A stretch of DNA of 63,727 nucleotides, counting the filler, from Kipferlia bialata (lineage: Eukaryota): NCBI GenBank assembly GCA_003568945.1. It is 7 parts of 5 records of this genome, joined end to end, with 100 filler letters (N's around TTAATTAATTAA, not from the genome) between each part and the next. Parts side by side here need not be neighbours in the genome. Positions count along the whole stretch, not along the records: positions 56,632 to 59,531 come from BDIP01000050.1; positions 59,632 to 61,981 come from BDIP01000065.1; 5 more parts are not named here. One strand, given 5' to 3'. Both the position numbers and the translations under genes were made by a program. The notes under the pieces were generated by a model, which saw only the letters and a program-made list of their open reading frames with translations, was not told the DNA's origin and searched no databases. Shown here piece by piece: positions 1 to 63,727 of the stretch (positions are counted from its first letter, which is position 1; each line of letters starts with the position of its first letter).

Positions 1-51
<51 letters not shown>
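1..51. repeat. (AG)n microsatellite inside a GCN1 intron
   Basis: Direct read of the sequence: about 25 AG units. Confidence 0.95.
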
Positions 52-54
<3 letters not shown>

Positions 55-73
55 AGCATATGGAGTGTGGGAT

Positions 74-3000
74 ACCTGCTGGTTGGCGAGGCCTGGCATG
101 GTGCATGCCTTGGTGCCGATGGTGGCGTTCTCAATGGAGGACTGGATGGAGAGCAGGGCCCCCTCGTACCCAGTCTCAGACACGTTGTCCAGACACACAG
201 ACAGCAGCGCAGCGGCAGCAGGGATGTGGGGTCCCTCTGTGGCAAAGAGCGACATGGCCCTGGGCAGGAAGGCCTGGGCAGACTGGGGGGTGCCGAGGGC
301 GGCAACGTACACGTACACGATACGGGTGGCGAGCACCAAGTCCCTCTTCTTGGTGAGGGCGTTGGACATGTAGCGGGATATCTGCCTGTTCTCTCCACCG
401 GTGGTGGCTGCCTGGACCACCCTGGGGGTCAGTGTCAACAGATATATATATATATATGTGTGTGTATATAATATAGTAGTATGCATGCTGTTACTACTAT
501 GGATACAATAGATATACCTGAGGATGGACTGGGTGAGCTCCGAGAGGGCCTCTGTGTGCTGGGGCTGGAGGGAGGGCAGGGACTCGATGGCCTCAGATGC
601 ATCGAGGTTGTCGATCAGAAGGGACACAAGCTCCTGGGCAAACATGCCTAAGGGGTGAGGGACAGACAAAGATACATAGAGTAACCGCTATGTATATGTA
701 TATATAGATGGCTACCTGCGTTGGCTGCGTGCACCATGAGGAGACCGGACAGGGCGTCTGCCTTGCCAGAGGAGAAGGGGGGCTCCTGCAGGGCCACAAA
801 GATGTCTCCGAAGGATGCAGGCCTGGCCTCAACCAGGGCCAGGAGACCGGCAACGGCCTCCTCGACGTGTCCCCTCGAGGCCATCTGGGAGAGAGACCCA
901 ACCACCTCCTTGGCAACGGCGCCAGGGGCACGCACAGCGGCAAAGAGACCGGCTGCGGCACGGGCGATGGCGGAGTTGGCGGAGAGCAGGAGGCCTGGGA
1001 TGATTGGGAGCACCTCTGCCTCGACCTCTGGGGTCTGGTCCCTGGAGAGACCCTTGAGCAGCATAGACAGGGTGGTAAGGGCAGCGGCACGGCGGCCCTC
1101 GTGGGTCTCCTGGGGTGAGTGGGGGAGACTTTGGATACTCAGCAAGAGAGAATAGGATAGTGGGGTTACCTCGTCCAGAGCTGCCTTAAGCAGCACAGGT
1201 GCAAAGAGCTTGGAGGAGGAGGGGTACTTGTTGCCGATATCGGCGAGGGTGAGGCTGACTGCCTCCATACCGTGCTCGGTGCCAGAGGCCATCCTAGGCA
1301 TCAGAGGTATATATATGATATATATATATACTAACATACATAATAGAGATAGACCCCTGACCTTGTGATCATGAGGTCTGTGAGGAAGGGGCACAGGGTC
1401 TTGATGGCCTTGGGGGGGTGGTTGACCACACTCTTCCACACGTGCACGGCCTGCGTGGACACGGCGTCCTTGGCATCGCACCTGAGGACAAAGATGGCAG
1501 AGAGGATCTCTCCGGCAAGGGCGTCGCCCAGGGTCTCGTGGATCATCTAGGGGGTTAAAAACACATAGGCACTATCTTTCTTAGAGACAAAGAAACAACT
1601 ACTGTAAAGGTACCACATTGACATGTACCTTGTATGCGGCGTCTGGGTTGGGGTCTGGGCAGAGCAGACCGATCATGTCACCAAATAGATCGGCAATGGA
1701 GGACCTAACCATGTAGGACTCGGACTCGGCACCGGCAAGGAGGTACCTGTGGGGTCAGGTACGCATACAGAGAAAATGCATAAGAATAACACATGGCATA
1801 TGGTGTCTACACGCCGCGTACCTAGCGACCTCTGGGATGGCCTCCCCTGCCATCTGGATGGTCTGTCTGCAGATGGCAAGGGCGTCCTTGCGCACCACCA
1901 GCTCTGGGCTGGACAGGGCCTCCACAGCGTGAGGGAGGAGGGCACGGGCCTTGGGCTGCACGGAGTCATCGTACTGGGGGAGGTGGAGGAGGAGAAGAAG
2001 CCTGACGGTAAGTGGGTGAGAGGCAAGAGAAACACGAGAGAGGGAAGGAAAGTGACAGTGCATACTGTCCTAACCTGGCATGTGCGGACAGGGCGTTAGC
2101 TGTCTCGCATGGGATGGCGTCGAGGACTGACTCGGTCAGGTGCAGCTTGGCAGCGACGGCAGCCAGGGCCAGGGCGCCTCCCACTGCAATGAGGTGGTCT
2201 CTAGGAGCAGTGACTCTGTCCCAGAGGTCTGCCAGCACCTCCTCGGTCTCAACGGCATGGGGGAAGAGGGCGGCGATGGAGGAGAGAGCGGCGGCAGCCT
2301 CAGGGCGCACAAGGGCGACAGAGTCTGCAGAGCCACCCAGAAGGGCAGGGACAAGAGCAGGGTAGAAGGGTGCGAGGGCCTCGGCGTCTGTGATGACAGG
2401 GAGGGAGGCAGCCAGCTTGAATGCGTTGGACCTGGAGGAGAGGGTGCGGCAGTCCATACCAGACAGCAGGACGGGCACCAGGAGGGAGAGGGAGGCGGCG
2501 GTGAGGGAGTGCCTGAAGTGCACCTGGGCGAGGTCTGTCAGCACCTGGCCGGCCTTGGAGGGGTCGGCGAGGGCGGCAATGAGCCTGCCTGTGAAGGGCC
2601 TGATCTCTGGGGACCTGACGACAGAGGCCACGCGGAGGAGGGTGTCGTGTGCAGCGGAGGATATCTTCTTGAGACTGTTGTGCAGCAGGGGCTTGAGGGC
2701 AGGCACCACGGTGGACAAGGCAATGCCCAGGGCCTCACGGGAGAGGAGGGGGAGGGAGCCCAGCACGGTGATGGCAGAGAGGCATGTCTTCCACTGGGGG
2801 GACTTGAGGGCCTGGGGTGAGGGGGAGGAACATAGAAGTATGAGTATATATACACAAGCATGAAGGAGTTGATATGTGGATACATACCCCGAGGATGGGT
2901 GGCAGCACGTAGGACACTCCGTGTGCAGAGATGCCAGACATGGTGGCAGACATGGTCTTCTCAGCAGAGGTCCTGGGATCAACATACTATCAATATACAA

Positions 3001-6000
3001 ATACATAAGTGGAAGAGAGAGTGTATTTGAGATATATGTGCCACAGTACCTGATGACGGAGATGGGGTCTGCGTATGCGTTGAGTACGTGGGGCATCAGC
3101 CTGAAGAGGTAGGGCTCGAACAGCCTGCCCATAGACAGGGCCAGCTGCTTCATGGCCACAAGGCCAACCAGACGCATCTCTCCGTTAGAGTGGGAGAGGT
3201 AGTCGATCATGATGTCAAGGACTGGGGTGACACCTCCACACAGACACCTGGGACCAAGGGCAGCAGCAACAGAGGCAAGGCCCCTAGCGGCACCGAGGTG
3301 CTTGGCGTGGTCGGCAGCCTCGTCGTTGATGATCTCGATGAACTCCTCGAGGGCCCTGTTGGCAGCATCAGCGTCAGTCTTGAAGGTGGAGACGAGGGCG
3401 GCGGCAGCGGCGTCCTGCACCATAGCGGCATCGTGTAGCTCAGGGGCAGTGAAGTAGAGGAGGGGGGTGACCCTTCCTGCCACCTCCTGCCTCTGCTCTG
3501 CAAGGGCGGGGTAGAAGGACACAAGGTGGCCGAGGAGGCTGGGGGTAAGCAGTCAGTGAGGGGGGGGGGGGGGCTGTAACTATACGATGCGTACCTAGCA
3601 GCGATCATGGTGAGGACGGGCCTCATGTCGACAGGCTCTGAGGGGTGGGTCCTCTCGACAATGGGGGTGTCGAGCATGCCACGGAAGTTGGTGGTGACCT
3701 AGGGGTAAGGTGTACTATAGACAGAGAAGGAGCAGAGTCAAGTAGAGAGAGGGAGAGAGAGGGACCCACCTCTGTGCAGAGGTATGTGAATGTGTTTGTG
3801 ACTGTGCTGTCTGAGAAGGAGCGCAGGGCCTGCCTGTCTCCACGGCCAGACTCGAGGAGATACTCCATTCTGCGCCTGGGGTGAGGGGATGGAGACGGAG
3901 TGGTATGTGATGTATAGAGTGTGTATGCAGACTCCCTCACCTGGCCCTGCCTCCGATGGAGGTCAGGATGGACTTGGCAGCAAGGTGGGAGGGTGACTCA
4001 AGACCGTGGTCGTTGTCGTGGGAGCCTGAGAGTAAGAGAAGTCCAAAATACACAGTATCCTATTAGTATATGTGCGCAACAATGACGCCAGCCTATAGGC
4101 CGTACCGAGTCTGATGCAGCCTGTGAGCACTGCACACACCACACTCTGCTCAGCCACCTCTCCCTCGTACCCCTCCCCGGCAAGGCACTTGCCAACCCTC
4201 TGGAGGGTGAGTGAGAATATATGTAGAGGGTAACTATATATAGTCTCCGTCAATATGACACTAACACCAACCTGGAGGCCTGTGACGAACCCTGCCTCGA
4301 CTGTGTCGGTGGGGGGGTTGATGATGGGGAGGGACAGGACGGTGTTGTGGGCCACAATCAGAGAGGAGAGCTGGGACAGAACCTGGTAGAGACCGGCACG
4401 GATGCCCTTGTACCTAGGGGGTCAGAGAGAACATATCCAGATGCAATCAATACACAATAATGTACGAAAGTAGTACCTGTCGAATCTGCGCCTGTTGGGC
4501 TCAGGTGTGGTGTACATGAGGCACTTGAGGACAGTGCCGATGAGGTTGGCAAACATGTCGTTCACTGCGGCACGCTCTGTGTCAGACTCTCCAGATGCAG
4601 AGTAGGCCTCCTCCAGACAGATGCGGAGGGCACGGGTGATGGCCAGCCTGGCCCAGGGGTTGCCCTCTCCGCTTAGGGCAGAGACAAGCCTGTCGAGGGA
4701 CAGCTTGACACAGGGGGAGGCGTCGAGCTTGCCGTCGTCCTCACAGGACAGACGCAGGGTACGGGCAACGTGCCTGAGGTTAGTGATGAGGGAGAGTGTA
4801 TATATCTAGTCAGTATGTGAGTGCGTACTTTGTCTCGTCGTCCAGGGTGTCATCGCAGGAGAGGGTGAGCAGGGCGAGGGACACGGCACTGGGCACGGGG
4901 GACTCAGGGCACCTGTAGGGGATGGAGGCAGCCCTCATGGCAGTGACAGCGGCCTCTCTGGAGGTGGGGGTGGCGGAGAGCAGGGCTGTCAGGATCTGGG
5001 TGGGGAGGGGTCCAGGCAGGAGGGACACGGTCAGGGACATGAGGTGGGCGGCGTCCTCGGTCTCGCTGTCCCTCTCGAGGGCAGCAGAGGCACAGGCAAT
5101 GATGCCGCCGTGGTCGAGCTTGGCGCCCTCCTCGGCCCCTGCCCTCTTGACCGTCTGGTACAGAGAGGTCATCACCTTCCTGGCAACCAGGGCTGGGATG
5201 GCCTCACACGCCACGTAGCAGTAGGTGAGGTGGTACACCAGGCCGCACTGGGAGGCAGAGGTGGAGGTGAGGTTGGCGGCAGTGGCGAAGCGCCTGAGAG
5301 CCTCAGCGGCTGCGGCGTGTGTGTCCACAATAGAGGGGAGGGACTCTCCCAGGAGCATGGGGGTGTAGTCACGCTGGGCACGCTCCCAAACAGGCTTGGC
5401 TCCGTGGAGCAGGGCCTCAGGGGAGGGGACCACGATGGGCTCGGGGGCCTCGCACACAGTGAAGTAGACGGAGAGGGCAATGATCTTTGCGGCGTCCAGA
5501 GACACGGAGAGGTGCTTGAACAGAGCGGCACAGAGCACACCGGCACCAGCTGCGGCCAGGGCAGATACCCTGGATGTCATGAGGTCCAGCACGCAGGGCA
5601 GGAAGGAGGGGGTCAGGAGGAGAGCGGCTGCGGCGTTGGTGTCTGCCATGAGCTGACAGACGGCACCTGCGGCACGGGTCAGAGCATGCACCTTGGCGAC
5701 GAGGCCCTGCCTCTGCACCTCAAGCTCTGCGGCCATGACGTTGACCTCCTTCTGCCTGAGCTTGGTGAGCTTGGGGATAGCAATGTCGTCGGAGGTGTCG
5801 ACGGGCTCGACGGCTGCCTCGGCCACTGCCTCACTGCCCTGGACCCAGAGGTCACACTCCTCGGTGGAGAGGGGGAGAGAGAGGGCAGAGACCACGGGGG
5901 TGGCCAGCTGGCTGCAGAGGGCGGGGTTGATGGAGACGAAGGAGAGGATGGGGGCGGCAGAGGGGGAGGAGGCTGAGAGCACGGCCTGGGTGAGAGACTC

Positions 6001-7647
6001 GACCACTCCCTCCTTGGCTGCGTCCTCAGCAGACACAGGTGTCAGGGGGAGCAGGGAGAGAGAGGGGTGGGTCATGGCCAGGGCCTTGGCGGCAATGGGG
6101 CCAGACAGGGTGGGTGTCATGGCCTCCAGCTGCTGGGGCAGGCACATGGTGTGTGCGGTGTGGGGAGTGGGTGCGGAGTAGGACAGAGCAACCACCAGGG
6201 CCTCGGGCAGAGAGTCTGACAGCAGGGTACAGGTGGGCAGGCTGAGGGTGGGGCCAGCACCTAGGAGCAGGTGGGCAGAGGGCACCAGGCACCTGGCGCA
6301 CTGGGCGGGTGTGACTCCGATGTCCCTGTCCTGGGAGAGGGCCAGGGCCTCGGCCATGGGCATGGCAGACAGGGGGTGGGGGAGGGAGGTGGGCACGGTC
6401 AGGCCCTCCAGGAGGGACACCAGGGCTGCCCCCTCTCCAGAGTGGGCAAGGGACAGGGCCTTGGTACCGGCAACCAGCCAGGCCCTCTCTCCCACGGCAG
6501 AGCCAGGGAGGGAGAGGTCAGACACAGGGGAGGGGGTGGCACCGCACCGCACAGACTCAGCGATGAGCCAGCCGGCCTTGACCACGTCAGACTCCACGAG
6601 TGAGAGACCCATCTTGTATCCGGCGGCGGCATCGGTGTATGGCAGCAGCACCCATTTCAGCTTGTCGGGGTAGGCAGTGCCGCACTCCTTAGAGGCACGC
6701 ACGGCCTGGAGGGTCAGACCCACCAGGGTGTTGTAGCCTGTGGCGCCCTCCCTGGCCTTGCCCAGGGCCGTGATGGCCTCGGGGGCACAGAGAGAGGGGA
6801 CCTCGGCCACAGCGGCCTCGAGCACCCTACAGACGTGGTAGACATCGGCATGGGGGCAGGCGGCAACAAGGCCAAAGAGAGAGGTGCACACACTCAGCAG
6901 AGACACGGGGATGGAGGGAAGCTCACACAGGAAGGCAGAGGCAAGTCCGGGGCTCCTACGAAGGGCCCTGAAGGTGAGAGACAGACATCACATACAGGAG
7001 TACTTAATCTCCCACTCTGATTAATATACCATCTATATGTGCATACCTGGTAACTGTGGGGGCCATGGAATCGAGGTCGAGCCTCTCCTTCTTCAGGAGC
7101 TTCATGCGGCACACATGGACCAGTCCCCTTGGTAGGGGGCTGGAGGCCAGAACCCAGGCATCACACACAGCCTGGGGTGAGAGATGTGGGGCAATGGCAT
7201 ACATACTCACTTCTGACAGAGCGAGCACCCGTGGGAGTAGGTAAGAGACAGTGCATAGTGGACCACACGAAGATACACTCTTATTCCACACACAAGTGAC
7301 TCATAACATACCTGTGTCATCAGGCCAGTATCGAGCACTGCACTAGCCGCACAGATCAGGGGCAGCATATCGATGTCTGCCTTGGTTCCCTTCTTCCCTA
7401 GCCTCTCAGAGACGTAGGTGGCAACATGCTCACTGATCACGTTCAGATACACTATGCAACGGGTCATGCAGCCAACGGAACGGGAGGTGGTCCTCAGCAG
7501 AGTCTTCAGGGACGATATAACATCGCTGAAGGGCACTCCCTTCTTCACAGCCTTCACAACCTTCTTCACAAGCTCCTCAGCAACCTTAGGGCTGCCGCTG
7601 GCCTTGGTCAAGGCGACTAACTTGCGTCTAAATACCTTAGGGTCCAT
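74..7647 (-). CDS. GCN1: GCN1-like HEAT-repeat translational activator (multi-exon, 3' end runs off the window)
   Basis: ATG at 7647 (MDPKVFRRKL). Long Ala/Leu-rich helical exons are separated by ~50-90 bp GT-AG introns. GCN1-type segments: 'MGRLFEPYLFRLMPHVLNAYADP', 'MSGISAHGVSYVLPPIL', 'QWKTCLSAITVLGSL', 'LSLLVPVLLSGMDCR', 'AVHVWKSVVNHPPKAIKTL'. Confidence 0.85.
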
Positions 7648-8043
7648 ACCTACACTCACTACACTCCTAACTGAGGTGTGTAAGCTGTGGTCTTGGCGAT
7701 AGGACTCAGTATAGACGAAAGGAGTAGTTCAAGTCACATTGGGCCTCCACACATGCTTTCTGTGGCATCAAACCCTTGAATCCAAACAAAAATCTCTTGA
7801 ACATCCAGCCTTCTTACAGCATGTGATATGGTGGTTGCGGGCACATTCATGATTTGAATGACTGAGAAGTAGTATGTTGTTGTGGTACCGGCAGGGGCGA
7901 CTCTGTCGGATGAGGCTTGCTAGAATCCGTGCAGACACTGTCCTGAACTGAACCCTTTTGCCAAGCGCTTACCCAAATACAGCTGTCGTGGTAAGACCCT
8001 TCTACACGATACACGGCCACCCCCCACTGGTATCGCGCCCTCC

Positions 8044-11000
8044 ATGTTCCGGGTGGTGTTCAGCCGTGGCGTGGATGACACTGTTCTGCTTAATGTGCGT
8101 GTCCCAGTTGACATATCCCCCGACATGCCTCTAGACAGTGTCACACCCCAACTCCGCACAGCACTTGCGGAAGTGTTCGGTGGCATCGCCATGGAGGGTG
8201 ATGAGGAGTCTACGTCCGACAGTAGCAGTGAAGATGAGGGGGTTGGCGGTGGGAAGCCTAAGTGTACTGTTGACATGCCGTGTGACTGCGTGACATGTCT
8301 GATACAGGCAGTGCCTGTCCCAGGGGACACCCCATTTGGGGCTCTATACCAGTACGCAGACACCCTTGGGGTGGTTCATGTCTGTGTGGTTGTCCAGGCT
8401 ACTGATACCGACCCTGCCTCCACTGTTGACCCTCAGCAGTACCCCTCCTACCCCCTCCCCTCTGTTACCGCCCTCTGCCCCCCCAGTGGGTTTCACCTTG
8501 ATCCCTCAGCTGCCATAGTGGACAACAGTGTGGCCAACGTCCTGACCCTCCACCGGGATGTGCTTGTGACTGTGGCCGGGGGTATTGTGAGACAGTCTGT
8601 GCTGATAGAGGGTGTGCCCCCTGAGTGTCTGTCTGCCTCTGCCCTTGACACCTTCACACACACAGTCAGTACACAGGGTGGTCACTTCAGACTGGTGTGC
8701 TTGTACAAGGAGGACAGGTACCGCCTGAGGGTGTTTGATCTGGTGTGTGAGGGGGGAGTCAGGTGGAAGCAGCTGGGGGAGGCTATGGACGTGCTGGGTG
8801 AGGAGGCTGAGGGTTCCACCCCCTATCAGAAGGGTGACAGACTGGACAGGGGGGTGATGCCATCAGACGGGGCATCAGGGGTGTGTAGGTGCTACATGGG
8901 CAGAGACAGCAGTGATGGGTCCATAGTCATGGGTGTTCTACACGCTCTCCCCCCTCCCTGGTCTGGTGCTGATCCCTGTGATGCCCTCACCCTCATAGTG
9001 CGTGTCACATTCACCCCTGAGGGAGTCGTGTCACTGGTCAGACACCCTCTCACTCCCATAGAGTGCACCACCTCTGGTTCCAGGCGCCACTGCTCCCACA
9101 GTCTCTCTGCCTATGGCCGCGCTGTCCTCTACCATTCTGGCACAGATGTGCACAGGATCAACCTACGATCGGGGTCGGTGGAGCCTCTCACTGGCAATGG
9201 CCGCAGACTGGGCCAGTCCACGAGGGGTGCCTTCCACTACGAGGTCTGTGGCAGCGGGGTGATGTGCTCCTATGTGATGCCAAGGAGGGGACAGCAGGTG
9301 CAGCTGGCAGTGGCACTGGGCACCTGTGTCAAGCTGTGCCGGTACGAGCGCTTTGCCCCCCATGGCTCTACCCTTGTGTACACTAGTGAAGACGGGTCTC
9401 TCTGCTCCATAGATATGGATACTCTGAGGCATGTGCCCCAGCTCCTGCTCCGCCACAAGAGAGAGGAGGGGGTCATCAGGAACCCACTTGAATACACCCA
9501 GAAGGGGACTCCCTTCCAAGGCACTCTGCAGGTATATTTAGTGACTATTATGCTTCAAACGTTACATTTTTGGTCATGTGGTTGTTACATCTCACGCTAG
9601 GCTGTGGTGGGAGGTCTCAAGTACCACATTTCTCTCTCCTGGGGCCAAAGTGCAAGTGGAAGGGTCCTGGTGGTCCATGGTATGGCCACCACGGAGGAGA
9701 GGGAGGAGGAGGCGGATAGATGGGGTGGCCCCTGGAAGATTCGGAGACGCCACTCAGTCCCACCTGAGGATATCATCCCGCCCAGCACTTCTGGTGTGTT
9801 CTGTCATGGGCTAATCTACACCACAGTAGAGACAGAGGTGGTGTGTATAGACCCATCCACCCTAACTGCCTCGTGCCTAGGGGTGGGGTGTGCACCTGGA
9901 GACACCCCACTCTGTGTGATGGTGGTGGGTGAGTGTGAGCACCTTGTAGTGAGTACACTGACCGGGAGGCGAGACCTGCTGCCTCCCAACCCTGACCTTG
10001 CACTCCACCCCTTAGCCAGTGTCTCTCAGTACCCAGAGCTAGAGACCAGAGGCAAGGGCCCTGACCTCTACAGTGGGGAGAGACAGGGGGGTGTCATGCT
10101 GAAGGGGTCGGTGAGGGTGGGTGGGGTGTGGTGCAGGGTGGACAGGATGATGTGGAGACCCATGGCCACTCAACCACCTGACATCCCGAGGTGCAGACCT
10201 CTGAAGCTGCTACCCCTTCTGAAGAGAGGGGTGTCTCTGGACATGGATGTGGTGGGGATGGAGATAGGGCATGAGGGGAGCCCAGGGTTTGCTGGGAGGA
10301 CAGTCTCCAACTGTACATTCACCGGGTGCTCCTTCTTCTGTTCTTTTGAGCATGCACGTATTGACGGGTGCACCTTCTCTGATTGTTCCTTTGTGGGCAT
10401 CTCCTTCCTACACGCTAGGCTATCTGATACGTCCTTCTCCAAGTGCAATCTGTCTGGGGCCATATTCACGTCTACCATCCTGACTGACGTGACCCTGACA
10501 GGCTCCACTATGGCTGGTACCACGTTCAGCAGGGCTATTCTCTGCAAGACCCCACTCACCTCTGATCAGATGCGTGCTGCTGACCTTCGGGAGTGTGTCA
10601 TGGCCCACACCAACCTAAGACGTTATGACCTACACGGGTGTGACCTCTCTAAGGCTGACCTAAGGGGGTGTGACCTTGCTGGAGCTGTTATGGGTAGCGA
10701 TGTAGGAAAGGGTGCCACTCTCTCTGGCTGTGATCTGCGGGGTTGCACTGGACTCGAGGCATCTCACCTTCGGGAGGCCGATAGCGTGAGGGGTGTCAAC
10801 CTCTCTGGCCTGTGCTTGGCAGGATTCGACCTCTCTGGCCTGAACCTGTGTGGCTCATGCCTGTCACACTGTGACATGTCAGAGAGTCGCATCATGGGTG
10901 CCATTCTGTCCAACTGTGTTCTAGACTATGCCGTGTTGAGAGGAGTGTACATAGGGACAGACATTCTGCTCGACGCTCTCGTCTATGGTGCCACCCCTCT

Positions 11001-11826
11001 CTCAGAGACTCAGCTGGCCAAGGCACACCTGGCAGGGGCTGTCTTCTGGGGCCTGGATCTGGAGGACTGGAGCCTTGAGGGCAAGAACCTATCAAACTGT
11101 GAGTTCTTGTACTGCAGTCTCAAGGGGGTCAACTTCACTGATGCAAGTCTGACGGGCACATCCTTCAAGAGGTGTGGGCTGAGAGGGGCGGCTATCAACA
11201 GGGCCAGAAACGTGCCTCTGAGCTCCATTCTGGATCCAGAGAGCCGCAATTACCTGCAAGGTGCAGTCCTGTCCGGTCTTGACCTGTCCTGCCTTGACTT
11301 GTCGAGACTAGACCTGTCAGGGTGTCTGTTAGAGCGGTGCTGTCTTAGACAGACCAAGCTGGCTGGGGCCACACTGACCAAGGCGAGGCTGCCCCCTGAT
11401 ACTACTGTGATGGAGCAGGTAGACTGTGTGTACAGAGGAGTGACGTTCAGGGTGCCGGAGGGCAAGGAGTGGCAGGGGAAGGGGGATGCCCAGGTCTCCA
11501 GTCAGACTGCAATGACACCCCCACCTGTCGTCAACTTCTACTTCAAGGCCATCCCATACAGACTGGAGATTGAGATACCAGCCGTGGAGGGGTTCACCTT
11601 CACCATGAGGGGCAGTGCCATGACCAAGGTGTGGGGGGTGACAGCCACCCACAAGGGGCTGCTCCACTTCACACGGGTGGGTAAGACGGTGAGGGTGGTG
11701 GGGCTGGGGGGGACTGAGTGTACGCGGGTGGTGGATACACTTCAGAGTGGGGAAGCGGGGACACTGGAACTATCTTTCCCTGGAGGAGAGAACCTGACTT
11801 TGCTTGCTGAGGCCCCTGAGGAGTGA
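8044..11826 (+). CDS. Pentapeptide-repeat protein, ~1237 aa, 2 exons (8044-9531, 9601-11826)
   Basis: The 518-aa and 740-aa ORFs join in frame by removing intron 9532-9600 (GTATAT...CTCACGCTAG). Many (A/C)(D/N)L(S/R)G pentapeptide units lie at ~10300-11400 (e.g. 'GCDLSKADLRGCDLAGA'). Confidence 0.85.
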
Positions 11827-12042
11827 ATCAAACCAAGCTCAAGCTGTAATAGAGATCCAAATTGCAAGGAATATCGTTAGCTGTGAATGTTGGGGGTGAT
11901 GTAGATCTAATCACGTATCGAGACTCGATTCGAGTAGTTGAGAGGGTCACACTTCAAGGGTGTAGCATTTCTGTGTTTTTGTACTAGGGGTTTAATACGA
12001 GAGCAACCACACACAGGAACAGCTTGTTTCAGTGGTTGTGCG

Positions 12043-15000
12043 ATGGCAACAATCACACAGACTCCCACTGATGAGGGTGAGACCCGGTTTTCTTATATAT
12101 ACGACTTTAGATGGACGTCAGTAACCCCAGAGTGGGCTAAGGCCCTTGATACTATGCAGAAGACGGCCACCCGCGTTCTGCAGAAGGGCCCCAAGTTTGA
12201 GGAGTCTCTGCGGAAGATTATAGTGAAAATGCCTCAGCTTGGGTTCCTAGAACCCACCCACGCATACCATAATTCTTATCTGACGCTGAAGAGGGGTGAG
12301 ACTCCCAAGAAGCCCATTATCCGCCCCCAGCCCATGCTGGTCCAGCCAGCTCCTGCTGCCGACGTCCCCATGGGAGAGGGGGAGCAGAAGGGGGAGGGCG
12401 AGGCCCCAGCTGTTGCTGCGAAGCCAGCTGGTATGGTTGAGATGCGTCTGGAGACTGGGTCTTTGGCCGATCTGCAGGTTGGAGGCACAGGCCCTAACGA
12501 GGAGGCGGAGGAGAGAATGGTACGTGCAGTGGTTTACAGGGAGGACAATGGTCCTCTTGTGTCATTTGGTTTCTTTCCTCTTCGTGTTCCTCTTATTATC
12601 ACATTTGTATTCTGATTCTCTTTGTGTGGCGTTCTCAGCATCAACCTAAATATCTATTGTTCACTCTATTTTGCATGTGTGTCCTTACCCAGGCTGCGGA
12701 CGAGGCATGGGTCCTCAAGCACCCCCCTATGACTCCATTGCAGAGGGATATCATCAAGCTGTCTGCCCAGCACACAGCAGTGCAGGGTGGGTGATATTGT
12801 GGATATTATTCTCCATGTCCTGTTTTCGATGAATTGTGTGATTGGGAGAGTCGACTGCTCTGATTCCAGGCCCAGCTTTCTATAACGCCCTTCTTGCCAA
12901 GGAGACACTCTCCCGCGAGTTCGGATTCCTCCAGGTACTACTGCCATGTAAACATATAATTATCGCTCTCTATCTGAGTACGCCTCCCACCCCAGGTTGG
13001 ACACCCTTACTACTCGTACTTCAGGGCCCTGGTTGCTGCCTATGATAACGTGCTGTCCCCATCGCAGTCCGCCTTTAACCAGTACGTGTCCTCACTTCTC
13101 ACTCCCTCCCTCTCTCTCTCTCTCTCTAAATATACTTATACCTGCCTCTTACTGTCAGGTACAACCAGAACATGGACTTTGAGTCCTGGTTCAAGCTGGA
13201 GCACGGGCTGGCCAAGGACAGGTGTGTACTGTTGGGTGTATACACATATATATCCCCCTCACCCCCCCCCCCTCTCATCCTAGGGTGGGCATTGCCCAGG
13301 CCAAGCACAGGCAGGAGGAGGCCGACAAGAGGGCCAAGGAGGAGGGAGAGAGGACGGTCGGAGACGGACACGACTGGCGCCGCTTTGTTGTTGTGCAGAC
13401 CATCATGTTCAAGGACACCGACACCACAGACTCCCTGCCATTCGCCAGGTACACATGTATATATATATATATATTACACACAGTGACACACTGAGCTATG
13501 TCCTCTGATCCCAGGCTTGTCCCTGCCCCTGCCCTGCCCATTGAGAAGGGCCAGTACGCACAGACAGTCCACCAGACAGGTGGGATAATGAAGTATACAC
13601 TATCATATACTCATACACACACACACACATACTCTCACCCCTAGGTGTGTCCCAGGGCATGGAGGCCCCCTCCATCCCAGGTCTACAGGCCAACATGCCA
13701 GTGGCAGTCAAGCCCAGGCTCGCCATCCCAGGTACACACCACACTCCCTCTACCCCCCCTGACCTGTTATGTTCTCACACCCAGTTGCCCCTGTCAACGC
13801 CGATGCCGCCGCCCTCCCCGTTGCCAATGCAGAGATCGCCGCCCCCGCCCCCGCTGCCGACAAGGCTGGCCCCAAGAGGGCCGTGGCAGCCGGTGCCGGT
13901 AGGGTGCAGAGGTGTCCTGTGTGTGGAGAGGACATCCCGATTGCAGACTACAACGAGCATCTCAAGCACGAGCTGCAGCACCCCAAGTACCAGAAGCAGA
14001 GACAGGTATATTATATCAAATAATTACACACACATATATAACAGTATCACCCCCCCCCCCCCTTCCTCTCACCCCAGGCCCAGCTCAAGGGCAAGGCCTC
14101 TCAGTACCAGGTGGTGGAGGCCCCAGGCGCCGATATGGCCGCCCAACTCAAGAGCATGCTGTCCCACAGGCCAGACATTGTGGAGCAGACAGGTGGGGAT
14201 ACTGGGATATATATATATATGTGTGTGTGTGTGTATACTGATGTGTAGGTATGTATGTGCCCATCTTAGACACCTTACTCACTGCCAGAGACTGCCCGCA
14301 AGAACACGGAGGCCAAGGACAAGGCCCTGCTGGAGAGGGTCAAGGCCCAGCCAGCCTGGGACGGAAGGCAGGAGTCCATCAACGAGGTCAGGCAGCAGAG
14401 AGAGTACATGCACGCTAGGGGAGAGCTGCAGCTCCAGGGAGTCCCCCAGAAGCCCCAGTTTGCCGCCGGAGCCCTTGCCGGGCACCAGCAGACCCTCTAC
14501 CAGGGCATGCGCCACACCCTGCCTCCCCAGGTGGCCCCAGGCGGTGCAGTCCCCGGTGCCCCTCCCCTGGCCCAGGCCCCACCCCGCACCATGCCCGTGG
14601 CTGCCCCCGGTCCAGTTCCCTCCCAGCCCCTCCCCGTGTCCGCTGCCCCTGCCCCTGTGTCTAGCATGGGTGACCAGATGGCAGCCATGCAGAGCATGGG
14701 CGTGGTGCCCCAGGTGCCTGCCGCCCCAATGCGTCAGCCCGTGCCAGTGCAACCCGTGCCCACACAGCCCATGATGGGACAGATGGGCCAGATGGGTATG
14801 GGTCAGATGGCCCAGCCCATACCGGCCTCAGCCCAGCCTGCCCCGGCCCGTCAGACCCTGGACGTCATTGCAGCCGGTGGATCCATCACCCTGCACGTGC
14901 AGTACACCGACAAGGCCGGTACCAGCGCTGCGGTTGACGTCACCCTGCCCTCGTCCAAGGTGACCTGGAGGGACGTGTCCTCTGAGATCAGCAAGGCCAC

Positions 15001-15145
15001 AGGTGTCGCACCCCGTATCCAGAAGCTGCTCCTCAAGCTGCCCACTCCCGTGGTGCCCAAGCAGTCCGACACCCTGGAGGCTACCCTCGGCGGCCTCAGT
15101 GCTCTGCCTGTTATCGAGATGGCCATTAAGAAGAGAAGGCGGTAG
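12043..15145 (+). CDS. SF3A1: Splicing factor 3A subunit 1 (Prp21/SF3a120), multi-exon
   Basis: SURP1 'MQKTATRVLQKGPKFEESLRK...GFLEPTHAYHNSY'; SURP2 'RDIIKLSAQHTAVQG..FYNALLAKE..FGFLQVGHPYYSYF'; 'DWRRFVVVQTIMF'; 'CPVCGEDIPIADYNEHLKHELQHPKYQKQ'; 'WDG'; Pro/Gln-rich linker; C-terminal ubiquitin-like domain ending KKRRR. Confidence 0.92.
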
Positions 15146-15453
15146 ATAATAGAATCTGCGTGTACCTGGCTAACTACCAATTATTGATGTCATAGTATAC
15201 TGCTGTAGGAGCCTAAAAGACAGCACTCGGTGACACTCATTCTATTGAATACCTCTTCTTCATATTGGGACAAAACAACGAAGAAGATTCTCGGGCCCCA
15301 TAGCAGACATGATATATATGAATAGGAAGAATAATGAACATCTGGTGGCCTACTCAACCTGAGTCCCTGTCCCAGGCAGATGTTACGGTATCGCCACAAG
15401 TCGGTTGTAAGGGGATAGAGAGCTCGACCTAAACTTGCAAAACACAAAACCAC

Positions 15454-18400
15454 CTATGCTGAGGATTGGGGGCCTATGACTGCAATTGGGACTGTGACGC
15501 CAGGGATGTACACGATGGCACACTGGCATGGGGCAGTGGTGCCTTGGGCGGATGGGTCTCTGGCGTCATACCCATTGAGTGCCTGGAACCGAGACCCATC
15601 ACCAAACTGGCACCACACCACTGTATACCCTTCAACAGTGCACTTCACCTCATCAGATGGGTTGCAGCGGGCGTCATATCTAAGACGCTTCACAGCATCG
15701 TTGCCAAGCACCTGTGCCATTTGACCCTCACCCTCACGGACCTGCCGTAGGATCAGAGGATACACACAGTCGTGTGATACACCCCAGGCAAGGGGACGCC
15801 TCCTGTCGTGGCCCAGGTTGTTCTCAAGAGCACTGCGGATGTTGATGTCACTTGTCACAGTGTCGGGAAGCACCCACTCATGCCGAAGCTTCATCAGGAT
15901 AGCTGCTTGATGCAGGGACTTGGAGCTAGCCAAGCAAACCGGATAGTGTGCGATGGTCGAGTCAAACTGGATGGACTTGAGGTCAGTCCTTCTGACAGTA
16001 TTCCGAGTACCATCCAAACAACCAACCAAACACGCAGAAGGCTTGAGCGAGGGGAAGTGCTTCTGCAGATGATATATGTGATGGCCACGACCGGTGAGAG
16101 CCTGTGACACTAAGAGAGCCTCCCTCATGATGGGTTGCAGTGCTTGAGGGATAGGGCTAGCAGGTGGAGACCCGACCTCCAGAGACTCTAGGATGAAGAC
16201 AGCTGCATCCACACCAAGAGCCGCGGAGTATGGGGAGCTGGAAAGCATGACCTTCAGCTGACTGACAATAGCACTCTCATACGGGAGGTACGCATGTGGG
16301 TCTCTCCTCATGTTGTCCTTGAGATACTTGGTCAGGATCATGAGGGAGACGTGACACAGGGAAACCTGCTCACCACACATATCCTCCCTCGCAGACTCTA
16401 TACACGTGTTGAGGTTAGTGATCACTCTGGCAAACATAACCTGATCGAATGACGCACGCAGAAGGCTGCTCTCAGAATGGCGACGCAAGTCCTTGGCACA
16501 TAGTTGGATAGCAGTCATGAGGGTCGGTGTCATGTGGTTGAGGGTGACCACAGCCTCGAGGAAGGTGTCTAAGACGTCCAGGTAGTAGAACCCCTCCCGC
16601 GGCCCCTCTGTCCTTCCACACAGATCACTCGCAGTAGAGTCACATAAATACCCCTGGGACAGAAAGCGGAGGAACCTCTCATCTGTCATCACATGTCTCA
16701 GACTAGCGTGGCAGGGGTCAATAGCCCTGGTTCTGTCCCCTCCACAGCGCCAGTCCTCAGAGTGGACTACACCCAATATGACAGCAGCGTAGTATGGGTT
16801 CTCGATGCCCAGGGTGCCACAGTCAAGATCCCTGCCAAGAAGGCGAGTAGGGCTATGTCTGCAGATATCAGATCCAGTGAGAGTAGTTAATAGCGTCTCG
16901 TCAAGCTTGACCTCGATGTTGGCACCTAGAATACAGTACCAACATGACTGACAAAGAGCCCTTCTCCCAGCAGCACCAAGCACATCAACAAGCATCTTGG
17001 CACACACCGCTACATCGTCTGTCTTTCCAGACATGGCAGAGTGGATGGAGTCCCATACAGTCACGTTCTCAAGCTCCAAGACATGCCTAAGATCAGGAAA
17101 CATCTCAGGGGCATCGAGGGTCCGATATCCGTGAATGGCTCGGATAGCAAAGGAAAGAGAGCTAGCCTTGTGGTAGGTCGATGTCTGAAAGTACGGCACA
17201 GCCACATGCACAACAGGGCAACGGAACAGGGAGGTCATTCCTGACAAGCGCAACTTGCTCTCCCCTCTCAGCACGAGGGCTATACCCCTGAAGCAGTGCT
17301 TACGTACGAGTCCCTGCGCCGCCGCAACCACCTGGTTTAGGGAGTCTGCGGATACAGTGTCTGCTACCCGAGGATCCATCACGACACCTACCAAGAACAT
17401 CTCCTTCTGGAGGCGACCAACCTCCCTCTCCAGTGTCATATCCCCTAAGCATGACGGGACAAGGCCACTGGGTGTGGAGTCACCAGACTCAGGGGTCACA
17501 GAAGAGAGGACCGCACACACTAAACCTGGGTCCTCCTGACCACCTCGGAGAGAGTTGATGGCATGCTTGGCGTCGATAGAGGTGGGTACAAGCCCACCAG
17601 TAGACATGAGGGTGACCCCACTCCGTTCCAGTGCTACAGACAGGTCTGCCCCATATGTCACAGGCTGACCCCTGGCAAGAAGGGGGCGGCGGGGCTCTAT
17701 CAGTACCCATGGTATGCATCGGCCAGACTCAGTGTCTGACACGACGGTGTGAGGGGATGAAATTGGTGCCGATCCCTCTCCGAAGCCCAGACACACAAAG
17801 CGACACTCCCCAAACACCTGAAAACACTTAGACACAACAGCTCTGAGCTTCTTGGCCTCAAGGGTGTCAGAGGCACTCTCACACCTGAATAGCTGGATGT
17901 GTCTGCAGCCAAATCCAGTGGGTCCAAGCTCAGTCATCCGTATCAATGGAAGGAACGGAAGGTCATGGGGATCTTCCATATCTGCTCCCGGTGCACCAAC
18001 CACGGCGGACACTACAGCCCTGTGGTCAGGAGATGGGCGCTGCAGCGCCAACTCCATGCAATACGCCTTAAATGCACCTGGCTCCGTCCCCACTAACACG
18101 ACGACACGCTTCGAGGGAGCAGCCGGGGCCCATGTCACCATGTTGGTAGACACGGTACGCTGCAGCAGTGAGTTGTCCATACGTTGAATACGATGTGAAC
18201 CGGCACCATCGTCTTGGAGACAGAGGTGGGGACTCTGGTGGAGGGGTACGTCTGTGGGCCTGCATGTGTGGAAGAGCGGCAGACGTGCCTGCTCGCTACC
18301 ATCAGGACGTAGAGCTCTGGTAGTGTCAATTGACACCTGCAAGTATGCACCGGTACCGTCATTGTGGACTGTCATGCGGACAAGCTCGCTGTAGAGGGGG

Positions 18401-20151
18401 GAGTCGATGTTGAGCGCAGGCCTGAGACACAGGTGCTGCTCCCTCTCTATAGATATGTCCATCGCCCCTGGGAGTCGGTCATACACCCCTGCGAAGAAGT
18501 AGGTGACCATAACTGCAAGTAGAGACGGGTGGAGCCTCTCAAGGGAGAGTGGCACAGAGAGGTTCTTGGACCCCTTTCCATGTTCCTCCACACCAATCCC
18601 TATACATGTCTCTCTACCAGTCAGAATGGAGGTGTTGAGAAGCCCACACAGAGTCCCGGGAAGGACGGGCAGAAGGGCCTTGTACACATCAATCAACCAG
18701 GAGGTATCATCCTCAAACTGGATTGGGCCCACTCCCTTGTACTCAAGAAAGGTATCCTCCTGTCTCAGTCGGGAGGCCAGAGAGCTGCCTTTCTCCCCAG
18801 CATGGTGAGCAAAGGACCCAAGGGATCCGTCCAGATCCACCTCACTATACCCTTGGATGGGAGGCAGTGAGGCAGACAAGAAGTCCGCAGCGCAATCCCT
18901 GTTGAAATTGCGATTATGTGTCTTGGTGAAGTCGTAGGGCATCCGTGCTGATACATGCCCTGTCTGGAGCAGGCCCGAGGGGCACACCACAGGGCCTGCC
19001 ACTCTATGTATCCATGGGATGGTGGCATTCTCTGTTCCCTTCCTGTAGCACAGTCTCTTGTGCCTACACACCATTGGGGTGGTGAGAAGTGGCAGGCCAT
19101 GAGGCATACGACGGATACCCACCACGGGACGGTAGTTATCCTCACCGATGTTGTGGTATATCAGAACAATGCGGTGCTCTGGTGAGTTCATATCCTTGTG
19201 AATAGCATTCATAAGGGAATGTACCCCCTTGCCGTTGTGCTCATTGCGTGAAATGGGTGCCGAGGAGTCCCAAATTCCCTTGTCCTCACCCATACCAGAG
19301 AATGGCGCCCCATGGATACTACTCTGCACAACATCCAAGGGACCGGCCCTTGTGGGGAAGAACAGGAATGTTGTGTGACTCCCAGATACCTTGAGAGAGT
19401 GGGCGTGGTTCCAGCATGCCGTGATGAACTCGGGGACGGTCCATGCCCCTGTATCCACGCCGGTCACCAGGGTCTTGGGGTAATCGCTGTCAGGGAGGTC
19501 AAGGAGGCAAGGGAGATCACTGGACACACCAACTTGATAATAGCCCATCTCGTAGGGACTCACGTCTAGGGTGACAGCGCCTAGAGAGCTCTGGTCTGCC
19601 GAGTCGACAACAAACGGCAGTACAAGAGGGAGGATACCTGCTGGAACACAGTCCTGGGAGAGAGGACGGAGGTCAGACAATGAGGGCCAGATGTCACCTT
19701 CCACACTGCCCACAGCAGGGAAGAGACCCACTGTCACTAGGACGACATCACCAGCAGCCAATGCGCCGAGATCATCACGGTGACTCTGATCAGCATCAGG
19801 GGTCAAGACTGGGAAGTGGGAGCGCACAGGGAGTGCTGACAGGTCATACGTGTCATCAACAAGTAGGGACAGGAAACCCATCTCAAGTGACTCTAGAGAG
19901 TGGGGGGGGAGGGCAACACACTTGCCCACGGGAGAATTGCTTTGATTCACCCTGCGCCATTGCACACCATCAAGCGCATATGGTGCCCGCACAATATCCC
20001 GGTAACGCTTGGTCCGAACTTGTACCTGGGAACCAGAAGTCTTGGCCACTGTAACAGAGTCACACACATCCTCATCCTCATACAGAGGCATCTTGAACTG
20101 GTGGCTCCCAGAGAGACCCTGTTTGCGCGAAGCAGACAGCATCTGGTGCAT
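15454..20151 (-). CDS. Intronless 1565-aa protein with an AlbA_2/Schlafen-like domain; possible SAMD9-like architecture
   Basis: Single long ORF. 'QEDTFLEYKG...LCGLLNT...TCIGIGVEE' at ~18580-18765 follows the AlbA_2 pattern E-x3-LEFK...AFLNT..G.I.IGV.D. Confidence 0.7.
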   Translation of the reverse strand: MHQMLSASRKQGLSGSHQFKMPLYEDEDVCDSVTVAKTSGSQVQVRTKRYRDIVRAPYALDGVQWRRVNQSNSPVGKCVALPPHSLESLEMGFLSLLVDDTYDLSALPVRSHFPVLTPDADQSHRDDLGALAAGDVVLVTVGLFPAVGSVEGDIWPSLSDLRPLSQDCVPAGILPLVLPFVVDSADQSSLGAVTLDVSPYEMGYYQVGVSSDLPCLLDLPDSDYPKTLVTGVDTGAWTVPEFITACWNHAHSLKVSGSHTTFLFFPTRAGPLDVVQSSIHGAPFSGMGEDKGIWDSSAPISRNEHNGKGVHSLMNAIHKDMNSPEHRIVLIYHNIGEDNYRPVVGIRRMPHGLPLLTTPMVCRHKRLCYRKGTENATIPWIHRVAGPVVCPSGLLQTGHVSARMPYDFTKTHNRNFNRDCAADFLSASLPPIQGYSEVDLDGSLGSFAHHAGEKGSSLASRLRQEDTFLEYKGVGPIQFEDDTSWLIDVYKALLPVLPGTLCGLLNTSILTGRETCIGIGVEEHGKGSKNLSVPLSLERLHPSLLAVMVTYFFAGVYDRLPGAMDISIEREQHLCLRPALNIDSPLYSELVRMTVHNDGTGAYLQVSIDTTRALRPDGSEQARLPLFHTCRPTDVPLHQSPHLCLQDDGAGSHRIQRMDNSLLQRTVSTNMVTWAPAAPSKRVVVLVGTEPGAFKAYCMELALQRPSPDHRAVVSAVVGAPGADMEDPHDLPFLPLIRMTELGPTGFGCRHIQLFRCESASDTLEAKKLRAVVSKCFQVFGECRFVCLGFGEGSAPISSPHTVVSDTESGRCIPWVLIEPRRPLLARGQPVTYGADLSVALERSGVTLMSTGGLVPTSIDAKHAINSLRGGQEDPGLVCAVLSSVTPESGDSTPSGLVPSCLGDMTLEREVGRLQKEMFLVGVVMDPRVADTVSADSLNQVVAAAQGLVRKHCFRGIALVLRGESKLRLSGMTSLFRCPVVHVAVPYFQTSTYHKASSLSFAIRAIHGYRTLDAPEMFPDLRHVLELENVTVWDSIHSAMSGKTDDVAVCAKMLVDVLGAAGRRALCQSCWYCILGANIEVKLDETLLTTLTGSDICRHSPTRLLGRDLDCGTLGIENPYYAAVILGVVHSEDWRCGGDRTRAIDPCHASLRHVMTDERFLRFLSQGYLCDSTASDLCGRTEGPREGFYYLDVLDTFLEAVVTLNHMTPTLMTAIQLCAKDLRRHSESSLLRASFDQVMFARVITNLNTCIESAREDMCGEQVSLCHVSLMILTKYLKDNMRRDPHAYLPYESAIVSQLKVMLSSSPYSAALGVDAAVFILESLEVGSPPASPIPQALQPIMREALLVSQALTGRGHHIYHLQKHFPSLKPSACLVGCLDGTRNTVRRTDLKSIQFDSTIAHYPVCLASSKSLHQAAILMKLRHEWVLPDTVTSDINIRSALENNLGHDRRRPLAWGVSHDCVYPLILRQVREGEGQMAQVLGNDAVKRLRYDARCNPSDEVKCTVEGYTVVWCQFGDGSRFQALNGYDARDPSAQGTTAPCQCAIVYIPGVTVPIAVIGPQSSA

Positions 20152-20679
20152 ACCATATCCTGGCGTAAATCAAGTCCGTCTGCTTACCTATCTTATACAC
20201 GTCAATGAAACAACTCACAAGACACTTGATACTATTAGATCTAGTATCATGTTACCTGTGGGCAGAACGGGCAGCAGTAAATGAAGCACAAGTCCTTGGG
20301 CTTCACTCATTTGTGACCGACGCCTGATAATTAGACTGTTGCACAACCCATAGATCTATGTCAATGTCTAATAAATATACTATGTCAGATGCCATTGATC
20401 GGCCATGCACATCGGAAGACTGAAAGGGAGAATAATGGGTCAGACACTGACCTACAAGACAACCCGTATCGAGGATTTCTAGAGGCGGCATGAGGGTAAA
20501 AAAGGTAGAGCTGAGTCTCAGTCTGATGATCAGACTCTGATCTGAGACCGAGAGGGTGTGTGACAACAAAAACAGGATGACTCTCTGTTTTCCACTAAGT
20601 CAAGGTCACTGCAAGGTTGTAAGTCTCTCTTGAGTGGCCGTACCCCCTGTTTCTAAGGTCTTGGTGGGGTTGAGTTGCC

Positions 20680-22498
20680 ATGATTCGCGATATATTGATC
20701 GTGAACCGGCATTCTGGCCTCATTGAGTTCCAAAAGCGGTTTTTGTCGGTTGTGCCGCAACCACTGGGTACTGCGTCCCTCCTAGCCGCTCTGTTGCATC
20801 TAGTGGAGGATACCGTGCGGTTACCGATGCGTTCCATTAGGATGGGGTCTATATCGGTATCATTTGCCCTTCCGGCCACCCCTCTCTCTTCCTACCAGCC
20901 TGCTTCCCACCCTGCCCGTGGGGCTCACTCTCCACCCCCTCGGACACCTAAGGGTGACCAGCTCTTTGCTGCTCTGTTCCATGACAGTAGCGATGACCCG
21001 AAGGTGTGTCAGAGGCTGGCAAAGTGTATACTGAGAAGTCTCAGTAGTATGAGTGCGGACGGTAAGCCCATGGGACGTGACGCCCGGGCTATGCGTGGGG
21101 GTAAGGCTGGTGGTAAGAAGGGCTTGCGGTTGCAGATGGCGATGGAGCTGCCCAAGGCTGTGCGTCTGTGCATCCGTGACACCCTGACCACCCTTCTGCA
21201 CTGCAGTGAGAGTGTGCACTCCACTGCTCTGGTGCTGCCCCTCTCCTCGGAGGACACGGTCTCCTCGGCATCCTTCTCATTCATATCCAGCGCCAGTAGC
21301 AGCCAACAGGTATGCTCAGACACTGTTGGGTGGATCTCTATAATTCTATCTATCTCTTTCTTTATGAATCTGACCCCCACAGGTCATTCTCCCCGCCCCC
21401 CCAGGTGGTAGTGGGCACAGCAGGCAGCGGTCTCACCAGTACCAGCACCACAGACCCCGCACCGCTGCCCCAGTGGTGACTCTGTCCAGTACGGGTGGAC
21501 AGGTGGGTGTCAGGAGTGGGATTGGGTTGGCCTAGACACAGTCCATATTATGTATCCCATTCGCATATGTGCATATATATACTGTTGTGGGCAGGCGTAG
21601 TCCGGTATACCCCCCCCCCCCGCAACCTCTATGTGCTCTCTCCCGACGTATCCTCTCTCATCTCATCTATGCCTCTCACCCTCAGTCTAGCATTGCTAGG
21701 CGGTCTGGCCCTAGTTCCATCACCCTCCGCAACTTCCACTCCCGGCCTGTGGGTTCGTCTGAGGCCAGGCGCCCCTCCACGGCCTCTGCCTCAGACACTT
21801 CAGTATCAATGTCCCAGGATACACCCAAGCCCAGGGTGGGGGGGAGCATGTCCATGAGGGGCAGACGTCAGCCCCTGAGGGGTGGCACCACTCCCTCTGT
21901 GACCATGGGCGCCAAGGCCTCGTCCCTCTCCATGTCCAAGACCCCTCTGCACATGTACACAGTGCAGAGTGCCAGCCACAGGAGGGTGGTGTACCACAAG
22001 CCCGAGGTGCTGTCTCTGGTGACCAGGCTGGACTACCTCATCAACACGGTGTCAGACGTCGCAGCCCTGGGGAATGCACCCCCGGCACGTCTAGTCTTCA
22101 CCTCTGGTATCACTCTAGGCAGAGAGAGGGGCAGGGGGAGGGGGGATGAGATGGAGAGCCCCAGCATACTGGCAGCCGGGAGGGGTGTCAAGAGCGAGGG
22201 GGATCTGCTTGACATCTCTGATCCTGCCCCCCCTGAGACAGTCACGGAGCTGAGGGCTGTGAGGGGCACGTACCTGGTGGCCCTGTACGAGAGGGAGGCC
22301 TCTGTGGCTGTATCCCCTTCAGTGGCAGAGGCTGATGAGGGAGAGGAGGGAGAGGAGGGAGAGGAGGGGGGCGCCGTGTCTCTCTCCCCCTCCCCCGCTG
22401 AGGACACTGTCAATGTGGTGGATGTGGCCATGACCCGTGCTCTGTTAGAGCTGGGCCAGTTGCTGCAGGTGCTGTCAGTGCTCGAGGGGTCCTGCTAG
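20680..22498 (+). CDS. Hypothetical protein with N-terminal longin-like domain (multi-exon)
   Basis: 'MIRDILIVNRHSGLIEFQKRF...LLAALLHLVEDTV...MRSIRMGSISVSF...LFAALFHDSSDDPKVCQRLAKCILRSL' fits the longin bb-a-bbb-aa pattern. Introns start near 21310 and 21503. The last exon ends at TAG 22498. Confidence 0.6.
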
Positions 22499-22760
22499 GC
22501 CACTCCCTCGTGTGTTGGGCACTAGTCTGTCCCTGAGTCCTGACCAGCTTGTGTTGTGTGTACCATACCTGTTCACCCCCTCTGTCCATGTCTCTGACCC
22601 TCTCCCTATGGGAAGGTGTCAGTGAGTGGCTGTGTGTTTGTTATGTGGGTTGTCTGTGTTACTGTTTCTTGTCTTGTTTGTAAATGTTTCTTGTCTGGTC
22701 ATCGTGATGCGGGGTTTCATGTGTTCATACGGATACACTTCACACTATACTATTACTCAT

Positions 22761-22832
22761 TATGCATCTATTCACCGCTCGTGATCAGTGGGCAACTGAT
22801 TATGCTTATCACTGGCCGGTCAGCACGGCATA
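22761..22832 (-). promoter_or_regulatory. Candidate SECIS element (non-canonical CUGA core, type II-like)
   Basis: Minus strand reads TATGC-cgtg-CTGAC-cggccagtgat-AA-gcata-ATCAGT-tgccc-ACTGAT-cacgagcgg-TGAA-tagat-GCATA. Helix I, GA/GA quartet spacing, AA and an apical mini-hairpin are present. Helix II is imperfect. Confidence 0.45.
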
Positions 22833-22891
22833 GAGACTGGTGCATGGTATGCCGGGTTGGTGTGACACCATGCACCCAGTCTACCTTGGGT

Positions 22892-23560
22892 CTACTCCAG
22901 CCTGGCACCGATGTCGGTGAGGGCATCGATGATGTCACTCTCGGACATGGTCTGGGGGGAGAGAGAGAGAGGTGCGTGGACGGTGAAGAGGTGTATGCAT
23001 ACATATGCGTGACAATATATAGAAGCACCATCCACATACCTTGGATACCCTCAGCTTGTTTCCAAACAGCTCTCCGTCCCTGGGATAAGAAAATCACGGA
23101 GGGGGAAAGGGAGAGGAGTATGACATTGATTAGGTATGATGATGACAAGACAATGACAGGTCGTACTTTGTGAAGAGGAAGAAGGGGTTTCCGGTACGGT
23201 AGTTGATCTCAAGGTCAAACAGGGCTACGGACTCGCCACGGACGAATTTCTGGGGTGAGGATCAAGTTGTGCAACTGAGATGGATCGATTGACTGGGATA
23301 CCACACTGACAGTCACCAGAGAGTAGAGAGTGACCCCTGCGTACCTTCAGACCGGGCCAGCCCTTCATACGTCATCCTGCTGGTGTGTAGAGCTTGGCCT
23401 GCACTGCGGCAGTCATGGGCACCTCCTCTGTCTCGCTGGCATCAGCGCCAGTCCTCACCCCATCGACATAGAGTGGGGCCCCGGCCTCACGCAGACAGGC
23501 TACGGAGGTCACGAGGACGAGGAGGAGGGCCACGATTGCAAGCAACCGGGCTGATCTCAT
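22892..23560 (-). CDS. Selenoprotein of the SELENOF(Sep15)/SELENOM/SELENOE(Fep15) family, 132 aa, Sec at codon 63; exons 23560-23345, 23249-23167, 23079-23040, 22951-22892
   Basis: Signal peptide MRSARLLAIVALLLVLVTSVAC. In-frame TGA at 23374-23372. Reading through gives 'AKLYTPAG-U-RMKGWPGLKKFVRGESVALFDLEINYRTGNPFFLFTKDGELFGNKLRVSKTMSESDIIDALTDIGARLE*' across three canonical in-phase introns, matching the Sep15/SelM thioredoxin-like domain pattern. Confidence 0.85.
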
Positions 23561-23870
23561 AATTTGGATCGCAAGGTGGGGGTGGGTCTCTGTGTTGGCA
23601 AGCTCGACTTGAAGGAGAAGATAAATGTCAACTCTTGGTCTCAACGTTTTTGAATCTTCTGTACTACACCCTTTCATAACAGAGAGGGAGGCCTTGCAGA
23701 AGAGGGTTCTATTTGACAGCCACCTATGCAGCCTCTTCTCTCATATACTACATGCTTCCGTGCCTCTCGGAAGTAACACCGTGGATCCCCATACTGATCC
23801 AAGGATCCTTTACGAAAATACACAACCTTCAATTACACTGCACCCTTGTATCCTACGGAGTGTTTCGAGT

Positions 23871-25096
23871 CTACTTCTTCCCCTGTGGGATCTTGAGACT
23901 CACGATGGGGTGCCTGTGGTGAGGATAGTAACTCACAATCCACTTATTCAATGCCAAGAATGGACACAACAATTATTATATTTGTTGTATATTTGAAATA
24001 TCCACTATTTGCTATTCAATTGTTATTCATGAGTGAAGCATCTAGTGCACTATGCCGTACCTGGTTGTGTCTGCCTGTGCACATGCATCCATGAACTCAG
24101 CCTGGGGTGGGATTTACAGGTATCACTCATACAGTCCCTAAACAAGATGAACACTGATCCCCATCCATATGGCTAGGTAATCATACACGCGATTAGTCTC
24201 GCAAGTACCTTTGACAGCCTCCCGTCCCCGTCTGTGTCTGCATCTCTGATGGTCTTGTCAACTACCTAGAGGGTGGGTAACAGCAAAATTGGTAACATTA
24301 GATTTTAGTTGACTGAAACTGACTATACCACTGGCTGTGCATACATCTGTACCTGCTGCAGCTGTGTGTCGTCCAGGTTGTCTGCCACCATGTAGGACAT
24401 CACCTTGAACAGCTCACTGTTGCCAATGTAGCCGTCCTAGGGGGTAAGAGAGTGAGAGAGAGGGGAGCAGGGGGGATGAATGTTATGAATGGCATCAATG
24501 GTCAGGATATCTTGGATACATGCCACCCACCCCATCCAGGTCGTAGAGTCTGAATGCAAACTCGAGCTTGGCCTCTCTCTGGCCAGGGGAGGTGAGGAGA
24601 GACAGGGCGCCTAGGGGTGGGGGCATGGAGAGAAGTAGACGAAAGAAGAAGGGCATACATACTAATGTACATGTGTATAGAGAGAAAGAGATAGATAACA
24701 TGATGGTAGAAGAGTGGAAGGGGTGGGGTTCAGACAAATGCATTACTGACGCTACCTAGGAACTCTCCAAAGTCCAAAGACTCGTTAGAGTCCACATCGA
24801 TGGCTGCAAAGATACGTCGCATCAGTGGGGTCATCTCTATTCCCTGTTTCTCTAACTCCTCAATCTCTGGGGTGAGAACCAGCACACACAAAGGTAGGAA
24901 TACAACTGTCATCCAGTGATACGATAGAGAAGTGGGGACAGTATTCAACAGGCTCTTAGGAAGCGTATGGACACTGAAGAGTAATACTTACTATCCGCAC
25001 TATAGTATAACAACTCCTACATACCGAGTGTGCCGGAGTTGTCTGCGTCGATTGCTGTGAATGTGCTGTACAACAGCTTCAACTCGTCATTGGAGA
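23871..25096 (-). CDS. CNB1: Calcineurin B-like EF-hand protein (5' end lost at the contig break)
   Basis: Four EF-hand loops across exons (DADNSGTL, DVDSNESLDFGEF, DLDG/DGYIGNSELF, DTDGDGRLSK/AEF). Also 'KLEFAFRLYD' and 'MVADNLDDTQLQQ/VVDKTIRDAD'. The last exon (23913-23871) is a best guess. Confidence 0.88.
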
Positions 25097-25171
25097 CTGG
25101 GGGTAAGAGGCAGAAAGGGGAGGTGGGATAAGAGGGGGGGGGGGGGGGGGGGGAGGGAATGAAAAGGGGTC

Positions 25172-25271
25172 NNNNNNNNNNNNNNNNNNNNNNNNNNNNN
25201 NNNNNNNNNNNNNNNTTAATTAATTAANNNNNNNNNNNNNNNNNNNNNNNNNNNNNNNNNNNNNNNNNNNN
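25172..25271. other. Artificial contig spacer N44-TTAATTAATTAA-N44 (also 30112-30211, 37583-37682, 56532-56631, 59532-59631, 61982-62081)
   Basis: Six identical 100-bp units with a six-frame stop linker. Most are flanked by G/C homopolymer contig ends. Confidence 0.97.
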
Positions 25272-25324
25272 AAAGGGTATCCGATATCTATATTTGACTA
25301 GACCCCCCCCCCCCCCACCCCCAG

Positions 25325-27433
25325 TCTGATCTCGCTGTCCTGGGCCATTGGGAGTCCCCTCTTCACCGACATGCAGTTCTCCCTCACCATGGCACCCTCT
25401 ACCGACTACCCAGAGTTCGGCCTCTATGCAGGGGCGGTCAGGTACTATTCACTCGATATCTATACTGCAAATGTGTTGTATGTAATGTTCTATTATTATT
25501 GTGTGTAGTTATATGTTCTCTCTACTGCTCTACCCCCTCACTCTCAGGACCCACGTGTACCCGGGTGCCTTCAACCAGTTTCTCAAGACTGTGGGGGAGG
25601 ATGGGTCGGTGGTGCCTCTCATCAAGGGGGACAGCGTGGTGAGTGGGGTGTATATATAGAGAGAGCGAGAGTGTAGTTGAGTGGGTGTATACGTGTTTGT
25701 GTATCTCTTGGTAGTATATGTACAGTACTCCCCCCTCACCCCCAGCAGATAGGCATAGGGAGTGTGTCTGTGGGGTTCATGGACAACCTGGCCTACCCCA
25801 CCTCTGCCATAGACGAGGATGACCTCGAGACTGGTCTCTCTGACCTACAGGACTACAAGGACTGGCTCGGGTGGGTGGATTAGAATTCATATTCATATAC
25901 ATATATATACCAGAAGCCATCCTGTATGTCAATAGATGCTGAGTGGACTTATCCCCCCCTCTATTTGTCTCTGACCCTAGCATTGCCGACACCACTGTCC
26001 TAGACCCCTTCACCCCCATCACCTTTGACGCAGAGACAGGGGAGCAGGACGAGGCGACAAAGGCGGTATGTGCATCCGTGTATATATATGTGTATCCATG
26101 TACTACCACTCTCTGACCCAGGCCGTGTGGGATGCCACCCGTGCCCTCCACTACTCTGTTGGTCCCCTGCCTGTCTCCAAGCCCCCCAACCCCGATGCTG
26201 ACGACTGGTACAAGAACCTCAGTGTCATGTGCATGACAGAGTACGATGACACAGAGGGGACAGGGCTCTACTACGGGGGGGCATGCGAGCCTCTCATGAA
26301 CGGTACGTGCCCGATTTACACCTGGCTAATTGCATGGGGGTGTGTGTGCGTGAGTTCTATCTCTCTCTCTCTCCATCTCTCTATCTAGTCTATCTCACCC
26401 TTTAGGCATTGGGTTCACCCCTGCTGCTGGGATGGAACTCGACACCAACTACAGCATGTACCAGCCAGAGGTGGGTGCATGTATATGTAGATATTCTTCT
26501 ACAGTGTAGGTTTTTACCACCTAAGAGACTGATGTTAACCCATGAACAGATATAGTGTATACATATGCTTCCCCTCTGACTCCCAGGCCGTCCTATGTGG
26601 CGAGCAGGAGTTCCATGTGGACAGCCAGATGATGGTGGTCCCAAGTACGGCTCTATACACACTAGACCAACACCATCACTTCTGATAGAGTTCTCTAAGT
26701 AGTATATGTGTATACATGCACTGACCCCAGGTTGGTGCACCGACACAGCCTCCTCCGAGGGTCAGTTCGGGGCATGCAACAGCGACAGGCTGTTCTACAG
26801 CACGGCATATGCATCCATATACGGGTGGGGGTGTCATGTATATATACTCACTTGTACCACTATACTATTCCCCCTCTACCCCCTCATTGTCAGTGGCCCA
26901 ACCGTGTGTGCCCCCGAGGCTGTGGAGGACCTAACCGTGCTCATCAGCCACAGCGTGAGTGACCAGGTGTACAGCGTCACATTCAACAACGTCAGGTGCG
27001 GTGTATGCTGTATACACAGAGTTCTTGGTAAATATGTAGTCACGTTTACCTCCTCTATATCCTATTGTTTCTGACATCAGCCCCTGGGCCATGATGACTG
27101 ATGTGGTTGTGCTCTTCATGTCTGTGCTGGGTGTACAGGCAGTGACTGAGGCAGTCCTCACACTCCTGCAGCGGTATGTGTCTCTCTCTATATATATACA
27201 TATATCCAGTACCCATGTGCATTATAATGGTCTGCTTCTAGTGTTAGTGTACTATTGCATGCCCTGTGACCCTCACCCCCAGCAGGTACAGGCGGAGACA
27301 GGCCAGGAAGAGAGGCAGCAGGTCCAAGGACGACACAGAGATTGAGTCTCTCTCTCTCGAGGGTGCCACTCCCAATGACATACTAGTCCCTGCACCCAAC
27401 GGGGGTGTGATAGTCATGGAGCAGTGCCCGTAG
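25325..27433 (+). CDS. Hypothetical membrane protein: Cys-containing luminal/extracellular loop, C-terminal TM helix and basic tail (5' truncated)
   Basis: About 11 exons with canonical junctions. TM 'MMTDVVVLFMSVLGVQAVTEAVLTLL' is followed by RYRRRQARKR. Stop TAG at 27431-27433. Confidence 0.6.
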
Positions 27434-27995
27434 AGAGTGACTGGTGTACTATGTATATGTATATAGTGGAGAATACGCAGCAGAAAGGCCATTCGCTACC
27501 GGTATGGTCTTGGTGCGAGGATAGCTACCCATATCACATTCCACGTGTGTGTGCTTCAAGGGTATCCCAAGGCAGTCCATAAATTAGATATATTCATATA
27601 TATACCCTAGAAGCCCTAGGTTATGTTGTCGTTGCTTTCAGCCCCTTAGAAGTGATGCATAGGTTGCCTTGTTTCAACATTGTTCCTAAGTCATTTGTCA
27701 TCTTGCCTACTGTCCAGCAGGTGAATGTATCGGGCTCTCTACTGCTTCACGACAAGTCTCGTAACTACATACGTCATAAAGAGGTACTGATTGCCAATCA
27801 TGTAATACTGTACAATTTATGTTGGAGTGAGCATATCAGTGCTCATTCCTACGGTGTCTGTGTTTCAATGCCAAGGCATATAGGATACAGCTAAGCATCA
27901 GTATCGGTGCTGGTCCTAGCCACCAACGCACCAGAGACACTCATTACGAAAATATGGGGAAATGCGGCGTTACAGCGCGCTGTGTAGTTCCACGA

Positions 27996-30019
27996 TCAGA
28001 ACTCTGCCACTGGGCTGGATGAGAGGTTGGGACTGGCGTTCTTTGACCTGAGCCGCCTCTTGTCCCCGGCCTTGGCCCTCCGCCTTGGGGGACCCCTGCC
28101 CTCCTCGATGGCTATGACGGCCTGGGGGTGAGACAGGTTGTCAAATTGATATATATGCTATCTCAGACACCCCATGTAGCATACATATATGTGGGATAGT
28201 ACATATCCATCAGTCCCCACCTCGACAGGTACCACGACATGCTCCGCGTCTGTGTACACCCCCCTGAGCCCTGACACCAGGTACATACCCAGCGCCCCAA
28301 CCGCACACAGACACACATATGCAGTGGGTCCCTCTGCCAGAAGGGAGGCAGGGGTGGAGTCCTCAAACACAGCAAGAAGGGCAGAGAGGGGGTCGGAGAA
28401 GGGGTTCAGCAGCAGCTGGGGCAGCACGAAGGCTAGCATAAAGTGGGCAGAGGTGAGGGAACACCTGAGTGTGAGGAGGTGGCATGATTGACTACAATGT
28501 GTGTACAGTATAACCACTCTAATGCTCGCTACCTGTTTGTCCATGGCATGGACTTGGGTCCCCTCTGTCCAGCTGGTACAGACACTGATAGTCTGTGTAG
28601 GACAAGCAGGGATGCCAGTACCATCAGAGAGGCAGGCAGGGTGCAGACAGCCACTAGGCCAAGGGGGTGTGACACCTTATCAGTGACGTCATCCCAGAAG
28701 GCACCCAGGGACACACTCACCAGCACAGAGAGGAGGAGCAGAAGCTGGGGTCAGGGTAGGGGGGGGGGGAGAGAGAGAGAGTAATGGAACATATACAAAT
28801 ACCAATGAACAACTATGAGTGTAAGTTGTATGGCATCTATGCAATCACCACCGTACCTGTGTGAATGCCGTCGAGTGCTTGAGACAGGGTGCCAGGAGCA
28901 GCAAGGGGAGAGAGAGGGCACCAGCACAGAGGAAGGGGACAGCCCCCAGACCATAGGGCCGGTACTCAGCCAATGGAGAGACAGAGGGGGCCTGGAGTGA
29001 GGGTCAAACGAAGGCTGGAAGTGTCTACTACTATAGACCGACCCACCTCAGGGTATACGATGAGCTCTGCCGCCACTGTACCCATGAGAGAGGCCAGTGT
29101 CACACCGGTGCCTAGGAGCAGGCCAGTCAGGATGTACCTAGGGTGGGGGAGTGGTAGCACTCTTCACTCCTGCAATATACACTATGATACATGCATATAC
29201 AAGATGGCTATATACCTTCTGACTGCCGGGTAGTGCTTGAGCTTCTTGCTCAGAGGGGCCTTGCACCGTCTGGGGGTGGATATGAGTACAAGGGTGAGGC
29301 CCAAGAGTGCCACCACACCTGCTACCATCCAGACCTGGGGTGAGAGGAAGGAGAGAGAGAGAGAGAGTAGTTCTACACCAAAGCCGCTTGATGCCGGTGG
29401 CAATATAGAGTGACACTCACCTCAAATGCATCTATGGCAGCTGGCAGCACAATGACTTCCTGCAGATCCACAAGAGTGTAGAGAAGCCACCTGCGGTGAG
29501 AAAGGATCACGTTGAGACATTCACAACGCATTGTACATGTATGTTACCACCGTACCATACCACAGGTGCTGATGCCACCAGCATACATACATATACATAT
29601 ATATAATTGTCTCTCAGGAATCCTGAGTCAGGATATGTAGACACCGTACCACACCACAGGTGCCGAGGCCACCAGCATGTATCCCATGCCCCCTAGGGTA
29701 TCAGCGAGGGCACGCTTGGTGCCGGGGTCGAGCTTGGTCTTGCTACGCCTGCGGGTTAGACACTATATAACCTTATACTCGAACATGGATGAATCTATAG
29801 CCCGAGTGTACCTGAGCATGAGGTAGAACACTGGGGACACCCCGACCAGGGGCAGTGTCAGCAGACATGGCCAGAGGTACTGGGTGTCTGGGCCGAGGTA
29901 TGATGGGACGTCGATGTCAGGCAGGATAGTGTCAATGACAACCTGGACCACGGTAGATACACCCACACAGAGCAGAGAGAGGGTACACAGCATGAAGAGC
30001 ATGGCAGCCAGTCTCACAC
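27996..30019 (-). CDS. Hypothetical multi-pass membrane protein (5' truncated)
   Basis: Consecutive exons encode many hydrophobic helices (e.g. 'LAAMLFMLCTLSLLCVGVSTVVQVVI', 'YILTGLLLGTGVTLASLMG'). The basic tail ends '...PVAEF*' at 27996. Confidence 0.6.
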
Positions 30020-30329
30020 CTAGGGGGTCAGAGAGAGAGAGAGAGAGAGAGTCAGAGAGAGAGAGTGGGGAGGGGGGGGGGGGGGGGGGGGGGGGGGCCC
30101 GCCAGGGGCGGNNNNNNNNNNNNNNNNNNNNNNNNNNNNNNNNNNNNNNNNNNNNTTAATTAATTAANNNNNNNNNNNNNNNNNNNNNNNNNNNNNNNNN
30201 NNNNNNNNNNNATGTATGTGTATAATATGATGGGGATACCCTCTTTCCCCCCCCCCCCCTTTCCCGCCTGTTCTCTTCAGTGGTATCTCTGGCCCACCCC
30301 TCCATTTTACTGTATCTCTCTTATGTCAG

Positions 30330-31792
30330 GTTTACAGCACCCCACAGCGTATCAGAGTGGACCCCCGGCACAAGGTATCAGTATCATTTTCTCTATAGTA
30401 TATATATGTGTATAGTATATATGTGTATATAATATATATGTATATATTGTATATGTATATGGAGTATATTGATATATTAGATTGGTTATATTCATTGATC
30501 CCAGGGCAGACCTGGAGACAGGCCTAGCATCAACATGCTTGGAACCACACGAGGAACCAGGTATTCACACACACACACATATATATATATATATGAGTTT
30601 CCAGTCATACTTATTGACCATCCCTGACTCTCCCTTCTCTCTTGACCATGTCTGACTCTTAGGGGCTCTCAGAGTGCCAGGGGATACTCCTCCAGACACC
30701 AGAGCGGGGGTGGCCTCTATGCAACATCGGAGGTACATATGTAAATATATATATATATATATATATATTATTATTATTATTGTGTCTCTTCTGGTGTTCC
30801 ATCTGAATATGATTATATTGTATGTATATGTATATATATATATATACTCTATGCCACATCGGAGGTACATATGTTTTGTATATTATATTGTATGTATATG
30901 TATATGATTATGTGTCTACTGGTGTTCGTCTTTATATATATCTTATGTTTTCTACCCTTGTCACCCTCTGTATCTGCCTCTTTTATATTTAATTAGATAT
31001 GCTATGCTTGGCTTCTTTGGGTTATTATTCTGTGTTCAATATCTCTTATCCCCCAGGCATCTAGACCATACTCTGCACGGCCTAGCCAAAGGGGCATTAG
31101 GGGTGTAGGTGTAGGACACTCCTCAACTGAGGGAGCTGAGGGAGTCGACATACGCCCTTCAACGGCCAGACCTGCGGGGTCCTCTCTCACCTCCATGTCT
31201 CTCTCTCTCTTTGGAGAGGAAGAGAGAGGGGCTCAGGAGGAGAGGGGGGTGGATCTGCCGTCCAATATGTTTGGAAGCAGTAAGAGGGGGGACGGGGGGA
31301 GTGGGATGTATAGTAGCAGAGTTGATGCCGGGAGAGAGGGAGAGAGAGAGGGAGAGGGAGAGAGGCCGTTGGTGGAGAGTGCGCGTCGGCTGTCGGTCAT
31401 TGAGTCTCTGACGCGGTCTCTGACCACGGATCAGGAGTGGGGAGGGGAGGGAGAGGAGAGGGGGGAAGGGAGGGAGGGGGAGAGCAGGGGTAGTAGCTGG
31501 CACGACAGTGGGCGTCCAATGGAAGATAGGTATAGGCCAGACACAGCAAGGGAGAGAGGGAAGGAGAGAGAGCCCGAGAGGCGGCGCAACCGGAGTGCCA
31601 GTGTGGACCAGTCTCTATTCAGGTGGGTGATATAGAGTTTGTCTCTCTCTCTCTCTCTCTTGTGATGGTACTCTCTCTCTCATTGTCAGTGTCATTAGTG
31701 TATGTATATGTATGTATGTCAACTGACTGTCAGGGCCTCTGGTATCTATGCCGGTACAAGGAGGAGACGCAATCCAGTCACGTTTACAGCCA
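30330..31792 (+). CDS. Hypothetical low-complexity Arg/Glu/Ser-rich protein fragment
   Basis: Short GC-rich exons lie in AT-rich introns, and a large exon at ~31057-31622 contains the 146-aa ORF. Ends are uncertain. Confidence 0.4.
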
Positions 31793-32257
31793 GGTAATTT
31801 TTACTGTGTTTGATGTACATATTAGAGTAACCCTGCATAGCACTGCATTGTGTTCCTGTAATCCTAGTCTTGCTGGCAGAGACTTCAACATGTATAGAGT
31901 TTTGTGTATGGCTACACAGTTCTTGCTCAATGCTAACCTGCAGGAAACGCGCCACGCGCCCTGGGGTTCTGTCACTTCACACCGCACAGAGGGCGAGAGA
32001 GCGCCTCCGGTGATTGTATAATAGATGAAACGATAGTTCATAAGTCTTTTCTAGGCCTAGTACCATGTTTTCTCTATGCATACCATCAATCTCGAATCTA
32101 TTACATTCATCCACACACACGCTTCACACAAGACACTACTACTGCTACAACCACATGTCCTCATCCCCCAAACACGTATACCCTGTAAGACCATCACATC
32201 TAGTCATTACCAGGGACCATGTTATGATTATATACCGTACAGTCTGGATGCACTCAC

Positions 32258-33485
32258 ACCCTCGTCCGTGCTCATGTTGACGTGGTATGGGTCGTCATCC
32301 CCACTGCTGCTCAGGTTATCGACATCGGTGGCAGTCTCCGCAAGCTCGGCCTGAGAGGTCAATGGAGGTCAAGGGAGGTCAAGGATAAAAGGAAATTCAT
32401 ATATGGACTCATACCTCAGCCCTCTCTCTCAGTCTCTTCTGCCTGAGTCTGTCGGCCTCTCTCCTTGCTGCAGTCTCTCTCTCTCTCTCTCTCTCTTCCT
32501 CGAGCCTTCTCTCTCCCTGCTCAAACCTGGACAGTTAGAGTGTGACCCTGATATATCTATATCTATATATCTATATGTCTATCAATCAATATCTAGTTAT
32601 CAAGTTTCTATATCTATATTAATCTGGAACAACATATCGCCGTTATGAGCTCTCTGTATATATGTAATTACTGGTTATACTACTGTGTACCAGGTCCTGA
32701 TGTCTGTACCATATCATAATCATACACGATATCACTGGTTATTCTACTCTATACAATATCAGTATCTGTATCACACTCAGAGGTGTTCAAACTCTCCATC
32801 TATACACTGATACTGTCACTAACTAATACCTGGTCCTGATGTCTGAGACCGATCCCCGACCACTGTCAATCTCCACTGGCTCACTGGTCCTCCTCTCTCT
32901 CTCTCTCTCTCTCTCCTGTCTAGGTGGATACGCACTGGACTCAGGAGTGAAGTCACCCGAGGCCCTGCTTCTGCTGCGTTGGGAGAACTCGTCATTCAGA
33001 GCGGCAAGCTTGCCCTAAGGGTCAGAATATATATATATATATATCCTGTATATATAGAGCAGTATGTTTGCCCTGGAAGTAAAATGTAACTCTCTAATAC
33101 GAGTACAATATCCAAATGTATATAAAGGGATGTTGCGAAAACTCGTCGTTGAGAGCGGCAAGCTTGCCCTACGGGTCAGTGGAAGCAAATATATATATAT
33201 AGTATATACACATAGATAGATGGCGCGACGTCCCATACCCACGATCCATCAAGATGTGAATAGGTTATAACAGTCTGTTTTAGCACCAAGACATCCCGTA
33301 CCTCTGTGAAAATATTAGTCAATGAATTGAAAACACATAAATATCCAATACATACATGTAGTCTATCATACCTGACTGAATGAGCTGAACAGGGTGGACT
33401 GCCCCCTGCCTGTGCTCTGGGTGGTGGTCTCTAGGGAGTTGAGCCACCTGGACAGCATCTGGAGATAAGTGATGGCACTTACGGA

Positions 33486-33526
<41 letters not shown>

Positions 33527-36445
33527 GAGTTGAGCCACCTGGACAGCATATATAGGGTAAGTGGCAATCAACAAACCAATAGATACCTTTCCAGATTCCT
33601 CTCCTAATTATAATCAACCCATCAATCAATTGATACCTTTGATGCCTCTCATAATAATTACAATCAATCTTCAACCAACCAATCATCAATCAACTGATAC
33701 CTTTGATGCCTCGAGGTTCCTCTCACAGTAATAACAATCTTATCAAGCAATCAATTGATTTGATTGACACTGTATCTATACTGTACTTATACTGTATCCA
33801 TACCTTTGATGCCTCCAGGTTCCTCTCAGACACTATGCACTCGGTGCCACTCTTCTTGTCTGCCTCAGCCACAGTCTGCACACTGGTCCTGGCATCAGAG
33901 TGTATATAGATAGTGGGATAAATAGCCATCGATATATCACTATATATAACTATATAGATTCATACGCCACAGTCTGCAGACTGGCCCTGGTATCAGTATT
34001 AGAATATTAGTGAATATACATGTATGTATACAAATATACCTGTAACACTTGTACTCTCATTCTAAGACAAATAAAAACTGATGGAGGGAATATAGGATAC
34101 AGGAGAGAGAGAGAGAAGAGGAAGATCAGTTGCAAATACAATATATTATACAGTTATCGTGAGCAACTTAAACATGCTTCCACACCTGAAGCCCATGAAT
34201 AGGAACCCCACACATAGTATATCTATTATTAATAGAGTATGTATATATATCATGTATAGGATATACGCATGTACCTGAATCCCATGAATAGGAACACCAT
34301 ACTGTCTGCGGCATCAGGGACCTGGTGGTAAGGGTAGATCAATACAATTGTATATATATAGATCAATACATATATATATATATATATGTACATACTCATA
34401 CTGTCTGCGGCATCAGAGACCTGGTGGTGAGCAAAGAAGCGGAGTGAAGAGAATACTCATAGATATACACCCGTATACATACTCATCCTATCTGCGGCGT
34501 CAGGGACCAATTGGTGAGGGTAGATCAACACACACATACATATAGATTAGAATTAATAGAGATGTACACCCATATGCAACTATAGATACTATAATACTAT
34601 AATACTATATTATATATACACATATATACACACCTCGAGGACTGATGCCATGGATGATTGAATTAATGAAAGAGAAGAAATACATGAATATACATGAATA
34701 TACAAAGATACTATATTCATAAATGTGTACATATATACACATATATACCCACCTCGAGGACTGATGCCATGGATGATGCCCGGGAGTGTGAGTGGGAGTG
34801 GGCCTGGTCGGTGAGGGACAGTAGGGTAAGGCATATACATATGTACACCCACATATACATATACATATACGTATATATACATATACCTTAATACTACCAT
34901 GCCGGAGGACTAAAGTAAGGCAAGGCATATACATATGTATATATATAAACATATATATACAAACTCATGAATGTAAATTAGAAATATATACCTTGTCGGA
35001 TAGGGATGCGTCCCTCACTGCATCCAGGGCATCGATGGAGACATATATATATGACATATATAACAATTATATTTATATATATACACATGTAAATATGTAC
35101 CTTGTCGGAGAGAGAGAGAGATGCATCCCTCACTGCATCCAGGGCATCGATGGAGAGAGAGAGCTCGGCTAGCAGCACGTCGCTCTTGTAGTTGGTCTTC
35201 TCCTTGCGTAGCCACAGCTGGTGTTAGAAGTAGGATAGAAGTATGTTAGAAGTATGCTAGAAGTAGGATAGAAGTAGGATGGAAGTATGTTAGAAATGGG
35301 TTAGAAGGCTAAACATTAGAAGCCAGAGAGACTCACACAGTAAGTACAAACACGATACCAAGACGTCGCACTCCCTGGTCATCAGCACCATTAGAAACAA
35401 TAGAGTAAGTATAGTGTCAATATATAGTACTATTATATATAGTAACTATACTATAGTATATCATTATCTGCATATACCTTCACATCGCACTCTCTGGCCA
35501 TCAGCAGTATTAATATATAGTAGCTATACATAATATGATACTCCTATTCATAATAATACTATATAATTAATATATATGCTAATTCATATACATATATATA
35601 TATAGTACCTTCACATCGCACTCCCTGGCCATCAGCACCATTAGTAACAATAAAGTAAGTATAGTGTAAATACACATATATTAGTGATGCATACGTGTAT
35701 AATACAATACCTTCACATCGCACTCCCTGGCCATCAGCACTGCCTTGGTGGATGTTGAGACATTGGCATTCTTCTTGGTGGTGTGGATGTCACCCAGGGT
35801 CACGGGGGCGGTAGGGACTGGAGTGAGACAGGTAAAATAGAGAGAGAGAGAGATAGAGAGAGAGAAATTATATTCACCCAGGGTCACGGGGGGGGTAGGA
35901 ACTGGAGTGAGACATACATAAGGGCATCGAGGAGGAAACATACTTGAGAGAGAGATTCAATGAATGTCCCGGAGGGTCACATGGGCGGAGGGCGAGAATG
36001 TGGCGAGAATTACAATGAGTTACTAGAATGTACAAGCTGATATATGCAGAGGTACCGTACCCTCTGCCACCTCCACGGCCTCTGTCCTCAGCAGCTGTCT
36101 GTCGTCACCTCCAAGGTGCACACTCAGGTGCAGGTAGTGCAGACCCTGGGGTTAGTCAGTTAGAGGATATATATATCAATCTACGCTATACTATTAGTAT
36201 ATCAGTAATGTGCACACTCAGGTGCAGGAAGTGTAGGCCCTAACGAATTAGAAAAGAATGTGAATTGATTGAAATAGAAATTATAGTGGAAGCCCAACAA
36301 GGCATATTTATATACATATATATATATATAACATATGGTACCTTGTCGTGTGCTGCCTTCCACTTTGTGGCCACAGAGTCCTTGCCAGCTGGGCCTGGGG
36401 TCAGGGTACTACTATATACACTATGTGACTATTAATTCTGACTAG

Positions 36446-36476
<31 letters not shown>

Positions 36477-37232
36477 TCCCATTGATTCCATACCTGATGC
36501 CTTGGGTGCCGTACAGTCATTATATATAGAATAGACATCATACAATATGGTACTATACATAAACGGATACTATACTAATAATGAAATATTTGTATACATT
36601 AGAAATATATTATAATACGTATCATGCCATACCTGATGCCTTGAGTGCCGCACAGTCAGATATATACTATATAGTATATACTACTATTATAATGTACCAC
36701 CCTATAAAATACATATCATGTCATTGATACCAATACCATTGATACCTGATGCCTTGAGGGCGGCACAGTCAGATGTACACTATACTCTCTCTCTCTGTCT
36801 ATACATATATATATATATTCATGTCTATACCTGATGCCTTGAGGGCGGCACAGTCCACCTCCACGGCATCAAGGTGCTTGACCTGGGCCTGGGGGTGAGT
36901 GTGGTATATATGTAATACGTAAGTTTATAATAATAGTCTGGAAGCCCTTCAATGGCATGATATATCACATATGGACGGAGGGAAGGGATCTCAGGTACAG
37001 TAGAAACAACGATAGTGCACGCTGTAGTACATATTGTACCTTTGTCTTTAGGAATGTGGATATGGTGCTGGGGGAAACACATAAATACATTACAGTATCA
37101 TATAGTTATCAATATCCATAACTATACACACAGCGCATAATGCGCGATAATACATCATATAGCATGCCTACCTTTGTCTTTAGGAATGTGGATATGGTGC
37201 TGGGTGTGACACTGGACAGCAGGGAGGGGAGC
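32258..37232 (-). CDS. Hypothetical protein, ~15 short exons in long AT-rich, echo-containing introns
   Basis: GC-rich exons with canonical junctions, e.g. 'AQVKHLDAVEVDCAALKAS', 'KAVLMARECDVK', 'LWLRKEKTNYKSDVLLAELSLSIDALDAVRDAS', 'ECIVSERNLEASK'. Both ends are uncertain. Confidence 0.6.
35225..35323. repeat. 11-bp tandem minisatellite (TAGAAGTAGGA / TAGAAGTATGT)
   Basis: About 8 degenerate units abut a minus-strand acceptor. Confidence 0.8.
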
Positions 37233-38090
37233 CTGGGGTGAGTCAATCATATATACCACTTAGAGAGGGGAGCCTATGGTGAGGAGATACACATCTAACT
37301 AAGGGCACTAGGGAGACAGAGAGAGAGAGAGAGATGACACTGGACAGCAGGGAGGGGAGCCTGGGGTAAGTATTAAGCATATATAATAATAACTAATGTA
37401 ACATTAACAAACTGGAGAGGGAGAGAGAGAGATCGGTCAGAGGACAATTGATATATATATATATATATATATATATCAATTGAGTGAGGGGGGGGGGAGA
37501 GGGAGAGAGAGAGAGATCAGACAGTGGAGAGAGGTGAGCCTATTGTCAGGGGGGGGGGGGGGGGGGGAAAAAAAAAAACAAANNNNNNNNNNNNNNNNNN
37601 NNNNNNNNNNNNNNNNNNNNNNNNNNTTAATTAATTAANNNNNNNNNNNNNNNNNNNNNNNNNNNNNNNNNNNNNNNNNNNNGGCACAGCGTCAGCAGAG
37701 GCAGGCTCGGCGGCAGATAGAGTGTGGCTGGTGGGGGGGGTGGGGGGGGGGGGGGGGGGGTCTCAATATCATAGCCTGAGTATTGATATCACTATTCTAC
37801 TCAATTGTGTCCTGCCAGTGTTAGTGTCTGTCTCTGTATCATACAGAGTGAGATGACACTGAGTACACGGATCACCCTCTTGCCCTCCCATTCTCTCTCT
37901 CTCTCACTCCCAGGTGTGTCTGAGGCCACTGTTGCTATTGTTACTATTGTTCTTAAGTACACAAGTATATACAATTAATTCATTGAGTCTTCTCACGCCA
38001 GGTGTGTCATTGGCTACATGTGCTGTTGTAGCTCTTATTATTTACGTTGTGTATATACTGGTAGTATACTATATAGTGTCTCACCCCCAG

Positions 38091-40078
38091 GTGTGTCCGA
38101 GGCCACTGTCGTTGTTGTATGCCAGAGGCTGATGCAGACAATGCAGGTAGACAGACACACAAATATATTCTAGTGTATGAGTACATCATATATATGAGTC
38201 CACCAGGCACTAGGGGGGGGGGGGGGAGCTCATATTTCCGGTTCTCACCTATTGAGGTTCGATATCTCTATATCGTTGTATATTCTACCACTTTCCCCTC
38301 TCACCCCAGGAGCAGGCTGCCCAGACTGTCAAGCTGTATAATAATATGTATTATAGTATATGTTTTATACACATATATACTAGTGTATGAGTACATCATA
38401 TATCTCACCCCAGGAGCAGGCTGCCCAGACTGAGACTGTCAAGACATTCTCAGCACTGTTCTCAACACTTGCAGACCAGGTAAATGTGTTATTTGTTCTT
38501 ACTATTTGAATGCTTGAGTATTCCTCATTTCACTTGGCTAGTATATTATGTGTTTATGTTTCTCAGTCTCACCCACTACAGTATCCCAATGTATTTGAAT
38601 ATTGTATCCTACTATATAGCCTCACCCTCAGTTCGATGCCCCCGGTGACAGACACAACACACCCCTGGAGATGGTGGCATTTGTGTGTCTAGGTAAGGGA
38701 TGAGTGCTCAAGCGTATACTTCCACCCCTTGAGAGGAAATTCTACATGTATGATTATATGTTTATGTATTCATATGTATATTCATATACATTAGTAAAGA
38801 TTCAACACACCACTGGAGATGGTGGCATTTGTGTGTCTAGGTAAGAGAATATGTGTACCTCTTGGTACTAGGAGGATACCAATTTGAATACATTTTGTAT
38901 GTGTGTATTTCTCTTACACACCCCTGGAGATGGTGGCATTTGTGTGTCTAGGTAGGAGAATATACATATTTGTGTGTGTCTAAGAAGGAGGATACCAATT
39001 ATATATACATATATGTCGTGTTGTAGCCTCTAAGTCTTAGTAGTTCAACACGGAAACATGCTTCTAACCATGGGTAGGTATAATATCTTTCAACTTATTT
39101 TTCTCATCCATAGGCATTGTGCCCCAGCTGCCATCGGTATCAATATATGTATATAGATTAATATATATATATATTTATCTTTTCTATTAGTCCAACACGG
39201 ACACATGCTCACCCCTAGGCATTGTGCCCCGGTACTATTTCTTTCACATTATATACTCATCCATAGGCATTGTGCCCCAGCTGCCATCGGTGGCATCAAA
39301 CGTCAGAGAGGTAAGAGTATATTGTGGTAGAGTTCGATAATGATTCAATGGAAGGTTGCTTTAGCTATATAATGTTAAATATGTCCCCACCATATGCCAT
39401 GATGGTTGCTCTACATACATTGCTGAATGTTCTGTTCCAGTCACATCTCTCTCTCTCTATATCTATGCATCTGTATCTGAACTCAGGCTATGATGGCTGT
39501 CCTCCACACCCTCCTCAATGGCCTGTTCCAGTCACCCTCTAGAGAGACTAGGGAGGGAGAGAGAGAGGGGGAGGGAGAGGGAGAGACACAGGCCATCACC
39601 CTCCACGCAGACTCGAGAGAAGTACTGACTGCATGCATGCCAGGTATATTTACCTATACATTGTATATATAGTAAAAATAGTATACATAGTATAAACTGA
39701 TAATAAGTAAATAGTATATATAGTATTCATTTAGTATATATGCAGACTCGAGAGAAGTACTGACTGCATGCATGCCAGGTATGAATGCATTAATATTTAA
39801 TTGCAGTGCATGTTTAATATATTAATATGCATGTAGATATATGTACTCGAGAGAGGTTCTTACAGCTTGCATGCCAGGTATGAATGACTAGTAGAGAGAG
39901 TGTGTGTAAATCGTAACTACATATGTCTGTGTGTGTGTGAAGTGATTCATATGTGAAGTGCTGTCAGCGTGCTAGGTAAACTGTATGTATCTCATCTCTC
40001 ATTAGCAAGACCTGTTATTGGATCTCTCCGTCTTTCTCTTTAGCTAGACTCTTACTGTCAGGTCTAGTTGCTGCCCTT

Positions 40079-40120
<42 letters not shown>

Positions 40121-40157
40121 AGCTAGACTCTTACTGTCAGGTCTAGTTGCTGCCCGT

Positions 40158-40197
<40 letters not shown>

Positions 40198-43100
40198 AGC
40201 TACACTCTTATCGTCAGGTCTAGTTGCTGCCCTTCTCTCCATATCCGATGGCGAGAGTGAGGGCAAGGAGTACAGTGCTAGGTATGCATGAGTTGTTATA
40301 TAACATAAATTATAGTATATTTTTCATTTCATCGACCCCACGAGATCCCTGCGGACCAAGCTCATGCCTTTGCATAGCATTTGTATATTTCCCGTATATA
40401 TATATCCCCTTTCCCTAACACACTAGGTCCATGCTGACCAGGCTCATGGCCGCATGACTATACTCCGAGTATATATTATTATATATTCATACATACATAT
40501 ATATATCAACACTAACCCACTAGGTCCATGCTGACCAAGCTCATGGCTGCATGACTATTCTTTATTAATATACTAAGGGTATACATATATATTCATATAT
40601 ATATATATATAGTACTAACCCACTAGGTCCATGCTGACCAAGCTCATGGCTGCATGACTATTCAAAATTTACTATACATAGGGTATATGTATATACTCTG
40701 TATTCTGAACTATATATATCAACACTAACCCAGGTCCATGCTGACCAAGCTCATGGTTACATGACTATTCCTTATCACTATACTAAGCGTATACATATAT
40801 ACTCTATGCGTATACATATATACTCTATGGTCTTTATCAATCAAATAATACTAACCCCTTAGGTCCATGCTGACCAAGCTCATGGCCGCATCCCCATCGG
40901 CTTTCTTTGCATCAGTCTTCAAGGGTAAGTGTAGTGTATATATATTATTGTAGTAATTGTAGTAGTCAATATTTTTCTTATGCGTGTCGATGGTTTCCTA
41001 TATCGGCATTCTTTGCATCAGTCTTCAAGGGTATGAAGATGGGTTACAGTACATCGATATTGTCACTTATTGCGTACGGGTGAATCTAAGATATACTCTA
41101 GCTGACGGGTTGTCTGCATGGATACGTCTCACCCTATCTGAGTATAAGTATTTTTACATACATTTACCTATCCCATCCCACCCCAGGTCTCAACAGCCCC
41201 ACCGGCAGGGTCTCTGCTGCAAAGACCATTGTGGAGCAGGTGGGTGGGATACCTTATTATACAAGTCTTCTTTCGAAGCTACTACATCTCATATCCCCAT
41301 ATTGCCCCCCCCCCCCCCCCCCCCCTCCCCCCCCCCCCCCCCTCCCCCCCNNNNNNNNNNNNNNNNNNNNNNNNNNNNNNNNNNNNNNNNNNNNNNNNNN
41401 NNNNNNNNNNNNNNNNNNNNNNNNNNNNNNNNNNNNNNNNNNNNNNNNNNNNNNNNNNNNNNNNNNNNNNNNNNNNNNNNNNNNNNNNNNNNNNNNNNNN
41501 NNNNNNNNNNNNNNNNNNNNNNNNNNNNNNTTAGTGAATCATATATAGGGCAAGGGGAATACGCCCCCCCCCTCCCCCCCTCCTAAACGGTTCACACTCT
41601 TCCTCTTATGCACCAACTCCTCCATATTATCCCCCTCATTGTATGTACCCCTCTCTCCTCTTCTGACCCTGTTACTCTGCTTGTTTATATGTGTCTACCC
41701 TTGACCCTAGGCGGAAGAAGCCGTCTCTCTTCCTGCAAAGGAGACAGAAGGAGAGGGAGAGAGCAGCTGAGATGGCTGAGATGAGGAAGGTATGTTATGT
41801 TGTATGTATGCTCACTATTGTGAAAACTATTGTATACTGAATATATTTTTGTATTTACATTCAGCTGTTATATAGTAATAAATATATTCACCCATAGGTC
41901 ATTGCCGCAGACATGCCAAGTGAGAGAAACCTACCTGTTGGAGAGCCAACCATAGAGGAGATGGTCAGGAAGGCACAGGTATATTGGTATATACATATAC
42001 ATTCTTCTCTCAATGTAGTAATGTATAGAAGATATAATCAGAAAGGCACAGGTACAGACCGTGTTCGATCTATTTGTGTTCTACAGAACGCTTATAACTG
42101 GATATACATTTGTATTAGTTTGTGTTTGTATGTACTGTCTTGTGACATCAACCATGTCTCACCCCCTAGGTCCTAGAGGCCCAGAAGAAGAAGGAAGAGG
42201 ACTTGGCCAGGTACAGTATATACTCATATAAATATAACTATATGTATAAATATCATATTCGGCTATATGTAATTGCCCCGTATAGAATGTCAAGTATTGA
42301 GGGAGCTTCTCTCTCTTTCCCCCTTCTCTCGCTATCACTATGTTCCATCAAGGACCTTCCTCAATTTCTCTCTCCTTCTGTCTCTGTATATATGTTTCAA
42401 TTCTCTTACCCCTAGGTTTCGCGAGTCTGTCTAGGACCTACCTCTATTACTCTCTCCTTCTCTTTGGCGTATTATATATTCGTGCAATTACTCTTACCCT
42501 AGGTTCCGCGAGTCTGTCAAGGACCTAGTGGGCGATGCCTCATCCATTGAGCAGGGGTACCTGCCCCCTGCTGTTACTGCCCCTCCCCCTATCCCTAGTG
42601 TACCTAGTGGACCTACTGTGCCCAAGCCCCCTGTACAGGAGAGAGAGAGAGAGACTGATGCCCAGACATCCTCTGCTGATGCAGACTCCCTCCTCTTCTC
42701 TCTCTCTGGGTCCATCCTCCACCCAGACTCCCAGCAGGTATAGTGATACACGGCATATATATATTTATGCAGGTATGATACAGTTCAATATGGTATATAT
42801 ATAATGTATTAGAGTTCATAGTATATATGTCATTATTTCAGTACACCCATACTCCCAGCAGGTATGATATGTACCATATACTATATATGCTATGTATTAT
42901 TATTGTTAGAAGTACTTTCATAATAGTTACAGTACAAGATTATGTTTACACTATATTATGAATTACCTCACTCTTCTGATCATGCTCTTTCCCCAGGTTC
43001 TGGATGGCCTTGCTGTCTCTCTCCCCACCCTGTCCCGTCTGGTCCAGTCTGCATACACCCCACAGCGGACACAGGCTCTGTCACTGGCATCTGTGGTGAC

Positions 43101-46100
43101 CACAACAGCTAGGTATATACCTTTATGTATACATATATACTGTAACTGTATCTGTATTATACCCCAGAGGACACATGCTCTGTCACTGGCATCTGTGGTC
43201 ACATCCACTGCCAGGTAGAATATATGAATTACACATTATACATAATGTATAGTATTTAGTCCCTGATGCTGTCATTTACTGTAGAACAGGTGGCTGTTGT
43301 ATCAGTAGCAGTGATATTCTGAACAGTGTAATACATGCCATATATTGATTGTAGTGATCAGTAGTATATATATATGGATCCTTGCTGTAGTATATATATA
43401 TTGCTCCTTGCTTGGTCTTCATTCATACCAGGACCAGTGGATATGGCAGATGTTATGGACAAGTGTAACAGCGGCATTATTCATTTAGATACATAGCGTT
43501 TCACACTGCTTGCCAATACCATATTGACCCCAGGACCGGTGGCTATGGCAGCAGGAGCAGTGATGTCCTGGACAGTGTCACCACCAGTGTGCTCATACCC
43601 ACTGTGCAGAGCAGTGCGTCTGCCAGCACACAGGGCAGGATACACAACGCTAGGTATATATATATATGTGTAAATACTCTTAAGTGTAAGTGTTCTCTAG
43701 GGTTAGGTAGTGCATCTGCCGGTACTCAGGGCAGAATTCACAACGCTAGGTATGCATACATTCATATACTCTTAAGTGTATATGTTCTTAGGGTAGGGTA
43801 GTGCATCTGCCAGTACACAGGGCAGGATACATAACGCTAGGTATGGATTCATATATATACATAGGGCACAACACAGTCTATATATATACATACAATAGTA
43901 CATGAGTTAATAATATATCAACCATGTTCTTATTGTCAGGTTCCTCATTGGCGCCCTCCCCGACCCCGCTCTTCCCCTGCAGTGCCTGCTGCTCTCCCAG
44001 CTCTCTCTCTCTGCCCTTTCTTCTAAGGGTCCAGAAAAGAGGGTGCAGTACCCCACCCCAGTCCCCCCCTCCCACCCTGCACCCCTGTCACTCCTGCAGG
44101 CACTCCTCTGCAACCAGGTACAATGCATGTATATATATATATATATTCATTGCTTTATATATATATATACATGTCCCACACTTCACCCCTCTCCCTACTG
44201 TAGGCACTGCTCTGCAACCAGGTACTCTATGGATTCGTATACACATACTAATTCATACATATACATAACATATATACATAAATATCCCACCCGCCTCTCC
44301 TCATGAAGGTCCAGCAGGCCCCCATGCTGTCTCTCTCTCTCTCTTCTTCCTTGTAACACACTCTCTTCTCATTATTTAGGTCCAGCAGGCCCCCATGCTG
44401 TCTCTGTGCCAGGCCGAGCCAGAGCTCTATGCCAGGCTGAGTGCTGTGGCAGGCTCAATCGACACAGACACCGTCAAGGGTATGATGTGTATGAGTTAAT
44501 CACTTGTTCATGTGTCAACTACAGTGTAGTAGTGTCACGGCGACGGTCATTAGACCTATTATCTATGTATACCATTTACTATATGTATACCTTTCTTACC
44601 CTAGGCCCGACAGTGACCACACCCGGCACTGGGTGTAACTGTATTATACTATCTCCTAACATATACATGTATAAATGTATATATATATATATATATAATA
44701 CTCACTAACATTAGGCCCGGACAGTGACCACACCCGGCACTGGGTGGTGGAGGCAGTCAGAGACAGGCTGGACTCTCTGTCAGCATTCCTCTCAAGGTAT
44801 ATATACATTGATTTAATATATTAGTTATGGCATTCCTCTCAAGGTATATATATTGTAAAAATGTGTTGAGTATATTTCAATATACTCCCGCCGGCCCTCT
44901 TTTGCCCTCTAAGGATACCCTCTTTACTGCTTGCGTATTGTCTTGACCTTGATGTTTGCCTTGTTTACTGTATTGTATTATTTGTATTGTTCACTCATAC
45001 CCAGGTCTGTGCAGGCCATATATAACATATATGTATATAATATACATATATCTACCTATTCTCTCTCTACTAATACCCAGGTCTGTGCAGGCCAAATATG
45101 TCATATGTATGTATTATGTATTTTATGTATATATTTCTTATCCATACTTGTACATATTCTATTCTTATACCCAGGTCTGTGCAAAAGTATTGATCCTCCT
45201 ATACCGAGTACATAGTGATATGTAATATACATTCTAATAATCAGGTCTGTGCAGGCCAAGCAGGACAGACAGGCAGGGCCAGGGGACACTCAGACACTGC
45301 AGGTGAGTTCTAATACACTGATATATACTCTATCATTGAGTAAATCTGGTTCCGTAGTTATCGTTAATGTATTGACACCCAGATCTCCGAGTCCGTTGTG
45401 AGTGAGCTAGCCTGGCTCCTCCGGTCTGCCTCTCTCCTCCTGTCCCAGAGGGTGCCCACTCATGAGTCACTGGTGCTTACTGTCCTAGGCCTAGTGGGCA
45501 CACTGCTAGAGGTTGGTTCACTGTGTATGAAAATTAGTGGTGTTATTATTGTTTCTTCCAGATACTCTTCCCTGTTTCCATGTACCATACACTTACCCCA
45601 GGTCATCTCCGATGGGTCTGTGGGTGATGACACCCCAGCCGGTGCCTCCCTCTCTCTGTCTCTCTGCCGCGATGCTGCTCTGGCCCTCTCTGTCTGTAGG
45701 GGTGTAGTACCCACACTCTCCACAGTAGAGCAGGGGGAGAGAGACACACAGAGTGAGAGCAGCCTCCTTGTTGTCTCTCAGGGTGTCCTCCAGTCCTTGG
45801 TCTCTCTCTCCATTCAGCACATGGGGCGCTCTCTCTCCCTCCCCTCCCCTATTGTCCTGCAGACATGCTGCATGTCGGTTGGTGCACTCTACCCCCTGCT
45901 AGACCCTTCTGCCAGAGATTCTTTGGCAGCTGAGGCACTACCTACCCTGCTCAAGCACGTTAAGAGAGAGAGAGAGGAGGAGGATGGTGGAGAGAGACTT
46001 GCCCCTTGCATGGAGGCACTGTTACTATGTGCCACACTGTATAGGGACACTGTGACCTCTGATGCTCTGGATGCCATGCTCTATGTCTCACAGTGGGAGA

Positions 46101-48005
46101 GGGACCTCGCACTCACACTCTCGGGGGCACCGGCTGTGGCATCACCACACGCACACTACAAGGAGGTACCATATGTTGACGTGATCATATCCTCGTTTCT
46201 GTCCTCTCTATGCCAATATTTCTCTCTTTACTACATAATTGCATATATATATATATGTGTGTGTGTGTTCCTCTCACATTCAGGTCCCTAGCGCACTTGA
46301 GACCTCTGCCCTCCTCTCCCTTGTGAGGAGTCTCATGAACAGGGGGGCAGAGGGGGCAGAGCTGACAGACCTTGCTGCACTACCCCCTGTACTCCTTCAG
46401 CCCATACTGCTGGGCATGCCCATCCACCAGGCACTCTCCATGCCGGCACCACTCTCACTGTGCCCCATATTGGCACAGAGGTATGCATATTTATACCTAT
46501 GTACTATACTCTGTATCTGTATACTTTACCTATATATATATCCTCATACTGACCCATACTGGCACAGAGGTATACATGTATATGTATATATAGCCATATA
46601 ATGGGTCATATGAATCTCTCTCTCTACCTCTCTCTGTCCCACTATCAACACAATGGGTCTAGACCTAGTCAGACTCTATCTCGTCTCACTCTCAGGTACA
46701 TCGTTGAGAACGAGGCCACTTTGGTAGAGCAGGGTCTCCCCCTCACCCTCCTTCCCCTCATGCGCGACAGTCTCTCTCTCTCCCTCCCCCACGTAGCCGA
46801 GTCCTCCCACATCACTGTCCCCCCTATGTCTGGGAGGTACGCACCCCTAGTGGCTGCTGTGCCGCCTAGAGAGACTGGGGGTACACCCGAGGAGTGTGCA
46901 CAGAGCGATACAGTCACCCTGGGGCTCCTCTGTGTCGCTCTGATTGGCCTTCAGAGCAGTACCTCGCGGGTTTCAGTCTCTGCGCGTTCCTACGCGGTTG
47001 ACGCTCTTGCGCTTATCTTTGCTGTGGCCAACCAGGCTTTAGAGGACTCAGATACCCTCATTGTGACCTTTGAGAGGATAGCGAGTGCCACTGTGGATAG
47101 CATATCCAGCATCACTGTAGACCCCTCTGCCCCTTCCACTGGGTTCCCCTCTGTCACACTCTGCAACACCACATACACACCTGTGGGGTGCATACAGCTG
47201 CTGGGTGCCAGCATGAGGACCTGTGGCTGGTGTGTGCCTGACCACCTCTTGTCTTCATGTCTTTCTCTCCTGCTGGCATCACCTGTAGTCGATGTGAGGG
47301 CCGAGGCATGGTCTCTGTACCTGTCTGAGTGCATAGTGGTCAAGGGCCGGGATGCTCTGGCTGCCACAGCGGGACTGGAGGTGGAGAGAGAGTACAAGGT
47401 AAATATAGTATATATATGTGGGTTCTCTCCCTATATAACACATATGGTACAATAGTATGTAAAAGAGTGATAACAACAGGTCATCTCTGCCATTGTATCT
47501 GCCCTGGATGCCATGGTTAAGAGTGTATATATACCATTAATATATGATATATATACATCCCTTACCCTAGGTTATTAGTGCCATTGTATCTGCCCTGGAT
47601 GCGATGGTCTGCAATGGAAGGGCACCAGCACGCAGGATGCCGTTTGTGGTGGCAGCAGCCAGATACCTTCTTAGGTAGAATTGTATATGCAATTTATTAT
47701 ACTTCTCTTACTGATCTACTCCATGGTTATCCTACAGTGAGGTATTTGTATGATTATGTATATGTGAAATATAATAATCTATCCTGACCCATCAGGTGCA
47801 GCCAGGAACAGGGTGGCAAGGCCATTATCAGATATATTACTTGTATGTATATTATGGGTATATATACTAATATATATATTTGTATATCACATATACATAT
47901 ACTATTAACCCTAGGTGCAGTGAGGCCCAGGGTGGCATGGCCATTGTCATGAGGTGTGGGGGTGACATGGACCTGTACACAGCACTCGCAGCAAAGGAGC
48001 TCTAA
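38091..48005 (+). CDS. Large hypothetical alpha-helical (ARM/HEAT-like) protein, >25 exons, spans the N gap 41351-41530, 5' truncated
   Basis: Leu/Ala/Ser-rich helical exons (ORFs 45398-46291, 46601-47455) plus many short exons. Ends '...DMDLYTALAAKEL*' at TAA 48003-48005. Continuity across the N gap is assumed. Confidence 0.6.
41351..41530. other. Scaffold gap (180 N); second gap at 48910-49074 (165 N)
   Basis: N runs without linker, next to poly-C/poly-G tracts. Confidence 0.95.
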
Positions 48006-49080
48006 CCAGTAATTCCAATAGAGTCACGTATAGTCTGATTCATACACTGATGCTGTTCTCAGCATTATTTTTCGCAGCAAAGGAGCTGTAAAGGAGCTGT
48101 AAAGCTGCATCCTGCAGGTATGATACACGAAGATTCTCCCAATAGACCCTCACGCATTTACATGAGATAGATCGTTCCACTCCCCATATCAGAAAGTCAA
48201 TATGATTGCATCACTCAAATCAATACAGCTGATCATATTGGCGTTTTGATTGTCAAACGCCATATACGGTTGAGTCCAATGCCTAATCTCGCGCTGTCTC
48301 TTCCTTCATCTAGACCATCTAGTCTTGGTGTTTCAACAATAGATGCAGAAGAACCTTGGCACAGCGTGTCTGGCCACTGCGTGTCTGGCCGGTGCCACCA
48401 TTGTATACACCCTGCTGACGTCATTCATATTCAGGTGAATACATGTATATCCAAATACCCTCTCCTGTTCCCTGCATTGACATCCACCTGCCACTTCTCC
48501 CTTACAGCTAATTGTACATCATATATATATGATATCTATATCTATATGATATCATATATATGATATACATCATTGTGACTGTGTCTCCACATTCCTGACC
48601 CCCCCCTCCCCTTCCCTCCCTATTTAAGACATCACCTAGCCAAATGTCATTCTCTCTCCCTAATGACAGCTGGGAAGGCTACCTCCCCACCATCTCCGTT
48701 GCTGCCCTCTCCCCCAATGCCACGCACGTGTACTGCTGGGGCCTATCAACAAGGTATGCATACTCATGTACACCATATATCCCTTACAGAGTTCCCAATA
48801 ATGCCCCACATATACTGGTGGGGCCTGGTATCAGGTCTCTCTCTCTCTCTCTCTCTCTCCCCCCCCCCCTTCCCCCCACCTCTCTCTCCATACATTTCTC
48901 ACACGTACANNNNNNNNNNNNNNNNNNNNNNNNNNNNNNNNNNNNNNNNNNNNNNNNNNNNNNNNNNNNNNNNNNNNNNNNNNNNNNNNNNNNNNNNNNN
49001 NNNNNNNNNNNNNNNNNNNNNNNNNNNNNNNNNNNNNNNNNNNNNNNNNNNNNNNNNNNNNNNNNNNNNNNNNNCCCGCG

Positions 49081-49120
<40 letters not shown>

Positions 49121-49177
49121 ATACATGCGATATGGATGTGATAGAACGAAAACAGATGTATGTTCTACACCGCATAC

Positions 49178-52100
49178 CTAGCTGCCTGCACTGTGGCTCT
49201 GATAGCTGTCAGCTCCTCGGCATGGGCCTCTGCAAACACATGTACAACGTCAGTCACTGGTGGTTGGAAATGGGTCATTTGAACATTGGTATACACATAT
49301 ACACATCCCGTACCTGACTCTGCCATCTGCTGGTGGTTCTCGGCCAGCAGGGTGATTGTCTCCTGGGCATCCTGGGGGTGAGGGGTGGTGTCTCCAGATT
49401 CATACACATATCTATCTGTTTATCTATCTAGTCACAATGACACACACTGCACACTCACCCTGAGTCCGTTGAGTGCCACGTCTGTCACAACTCTGATGGA
49501 CTCAGCATGGGTGTTCATCTCCTGGGGGGAGGGGGGGAGGGCTAGGGAAGAGTGTACAGGCAAGTATCCTCAGAGTGAATGACATATATACATATACATA
49601 CCTTCTCCATCAGGGCGTATGTGTCCTTGAGTGCCTGCTGCAGTCTCTCCACCTCGTCTGTCAGCAGTCTCTCCCTCACAGTGCCCTGGGGTCAGAGAGA
49701 GAGAGAGAGAGACAGAGAGAGATAGAGAGAGAGATTAATGACCCACCTCATCGGCACTGGCCTTGGAGGCACCTGCCAGGGCAGCACACCTGGGGTGAGG
49801 CAAAGGGTATGTATGAGGTATGTAACGTACCACGCATACAGATATCATCACCCACACTATGCACCATGTACATGCTACCCCCACCTGCTGTCTGCGTCTG
49901 ACTGCACTGCACTGGCAGCAGAGTGCACAGCACGGGACAGGTCACGCACAGCGGCAACGGCCTTGGCCTGGCTGGTCAGACACACAATACTGTATACATA
50001 TGACTATCATGTACTTCCCCACCTGCATCTGCATGGCTGTCTTGTTCTGCATGACCACAGACTCAGTGACACCGTTGATGGTGTCAATGGCCTTGGACGA
50101 CATGGACCGGTTGCGGCCTGGGGGTGAGGGGAAGGGGGACGTGGAGGGAGATTAGTGCATATGTACCATATACCCACCTGTTGCGAGGCCTATCTCCTGA
50201 GCCAGCTGGGTGGTGACATCACTCACAATGCCCGCATTGACACTATCGCGCTGACGGCCTGGGGGTCAGTGCATATACTGAGTGACAATTGTATAGATAC
50301 ACTGATCTGCTGAAGGGTGGTGTGTATAGATATAATATATACTATTACTATCTCTGGATACCCACCCTGCTGCAGCTTGGAGTACAGAGTGGCAGTGTGT
50401 GTCTCCTGGGTGTGTAGCTGGCTGCTGAGTCCAACGGCCTGACCCCTGGGGTGAGAGGGACCGATGACAGAGAGTGAGAGGAGATAGTGTCTATCAACTG
50501 ACCTGAGCCTTGCGTTAACAGCCCTGTCCTCTGCAATCACAAGCTGGTCAATGTCTGGGGGGTTAGAGAGGGTTGCGAGGTTGTAAAATGAACAGAGTCA
50601 ATAGGGGTAGACTGCCGCACCTCTCTCCTGCCTCTCTGAGGCCAGTTCGTCTGTGAGGGTGGCTGCCTTCTGCTGCACAGCTGTCAGCTGGGACTGGCTG
50701 GGGTAAAGAGGGGGGGGGGGAGTTACAGATAGTGGAATCACTGTGCCAACTGAGACACTGTAGACTCTGTATGGTAGACACCCACATACCGCATGTTGAG
50801 CAGCGTCTGTGTCTCGTTGAATGTCTTGGTCAGCACCTCCAGCTCAGCCACAATCTCAGCGATGCGGGTGTCCCTCTAGGGTGAGAGAGAGGGGGGGAGG
50901 AAGAGGGGAGAAGAGGAAGCAGACATATATAGTACATGGTGAGGGACTCATCTCAATGAGGGTATATACGGGACTCACAACAATACACCTTCAACGTCAC
51001 TCACAGTAAATACCACTGTAGACCCAAATACTACTACACCACTCATATGCACTAGACCCCACCTCCTCTGCTGTTGTCTGCATCTCCTCATACTCTCCTG
51101 GGGCCAGGTATGTGCCGTTCTTCTCCCGCTGGGCACGGAGGTCCTTCCTGTGGTGTTAGGTATAAATACATACAGAGAGAGAGAGGTAGGGAGAAACGTG
51201 CCTGAGCCTCTCGAGCTGGAGCTCGTATGACTTGACGACTGTCCTGGACGACACCCTCTGGTTGACCTCGGGCTTGTTCTTGATGGACTTGGCACTGGGG
51301 TCAGAAACATACGTTACATATGACATGGTATATGATGCAGACAGAGATAACACATACTACAAACAGGTGTCAGTGTCATTGTATAGATGGGTATCGATTT
51401 GGACTGGGGTCAGGATGGACACAGAGATATACGCTAGAGGTATACACATACTACACACCTGTTCATGTAGTTGAGTGTGTTCATGGTCTCCTCCACACTG
51501 GACAGACAGGGAGACACGGTGGCAACAATGGTGGTCTGGGGGGTGAGTATATGGGGGATGATGGTGGGGGTGGGAGGAGGGGGGGGGGGGATAGATTCAG
51601 CACTCTGTAAGAAAAGCACGCCCACCTTTGTGCGTCCTCCCAGAGACTCCTGAAGGAGCCTGGTGAGCTTGGACTCACTGAGGGGTTAGACACACACAGA
51701 TACAAACAGATAGAGTATGTGAGAGAGACACCCTCGTACCGGTATGGGATGTGGACCCTTCTCTGCACCAGGGCTGTGATGACTCTGCCCAGTGTCAGCA
51801 GGGACTGGTTGATCTTGCCGGCCTCGGCTGCACGGCCCTTGACGGCACCGGACCTGGGGGGTGAGGGAAGGTATAGATACGCAGAGAAATAAATAGATCA
51901 CCTGTTGATAACATTCCATATATCCACAATGATAAGTATCCCCCACCTGTCAATGTTCTCTGAGCCAGCCAGATCGACTAGGTTGAGCTTGCCTGTCTTG
52001 ATGACGTCGTTGCCATCAATGTCAGTCTCCTGGGGGGTGAGGGGGAGTGTAAGGGGAATGGATAGGAAGGAATTGTCTGAAAGAATTACACAATCATTAT

Positions 52101-53384
52101 GACCGTCTATACCACAACCAGCTGTACCTTGACCATGGTTGTGATTGTGAAGATGCAGTGGCTTCTGGAGGAGTTGGTGTTCATGAGAGTGGAGGCTGGG
52201 GGTGAGAGATATGGATATGTAGAGACACCAATATGAAGGGACATATATATACACTCCCTCAGTACCTGTTGTCCTGTGGGCACTGCTCTTCTGCAGCAGA
52301 GACAGCACGTCATCACTGCACATCACAGGCACCTCCTGGGGGGTCAGACATATATATCTACGCGACACAGACAGTCACATCAATAGGCACCCATTGCATA
52401 TATATACACACCTGGAGGTTGTGTACTGTGATCTGCTTTCCCTTGTTGTACTTGTCCTCAAAGATGCGGAGGGGGAGGTCGGTGCCAGGCTCGGCAAGGA
52501 GATCGTGGAGGTCCTCATTGTAGACCTGGGGTTGGTAAGGTAAGGAGAGAGGGACTATTTCGATACACATTGATAGAGAGGATGGAGAGCCACACTAATA
52601 CACACTCCACCCACCTCGAGATGGGACACCTTCATCGTGTAGTCACACCCACTGTTCTCAAGGACATCAAAGATCTCCATGACAGCCCTGGGGGTGGGAT
52701 CACTGGTAGATGCAGCATATATCATAGAGAGGGGGGGTAGGGAAGAGAACAGAAAATATGGTATAACATACACACACATTGACACACCTTGGGATGACTC
52801 CGCTGGTCTCTGGCAGGGGTGACCCTGGGACGACGGAGGATAGAGAGCCTGGGGGCCCCTCCATGGTGAAGGTCTTGCCTGGGGTAAGTGGAAGAAGGGG
52901 TGAATAGTGAAGACAGAGAGATAATGAAAAGGTGAGTGCAGCAGAAGCGTACCTGTTCCTGTCTGACCGTATGCAAACACAGTGCAGTTGAACCCCTTGA
53001 GGAACTCCTGAACAGTGCTGGAGAGGACGTGCTTATAGAAGTGGGCCTGGTCTGGGGGTAAGGGGAATCCATGTATGTAGAATAATAATATACAGAAGAA
53101 CTACTTTACATGTATTCATGTTATGATAGAATATATGGGTCTAGTATCATATGTCAAGTGAGAGGGGGGGGGGGGTACGAGTGATGAGTAGGAATGAGAG
53201 GTACTGCAATAGGAACTGAAGTGTATAGACTAGGAAAGTATTGCACACCTCTTTGGCTGTGACACAATCATCACATCGTACAATACATACACTACACTAC
53301 ATGTGTAAACTCCTGTATCATATCTACCCACCTGTGGCAGGACCGAACACCTGGTCGAAGCTGAACTTACGGGTGCTGCCATCA
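49178..53384 (-). CDS. KIF11: Kinesin-5 (BimC/Eg5) motor and stalk, multi-exon, 3' truncated
   Basis: '[10 protein letters not shown]', '[22 protein letters not shown]', '[12 protein letters not shown]', '[12 protein letters not shown]', '[21 protein letters not shown]', '[20 protein letters not shown]', '[22 protein letters not shown]'. The kinesin-5 neck '[12 protein letters not shown]' and 'REKNGTY' are present. Confidence 0.93.
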
Positions 53385-53475
53385 CTGGGGGGTGAGAGGG
53401 GGAGGGAGGGGGGGGGGGGGGGGGGGGGATGGTATGTAGAGAGAGAGAGACAGGGATACATATATTAAGCCGCAC

Positions 53476-56469
53476 CTCTTCTCCTTCTCCTTCTCCTGTG
53501 TCAGCCTCTGCACCTGCTGGGACAGAGAGGCAGCACGAGCCGTGGCAGCATCACACCTGGGGTCAGAGGGGGATATACTGTATGTATATATATATGTATA
53601 TATATGCATGTGACACACCTCTGCTGCAGCAGGGCGTGCTCCTTGGCCTTGGAGGTGGCCTCTCTCTCTGCCACACGCACGGCATCGCGCAGGGTCTTCT
53701 TCTCAGCCTGGGGTGGGTCGGGGTACACCACATATAGTATATATAGCAGTGGGTAGTGCTGTACCTCAGCAGCAGCGAGGAGTCTCTTTGCCTCGTCCTG
53801 TGTGTCCTGGGCCTTGGCTGCCTTCTCGACCTGCCTCTGGGCCTTCTCCATCTGTCTCTTCAGGGCCTGGACCTGGGGGTTATGTAACATAAGAGAGAGA
53901 GAGAGAGGGTGTGTGTGTGTGTAAAAGAGCAGTGTATATACCGCACCTCCTTCCTGGCCTCACTGGCAGCTGCGGCATTGTCAGCTGAGGCAGTCTCCAG
54001 GGACTTGATCTGGGGGGTCAGAAACAAATACATACACACACAATAGCATAGAGGTGTATGTATGCCCCACCTTGCGTGTGGCTGCGGCCAGCTTCATCTG
54101 TGACTGTGTGTACGTAGCTGTGGCCTTCTTGACCTTGGCCTCCAGCTGCGAGGACTGGGGGTAAGGCGTTGAATGGGAACGTTTCACGCAAAGAGTGAAT
54201 GATCAGAGTATGCATATAGGGAGTCTCTCTAGCTCTACACATCCTCCCCACCTGCCTCTCTGCCTCCTGGGCCTTGTCCCTCAGCTCAGACAGGTGCAGG
54301 CGGGTGTCGTCGCCCTGGGGGTGAGAGGGAGATATAAGAGGGTGATTGATACAATACAGTATACCCACCTGCAGCTGCAGCTCCTCTGCCCTCTGTCTCT
54401 GGAGGTCAGCAGCCTTCTTGGCCTTCTCCAGGGCCATCTCGAGGTCCTGGGGTGAGAGGGAGGGGGTATGCTAATGACCATAGACCCTGAAGCCACTCCC
54501 TATATACATTTGTATACATAACATCTGTACCTGCACCCTAGCTGCGTCTGCCGCTATGCCGCCACTCCCGATCAGGGCCTCGTCTCTGACCTGCCTGGCA
54601 GCATCAAGCTCTCCCTGGGGGGTGAGGGGGAGGTATACTAACACAGAGAGAATGAAGGTGACAGTATGTATACTCATATATATATATATACCTGTGTCTG
54701 CTCGAGCTGTGACTCCAGCTCCATGATGGTCTGCTCCACCTCTGCAAAGGTGTGCTGCATCTCCTCAGCCTCAGTCTCCTGGGGGGGTCAGAGAGAGAGA
54801 GTATCCCATATATATATATGTGTGTCAGAGTGTGTAATAATCATACCTTGCCCTGGCACTCGTCCTGCAACTGGCACAGCTCTGCCCTGACCGTATCCAT
54901 CTCCTCACTCTGCTGCGCAATGTACGCCTGGAGCTCGGCATTCTCAGACCCAATCTCCTCAACCTGGGTCAGAAGAGTAAAGTATAACTACACATGCACC
55001 ATATATAGAGACTGTTAGTGTTGCTACCCACCTGGTCCTTGAGTGGCTGTAGCTCTGTCTGGAGTGCCTCCTCCAGCTGCTGCATGGTCTGCTCTGTCTC
55101 GGCCCTCTCCTCCATCACAGTCTCAAGCTCAGTCTCCAGCTCGGCTATCGTGGCCCTGTGGGTGAGGGGAAGGGGGGGGGGGAGGTTACAGATGGAGAGT
55201 GAAAAGAGTAATACTATATACATTTACAACACTCACTTAGCCTCCTCCATGGCCTCCGAGTCAAACCCGGCCTCGCCAGACTCAACAACAGCCTCTGGGG
55301 GTGAGAGGATGTCGATAGAGAGACAACTACAATGACACACAGCTACGTACCGAGCTCTGTGAGCTGTTGCCGTGTGCTCTCGAGCTCCTCGCACATGGAG
55401 GTGATCTCCATCTCAAGCTGCTCCCTCTCAAACACCATCTGGGGTGGGACAGGTCTCTCTCAGACTAGACAGAAACAGTGGAGATGTGACATTGAAGTTG
55501 GAATCTTCTGTATACGGCACTGTGCACGTGTGTGTGTACGAATACATACCTGTGCCCTCTCCTCCTCAAAGGCAGCCTTCTCAGCGGCATTGTCAACCTC
55601 CTCAAGCTCTGAATGTCAGAGGCAGAACTTAGAAGAACGTGAACAAATTTACATATGGGTGTGTATGTATACAACAGAGATATCCAGTATAGTAGAGCTG
55701 CCCCACCGAGGATGTGTGTCTCCAGCTCCCCGACTGTGGCACTCTGCTCCTCCACAGTCTCCTGCAGCTGGGCAATCTCCTCCTTCAGATCCTAGAGGGT
55801 GAGGGAGGTACACAATGTGACATACATACACATATATAGATATATACATATATCCACCCCTACCTTCTCCATCATTGTCCTCTCCTCCTTCATCCTCTCC
55901 ACCTGGCTGACCAGGGCGGCCAGCTCCACATCGGGTGCCTCCATCGTGTCGTCATAGGTCACAAGGCGGCCCTGGGGGTGAGGATACATGGCACATATAC
56001 ACATAAATGTATATGTATGAGACACACACGTACATCTGCCCCCAGGTACTCCTCGTCTGGTGTCTGTCCCGAGCGTGGTGTGCCACTGCCACTAGGCATA
56101 GAGGCCATGGAGCCAGAGGGGGACCTGGGGTTAGGGGGAGACCAATGCACAGGGGGTATATACAGGACACATTATTGTACATATGTACCTTGGGTTGATG
56201 GGCACCCCGGGCAGGTCTCCGTCCTCGTTGTCGCTGTCGGCTCCTCCCTCACCCACCTCACCTCCATCGGCTGGGGCAGCGTCCTTGTCCCCACCGGGGG
56301 CGGCACCTGGGGTGAGTGGATGTGCTACCCATATGAGAGCAACACCTACATAATACATATATTAACAGACATGCATACCTCCCTCCTCAGCAGCAGGCTT
56401 CTTCTTCTTCTTGCCCTTCTTGATGACGTCGGCTGGCTTCTCGGGGATGGCCACAGGGCAGATGGCATC
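53476..56469 (-). CDS. Long acidic coiled-coil protein region (~19 exons), in phase with the downstream kinesin-5 exons
   Basis: Heptad-rich exons ('ATIAELETELETVMEERAETEQTMQQLEEALQ', 'VQALKRQMEKAQRQVEKAAKAQ') with ~60-90 bp canonical introns. Confidence 0.8.
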
Positions 56470-56956
56470 CTAGGGTGAGAGGAGAGGCGGGGGGGGGGGG
56501 GGGGGGGGGGGGCAAGGGACCCACCCCGGGGNNNNNNNNNNNNNNNNNNNNNNNNNNNNNNNNNNNNNNNNNNNNTTAATTAATTAANNNNNNNNNNNNN
56601 NNNNNNNNNNNNNNNNNNNNNNNNNNNNNNNTGAAGAAAAGAAAATGGTGGGGTGTGGGGGGGGGGGGGGGGAGGGTGAAGTAACTCTTCTGAACTGGAG
56701 AGTCAGAACATACAAAGATTCTGCGCACAGTCAACACATGACATGAGTTACATCATGTATCTTACATGTATATCGATGTCATACAATCTACAATATGTAT
56801 TATATATGACCCACATATACATACTACGTATACCAAATGTATTCGGTTACACTATATGGGTGACAGGTAGCATCAAGGCTTGAGAAGTGTCAATGAGGGA
56901 GAATGGGTATTGAATCAAGAGAGAAGGAGAGAGGAAGGGGGGGGGGAGAGTGTTAC

Positions 56957-57756
56957 CTCATCATAGGCTTCACTCTCATAGTGCACAGGAGTCATGAAGG
57001 GAACAGTATACCCCACATTGAGCTCAATAGTCCCCGTGGCCTCTTCTGGACACATCCCTTTCTCCCCTAGTACCTTGAGGTACTTGGTCGCCACTTTACG
57101 CTCACCCAGTCTCTCTCTGTCAGCACTGTCAACAAAGATAGACCACCGACTGTTAGAGAGCAGCTTTAACACCGCCTCTCTAAGTCCTGGTATTCTCCCC
57201 AGGGCCTTGGAATACCTAACAGTATATCCTAACCGAAGAGGCTGTAACTCAAGCCACCCTCCCATTGCAACGTCAAGCCTAAGAAGACAAGGAAGAGCCC
57301 ATTCGAAAGGCAGGAGTAGAATCGGAGGAGAAATCACTACACCCTTTCTGACCGTCTAGACGTCGTCTCAGCTTGACGATACTGGTTGAGAACACTCTGG
57401 CCCAGGCCTAGAGTCTCTTGCAGACCCTGCAATGCGGACAGTCTCTTGCAGAATTCCAGACAACAGAGACAGGCCCTGTCGCAGGACGCCCAAGACAGGG
57501 GTGATAGTGTCACCTTGATACCCTCACCGTGAGGGAAGAGAGCGCTGTTATCATACCTCACTTGAAAGATACCTATAGGAAGAGAGATATACTATTCGAT
57601 GACTAATGTTATGTGAATTGCACTCTCATACCTTAAAGTGATTGTCCTGCAATGCAGGACTCCTCCATGGCGTACGAAATATGGCCGGAACTGAGATCAA
57701 GTCAGCTGATTGTTGTAACCTCAATTTGAGGCTCAAATGGGCTAAGATGTTGGCAA
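56957..57756 (-). CDS. Small hypothetical gene or pseudogene fragment
   Basis: Two abutting ORFs in different frames (57561-57337 and 57337-56915) with coding-like composition. An intron is likely at ~57574-57631. The frame change at ~57337 is unexplained. Confidence 0.3.
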
Positions 57757-57954
57757 TGCATCCGAATATCGGATACTGTATTGTTATGATTATCGTGAAC
57801 TTCCAGACCCTGGTTGGCTCTTAGAGTCTGGACTCCAGAGGACTATATATGCTATTGAAGTATATACATTATAGTCATAATGAATAGATACCTCATTCCT
57901 CATATTCTATTGTCACAGTTATATACTATAATATTATGACCAATATACTATTAG

Positions 57955-59453
57955 TTATATCCACACTCCAGCATTCAACCCCTTGTCTGGCTGCGAGCAT
58001 GGAATTACTAGGTCAGGATCGAATCTTAGCACACTTAGAGACAGAGTCCAACCAAAACCTCTGGTAGTTTCCATCAGCAGTTGCGATCCATGTCCCAGCT
58101 CCGCCTGAGCCAGTGCACGTAGAGGCCCTGAAGGGGCGCATCCACACACCTCCCACTCACCACTCACCGTGTCGAAGGTAGTCCACCTCTTAATCCCTCC
58201 CACACGCTGTGGCATTACCACTCTTTGATCAAGCACAGTTACCCTTCTGTATGTATCCATGCCGCAATCCCATATACCAGTACTGAAGCGCTCCAGTACC
58301 CCCGTCTCGTCACACGTGTACACACCCTCCAGACAGAAGAGATATGCTACATCTCTCACCACACGCACCACCTGTATCGTCAATAGGATTCCCTGGTTCG
58401 CTGATAGCGTGACCCACCCTTCCTCCTCCCTATCGGGGTCATATGTATACACATGAGTGCTCTCACTGCCGTACCGATTGACTGACCTGCACCCTAGCAG
58501 TCTACCACCTATAACAAAGGTATGCTTCAACCATGGGTGATTGGCCTTGGGGGAAGGGTAGCCAGGGGCGACGGGTGGAGCTGGAGGAGGCTTGACGCTT
58601 CTGACCTTCATGGTATCCAGGGACAGCTCAACGAGATTAGGCGCTGCCACATAAAACAGTCTGGTACCAATAGCATGCAATCCCTCCGGCATCGATGGGA
58701 CACAGAGCGAGAACCTTGACGCTATACCTTCCACAACACAGGTAGACCCTTCGCTACTAATGCGAAGAATAGCAGAGACACTGGGGCAATCAGGGTACAG
58801 ATCATATGATGACAAGAGCGCATGTTTAGCCTCTAGGTTGTTTGCAAAGACTAGACCGTGTCCTAAGGCCACTAGCCGTGTCGTTTGTCGAAGGCAGAGG
58901 CCAGCGGGTAGGGTGCACCTAAAGGTAAGAACAAGCAGAGGAAACAAACGTGGAAACTAGTATATATATTGCATATGTTATATATATCCTGTATAATGTG
59001 TTATCAGCACCTATTGTTGAGGGGGTGAGGTACAAATATCCAAAGAGGAAGAGTGGGTGGTCTGGCCAGTAATACTGAGGCCAGCGGGTAAGATAGAGAG
59101 ACAGAGAGAGAGAGAGAGAGAGAGGATAATACTGAGGCCACCGGGTAAGGAGCGCATTATAGTACACAGCATGGTGTCAGGTACACAGTATGGATGCAAG
59201 TATACTATCCATATACTAATGACAGCGGGGGGGGGGGAGGAAGCATCCTGAGGCATACACCATATCGGGTTATGTGGAGAGAACCGCCAAGGAGAAATGT
59301 ATGTAAATATGTAAATATGTAAATATTGATAATGATACCAGACTAGTAGTATGGGGAATTCGTAGGGGTGATATATCACACAGGGGACGCATAGTATATG
59401 GGTGCTTACCTTGTGATGTGGATATCTGAATCTGTCTGGCACACATCCATGTC
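57955..59453 (-). CDS. Kelch-like beta-propeller protein (5' truncated)
   Basis: Long terminal exon (from ~58918) with 'FVIGGRLL', 'YTYDPDREEEGWV' and 'TFDTVSGEW'. An upstream exon lies at ~59410-59453. Confidence 0.6.
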
Positions 59454-59466
59454 CTGGTGGTAGGGA

Positions 59467-59509
<43 letters not shown>

Positions 59510-60113
59510 GGGGGGGAGGGGGAACGGGGAANNNNNNNNNNNNNNNNNNNNNNNNNNNNNNNNNNNNNNNNNNNNTTAATTAATTAANNNNNNNNNNNNN
59601 NNNNNNNNNNNNNNNNNNNNNNNNNNNNNNNCCCCCCCCCCCCCCCCCCCCCCTCCCTCTCCCCCCCCCCCCCCCCCTTCTCTCTTTCTGTGCTAGACTC
59701 TCTCTCTATATGTCGACTGTGAGTGGGAGAGAGCCTGGTACTCCCCCCTCCCACCTTTCTCTCTTCCGTCTCTATGTCTGTATGCTGACTAGGCCTACTG
59801 TCTCTGTCTATCTCCCCTTCTCTTCTTCTCTTCACCTCTATGCTCTTCTTTACACATCTCTCTCTCTCCCCATACTAATATGTGTGTGTATATACACGTA
59901 TGTATTGCTGCTGATCCTTCCGTGTACTTGTCCCAGTAACTGGGCTGTTCTGTGCGTATATTGTGTTCTCTCGTCTCATATATGGATAGTGAATATAGTG
60001 TATATACACGCCTTAGTTTCTCTATCTAACCATAGGTCAAAGGACCTGGGACGTGCATTACCATTATCTGTCTCTCTCTCCATCCCTCTGTCTCTCTCTC
60101 TATCTAACCATAG

Positions 60114-60512
60114 GTCCAAGGACCTGGGTGAGAAGAGGAAGGGAGGGGCAGCACAGAGGACAGGTATGGATACATATATGTATATATATGTATTAATATA
60201 TACTATATACTACATAGTGTATGTGTGTATGAGCGGAAGGGAGGGGCAGCACAGAGGACAGGTATATATACTAATATAGTGTATATTCTGTACTGCTATT
60301 GTTCATTTATGGTTCACATATGTGTACGTTATAAGTGATATAATATAAAGAGGAAGGGAGGGGCTGCACAGAGAACAGGTATGGATACTATGTAATATAA
60401 TATAGTGTATGTATACTCTATATGGTATACATGTGTGTGTATGGGGGGGAAGGGAAGGGCAGCACAGATAACAGGTTCTTATACTATGTAGTGTAATCGG
60501 ACTCTATGGTGA

Positions 60513-60553
<41 letters not shown>

Positions 60554-61117
60554 TGGAGGGAGGGGCAGCACAGAGAACAGGTATACAATATGTACTATCT
60601 AGTGAAATATTTGTACATGTTGTGGTATAGTAGTGGCTGATTCATGTGTGTGGATACTGACTGTGTTTGTCTGATAGTCTCTCTCTCTCTCCCTCTACAC
60701 CCTTATTCCCAGTGAGTGGTGCTGAGCAGGCCAAGACCACCAAGTCATACAGCTGCAGGATATGCGGCAGGTCTCTGCCTGGGAAGGCCAGGTACTATAC
60801 ACTCTACTCTATATATATGCCCGACGATTCTAAGTACTGTACCATCCGAGGTGTATGGACATATAGTATAGTATAGTATGTATATAATATGTATATATGG
60901 GATATTATAGTGTATGACTGAGGGATACTAATCCTGATGCAGAATATGCGGCAGGTCTCTGCCTGGGAAGGCCAGGTACTAGAGATACTCTATATACTCT
61001 ACATTTACATACTACTCTATATGTATATGAGTATAGCTGCAGGATATGCGGCAGGTCTCTGCCTGGGAAGGCTAGGTACTACAGGAACTCTACCCTATAT
61101 ATATGTATATATGAATT

Positions 61118-61166
<49 letters not shown>

Positions 61167-61523
61167 TCTATATATATACTCTGTGTATATGCCTGGCAAG
61201 GCTAGGTACCCTACCATCCGTATTGTATCTGTATGGACAAATATAGTATATATTCTATAGTTGCAGTATATGCGGCAGGTCTCTGCCTGGCAAGGCTAGG
61301 TATATATTTTATATATATTATGTGGGATGGGATGGGATATTAAGTATTGTATAATGCATTCCATGTGCCTACAGTGGTACTCTTCCCTCTCTCTCTCTCT
61401 CTCTCTCCCTCTACACCCCTTAATACCAGGTACTGTCAGCAGTGTGCCTACAGTGGGGGCGTGTGTAACATGTGTGGTAGGGCCATCAGTGGAGATGCCA
61501 TGAAGCTGAGGAGGAATAGATAG
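60114..61523 (+). CDS. CRIPT: CRIPT (cysteine-rich PDZ-binding protein); exons 60114-60163, 60713-60791, 61430-61523; 5' exon not identified
   Basis: The spliced product 'SKDLGEKRKGGAAQRT/VSGAEQAKTTKSYSCRICGRSLPGKA/RYCQQCAYSGGVCNMCGRAI..*' matches the CRIPT CxxC..YCQxCAYxxGxCxMCG pattern. Confidence 0.88.
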
Positions 61524-61943
61524 ATGAAGTAATTGTTCTTTAGAAAAGTCTCCTACTCTGACGAAAGGGTGTGGTCCAGTAGATCTAGGATAGAATCAAA
61601 AATTCTCGGTGTCAGTTGGGTTGAGTGCTTCTCTTTACAGTTGGAGGACGATAGATGGCCTCAGCTGTGTGGTCAGTACAAACCCGTGCATGTCTATATG
61701 CTACGAACCCTTGGGAGCTTATCGGCCATCACTCCGGGTGGTGACCTCACAGCACTGCCTCTCCAACAGCCTAGAGGGACCCCATAGGTAGGGTAGGGGG
61801 TGTATAGGGGATAGATACATGTATAGACAGGGTATAGTGTGTTGGAGGACTGAGGGTGACTGACATAGGTAGTATCCGGTCTGTGTATGGGGAGGTGTCA
61901 CTTAGCGACGGACTTTACGATATCATGATAGTATATGCCTATC

Positions 61944-61978
<35 letters not shown>

Positions 61979-62081
61979 CCCNNNNNNNNNNNNNNNNNNN
62001 NNNNNNNNNNNNNNNNNNNNNNNNNTTAATTAATTAANNNNNNNNNNNNNNNNNNNNNNNNNNNNNNNNNNNNNNNNNNNN

Positions 62082-62131
<50 letters not shown>

Positions 62132-62197
62132 AGAGACATACTAGGCCTAGTGGTTGGGTGTAATAACAGCTTGTTGAAAGAACACCAACCCCTATAC

Positions 62198-63678
62198 CTG
62201 GCGTACTCCTCAGCAGGAAGTATATGACGTATCCCGGTGTGGAATAGTGGGACCCGTACATAAAGGCCTCAGCTGGATCAAACTCCTTGAGGTTCTGGTA
62301 CCGAATGAGGTTCTCCTAACGGTGAGAGGAGCAATACGTCCAAGTCAGTACTCATATATCACTGGCTTTCAAGATATGTAAATAACTGTGACCTACCTCC
62401 AGCCTGTTCTGATCCAGGGCAGCCACAGGCAGAGAGAGGTCCCTGGGGGTTAGAGATATATAATGTTGAAAACACAATGTATCTTGCGTTGGTACCTGTA
62501 CATGTTTCTGTCCTCGAGGTCAATAGTGTCACATGTGTAGTCCCTGAGGACCCATGGGTAGACAGGGTACTGACTAAGGCACTGGTGGCTCCTGTTGCCG
62601 ATGGTGTTGAGGCCTGATATGTATGTGAAGTTGTCTATCTGGCCATCCACCCAGGCAGCCTGCATAGCGGGTAGTCCCTTCTCACACTCTACACACACAG
62701 ACAGAGACCCCAGGTGTGACAGGAGAGAGTCCCTCATGTGCTGTGAGTGGAATCCCTCCCCTCCCTGTGTGTCTGTGAAGACTAGGAAGAGAGAGTCGAT
62801 GATGGGGCCGGGACAGGGAGAGCGCCCTGCTGCGGCATCAGGCCCAGAGGGACAGAGGGAGAAGGGGGAGGGATTGTCCTCTGTGGGGGCATCGGCCAGA
62901 GAGAGGAGTGGGGATATGCCGTCAAGGAATGACGCAAAGGGTGACTCCTGCTGCTTGGAGGCCCCTCCCCTTCCTTCCACTATCGACTGGACAGAGGGGA
63001 AGGAGGGCTTCACAGGACCTAGGGAGAGAGAGAGAGAGGAGTCGGGGAAGGGGTCAGAGAGGTGGCCGGCCCTTCTGGGGGCAGCTGAGAGGAACAGCTC
63101 GACAGCCTCGTCCTGCAGCACAAAGAGTCTCTTCATTGCGGCAGATATGTTGTCGATGGGGAAGGAGAAACAGGGCACAGAGGTCACCTAGGGGTGAGGG
63201 AGGATCGTCATAGTTAGAGTACATACTACATTACTAGTAGAGTGAATACCACATCCCCCTACCTTGGCTGGGAATGTGACCTGTAGGTAAAGTGCCTCAG
63301 CAGTGAGTGCCAGTATACAGGGGAGTCTGACCAGGGGTGCACATAGAGTGACAGGGGCCTCAAACAGAACAGGGGAGAGAGACTCAACGTGGGAGGGGTC
63401 GAACGACGCGTCCTGTATCCGTCTGTTGATATAGCTGTCGATGCTGCCGGAGGGGCCCTGGCTCTCGAAGAACATGTGGGTGATCTTGGCAAATACCTGT
63501 GTGTCAGAATCAATGTCACACCAAGACAGCACCACTAATCTACCATATGATACCTCAGCAATGTCTGTGAATGAGGGCCTGAACTCAAAGACAAGGTCGT
63601 CTCCGTCGTTGTCGTGCTTGGCTGTCTTCTTCTGGGCTGGGGTGTCCTCCCTGCCCCCTTGCCGGGTCAGAGTGTGCT
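62198..63678 (-). CDS. PH-BEACH domain protein (neurobeachin/FAN-like), internal fragment
   Basis: 'WVDGQIDNFTYISGLNTIGNRSHQCLSQYPVYPWVLRDY..IDLEDRNMYR/DLSLPVAAL' and 'FMYGSHYSTPGYVIYFLLR'. A PH-like segment lies upstream. Confidence 0.93.
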
Positions 63679-63727
63679 CTGGGGTCAGGAAGGGGGGGGG
63701 GGGGGGGGGGGAGCCTACTCCCGGCCC

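Follow-up and report, generated by a model that had tools for sequence, protein, structure and literature searches.

Serial exon-edge copies in introns of Kipferlia bialata: a mirage-like pattern with silent-site bias, possibly relics of other alleles

Mirages are tandem copies of exon-intron boundaries, in units of 10-160 bp, that leave normal splicing undisturbed; in amphioxus they are known in Adh3, the globins BflGb6 and BflGb9, troponin C and PGBD5 (PMC3087553, PMC3902484). In the passages on them, the units of the BflGb6 mirage are 81-100% identical, with concerted evolution (PMC3087553, PMC3902484), and the origin of mirages is termed 'unclear' (PMC3087553). A preliminary description of the copies analyzed here (echoes, hereafter), from Kipferlia bialata, a free-living anaerobic flagellate (fornicate, metamonad protist), knew of no account of such a pattern; the layout is nevertheless that of the published mirages. 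Shared with the amphioxus cases, as those passages present them, are direct tandem duplication across the exon-intron boundary (67 copies here), occurrence at 5' and 3' boundaries with the AG or GT carried along (GT in 35/35 donor echoes and AG in 26/29 acceptor echoes here), and intact normal splicing (here in five introns of gene C, from RNA contigs representing the majority form in one sample). Unlike them, K. bialata has units that are similar mainly in their exonic part (92% identity; flanks align better than chance in 5/65), its splice signals differ yet keep their strength, the differences are biased to silent ones, three quarters of the introns in affected genes carry an echo, and the host is a metamonad protist. 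Because similarity does not extend over the whole unit, we class the echoes as a mirage-like variant rather than a plain mirage. The main text of PMC3087553 has 0 occurrences of 'synonymous' or 'silent', its mirage passages contain no synonymous analysis, and no description of a silent bias in such copies was found in the literature searched. The protist host, the density of echoes and the function-preserving divergence are new here, the layout itself being already known.

Other systems share part of the pattern. In intron 7 of human F7, the first unit of a 37-bp VNTR spans the exon-intron boundary, and functional downstream pseudo-donors stay silent while the most upstream donor is used (PMC1557585). 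The likeness is a boundary-spanning repeat with silent pseudo-sites; as described there, however, the VNTR is one locus with identical pseudo-sites on the donor side only, whereas K. bialata has acceptor arrays too, and its echoes differ from the true site at 51% of donor positions +3 to +12 and 44% of acceptor positions -16 to -3. Scanning from the donor does not account for these acceptor arrays, in which the last acceptor wins. Interallelic minisatellite mutation builds arrays of variant units by non-reciprocal transfer through gene conversion or SDSA (PMC2599865), and is the source for the third step of the mechanism proposed below. Minisatellites so described are non-coding, GC-rich, homogeneous arrays with neither coding constraint nor a link to exon edges, unlike K. 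bialata. One-sided invasion is reportedly treated by Belmaaza and Chartrand in 1994. It and MMBIR combine homology at one end with microhomology or end-joining at the other and yield local duplications (PMC4888836); allele-derived exon edges left in introns are not described in the relevant sections of that paper, and no microhomology signal was found at the outer edges of the echoes. Internal gene duplication and the gain of introns through tandem duplication (Gao and Lynch 2009, via PMC2809761 and PMC3087553) likewise involve small intragenic duplications including splice sites; as reported there they make new introns, whereas in K. bialata the introns stay in place and grow longer. Intron gain of this kind predicts intron ends mirroring the opposite exons about a duplicated AG|GT; none of the introns (0/43) has a wrong-side copy, for which reason remnants of whole-exon duplication were also rejected. 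Mutually exclusive duplicated exons were rejected as well, the copies holding a single edge of 12-53 nt. A disease-causing 403-bp duplication has the geometry of a donor echo, but is a single identical copy wrecking splicing, while the K. bialata copies are short and tolerated. In silent-cassette variation systems, donor copies diversify a protein once swapped in; here, unlike those, the differences are mostly silent (99:51).

Self-BLAST of the window (the whole stretch analyzed, 63,727 nucleotides, filler included; GCA_003568945.1) gave 103 direct pairs less than 600 bp apart versus 4 local inverted pairs, and the direct pairs, two weak ones apart, are confined to 29.5-48.1 kb and 59-61.3 kb. 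Six hand-built gene models were searched with a detector that is anchored on the exon edge and ignores both reading frame and GT/AG; it returned 67 echoes, against a chance rate of 1/962 mismatched exon-intron pairs. Fifty-eight of them, at 41 exon edges, lie within 29550-48110, and 9 in gene E at 60-61.5 kb (Table 1). Serial copies of exon edges in introns are thus confirmed: at least 30 places had been claimed, and all 14 sets of repeat coordinates given earlier match local direct repeats within a few bases. Echoes occupy 32/43 introns of the affected models versus 0/94 in other genes, for which models came from our own dynamic programme without RNA support (one, g21k, was omitted as unreliable). 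Two echoes (35006 and 44604), their register broken by an indel, were excluded before the tally. The remaining 65 measure 12-53 nt, and at most 49 nt even beside exons of 157-235 nt; units span 47-184 nt (median 102) and spacers 33-149 nt (median 74, against 79.5 in control introns), with up to five distinct copies at a single edge. Indels in gapped alignments were few and edge-bound (6, 6, 3, 2, 1 plus 11, and 6 nt).

Table 1. Gene models and echoes, in window coordinates (sil., silent and rep., replacing differences from the exon)
Feature	Position	Strand	Exon	Remarks
Gene D, membrane-protein-like		-	29748-29650	
Gene D donor echo	29556..29584	-		3 sil., 0 rep.
Gene A donor echo	30847..30864	+	30663-30732 (source)	
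Gene B	32260..37232	-		13 modelled exons; single open frame once echoes skipped
Gene B echoes		-		8 donor and 6 acceptor sides among 12 introns
Gene B donor echo	32691-32706	-	33014-32830	
Gene B acceptor echo	33132-33168	-	33014-32830	4 sil., 0 rep.
Acceptor echo	33524-33549	-		
Donor echoes	33701-33725, 33637-33648	-		third one, less strong, near 33583-33613
Acceptor echo	33966-33986	-		
Donor echo	34186-34213	-	34321-34275	
Acceptor echoes	34397-34420, 34484-34507	-	34321-34275	
Donor echo	34634-34658	-		
Donor echo	34992..35042	-		lacks in-frame 6-nt exon stretch; excluded from substitution counts
Three donor echoes	35359..35638	-	35817-35711	0, 1, 5 differences, increasing with distance
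Acceptor echoes	35874-35901, 36207-36239	-		
Three donor echoes, 25 nt each	36494..36770	-	36888-36831	0, 2, 4 differences, increasing with distance
Donor echo	37040-37080	-	37232-37172	
Acceptor echo	37335-37360	-	37232-37172	
Acceptor echo	37914-37941	+		
Gene C	38091..48005	+		24 exons
Acceptor echo	38310-38328	+		lacks in-frame 6 nt
Two donor echoes	38803..38951	+	38632-38692	1 and 0 differences
Acceptor echoes	39114-39138, 39219-39230	+		
Acceptor-side echo	39396-39444	+		9 sil., 3 rep.; AG lost
Two donor echoes	39742..39877	+	39487-39643	0 differences and 5 sil.
Two acceptor echoes	40062..40168	+		spacers 90% identical
Five acceptor echoes	40345..40756	+	40863-40924	
Single echoes	41002-41030, 42025-42051, 42416-42440, 42844-42861	+		
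Donor echo	43162-43214	+		7 sil., 2 rep.
Acceptor echoes	43285-43329, 43432-43449	+		
Donor echoes	43709-43749, 43800-43840	+		
Donor echo	44174-44221	+		skipped by RNA contig 11
Acceptor echo	44309-44334	+		skipped by RNA contig 11
Acceptor echo	44605-44635	+		1-nt deletion; skipped by RNA contig 11
Donor echo	44830-44843	+		
Two short acceptor echoes	45005..45095	+	45245-45302	weaker third near 45175
Donor echo	46550-46569	+		
Acceptor echo	47480-47517	+		5 sil., one a two-base Ser-to-Ser codon swap
Acceptor echo	47796-47830	+		
Echo of final codons and stop codon	48072..48091	+		3' flank; coding/non-coding edge without splice site
Gene E, small, Cys-rich	60036..61299	+		nine echoes, three edges; outside span; 15 sil., 3 rep.

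Sequencing contigs were compared with 37683-44900 only (7.2 of 18.6 kb, covering gene C up to its 3' part). They represent the majority form in one sample, and 16 pieces of about 1000 were listed. For arrays with exact repeats of at least 31 nt, which break the contigs, copy number rests on the assembly. One independently built DNA contig of 2507 nt spans 41564-44069 without a gap, differing by 1 letter, crosses eight echoes, those of 43162..43840 included, and has a depth of 419, similar to others here (310-469); seven more contigs match the window. An assembly artefact of merged haplotypes or strains would suit copies that resemble alleles in a species reported to be diploid from k-mer peaks (PMC5874029), and the check consists of short-read contigs only, from a DNA run from which the window itself may derive; with these eight contigs and up to five distinct copies per edge against it, we consider it extremely improbable. 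The DNA run over the 7.2 kb gave one substitution row and one insertion row, both accounted for by contigs assigned to a wrong unit of the array. RNA contigs (run X2, taken as RNA by guess; the contigs skip introns exactly) join only the outer splice sites in five introns of gene C, skip nine copies, with contig 10 passing over those of 43162..43840, and contain no other letters. A diverged donor haplotype was not found in the DNA contigs of 37683-44900, nor by protein search (longer proteins only, with the identical P0001 as sole match) or in two metagenome scans, which were empty. The deletion junctions between copies that the preliminary description had proposed to look for were likewise absent among the 15 contig joints listed (16 more exist), in contigs that drop rare variants.

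The differences between the 65 echoes and their exons comprise 99 silent and 51 replacing ones (87:51 for unique alleles), and the same differences read in the two wrong frames give 25:125 and 13:137. The pN/pS was 0.17-0.30 across eight mutation models, against a neutral-copy floor of 0.5, and lay below 0.5 in all six gene models, on donor and acceptor sides alike; a junction bootstrap with unweighted sites gave 0.11-0.24, with 0/5000 at 0.5. The silent fraction of 0.66 was reached in 0/300 forward simulations of neutral copies (0.45 +/- 0.05). The earlier claims that most differences are silent and that neutral decay should not produce this both held: because the 99:51 ratio exceeds the neutral-copy simulation, decay of a same-chromosome duplicate cannot yield the bias. 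Ordinary neutral mirages, born by local tandem duplication and then decaying, would have to draw their silent excess from exon replacement by other alleles or from fast silent turnover, with exon silent change at 2.3-4.9x the echo mutation rate. Their layout is the published one, the replacing changes look neutral, and the array at 40062..40168 looks, by its spacers, like an ordinary recent tandem duplication, which speaks against an allelic origin. A young copy should nevertheless have an alignable flank, which 64/65 do not at the expected level, and an old copy should have lost its splice signals, while GT is kept throughout. We regard this explanation as quite unlikely. The count of differences private to one echo (24:19) does not surpass the main test in strength, since it also includes changes that the exon underwent from one copy birth to the next. 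GC-biased conversion in the exon left no specific signal (strong-to-weak 44:19 silent versus 28:13 replacing).

The flanks of the echoes are 38% identical (null 31%), and an alignable flank accompanies 1/9 perfect copies of at least 20 nt; the flanks of the donor echoes at 38803..38951 cannot be aligned to the working intron start. In a test of low power on AT-rich DNA, 64/65 flanks scored below simulation at 8% divergence. Flank and exonic divergence were uncorrelated (rho 0.09), and neighboring spacers are 33-90% identical with many gaps. Outer edges showed no AT or microhomology signal (117/1000 simulations reach the observed value). An outer boundary is common to 12/23 neighboring copies, and therefore random breaks alone are insufficient. 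These boundaries, together with the conserved exonic part, the kept GT/AG and the decayed flanks, would be explained if old same-chromosome duplicates were kept in shape by conversion or pop-out deletion that puts an echo into the exon, purging replacing changes and broken splice sites. Differences found only in the nearer copy (exon equal to the farther copy) fit this as well (11 silent, 7 replacing; p 0.008 vs 0.31). In contrast, there are 3 stops among 50 changed codons in the copies, the amino-acid replacements are hardly any milder than random ones (BLOSUM -0.19 vs -0.48, sd 1.54, n=47), one copy has a 1-nt deletion, the contig joints listed hold no inter-copy deletion junction, and by our reasoning conversion alone would drive pN/pS to about 1 unless swaps occur so often that selection can act on them. 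This swapping is therefore judged unlikely. The earlier suggestion that the direct repeats act as recombination pointers may stand as a route of array growth; its ongoing selection is weakened by the same stops, frameshift and near-random changes.

Beyond GT and AG, donor echoes keep the +3 purine in 34/35. Acceptor scores were 0.1 for echoes, 2.0 for true sites and -10.2 for other intronic AG; simulated decay brought the score to -5.4 and reached the echo level in 0/2000, a contrast inflated by register shifts because the simulation contained substitutions only. The true acceptor outscores the best echo in only 10/18 cases, therefore site choice is not by strength. Signals this near to the true sites, the strong clustering by gene noted above and spacers of at least 33 nt throughout would suit functional decoys or alternative exon ends, preserved by spliceosome binding or by use in minor transcripts. 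The RNA contigs, however, use outer sites only, use of an echo site would be in frame in 24/64, about chance, and stop-free in 6/64, and neither a codon-level silent bias nor an echo of a stop codon is predicted. Such a function is very unlikely, and the earlier idea of alternative exon-end cassettes finds no support in the same RNA contigs or in the few open in-frame extensions. Two chance mini-exons arise (37067-37040 and 44204-44221), the second of them skipped in RNA. Recursive splicing, suggested by many exons ending in AG and starting with GT, was rejected because the first two bases of several acceptor echoes are GC or GA, and because it would not produce a codon bias.

We favor, at a probability of about 0.55, the reading that each echo once served as an exon-intron junction in a diverged allele and ended up in the intron when homologues recombined. 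Alleles would diverge fast in AT-rich introns and slowly in exons, and homologues would pair at exons only. A break or template switch no more than about 50 nt from the exon edge would then copy the other allele's edge with 30-150 nt of its intron; with too little homology to re-anneal, the strand would be rejoined independently of Ku, with the old edge displaced into the intron. Mispairing of exon and echo between alleles could subsequently add or remove units with the same outer boundary, and only layouts with one complete exon would survive. In pairing acceptor and donor across the exon, the spliceosome likely takes the nearest ones, which would leave the copies inert and decaying, and we lean toward seeing them as a by-product, not a device. 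This allelic origin is supported by the silent bias (pN/pS 0.17-0.30), by splice signals that are diverged yet work-like, by exonic parts conserved beside mostly unalignable flanks, by the limited echo length beside long exons with spacers near control intron length, and by the echo at a stop codon, where a splice site is absent. Divergence also tends to be higher in distal copies (in 25 pairs the more distal copy is the more diverged, in 7 the less diverged, and 5 are tied), although the pairs are non-independent and a comparison of first with last copies gives only 8:4:2. The preliminary description had already proposed copying from a diverged allele; this remains the best fit and gains from the diverged but working splice signals, while the donor haplotype stayed unfound and the end-joining step cannot be classical NHEJ if metamonads have neither Ku nor DNA-PKcs, as reported (PMC8516963). 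No report of outcrossing in K. bialata was met in the literature searched, which counts against an allelic origin. The model leaves unexplained why echoes are absent (0 in 42 introns) from a gene lying some 1 kb past gene C.

Fornicates are reported to be without Ku/DNA-PKcs and Rad51A and to retain two Dmc1 (PMC8516963). As a tentative and rather doubtful extension, homologue-templated repair in a Ku/Rad51A-free eukaryote may routinely swap the edges of deeply diverged alleles and file the displaced edges in introns by age. Introns would then preserve lost alleles in layers that a single genome suffices to read, and would lengthen in this way; mirages of marine animals with high polymorphism might arise by the same process. 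Published mirages concern few loci, and the dozens of copies in this window supply a statistical signature (silent-site and signal-preserving divergence with unalignable spacers) that separates an other-allele origin from local slippage and is applicable to animal mirages too. If the allelic reading is true, one homozygous-looking locus gives evidence of allele exchange, hence probably of sex or hybridisation, in a free-living fornicate, and a reduced spliceosome (87/174 proteins; PMC6679479) selects splice sites across tiny exons by where they lie, although decoys of equal strength are present. The echoes have a practical bearing on gene prediction and repeat masking in the K. bialata genome. 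Genes A, C and D could not be assigned with confidence to any Pfam family; for gene C, Atlas offers only a HEAT/BRAT1-like lead with low shared-feature counts. The gene C product is the deposited K. bialata protein P0001 (1143 aa), identical outside a sequence gap; within its cluster, P0002 is unrelated and P0003, 100% identical, is the same sequence filed twice.

Self-BLAST of the window, which is intron-rich eukaryotic sequence in pieces divided by gaps, returned 103 direct pairs less than 600 bp apart, all but two within 29.5–48.1 kb and 59–61.3 kb. A detector anchored on exon edges, and ignoring frame and GT/AG, found 67 echoes (repeats of an exon edge with its splice signal inside the adjoining intron), namely 58 at 41 edges between 29550 and 48110 and 9 in the small Cys-rich gene E. 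The chance rate of the detector was 1/962. Copies of exon ends always lay downstream and those of exon starts always upstream, with wrong-side copies in none of 43 introns. The echoes measured 12–53 nt, even beside long exons, and were separated by spacers of 33–149 nt, near normal intron length; one echo sits at a stop codon. Echoes were present in 32 of the 43 introns of six affected gene models versus none of 94 in eight other models, a contrast that describes clustering by gene and not a rate, since the affected genes were picked for showing repeats. The introns of the affected genes were mostly more AT-rich (GC 0.30–0.37, and 0.46 in the membrane-protein-like gene D) than the others (0.42–0.51). 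All counts refer to this window.

Echo-bearing and echo-free features
Feature	Position	Strand	Observation
Gene E	60036–61299	+	nine echoes at three edges; strongest silent bias (15:3)
Short stretch in two copies, similar to the exon start at 58918	59050–59160	-	from self-BLAST; gene outside the modelled set
Kinesin-like gene, 43 exons	49178–56469	-	none of its 42 introns has an echo; ~1 kb past gene C, across one gap

In a protein search, exon 46697–47398 matched the deposited Kipferlia bialata protein P0001 at 100%, and the deposited 1143-aa protein is that of the 24-exon model of gene C (38091–48005), the sequence gap excepted. Genes A, B, D and E each gave a single open frame once the repeats were skipped. 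The translation of gene E presumably resembles CRIPT, and conserved genes too may therefore carry echoes; one 25-aa exon of this gene had no Pfam match. The kinesin-like label, which we take from motifs, belongs to a gene for which one 40-aa exon was likewise without a match in Pfam. The protein of gene C is deposited twice, as P0001 and P0003, which are 100% identical; their contigs are 41,462 and 29,700 bases long. Set against the single copy suggested by contig depth, this makes redundancy in the assembly possible.

The echo pattern is real and non-random. Contigs of two public runs, one of DNA and one presumably of RNA, were aligned to 37683–44900. A 2507-nt DNA contig, assembled separately from a run that is possibly the window's own source, covered 41564–44069 without a gap and with one other letter, crossing eight echoes; its depth of 419 was similar to the 310–469 of seven other contigs among those listed. 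The two rows of differences, at 40731 and 40771, are consistent with the placement of contigs on an array unit next to their own. In the presumed RNA run, five introns were spliced out at their outer sites in two contigs, which had no other letters and skipped nine echoes. Gene C is thus expressed and the echoes are absent from the majority transcript, which is what such contigs show, minor echo use being invisible to them.

The preliminary description had held that the differences are mostly silent, unlike those of neutral decay, and the counts bear this out. With two copies of indel-broken register dropped, the remaining 65 gave 99:51 silent to replacing differences (87:51 for unique alleles, 96:54 in a strict count), versus 25:125 and 13:137 in the wrong frames. 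The bias was present in every gene model and on both sides. When a constrained exon is compared with a neutral copy of it, pN/pS has a floor of 0.5; the observed value was 0.17–0.30 over eight mutation models (worst p 0.003), and a bootstrap over 42 junctions gave 0.11–0.24 with unweighted sites. The comparison of the pooled ratio with a neutral-copy simulation that the same description had proposed was made for the window: with identical trimming, 0 of 300 forward runs reached the observed silent fraction. The replacing changes, which include three stops and have BLOSUM scores near random, look like later decay.

The intronic flanks behaved differently from the exonic parts, at 38% identity (null 31%) versus 92%. 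Flanks aligned better than chance in 5 of 65 copies, and their scores fell under those simulated at 8% divergence in 64 and at 22% in 53 of the 65. Donor copies kept GT in all 35 cases. Acceptor copies differed at 44% of positions, yet scored near true acceptors and far over simulated decay (0/2000), a contrast somewhat inflated by a simulation of substitutions only. Strong signals in diverged copies, together with the silent bias, indicate that codons and splice signals both diverged in function-preserving ways. A local copy, if young, should retain its flank and, if old, should lose its signals; neither matches the echoes. Both the lost flank and the kept signals agree with a copy that was, until recently, a functioning junction of another allele.

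The echoes are most likely a recombination by-product recording other alleles. Pairing of homologues would be confined to exons, with one-ended copying from the homologue close to the exon edge and rejoining by a Ku-independent route. Arrays would grow through exon-echo mispairing, a step needed because 12 of 23 neighbouring copies have a common boundary, and splice sites would be chosen by position, as the true acceptor is strongest in just 10 of 18 cases. Dmc1 tolerates mismatches. Metamonads are described as lacking Ku/DNA-PKcs, and fornicates as having Dmc1 instead of Rad51A (PMC8516963). Several observations count against an origin from alleles: no donor allele was found among the sequencing contigs of 37683–44900, by protein search with cluster members or in metagenome scans; the test of the echoes for microhomology gave no signal; first-versus-last polarity was weak (8:4:2) despite a pair count of 25:7; one array is a plain recent duplication; and an echo-free gene adjoins gene C.

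The layout, which the preliminary description took to be undescribed, is already known from the mirages of amphioxus, which are tandem copies of exon-intron boundaries, splice signals included, with splicing undisturbed and an origin that is unclear (PMC3087553, PMC3902484). The human F7 VNTR is a donor case at a single locus (PMC1557585). The Kipferlia echoes behave like mirages but fail whole-unit similarity, and we therefore call them a variant of mirages. Neither silent-biased mirages nor the echo pattern of Kipferlia turned up in our literature search, which did not extend to Gao and Lynch 2009, the first Adh3 publication or the supplementary files of PMC3087553, sources that may be relevant here.

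Several exons of genes A, B and C contain (GA)n and (CT)n runs, encoding ERERE and SLSLS tracts. One echo is without 6 nt of such a run, which suggests in-frame microsatellite growth in the exon. The 100-bp gaps, at 25172, 30112, 37583, 56532, 59532 and 61982, each hold a central all-frame-stop linker; several of these gaps cut genes off abruptly, which makes it uncertain that the sequences on either side are adjacent. At 15601–20148 (-) lies an intronless ORF of 1516 aa, unusual for so intron-dense a genome, for which Pfam gave no family and which is possibly a transferred or mobile gene. A nearly intronless gene occupies 8041–11826 (+), with pentapeptide repeats in exon 2 (PF00805, E 5.9e-42).

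Follow-up and report, generated by a model that had tools for sequence, protein, structure and literature searches.

Silent-biased copies of exon edges in the introns of Kipferlia bialata and their possible origin from divergent alleles

Kipferlia bialata is a free-living, anaerobic protist. We analysed a stretch of its genome of 63,727 nucleotides, made up of contigs joined by N linkers (hereafter the window). In three of its genes, most introns contain short copies of the edges of neighboring exons, here called echoes. The focal gene was recognized through a 100% match of one large exon to the K. bialata database protein KIPB_000288. The three genes are listed below.

38093-48005, plus strand: focal gene (KIPB_000288 / KIPB_001015), 24 GT-AG exons, 1143 aa mapped from the database protein; 17 of 23 introns and the upstream flank hold the 34 echoes that were detected.
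About 32228-37360, minus strand: second gene, 13 hand-annotated exons that form one open frame; 11 of 12 introns and the upstream flank hold 21 echoes.
60036-61519, plus strand: CRIPT-like gene (Pfam Cript, E = 7.6e-7); both of its 2 introns hold echoes, 9 in all.

The focal protein is annotated twice in the species, in forms of 1143 and 1164 aa that are identical across all 1143 common residues, and the second annotated copy contains none of the amino-acid changes found in the echoes. P0004 was considered as a divergent donor and rejected because its protein is identical. The 1164-aa form has 21 extra residues at its start, encoded at 37853 and running into an acceptor echo (region 37853-48005). 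Searching 1.84 billion representatives recovered only the query itself, and comparison with Pfam gave nothing above threshold, Dopey_N appearing only below it. These searches thus gave no relative of the focal gene by which the changes might be polarised. A metagenome scan with the large-exon protein yielded a single partial 30% match (L001:714-938; E = 4e-7 among candidates only), a likeness that is probably chance. Long stop-free frames also occur elsewhere in the window, at 15454-20169 on the minus strand (1571 aa) and at 9601-11826 on the plus strand (741 aa); judged by eye, the latter resembles pentapeptide repeats.

Echoes were collected with an ungapped search anchored at every exon-intron junction of the three genes, two of which were annotated by hand without RNA; the census excludes gapped or very short copies (echo 3, described below, among them), genes at 28-32 kb and one stop-codon echo. 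It comprises 64 junction-anchored echoes, distributed over 30 of the 37 introns. A unit consists of 12-53 nt of exon edge and an AT-rich spacer, with a median length of 102 nt. Donor-side copies (n = 34) and acceptor-side copies (n = 30) are both represented, and the splice dinucleotides are largely preserved, with GT kept in 34/34 donor echoes and AG in 25/30 acceptor echoes. Some echoes carry both motifs at lengths of 21, 33 or 39 nt (33966-33986 on the minus strand, 43709-43749, 43800-43840, 60938-60975, 61032-61075 and 61256-61299); judged from their boundaries, such frame-keeping, AG/GT-bounded copies are candidate new micro-exons.

In an annotation-free scan, neither the 1-28 kb region nor a kinesin gene (49100-56480, minus strand) that lies about 1 kb from the echo-rich focal gene yielded junction copies. 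The kinesin gene is intron-dense and echo-free, with 41 acceptor-like sites, and its intron ends are GC-richer (0.45 versus 0.31). Its lack of echoes beside an echo-rich gene indicates that the process is not uniform. Two more junction copies were seen in other genes, at 29540-29678 and 59070-59149. In the 3' flank of the focal gene, at 48074-48091, the last codons and the stop are themselves echoed (17/18 nt match; CTC/CTG silent; TAA kept), so copying also occurs at a coding edge that has no splice site.

The array that follows exon 5 of the focal gene was resolved in detail; all of its features lie on the plus strand.

39396-39444: acceptor-side echo of the exon 5 start, with 12 differences in 49 nt, about 8 of them silent (AMMvaLHTLLNvLFQS).
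39487-39643: exon 5, the working exon (AMMAVLH...SREVLTACMP G), with its donor GT at 39644.
39644-39741: spacer 0, 98 nt, AT-rich, beginning at the used donor.
39742-39778: echo 1, a 37-nt exact copy of the exon 5 end, followed by GTATGAATG.
39845-39877: echo 2, 33 nt with 5 differences, followed by GTATGAATG.
39955-39977: echo 3, EVLSAC at 39955-39972 (14/18 nt match), then TAG|GT after a 4-nt gap; outside the 64.
40062-40089 and 40141-40168: two acceptor-side copies of the exon 6 edge, also in intron 5.
40218-40281: exon 6, joined to exon 5 in a spliced contig.

Exon 5 ends in the ten codons TCG AGA GAA GTA CTG ACT GCA TGC ATG CCA (SREVLTACMP) and a G|GT junction, with its last base at 39643. 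Its reading frame, for which a sequence-only reading of this DNA had wanted a cDNA check, holds: both other frames contain stops, the database protein contains SREVLTACMPG, and a spliced contig (with GT-AG joints, its source run being presumed RNA) joins exon 5 directly to exon 6 at 40218. That contig spans exons 1-8 and skips every echo in between, including the 33-nt, AG...GT-bounded piece within echo 1; it represents the one transcript form seen, and contigs drop rare forms. The presumed RNA run has zero depth over the echoes, a figure given no weight here. A DNA contig matches 39753-40069 without a single difference and reproduces echoes 2 and 3. The exon 5 echo array is thus real DNA and is removed by splicing in the only form of transcript observed. 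Folding of the RNA over 39600-39990 made no case for structure (z = -1.7; 6/100 shuffles equally good).

The identity of echo 1 with the exon end, reported in the same reading, extends over all 37 nt, and the run of five consecutive third-position changes that it noted in echo 2 was recovered as well: the differences fall at 39855, 39858, 39861, 39864 and 39867, and all are silent (5/33 nt), leaving the peptide unchanged. Five silent changes of five have p = 0.0013 under random change and p = 0.013 if the exon alone was protected, both values being uncorrected for the choice of this echo among many. Echo 2 had also been called the clearest single sign of a coding history, which it is not; the echo at 39396-39444 has about 8 silent changes among its 12. 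Echoes 1 and 2 have in common the 9-nt donor start GTATGAATG, which is absent after exon 5 and which unrelated donors match over 9 nt in only 2/539 pairs; spacer 0 aligns with the other spacers no better than unrelated intron starts do. Because the coding part of echo 1 is that of exon 5 and its donor start is that of echo 2, echo 1 is a mosaic, as an exchange confined to exons would give.

From its sequence, echo 3 is probably a genuine third echo. Among 125,261 positions of the window it alone, apart from the copies already described, matches EVLTAC at 5/6 residues or more. It contains an in-frame stop; its free local alignment is weak (shuffle p = 0.049), and 32% of 588 control windows score equally well. 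The earlier description of echo 3 as more decayed fits its length and its 4-nt gap, but not the 18 nt common to all copies, over which it has 4 differences against 5 in echo 2.

Beyond the splice signals, the intron flanks of echoes resemble those of their exons scarcely more than they resemble other introns (identity 0.62 for echo-exon pairs versus 0.60 for unrelated introns). Ranked individually, 12/64 flanks fall in the top 5%, so some residual homology exists, and 1/64, that of the echo at 40141-40168, is near-identical (0.95). The flank score does not track divergence of the exon part (p = 0.27), and among exon-identical echoes of at least 20 nt, 7/9 have flanks outside the top 5%. Within arrays, units often have a common breakpoint, and 16/37 pairs agree in length to within 1 nt, compared with 10% in the background; this sharing of length suggests that arrays likely descend from a single founding duplication. 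Branch-point-like motifs occur at 7/34 far joints and 1/34 mid-spacer positions, a hint only. Two origins for the units were rejected: spacers as whole introns, as donor-like motifs at acceptor-echo ends are at background level (7/30 versus 18/90; p = 0.44), and a cDNA template, as echoes continue into GT/AG intron sequence and not into the next exon.

The sequence-only reading had further proposed that divergence rises with distance from the exon, as in a time-ordered array. Across arrays this survives as a weak tendency: in 8/14 the echo most distant from the exon has diverged further than the closest one, in 4/14 it has diverged less, and 2/14 are tied (p = 0.19), and pairwise comparisons, which are not independent, run 25 for, 7 against and 5 tied. 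Over 33 focal-gene echoes the Spearman coefficient is -0.12 (p = 0.52). The rise with distance is a tendency and no clock. In the CRIPT-like gene, at 60792-61429, the silent differences form a nested series along the array, in which three echoes have one in common and the last two another; this nesting is the clearest time-order signal found here.

The differences between echoes and exons are strongly biased towards silent sites. Over the 64 echoes, 33, 17 and 99 differences fall on codon positions 1, 2 and 3, respectively, and pN/pS is 0.21 (0.23 without echo 2; 0.23, 0.25 and 0.09 in the focal, second and CRIPT-like genes). Bootstrapping over 41 arrays gave a range of 0.145-0.30, with 0/5000 replicates at 0.5 or above. 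By site class, 47/1167 0-fold and 63/337 4-fold sites differ, a divergence ratio of 0.215. Even a dead copy should show a degree of silent bias, since the working exon goes on accumulating silent changes, but this sets a limit of about 0.5 for the ratio, and a neutral dead duplicate would lie at that value or above. Against the corresponding 2:1 limit the excess has p = 2e-7 with echoes taken as independent, 0.001 with 137 unique differences and 0.024 with trimmed interiors. Simulations run through the same detector gave ratios of 0.48-0.62 over 12 settings of a dead-copy model, and 0.23 and 0.21 for a donor-allele model with mean donor distances of 0.13 and 0.2. Since pN/pS stands at 0.21 where a dead copy would give about 0.5 or more, exon and echo were likely both protein-coding after they diverged. 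The claim of a coding history is thereby supported, with more weight from the whole set than from echo 2; a plain time-ordered series of dead copies cannot yield such a value.

Ordinary dead tandem copies on the same chromosome would have to owe their excess to the exon alone, through third positions made fast by GC-biased conversion or codon selection, or through a constraint that freezes the echoes. In favor of this explanation are a skew at 4-fold sites, where G or C in the exon faces A or T in the echo 30 times and the reverse 10 times over all 64 echoes, the shared changes, which are all silent (10/10) and partly nested, and the pairwise gradient. After rough correction the skew stands at about 32 versus 14 (p = 0.011), and decay explains part of it; equal alleles plus decay do not explain it fully. 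Yet exon 4-fold sites would need to change at about four times the neutral rate (corrected distances 0.215 at 4-fold and 0.041 at 0-fold sites; excess 0.13), and GC-conserving changes show the same excess (23/337 4-fold versus 12/1167 0-fold sites; p = 4e-4), so that GC-biased conversion is insufficient. Where a single echo departs from a state that the exon and a more distant echo have in common, 9/16 such changes are silent versus 27% expected (p = 0.013), so coding constraint likely acted on the lineages of the echoes themselves. The simulated ratio never fell below 0.48, and most exon-identical echoes have unrelated-looking flanks. We regard dead copies as an unlikely source of the pattern.

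We lean towards a different reading, without holding it firmly: that the echoes derive from the exon edges of other, divergent alleles and were deposited by recombination that would pair only in exons, the donor being deduced from the sequence pattern. The silent bias, the background-level flanks, the common breakpoints and the splicing out of the copies are the points in its favor that we count as established. If echoes are donor-allele edges, the silent excess measures the distance between alleles, at about 0.13-0.2. Against such donors speak the 4-fold skew, the identical second protein, the echo-free neighbor gene and the sample of three genes. The background-level flanks also weigh on this side, as they need either introns that change far faster than silent sites or exon parts that were re-homogenised. 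No second allele appeared in a DNA run over 37780-41290, for which one substitution and one insertion were listed, both in the intron 6 array and probably reflecting units laid on each other.

Alternatively, the donors might have been copies that were later lost or overwritten, either a diverged paralog or, in an old hybrid, the copy from the second parent; echoes would then be scars of exchange between such copies. Certain echoes differ at 40-64% of silent sites, which is high for alleles, and the assembly holds two annotated copies of the gene; against this, both copies encode the same protein, protein searches returned no diverged paralog, and divergences run continuously from 0 upwards and do not form two classes. 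This origin seems to us quite improbable. Still less credible is that echoes are translated today, as minor cassette exons or alternative exon ends kept by present-day selection on the protein. Besides the retained splice dinucleotides, 14/64 echoes combine an AG with a GT motif and 7/14 of these, echo 1 included, have lengths divisible by three; but 7/14 is close to the one-third expected, 50/64 did not show both motifs, and in the spliced contig, which as such drops rare forms, no echo is included across intron 5 or elsewhere in exons 1-8. Among the 50 amino-acid changes, conservative replacements are no commoner than at random (p = 0.26) and 3 changes are stops, in addition to the in-frame stop of echo 3; the changes look like later decay. 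Finally, a tandem concatenation of haplotypes or strains in assembly is scarcely conceivable: the assembly is, in the sections of PMC5874029 drawn on here, a draft from short reads, the focal gene is annotated twice, and among the DNA pieces listed none bridges exon 5 to echo 1, but the separate contig over 39753-40069 has a depth of 469 (flanks 364-453), others among the listed pieces cross echo-spacer joints without differences, and echoes show decay, stops and common breakpoints.

Origin from divergent alleles could proceed in three steps. A break in an exon would probably first be extended on the homolog into an unlike intron, where annealing fails and end-joining leaves a founding duplication of the junction. 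The echo could then mispair with the homolog's exon, and unequal exchange or conversion would add units that carry the coding edge and intron end of that allele. Each intronic unit would afterwards decay neutrally, by about 4% so far, and may be tolerated because it carries only one splice site. Parts of the literature consulted supply precedents: failed annealing followed by end-joining yields tandem duplications (PMC8654963), and in the hypervariable fungus Schizophyllum commune crossovers are concentrated in exons and silent diversity is 0.13-0.20 (PMC4209137, PMC4576712). According to the sections of PMC8516963 considered, metamonads are without Ku and fornicates without Rad51A, and the alternative end-joining machinery is full in some metamonads and partial in others.

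The closest known counterparts are the amphioxus mirages of Adh3, the globins BflGb6 and BflGb9, troponin C and PGBD5, which, in the main-text passages compared, are likewise tandem copies across either exon-intron boundary, with splice signals kept and splicing normal, as here (PMC3087553, PMC3902484). Unequal crossing-over was suggested for them, and amphioxus is highly heterozygous (same passages). Mirage units of BflGb6 are 81-100% identical over their whole length, whereas in Kipferlia only the exon part is alike; echo density is also far higher than that described in these passages for mirages. By the measure of whole-unit likeness the Kipferlia echoes are therefore mirage-like and not a classical mirage minisatellite. 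The word 'synonymous' does not occur in the main text of PMC3087553.

Three further systems are comparable in part, as far as the portions of the sources considered describe them. In the 37-bp VNTR of human F7 intron 7, a real donor is followed by silent copies and the most upstream donor is used, as here, but it is one locus with sequence-identical units, and its abstract does not mention a coding history of the copies (PMC1557585). Tandem duplications in C. elegans helq-1, attributed to failed SDSA and polymerase theta, offer a route to the founding duplication, with a lower size limit of about 100 bp; they arise in a mutant background, have a median of about 1 kb and, in the portions considered, show no tie to exon edges or a divergent template (PMC8654963). 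Heterogeneous duplications at a mosquito resistance locus place two divergent alleles on one chromosome, as proposed here, but these are whole working genes under selection, unlike the 12-53 nt non-coding remnants in Kipferlia (PMC6121789). The sections of the Kipferlia genome paper used here report 124,912 introns, contain no occurrence of 'duplicat' and do not mention junction copies (PMC5874029). In a literature search that left most subscription papers outside its reach, no report of such repeats in Kipferlia was found.

Duplications of exon-intron junctions are generally taken for neutral debris; in Kipferlia the sequence says that both copies were likely coding after divergence, and this points to exon-restricted exchange between highly dissimilar alleles. 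The reduced spliceosome (87/174 proteins, PMC6679479) ignores near-perfect decoy splice sites. If the allelic origin is true, the arrays show intron turnover and growth in a hyperdiverse eukaryote, give an estimate of diversity from a single genome, and bear on whether the many introns of Kipferlia are ancestral or remodelled. It is possible, though doubtful, that Kipferlia routinely swaps its exon edges with those of divergent alleles through an unusual repair that lacks Ku and Rad51A, with introns storing the displaced versions. Were such replacement routine, one genome would archive past coding alleles, from which population diversity and allele turnover could be read, and its introns would offer a permanent stock of partly assembled new exons and introns.

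Follow-up and report, generated by a model that had tools for sequence, protein, structure and literature searches.

The window, meaning the whole stretch of Kipferlia bialata DNA that was analysed (63,727 nt), consists of seven contigs with spacers between them. One of these contigs, 2350 nt long and lying at 59632–61981, carries three exons and two introns of a CRIPT gene, all on the plus strand.

60114–60163 (+): first CRIPT exon found on the contig (X2 record 12, open frame)
60164–60712 (+): intron of 549 nt, GT–AG, with four donor copies
60713–60791 (+): CRIPT exon with the first CxxC (CRIC) (spliced contig, open frame)
60792–61429 (+): intron of 638 nt, GT–AG, with four donor copies and one copy of the next exon
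61430–61523 (+): last CRIPT exon, including the stop (Pfam PF10235, X2 record 12)

The last exon passes the Pfam cut-off for the Cript family (PF10235) with 30.4 bits against a gathering threshold of 25.5 (E = 6.6e-7). An earlier note on this DNA held that homology fixes the reading frame; this is correct for the last exon, whereas the frame of exons 60114–60163 and 60713–60791 derives from the spliced contig and from frame continuity. The gene is family-like in its last exon and in the presence of the CxxC pairs. It is unlike the family in that its first, N-terminal exon was not found on the contig at 59632–61981, and in that exon 60713–60791 by itself has no Pfam match. A protein search with the extended last exon returned nothing at E ≤ 0.001.

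Exon joining at CRIPT is seen in X2, a contig set that is RNA by our guess; no record labels it as RNA. Record 12 of X2 spans all three CRIPT exons without the introns, with the outermost splice sites joined: positions 60112–60160 correspond to record positions 63–111, 60710–60787 to 112–189, and 61426–61532 to 190–296. The joints are read from these block coordinates, among the 15 of 22 matches listed, and the offsets between blocks and exon borders result from the CAG and CCAG common to both ends. Among the matches listed, the first 62 nt of the record have no placement on the CRIPT contig. At its other end, the spliced contig departs from the genome 9 nt past the CRIPT stop (61524–61532), at an AGTAA-like word that we take to be possibly a Giardia-like poly(A) signal, with a very short 3′ UTR. 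X2 depth is absent in most CRIPT intron bins; contigs drop rare forms, hence this absence is not counted as evidence. RNA support concerns CRIPT, and the exon models of the other genes described below rest on sequence.

Both CRIPT introns contain partial copies of the exon–intron junctions that flank them, and one acceptor copy lies upstream of exon 60114–60163.

60019–60050 (+): acceptor copy, comprising branch point/AG and 15 nt of exon start; TCC>TCA, silent
60232–60265 (+; exon part 60232–60261): donor copy 1 of exon 60114–60163; AGG>CGG, silent; X1 contig 60138–60264 spans exon to copy
60348–60382 (+; exon part 60348–60378): donor copy 2 of exon 60114–60163; GCA>GCT and AGG>AGA, both silent
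60448–60476 (+; exon part 60448–60474): donor copy 3 of exon 60114–60163; GGG>AGG and AGG>ATA, both missense
60557–60584 (+; exon part 60557–60580): donor copy 4 of exon 60114–60163; AGG>AGA, silent
60938–60981 (+; exon part 60938–60975): donor copy 1 of exon 60713–60791; AGG>AGA, silent
61032–61081 (+; exon part 61032–61075): donor copy 2 of exon 60713–60791; TAC>TAT and GCC>GCT, silent
61190–61209 (+; exon part 61190–61205): short donor copy 3 of exon 60713–60791; GGG>GGC and GCC>GCT, silent
61256–61302 (+; exon part 61256–61299): donor copy 4 of exon 60713–60791; four silent changes and AGG>AGT, missense
61364–61377 (+): 14-nt copy of last-exon sequence 61443–61456

All but the last of these had been described in the earlier note, and each was recovered: the four echoes of either exon end with their silent changes, the missense copy near 60449, the single AGG>AGT missense in the second intron and the acceptor echo near 60022. 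Eight of the nine CRIPT copies listed there reach a score that was met by 0.38% of 2628 controls pairing exons with foreign introns. Copy 61190–61205 scores 11 (control rate about 1%), falls below the threshold and is excluded from all counts. The proposed inflation of both introns to about 550–640 bp agrees with the measured 549 and 638 nt, lengthened by copies, and the suggested baseline of about 80 bp is roughly right, the four copy-free curated introns being 64–152 nt long.

The arrays were checked against X1, a set of DNA contigs. These cross most intron-to-copy junctions at a depth of 302–387, even with the flanks, and with no other letters; single contigs cross the CRIPT junctions at 60138–60264, 60236–60504, 60768–60973, 60952–61072 and 61192–61376. 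The CRIPT copies and their intron arrays are thus confirmed as real. That haplotypes or strains were strung together during assembly is highly improbable. The differences look allele-like, two TA tracts (60505–60564 and 61096–61191) are skipped in the X1 placement, and X1 may be the window's own source run, so that it checks the assembly and not a second genome. Against this, single contigs pass from intron into copy at the depth of the flanks, and allelic bubbles would join an intron end to the downstream exon, not to the upstream exon end. X1, a single sample, shows no variant at CRIPT and, among its contigs, no second CRIPT copy at ≥90% identity.

Similar copies occur well beyond CRIPT. Because an automatic gene model mistook copies for micro-exons, 41 exons were instead curated by hand in six gene stretches that were selected for repeat richness. 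All of these exons join as open frames; in gene B, the frame or acceptor was picked by eye in two places. Besides CRIPT, the curated stretches are as follows.

30505–31622 (+): gene stretch A, 3 curated exons, 1 copy
32236–37360 (−): gene B, 13 curated exons, 22 copies
37914–41239 (+): gene stretch C, 8 curated exons, 17 copies
41711–47975 (+): gene stretches D and E, 14 curated exons, 17 copies

Across the six stretches, 66 copies occupy 43 of 76 junction sides, and 31 of the 35 introns contain at least one. Intron length follows 133 nt plus 103 nt per copy (r = 0.93, 35 introns). Three stretches of the window (19.9 kb, 73 targets) have 3.4–4.3 local repeats per kb; in the remaining five (43 kb, 3 targets) the figure is 0–0.34. 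The CRIPT contig had been presented as an independent replicate of the phenomenon; the pattern does recur on other contigs, but all belong to one genome and provide no independent lineage.

Copies and AT-rich introns are confined to 30470–48100 and 59632–61981, as opposed to 1–25171 and 48101–56531, and the switch from copy-rich to copy-poor sequence near 48100 falls within one contig (3.7 versus 0 repeats per kb). A lone junction copy lies at 29548–29678 in a minus-strand gene, where the intron measures 159 nt compared with 55–112 nt for the others in the automatic model. A GCN1/EF3-like HEAT-repeat gene occupies 1–6987 (−) on a nearly copy-free contig (PF24987 and PF24984 for 1969–3552), and 9601–11826 is a long open frame for a pentapeptide-repeat protein (PF00805). 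At 15454–20169 (−) an unbroken open frame of 1571 codons has no Pfam match and is unusual for an intron-rich genome. A kinesin motor gene (51898–53100; PF00225) and a BEACH-domain gene (62450–63187, −; PF02138) are without local repeats. A 23-nt direct repeat with 57-nt spacing adjoins a GA tract at 59070–59149, and a protein search with the open frame at 57958–58917 gave nothing at E ≤ 0.001. A metagenome scan returned one locus of 30% identity (L001), which is bacterial-looking and unrelated.

Each copy unit combines an exon part (median 28 nt, maximum 53) with an intron part (median 73 nt); unit sizes range over 47–224 nt, and the median copy spacing is 102 nt. GT is kept in 33 of 34 donor copies and AG in 26 of 32 acceptor copies, counts that the anchoring rule favours slightly. 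The curated junctions themselves are mostly AG|G at both ends. All 35 curated donors are G|GT, with A at +3 in 34, and the 41 curated acceptors carry a brief pyrimidine-rich signal in which an A precedes the AG by about 8 nt. The available text of PMC6679479 describes a fused branch point and 3′ splice site for diplomonads, which these acceptors resemble. The genome as a whole is reported to have 49.4% GC and 124,912 introns in the portion of PMC5874029 available to us.

Identity in the exon part is about 0.9, a value inflated on the exon side by detection through that part, and similarity is near background from donor position +5 and upstream of acceptor position −11. Intron parts lie above background in only 12 of 59 copies. 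A mirror search, however, found repeated intron parts at 17 of 37 junction sides, compared with 14% for controls, which indicates that whole units were duplicated and that their intron parts have decayed much faster. Clear whole-unit similarity persists in a few arrays (e.g. 40023–40242, 91% matches). In seven of the nine copies whose exon part is identical over at least 23 nt, the intron parts are no closer than foreign introns, and intron-part similarity shows no correlation with exon-part divergence (rho 0.14, p = 0.29). Copies within one array often have a common start position and therefore descend from one founder. Copy 39742 matches its exon exactly, yet has its intron start in common with copy 39845, which carries five silent changes; this pattern may reflect gene conversion limited to the exon part. 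Dinucleotide runs lie beside 20 of 66 copy junctions against a 19% background, a weak hint. Among individual copies, the pair 38310–38333 and 38414–38443 differs by an in-frame 6-nt repeat, present in the exon and missing from the acceptor copy. In the acceptor copy at 33458–33549 (−), AT stands in place of the AG, and splicing at the inner CCAG that remains would shift the frame.

Several other origins were considered and rejected. Recursive splicing does not fit, as 34 of 35 donors have A at +3 and exon starts after acceptors do not rebuild it. Cassette or mutually exclusive exon copies are countered by the 53-nt maximum of the exon part and by a YAG near the start in only 11 of 33 donor copies. 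Introners or transposon-derived introns are countered by the foreign-intron match rate of 0.38% among the 2628 controls, and by the match of each copy to its own neighbouring exon. New introns of the Rogers type are not what is seen, since the copies sit inside introns with intron sequence on their flanks.

The differences between copies and exons are mostly silent, as the earlier note had described at CRIPT. With each change counted once per array, the curated set contains 91 silent and 53 non-silent unique differences, distributed over codon positions 1, 2 and 3 as 34, 18 and 92. The resulting pN/pS is 0.17–0.23 (0.16–0.32 by bootstrap over 43 arrays); by stretch it is 0.09 for CRIPT, 0.27 for B, 0.19 for C, 0.26 for D and 0.43 for E. 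A neutral copy beside an exon that accepts only silent changes is expected to show a silent share of 0.39–0.47 and a pN/pS of about 0.5. The observed share of about 0.63 departs from this model with p = 7e-9 to 6e-5 (transition bias 1–8). Neutral copies passed through the same detector gave silent shares of 0.41–0.45, with a highest replicate of 0.55, versus 0.64 observed; thus, the detector does not create the silent bias. The excess persists in separate counts of donors, acceptors, nearest copies, trimmed ends, the non-CRIPT genes and CRIPT by itself, where 9 of 12 unique differences are silent (p = 0.011–0.040 versus the neutral-copy model). Missense changes are only marginally conservative (p = 0.05–0.09, not significant). 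The pattern is statistically solid and regional, and simple decay does not explain why intronic copies with no apparent use should diverge in a protein-aware manner.

The arrays also have internal order. The farther a copy lies from the working site, the more it diverges (rho 0.41, p = 0.011, from 15 arrays with 38 copies). At 36494–36855 (−), three donor copies have one start point: the nearest equals the exon, the second differs by two silent changes and the third adds two missense changes. Nested ladders of silent states of this kind, found here and in the second CRIPT intron, with divergence rising with distance, are what clonal self-duplication would give, in which each copy either undergoes neutral decay or is renewed from its own exon, with exon evolution plus mutation bias accounting for the excess of silent differences. 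The eight copies of rank 3 or higher are also consistent with the neutral model, showing no significant departure (p = 0.18–0.42). This origin is nevertheless unlikely. It predicts a pN/pS near 0.5, above the observed interval, and toy simulations of clonal conversion averaged 0.46–0.75 over four settings. Base-specific rates taken from the missense changes predict about 42 silent differences, whereas 98 are seen. Clonal conversion that exposes copy missense changes to selection also erases silent differences, so the ratio stays near 0.5. Already disfavoured on these grounds, a clonal origin would require a substitution rate at silent exon sites some four times that of the corresponding sites in the intronic copies.

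Some copies carry four to six silent changes and no missense, including an AGT versus TCT serine. The acceptor copy that pairs 47480–47517 with 47571–47608 is one instance, with four silent codon changes, no missense and a TCT versus AGT serine that amounts to a two-base silent jump. Such copies could be relics of one hybridisation or polyploid episode, in which template switches between two diverged parental genomes produced short duplications; this would give the same ortholog-like profile and could account for the confinement of copies to some regions. A single episode is very unlikely, however, because arrays with up to three or four graded silent states and common start points suggest repeated events, and X1 shows no second CRIPT copy at the identity searched.

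Alternatively, the copies may be under direct protein-level selection, sometimes entering mRNA as in-frame micro-exons or swapped exon ends, so that missense changes would be removed while silent ones accumulate by drift. Toy simulations of direct selection also reached low pN/pS values, 0.19, 0.19, 0.29 and 0.30 in four settings. The AT lean of the silent differences (GC in exon and AT in copy in 45 cases, the reverse in 22) fits mutation inside the copies, the splice dinucleotides are largely kept, and among the 33 donor copies seven have an in-frame YAG close to their start, three of them within the second CRIPT intron (33, 39 and 39 nt). Several observations weigh against such selection, which we consider a rather doubtful explanation. 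The CRIPT spliced contig uses the outermost sites, and the YAG sites, judged by eye, are without the branch-point-adjacent acceptor pattern of this genome. An internal AG|GT that would permit an exact swap is found in only 4–5 of 66 copies, and the 61–62 copies without one still have 76–81 silent changes versus 51 non-silent codons. Three copies contain stops and one (44605) a frameshift, and the variance-to-mean ratio of missense changes is 1.48, compared with 0.98–1.10 in the direct-selection runs. A stronger proposal has a low probability: the introns would house a library of alternative alleles in the form of functional spare exon ends, maintained by protein-level selection and exchanged into gene or mRNA at a consequential rate, across most introns of whole regions. 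The use of copies as alternative donors or alleles in mRNA, raised in the earlier note, finds no counterpart in the sole spliced contig, in a data type that drops rare isoforms.

The favoured proposal is instead that junctions are duplicated harmlessly and that gene conversion keeps rewriting the exon part of each copy during recombination between divergent alleles, a scheme that assumes allelic diversity and that could equally prove right or wrong. Duplication takes in the splice signal together with some 28 nt of the exon end or start on one side and some 73 nt of intron on the other. CRIPT splices at its outermost sites, as the other genes presumably do, so that a copy would cost little. 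The AT-rich intron part would then drift fast while the exon part is refreshed from the working exon, as it would be the only stretch still similar enough for pairing. Exon and copy would often come from different alleles, both of them mostly working exons in the past; most of their differences would therefore be silent, overlaid by the little neutral decay accumulated after the exon part was last refreshed. A pN/pS below the clonal values would require that selection on the protein had acted in both lineages.

Toy simulations of allelic exchange gave pN/pS values of 0.20, 0.23, 0.33, 0.34, 0.37 and 0.46 in six settings, of which three (0.33–0.37) and the one at 0.46 exceed the observed interval. 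The run at 0.23 approached the data in silent differences (1.37 versus 1.58 observed), missense differences (0.87 versus 0.71) and share of identical copies (0.24 versus 0.21), and matched their spread. All simulation parameters were hand-picked, and the allelic runs needed about 10–12% silent diversity. Against allelic exchange, exchangeable alleles predict near symmetry, whereas the silent differences lean 45 to 22; X1 is without a variant at CRIPT; and stretch E alone stands at 0.43. Dead copies in a strictly clonal lineage would hardly produce a silent excess, and if allelic exchange is the true origin, one genome records past exchange between divergent alleles.

The layout of these arrays is already known from amphioxus mirages and human F7 intron 7; for the divergence pattern, no earlier report was found. 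The literature within reach, which mostly excludes subscription journals, yielded no report of protist mirages or of a silent excess in such copies, and the string 'duplicat' is absent from the main text of the Kipferlia genome paper as available to us. Rogers' model, as summarised in the accessible text of PMC3087553, derives intron gain from tandem duplication of AG|GT. It is similar in invoking local duplication with splice signals, at junctions that are mostly AG|G here, but there the duplicated exon sequence turns into a new intron. In the present genome, a junction already in place has been copied into the intron beside it, and the mRNA, as far as the CRIPT spliced contig shows, stays as it was. 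PMC2812944, in the part available, lists tandem repeats at the borders of human exons. In the 37-bp VNTR of human F7 intron 7, the first unit likewise spans the exon–intron border, and identical downstream donors are silent because the most upstream site is chosen (PMC1557585, as far as available). That case involves a single locus, short units of regular form and no acceptors, in contrast with the many genes, irregular units of about 100 nt, and donors plus acceptors found here.

The closest likeness is to the mirages of amphioxus, which the available parts of PMC3087553 and PMC3902484 describe for Adh3, the globins BflGb6 and BflGb9, troponin C and PGBD5. Those are tandem copies over exon–intron borders at both 5′ and 3′ ends, many keeping AG or GT, with units of 10–160 bp that overlap the size range here, and normal splicing is unaffected. 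The Kipferlia copies correspondingly lie head to tail across the border beside the working junction, and duplicate both 5′ and 3′ borders. In the one CRIPT spliced contig, a type of record in which rare isoforms are not visible, they are skipped. Amphioxus mirages are reported gene by gene, with BflGb6 units 81–100% identical, whereas here 31 of 35 curated introns contain copies and the intron parts have mostly decayed; the codon-aware silent excess of the exon parts has no mention in the available portions of the amphioxus reports. The copies described here make one path of intron growth countable, and they form a natural set of cases in which to ask why splicing favours the outermost site. 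Earlier, mirages had been known from scattered animal genes; in whole regions of this protist genome, most of the intron length is due to them.
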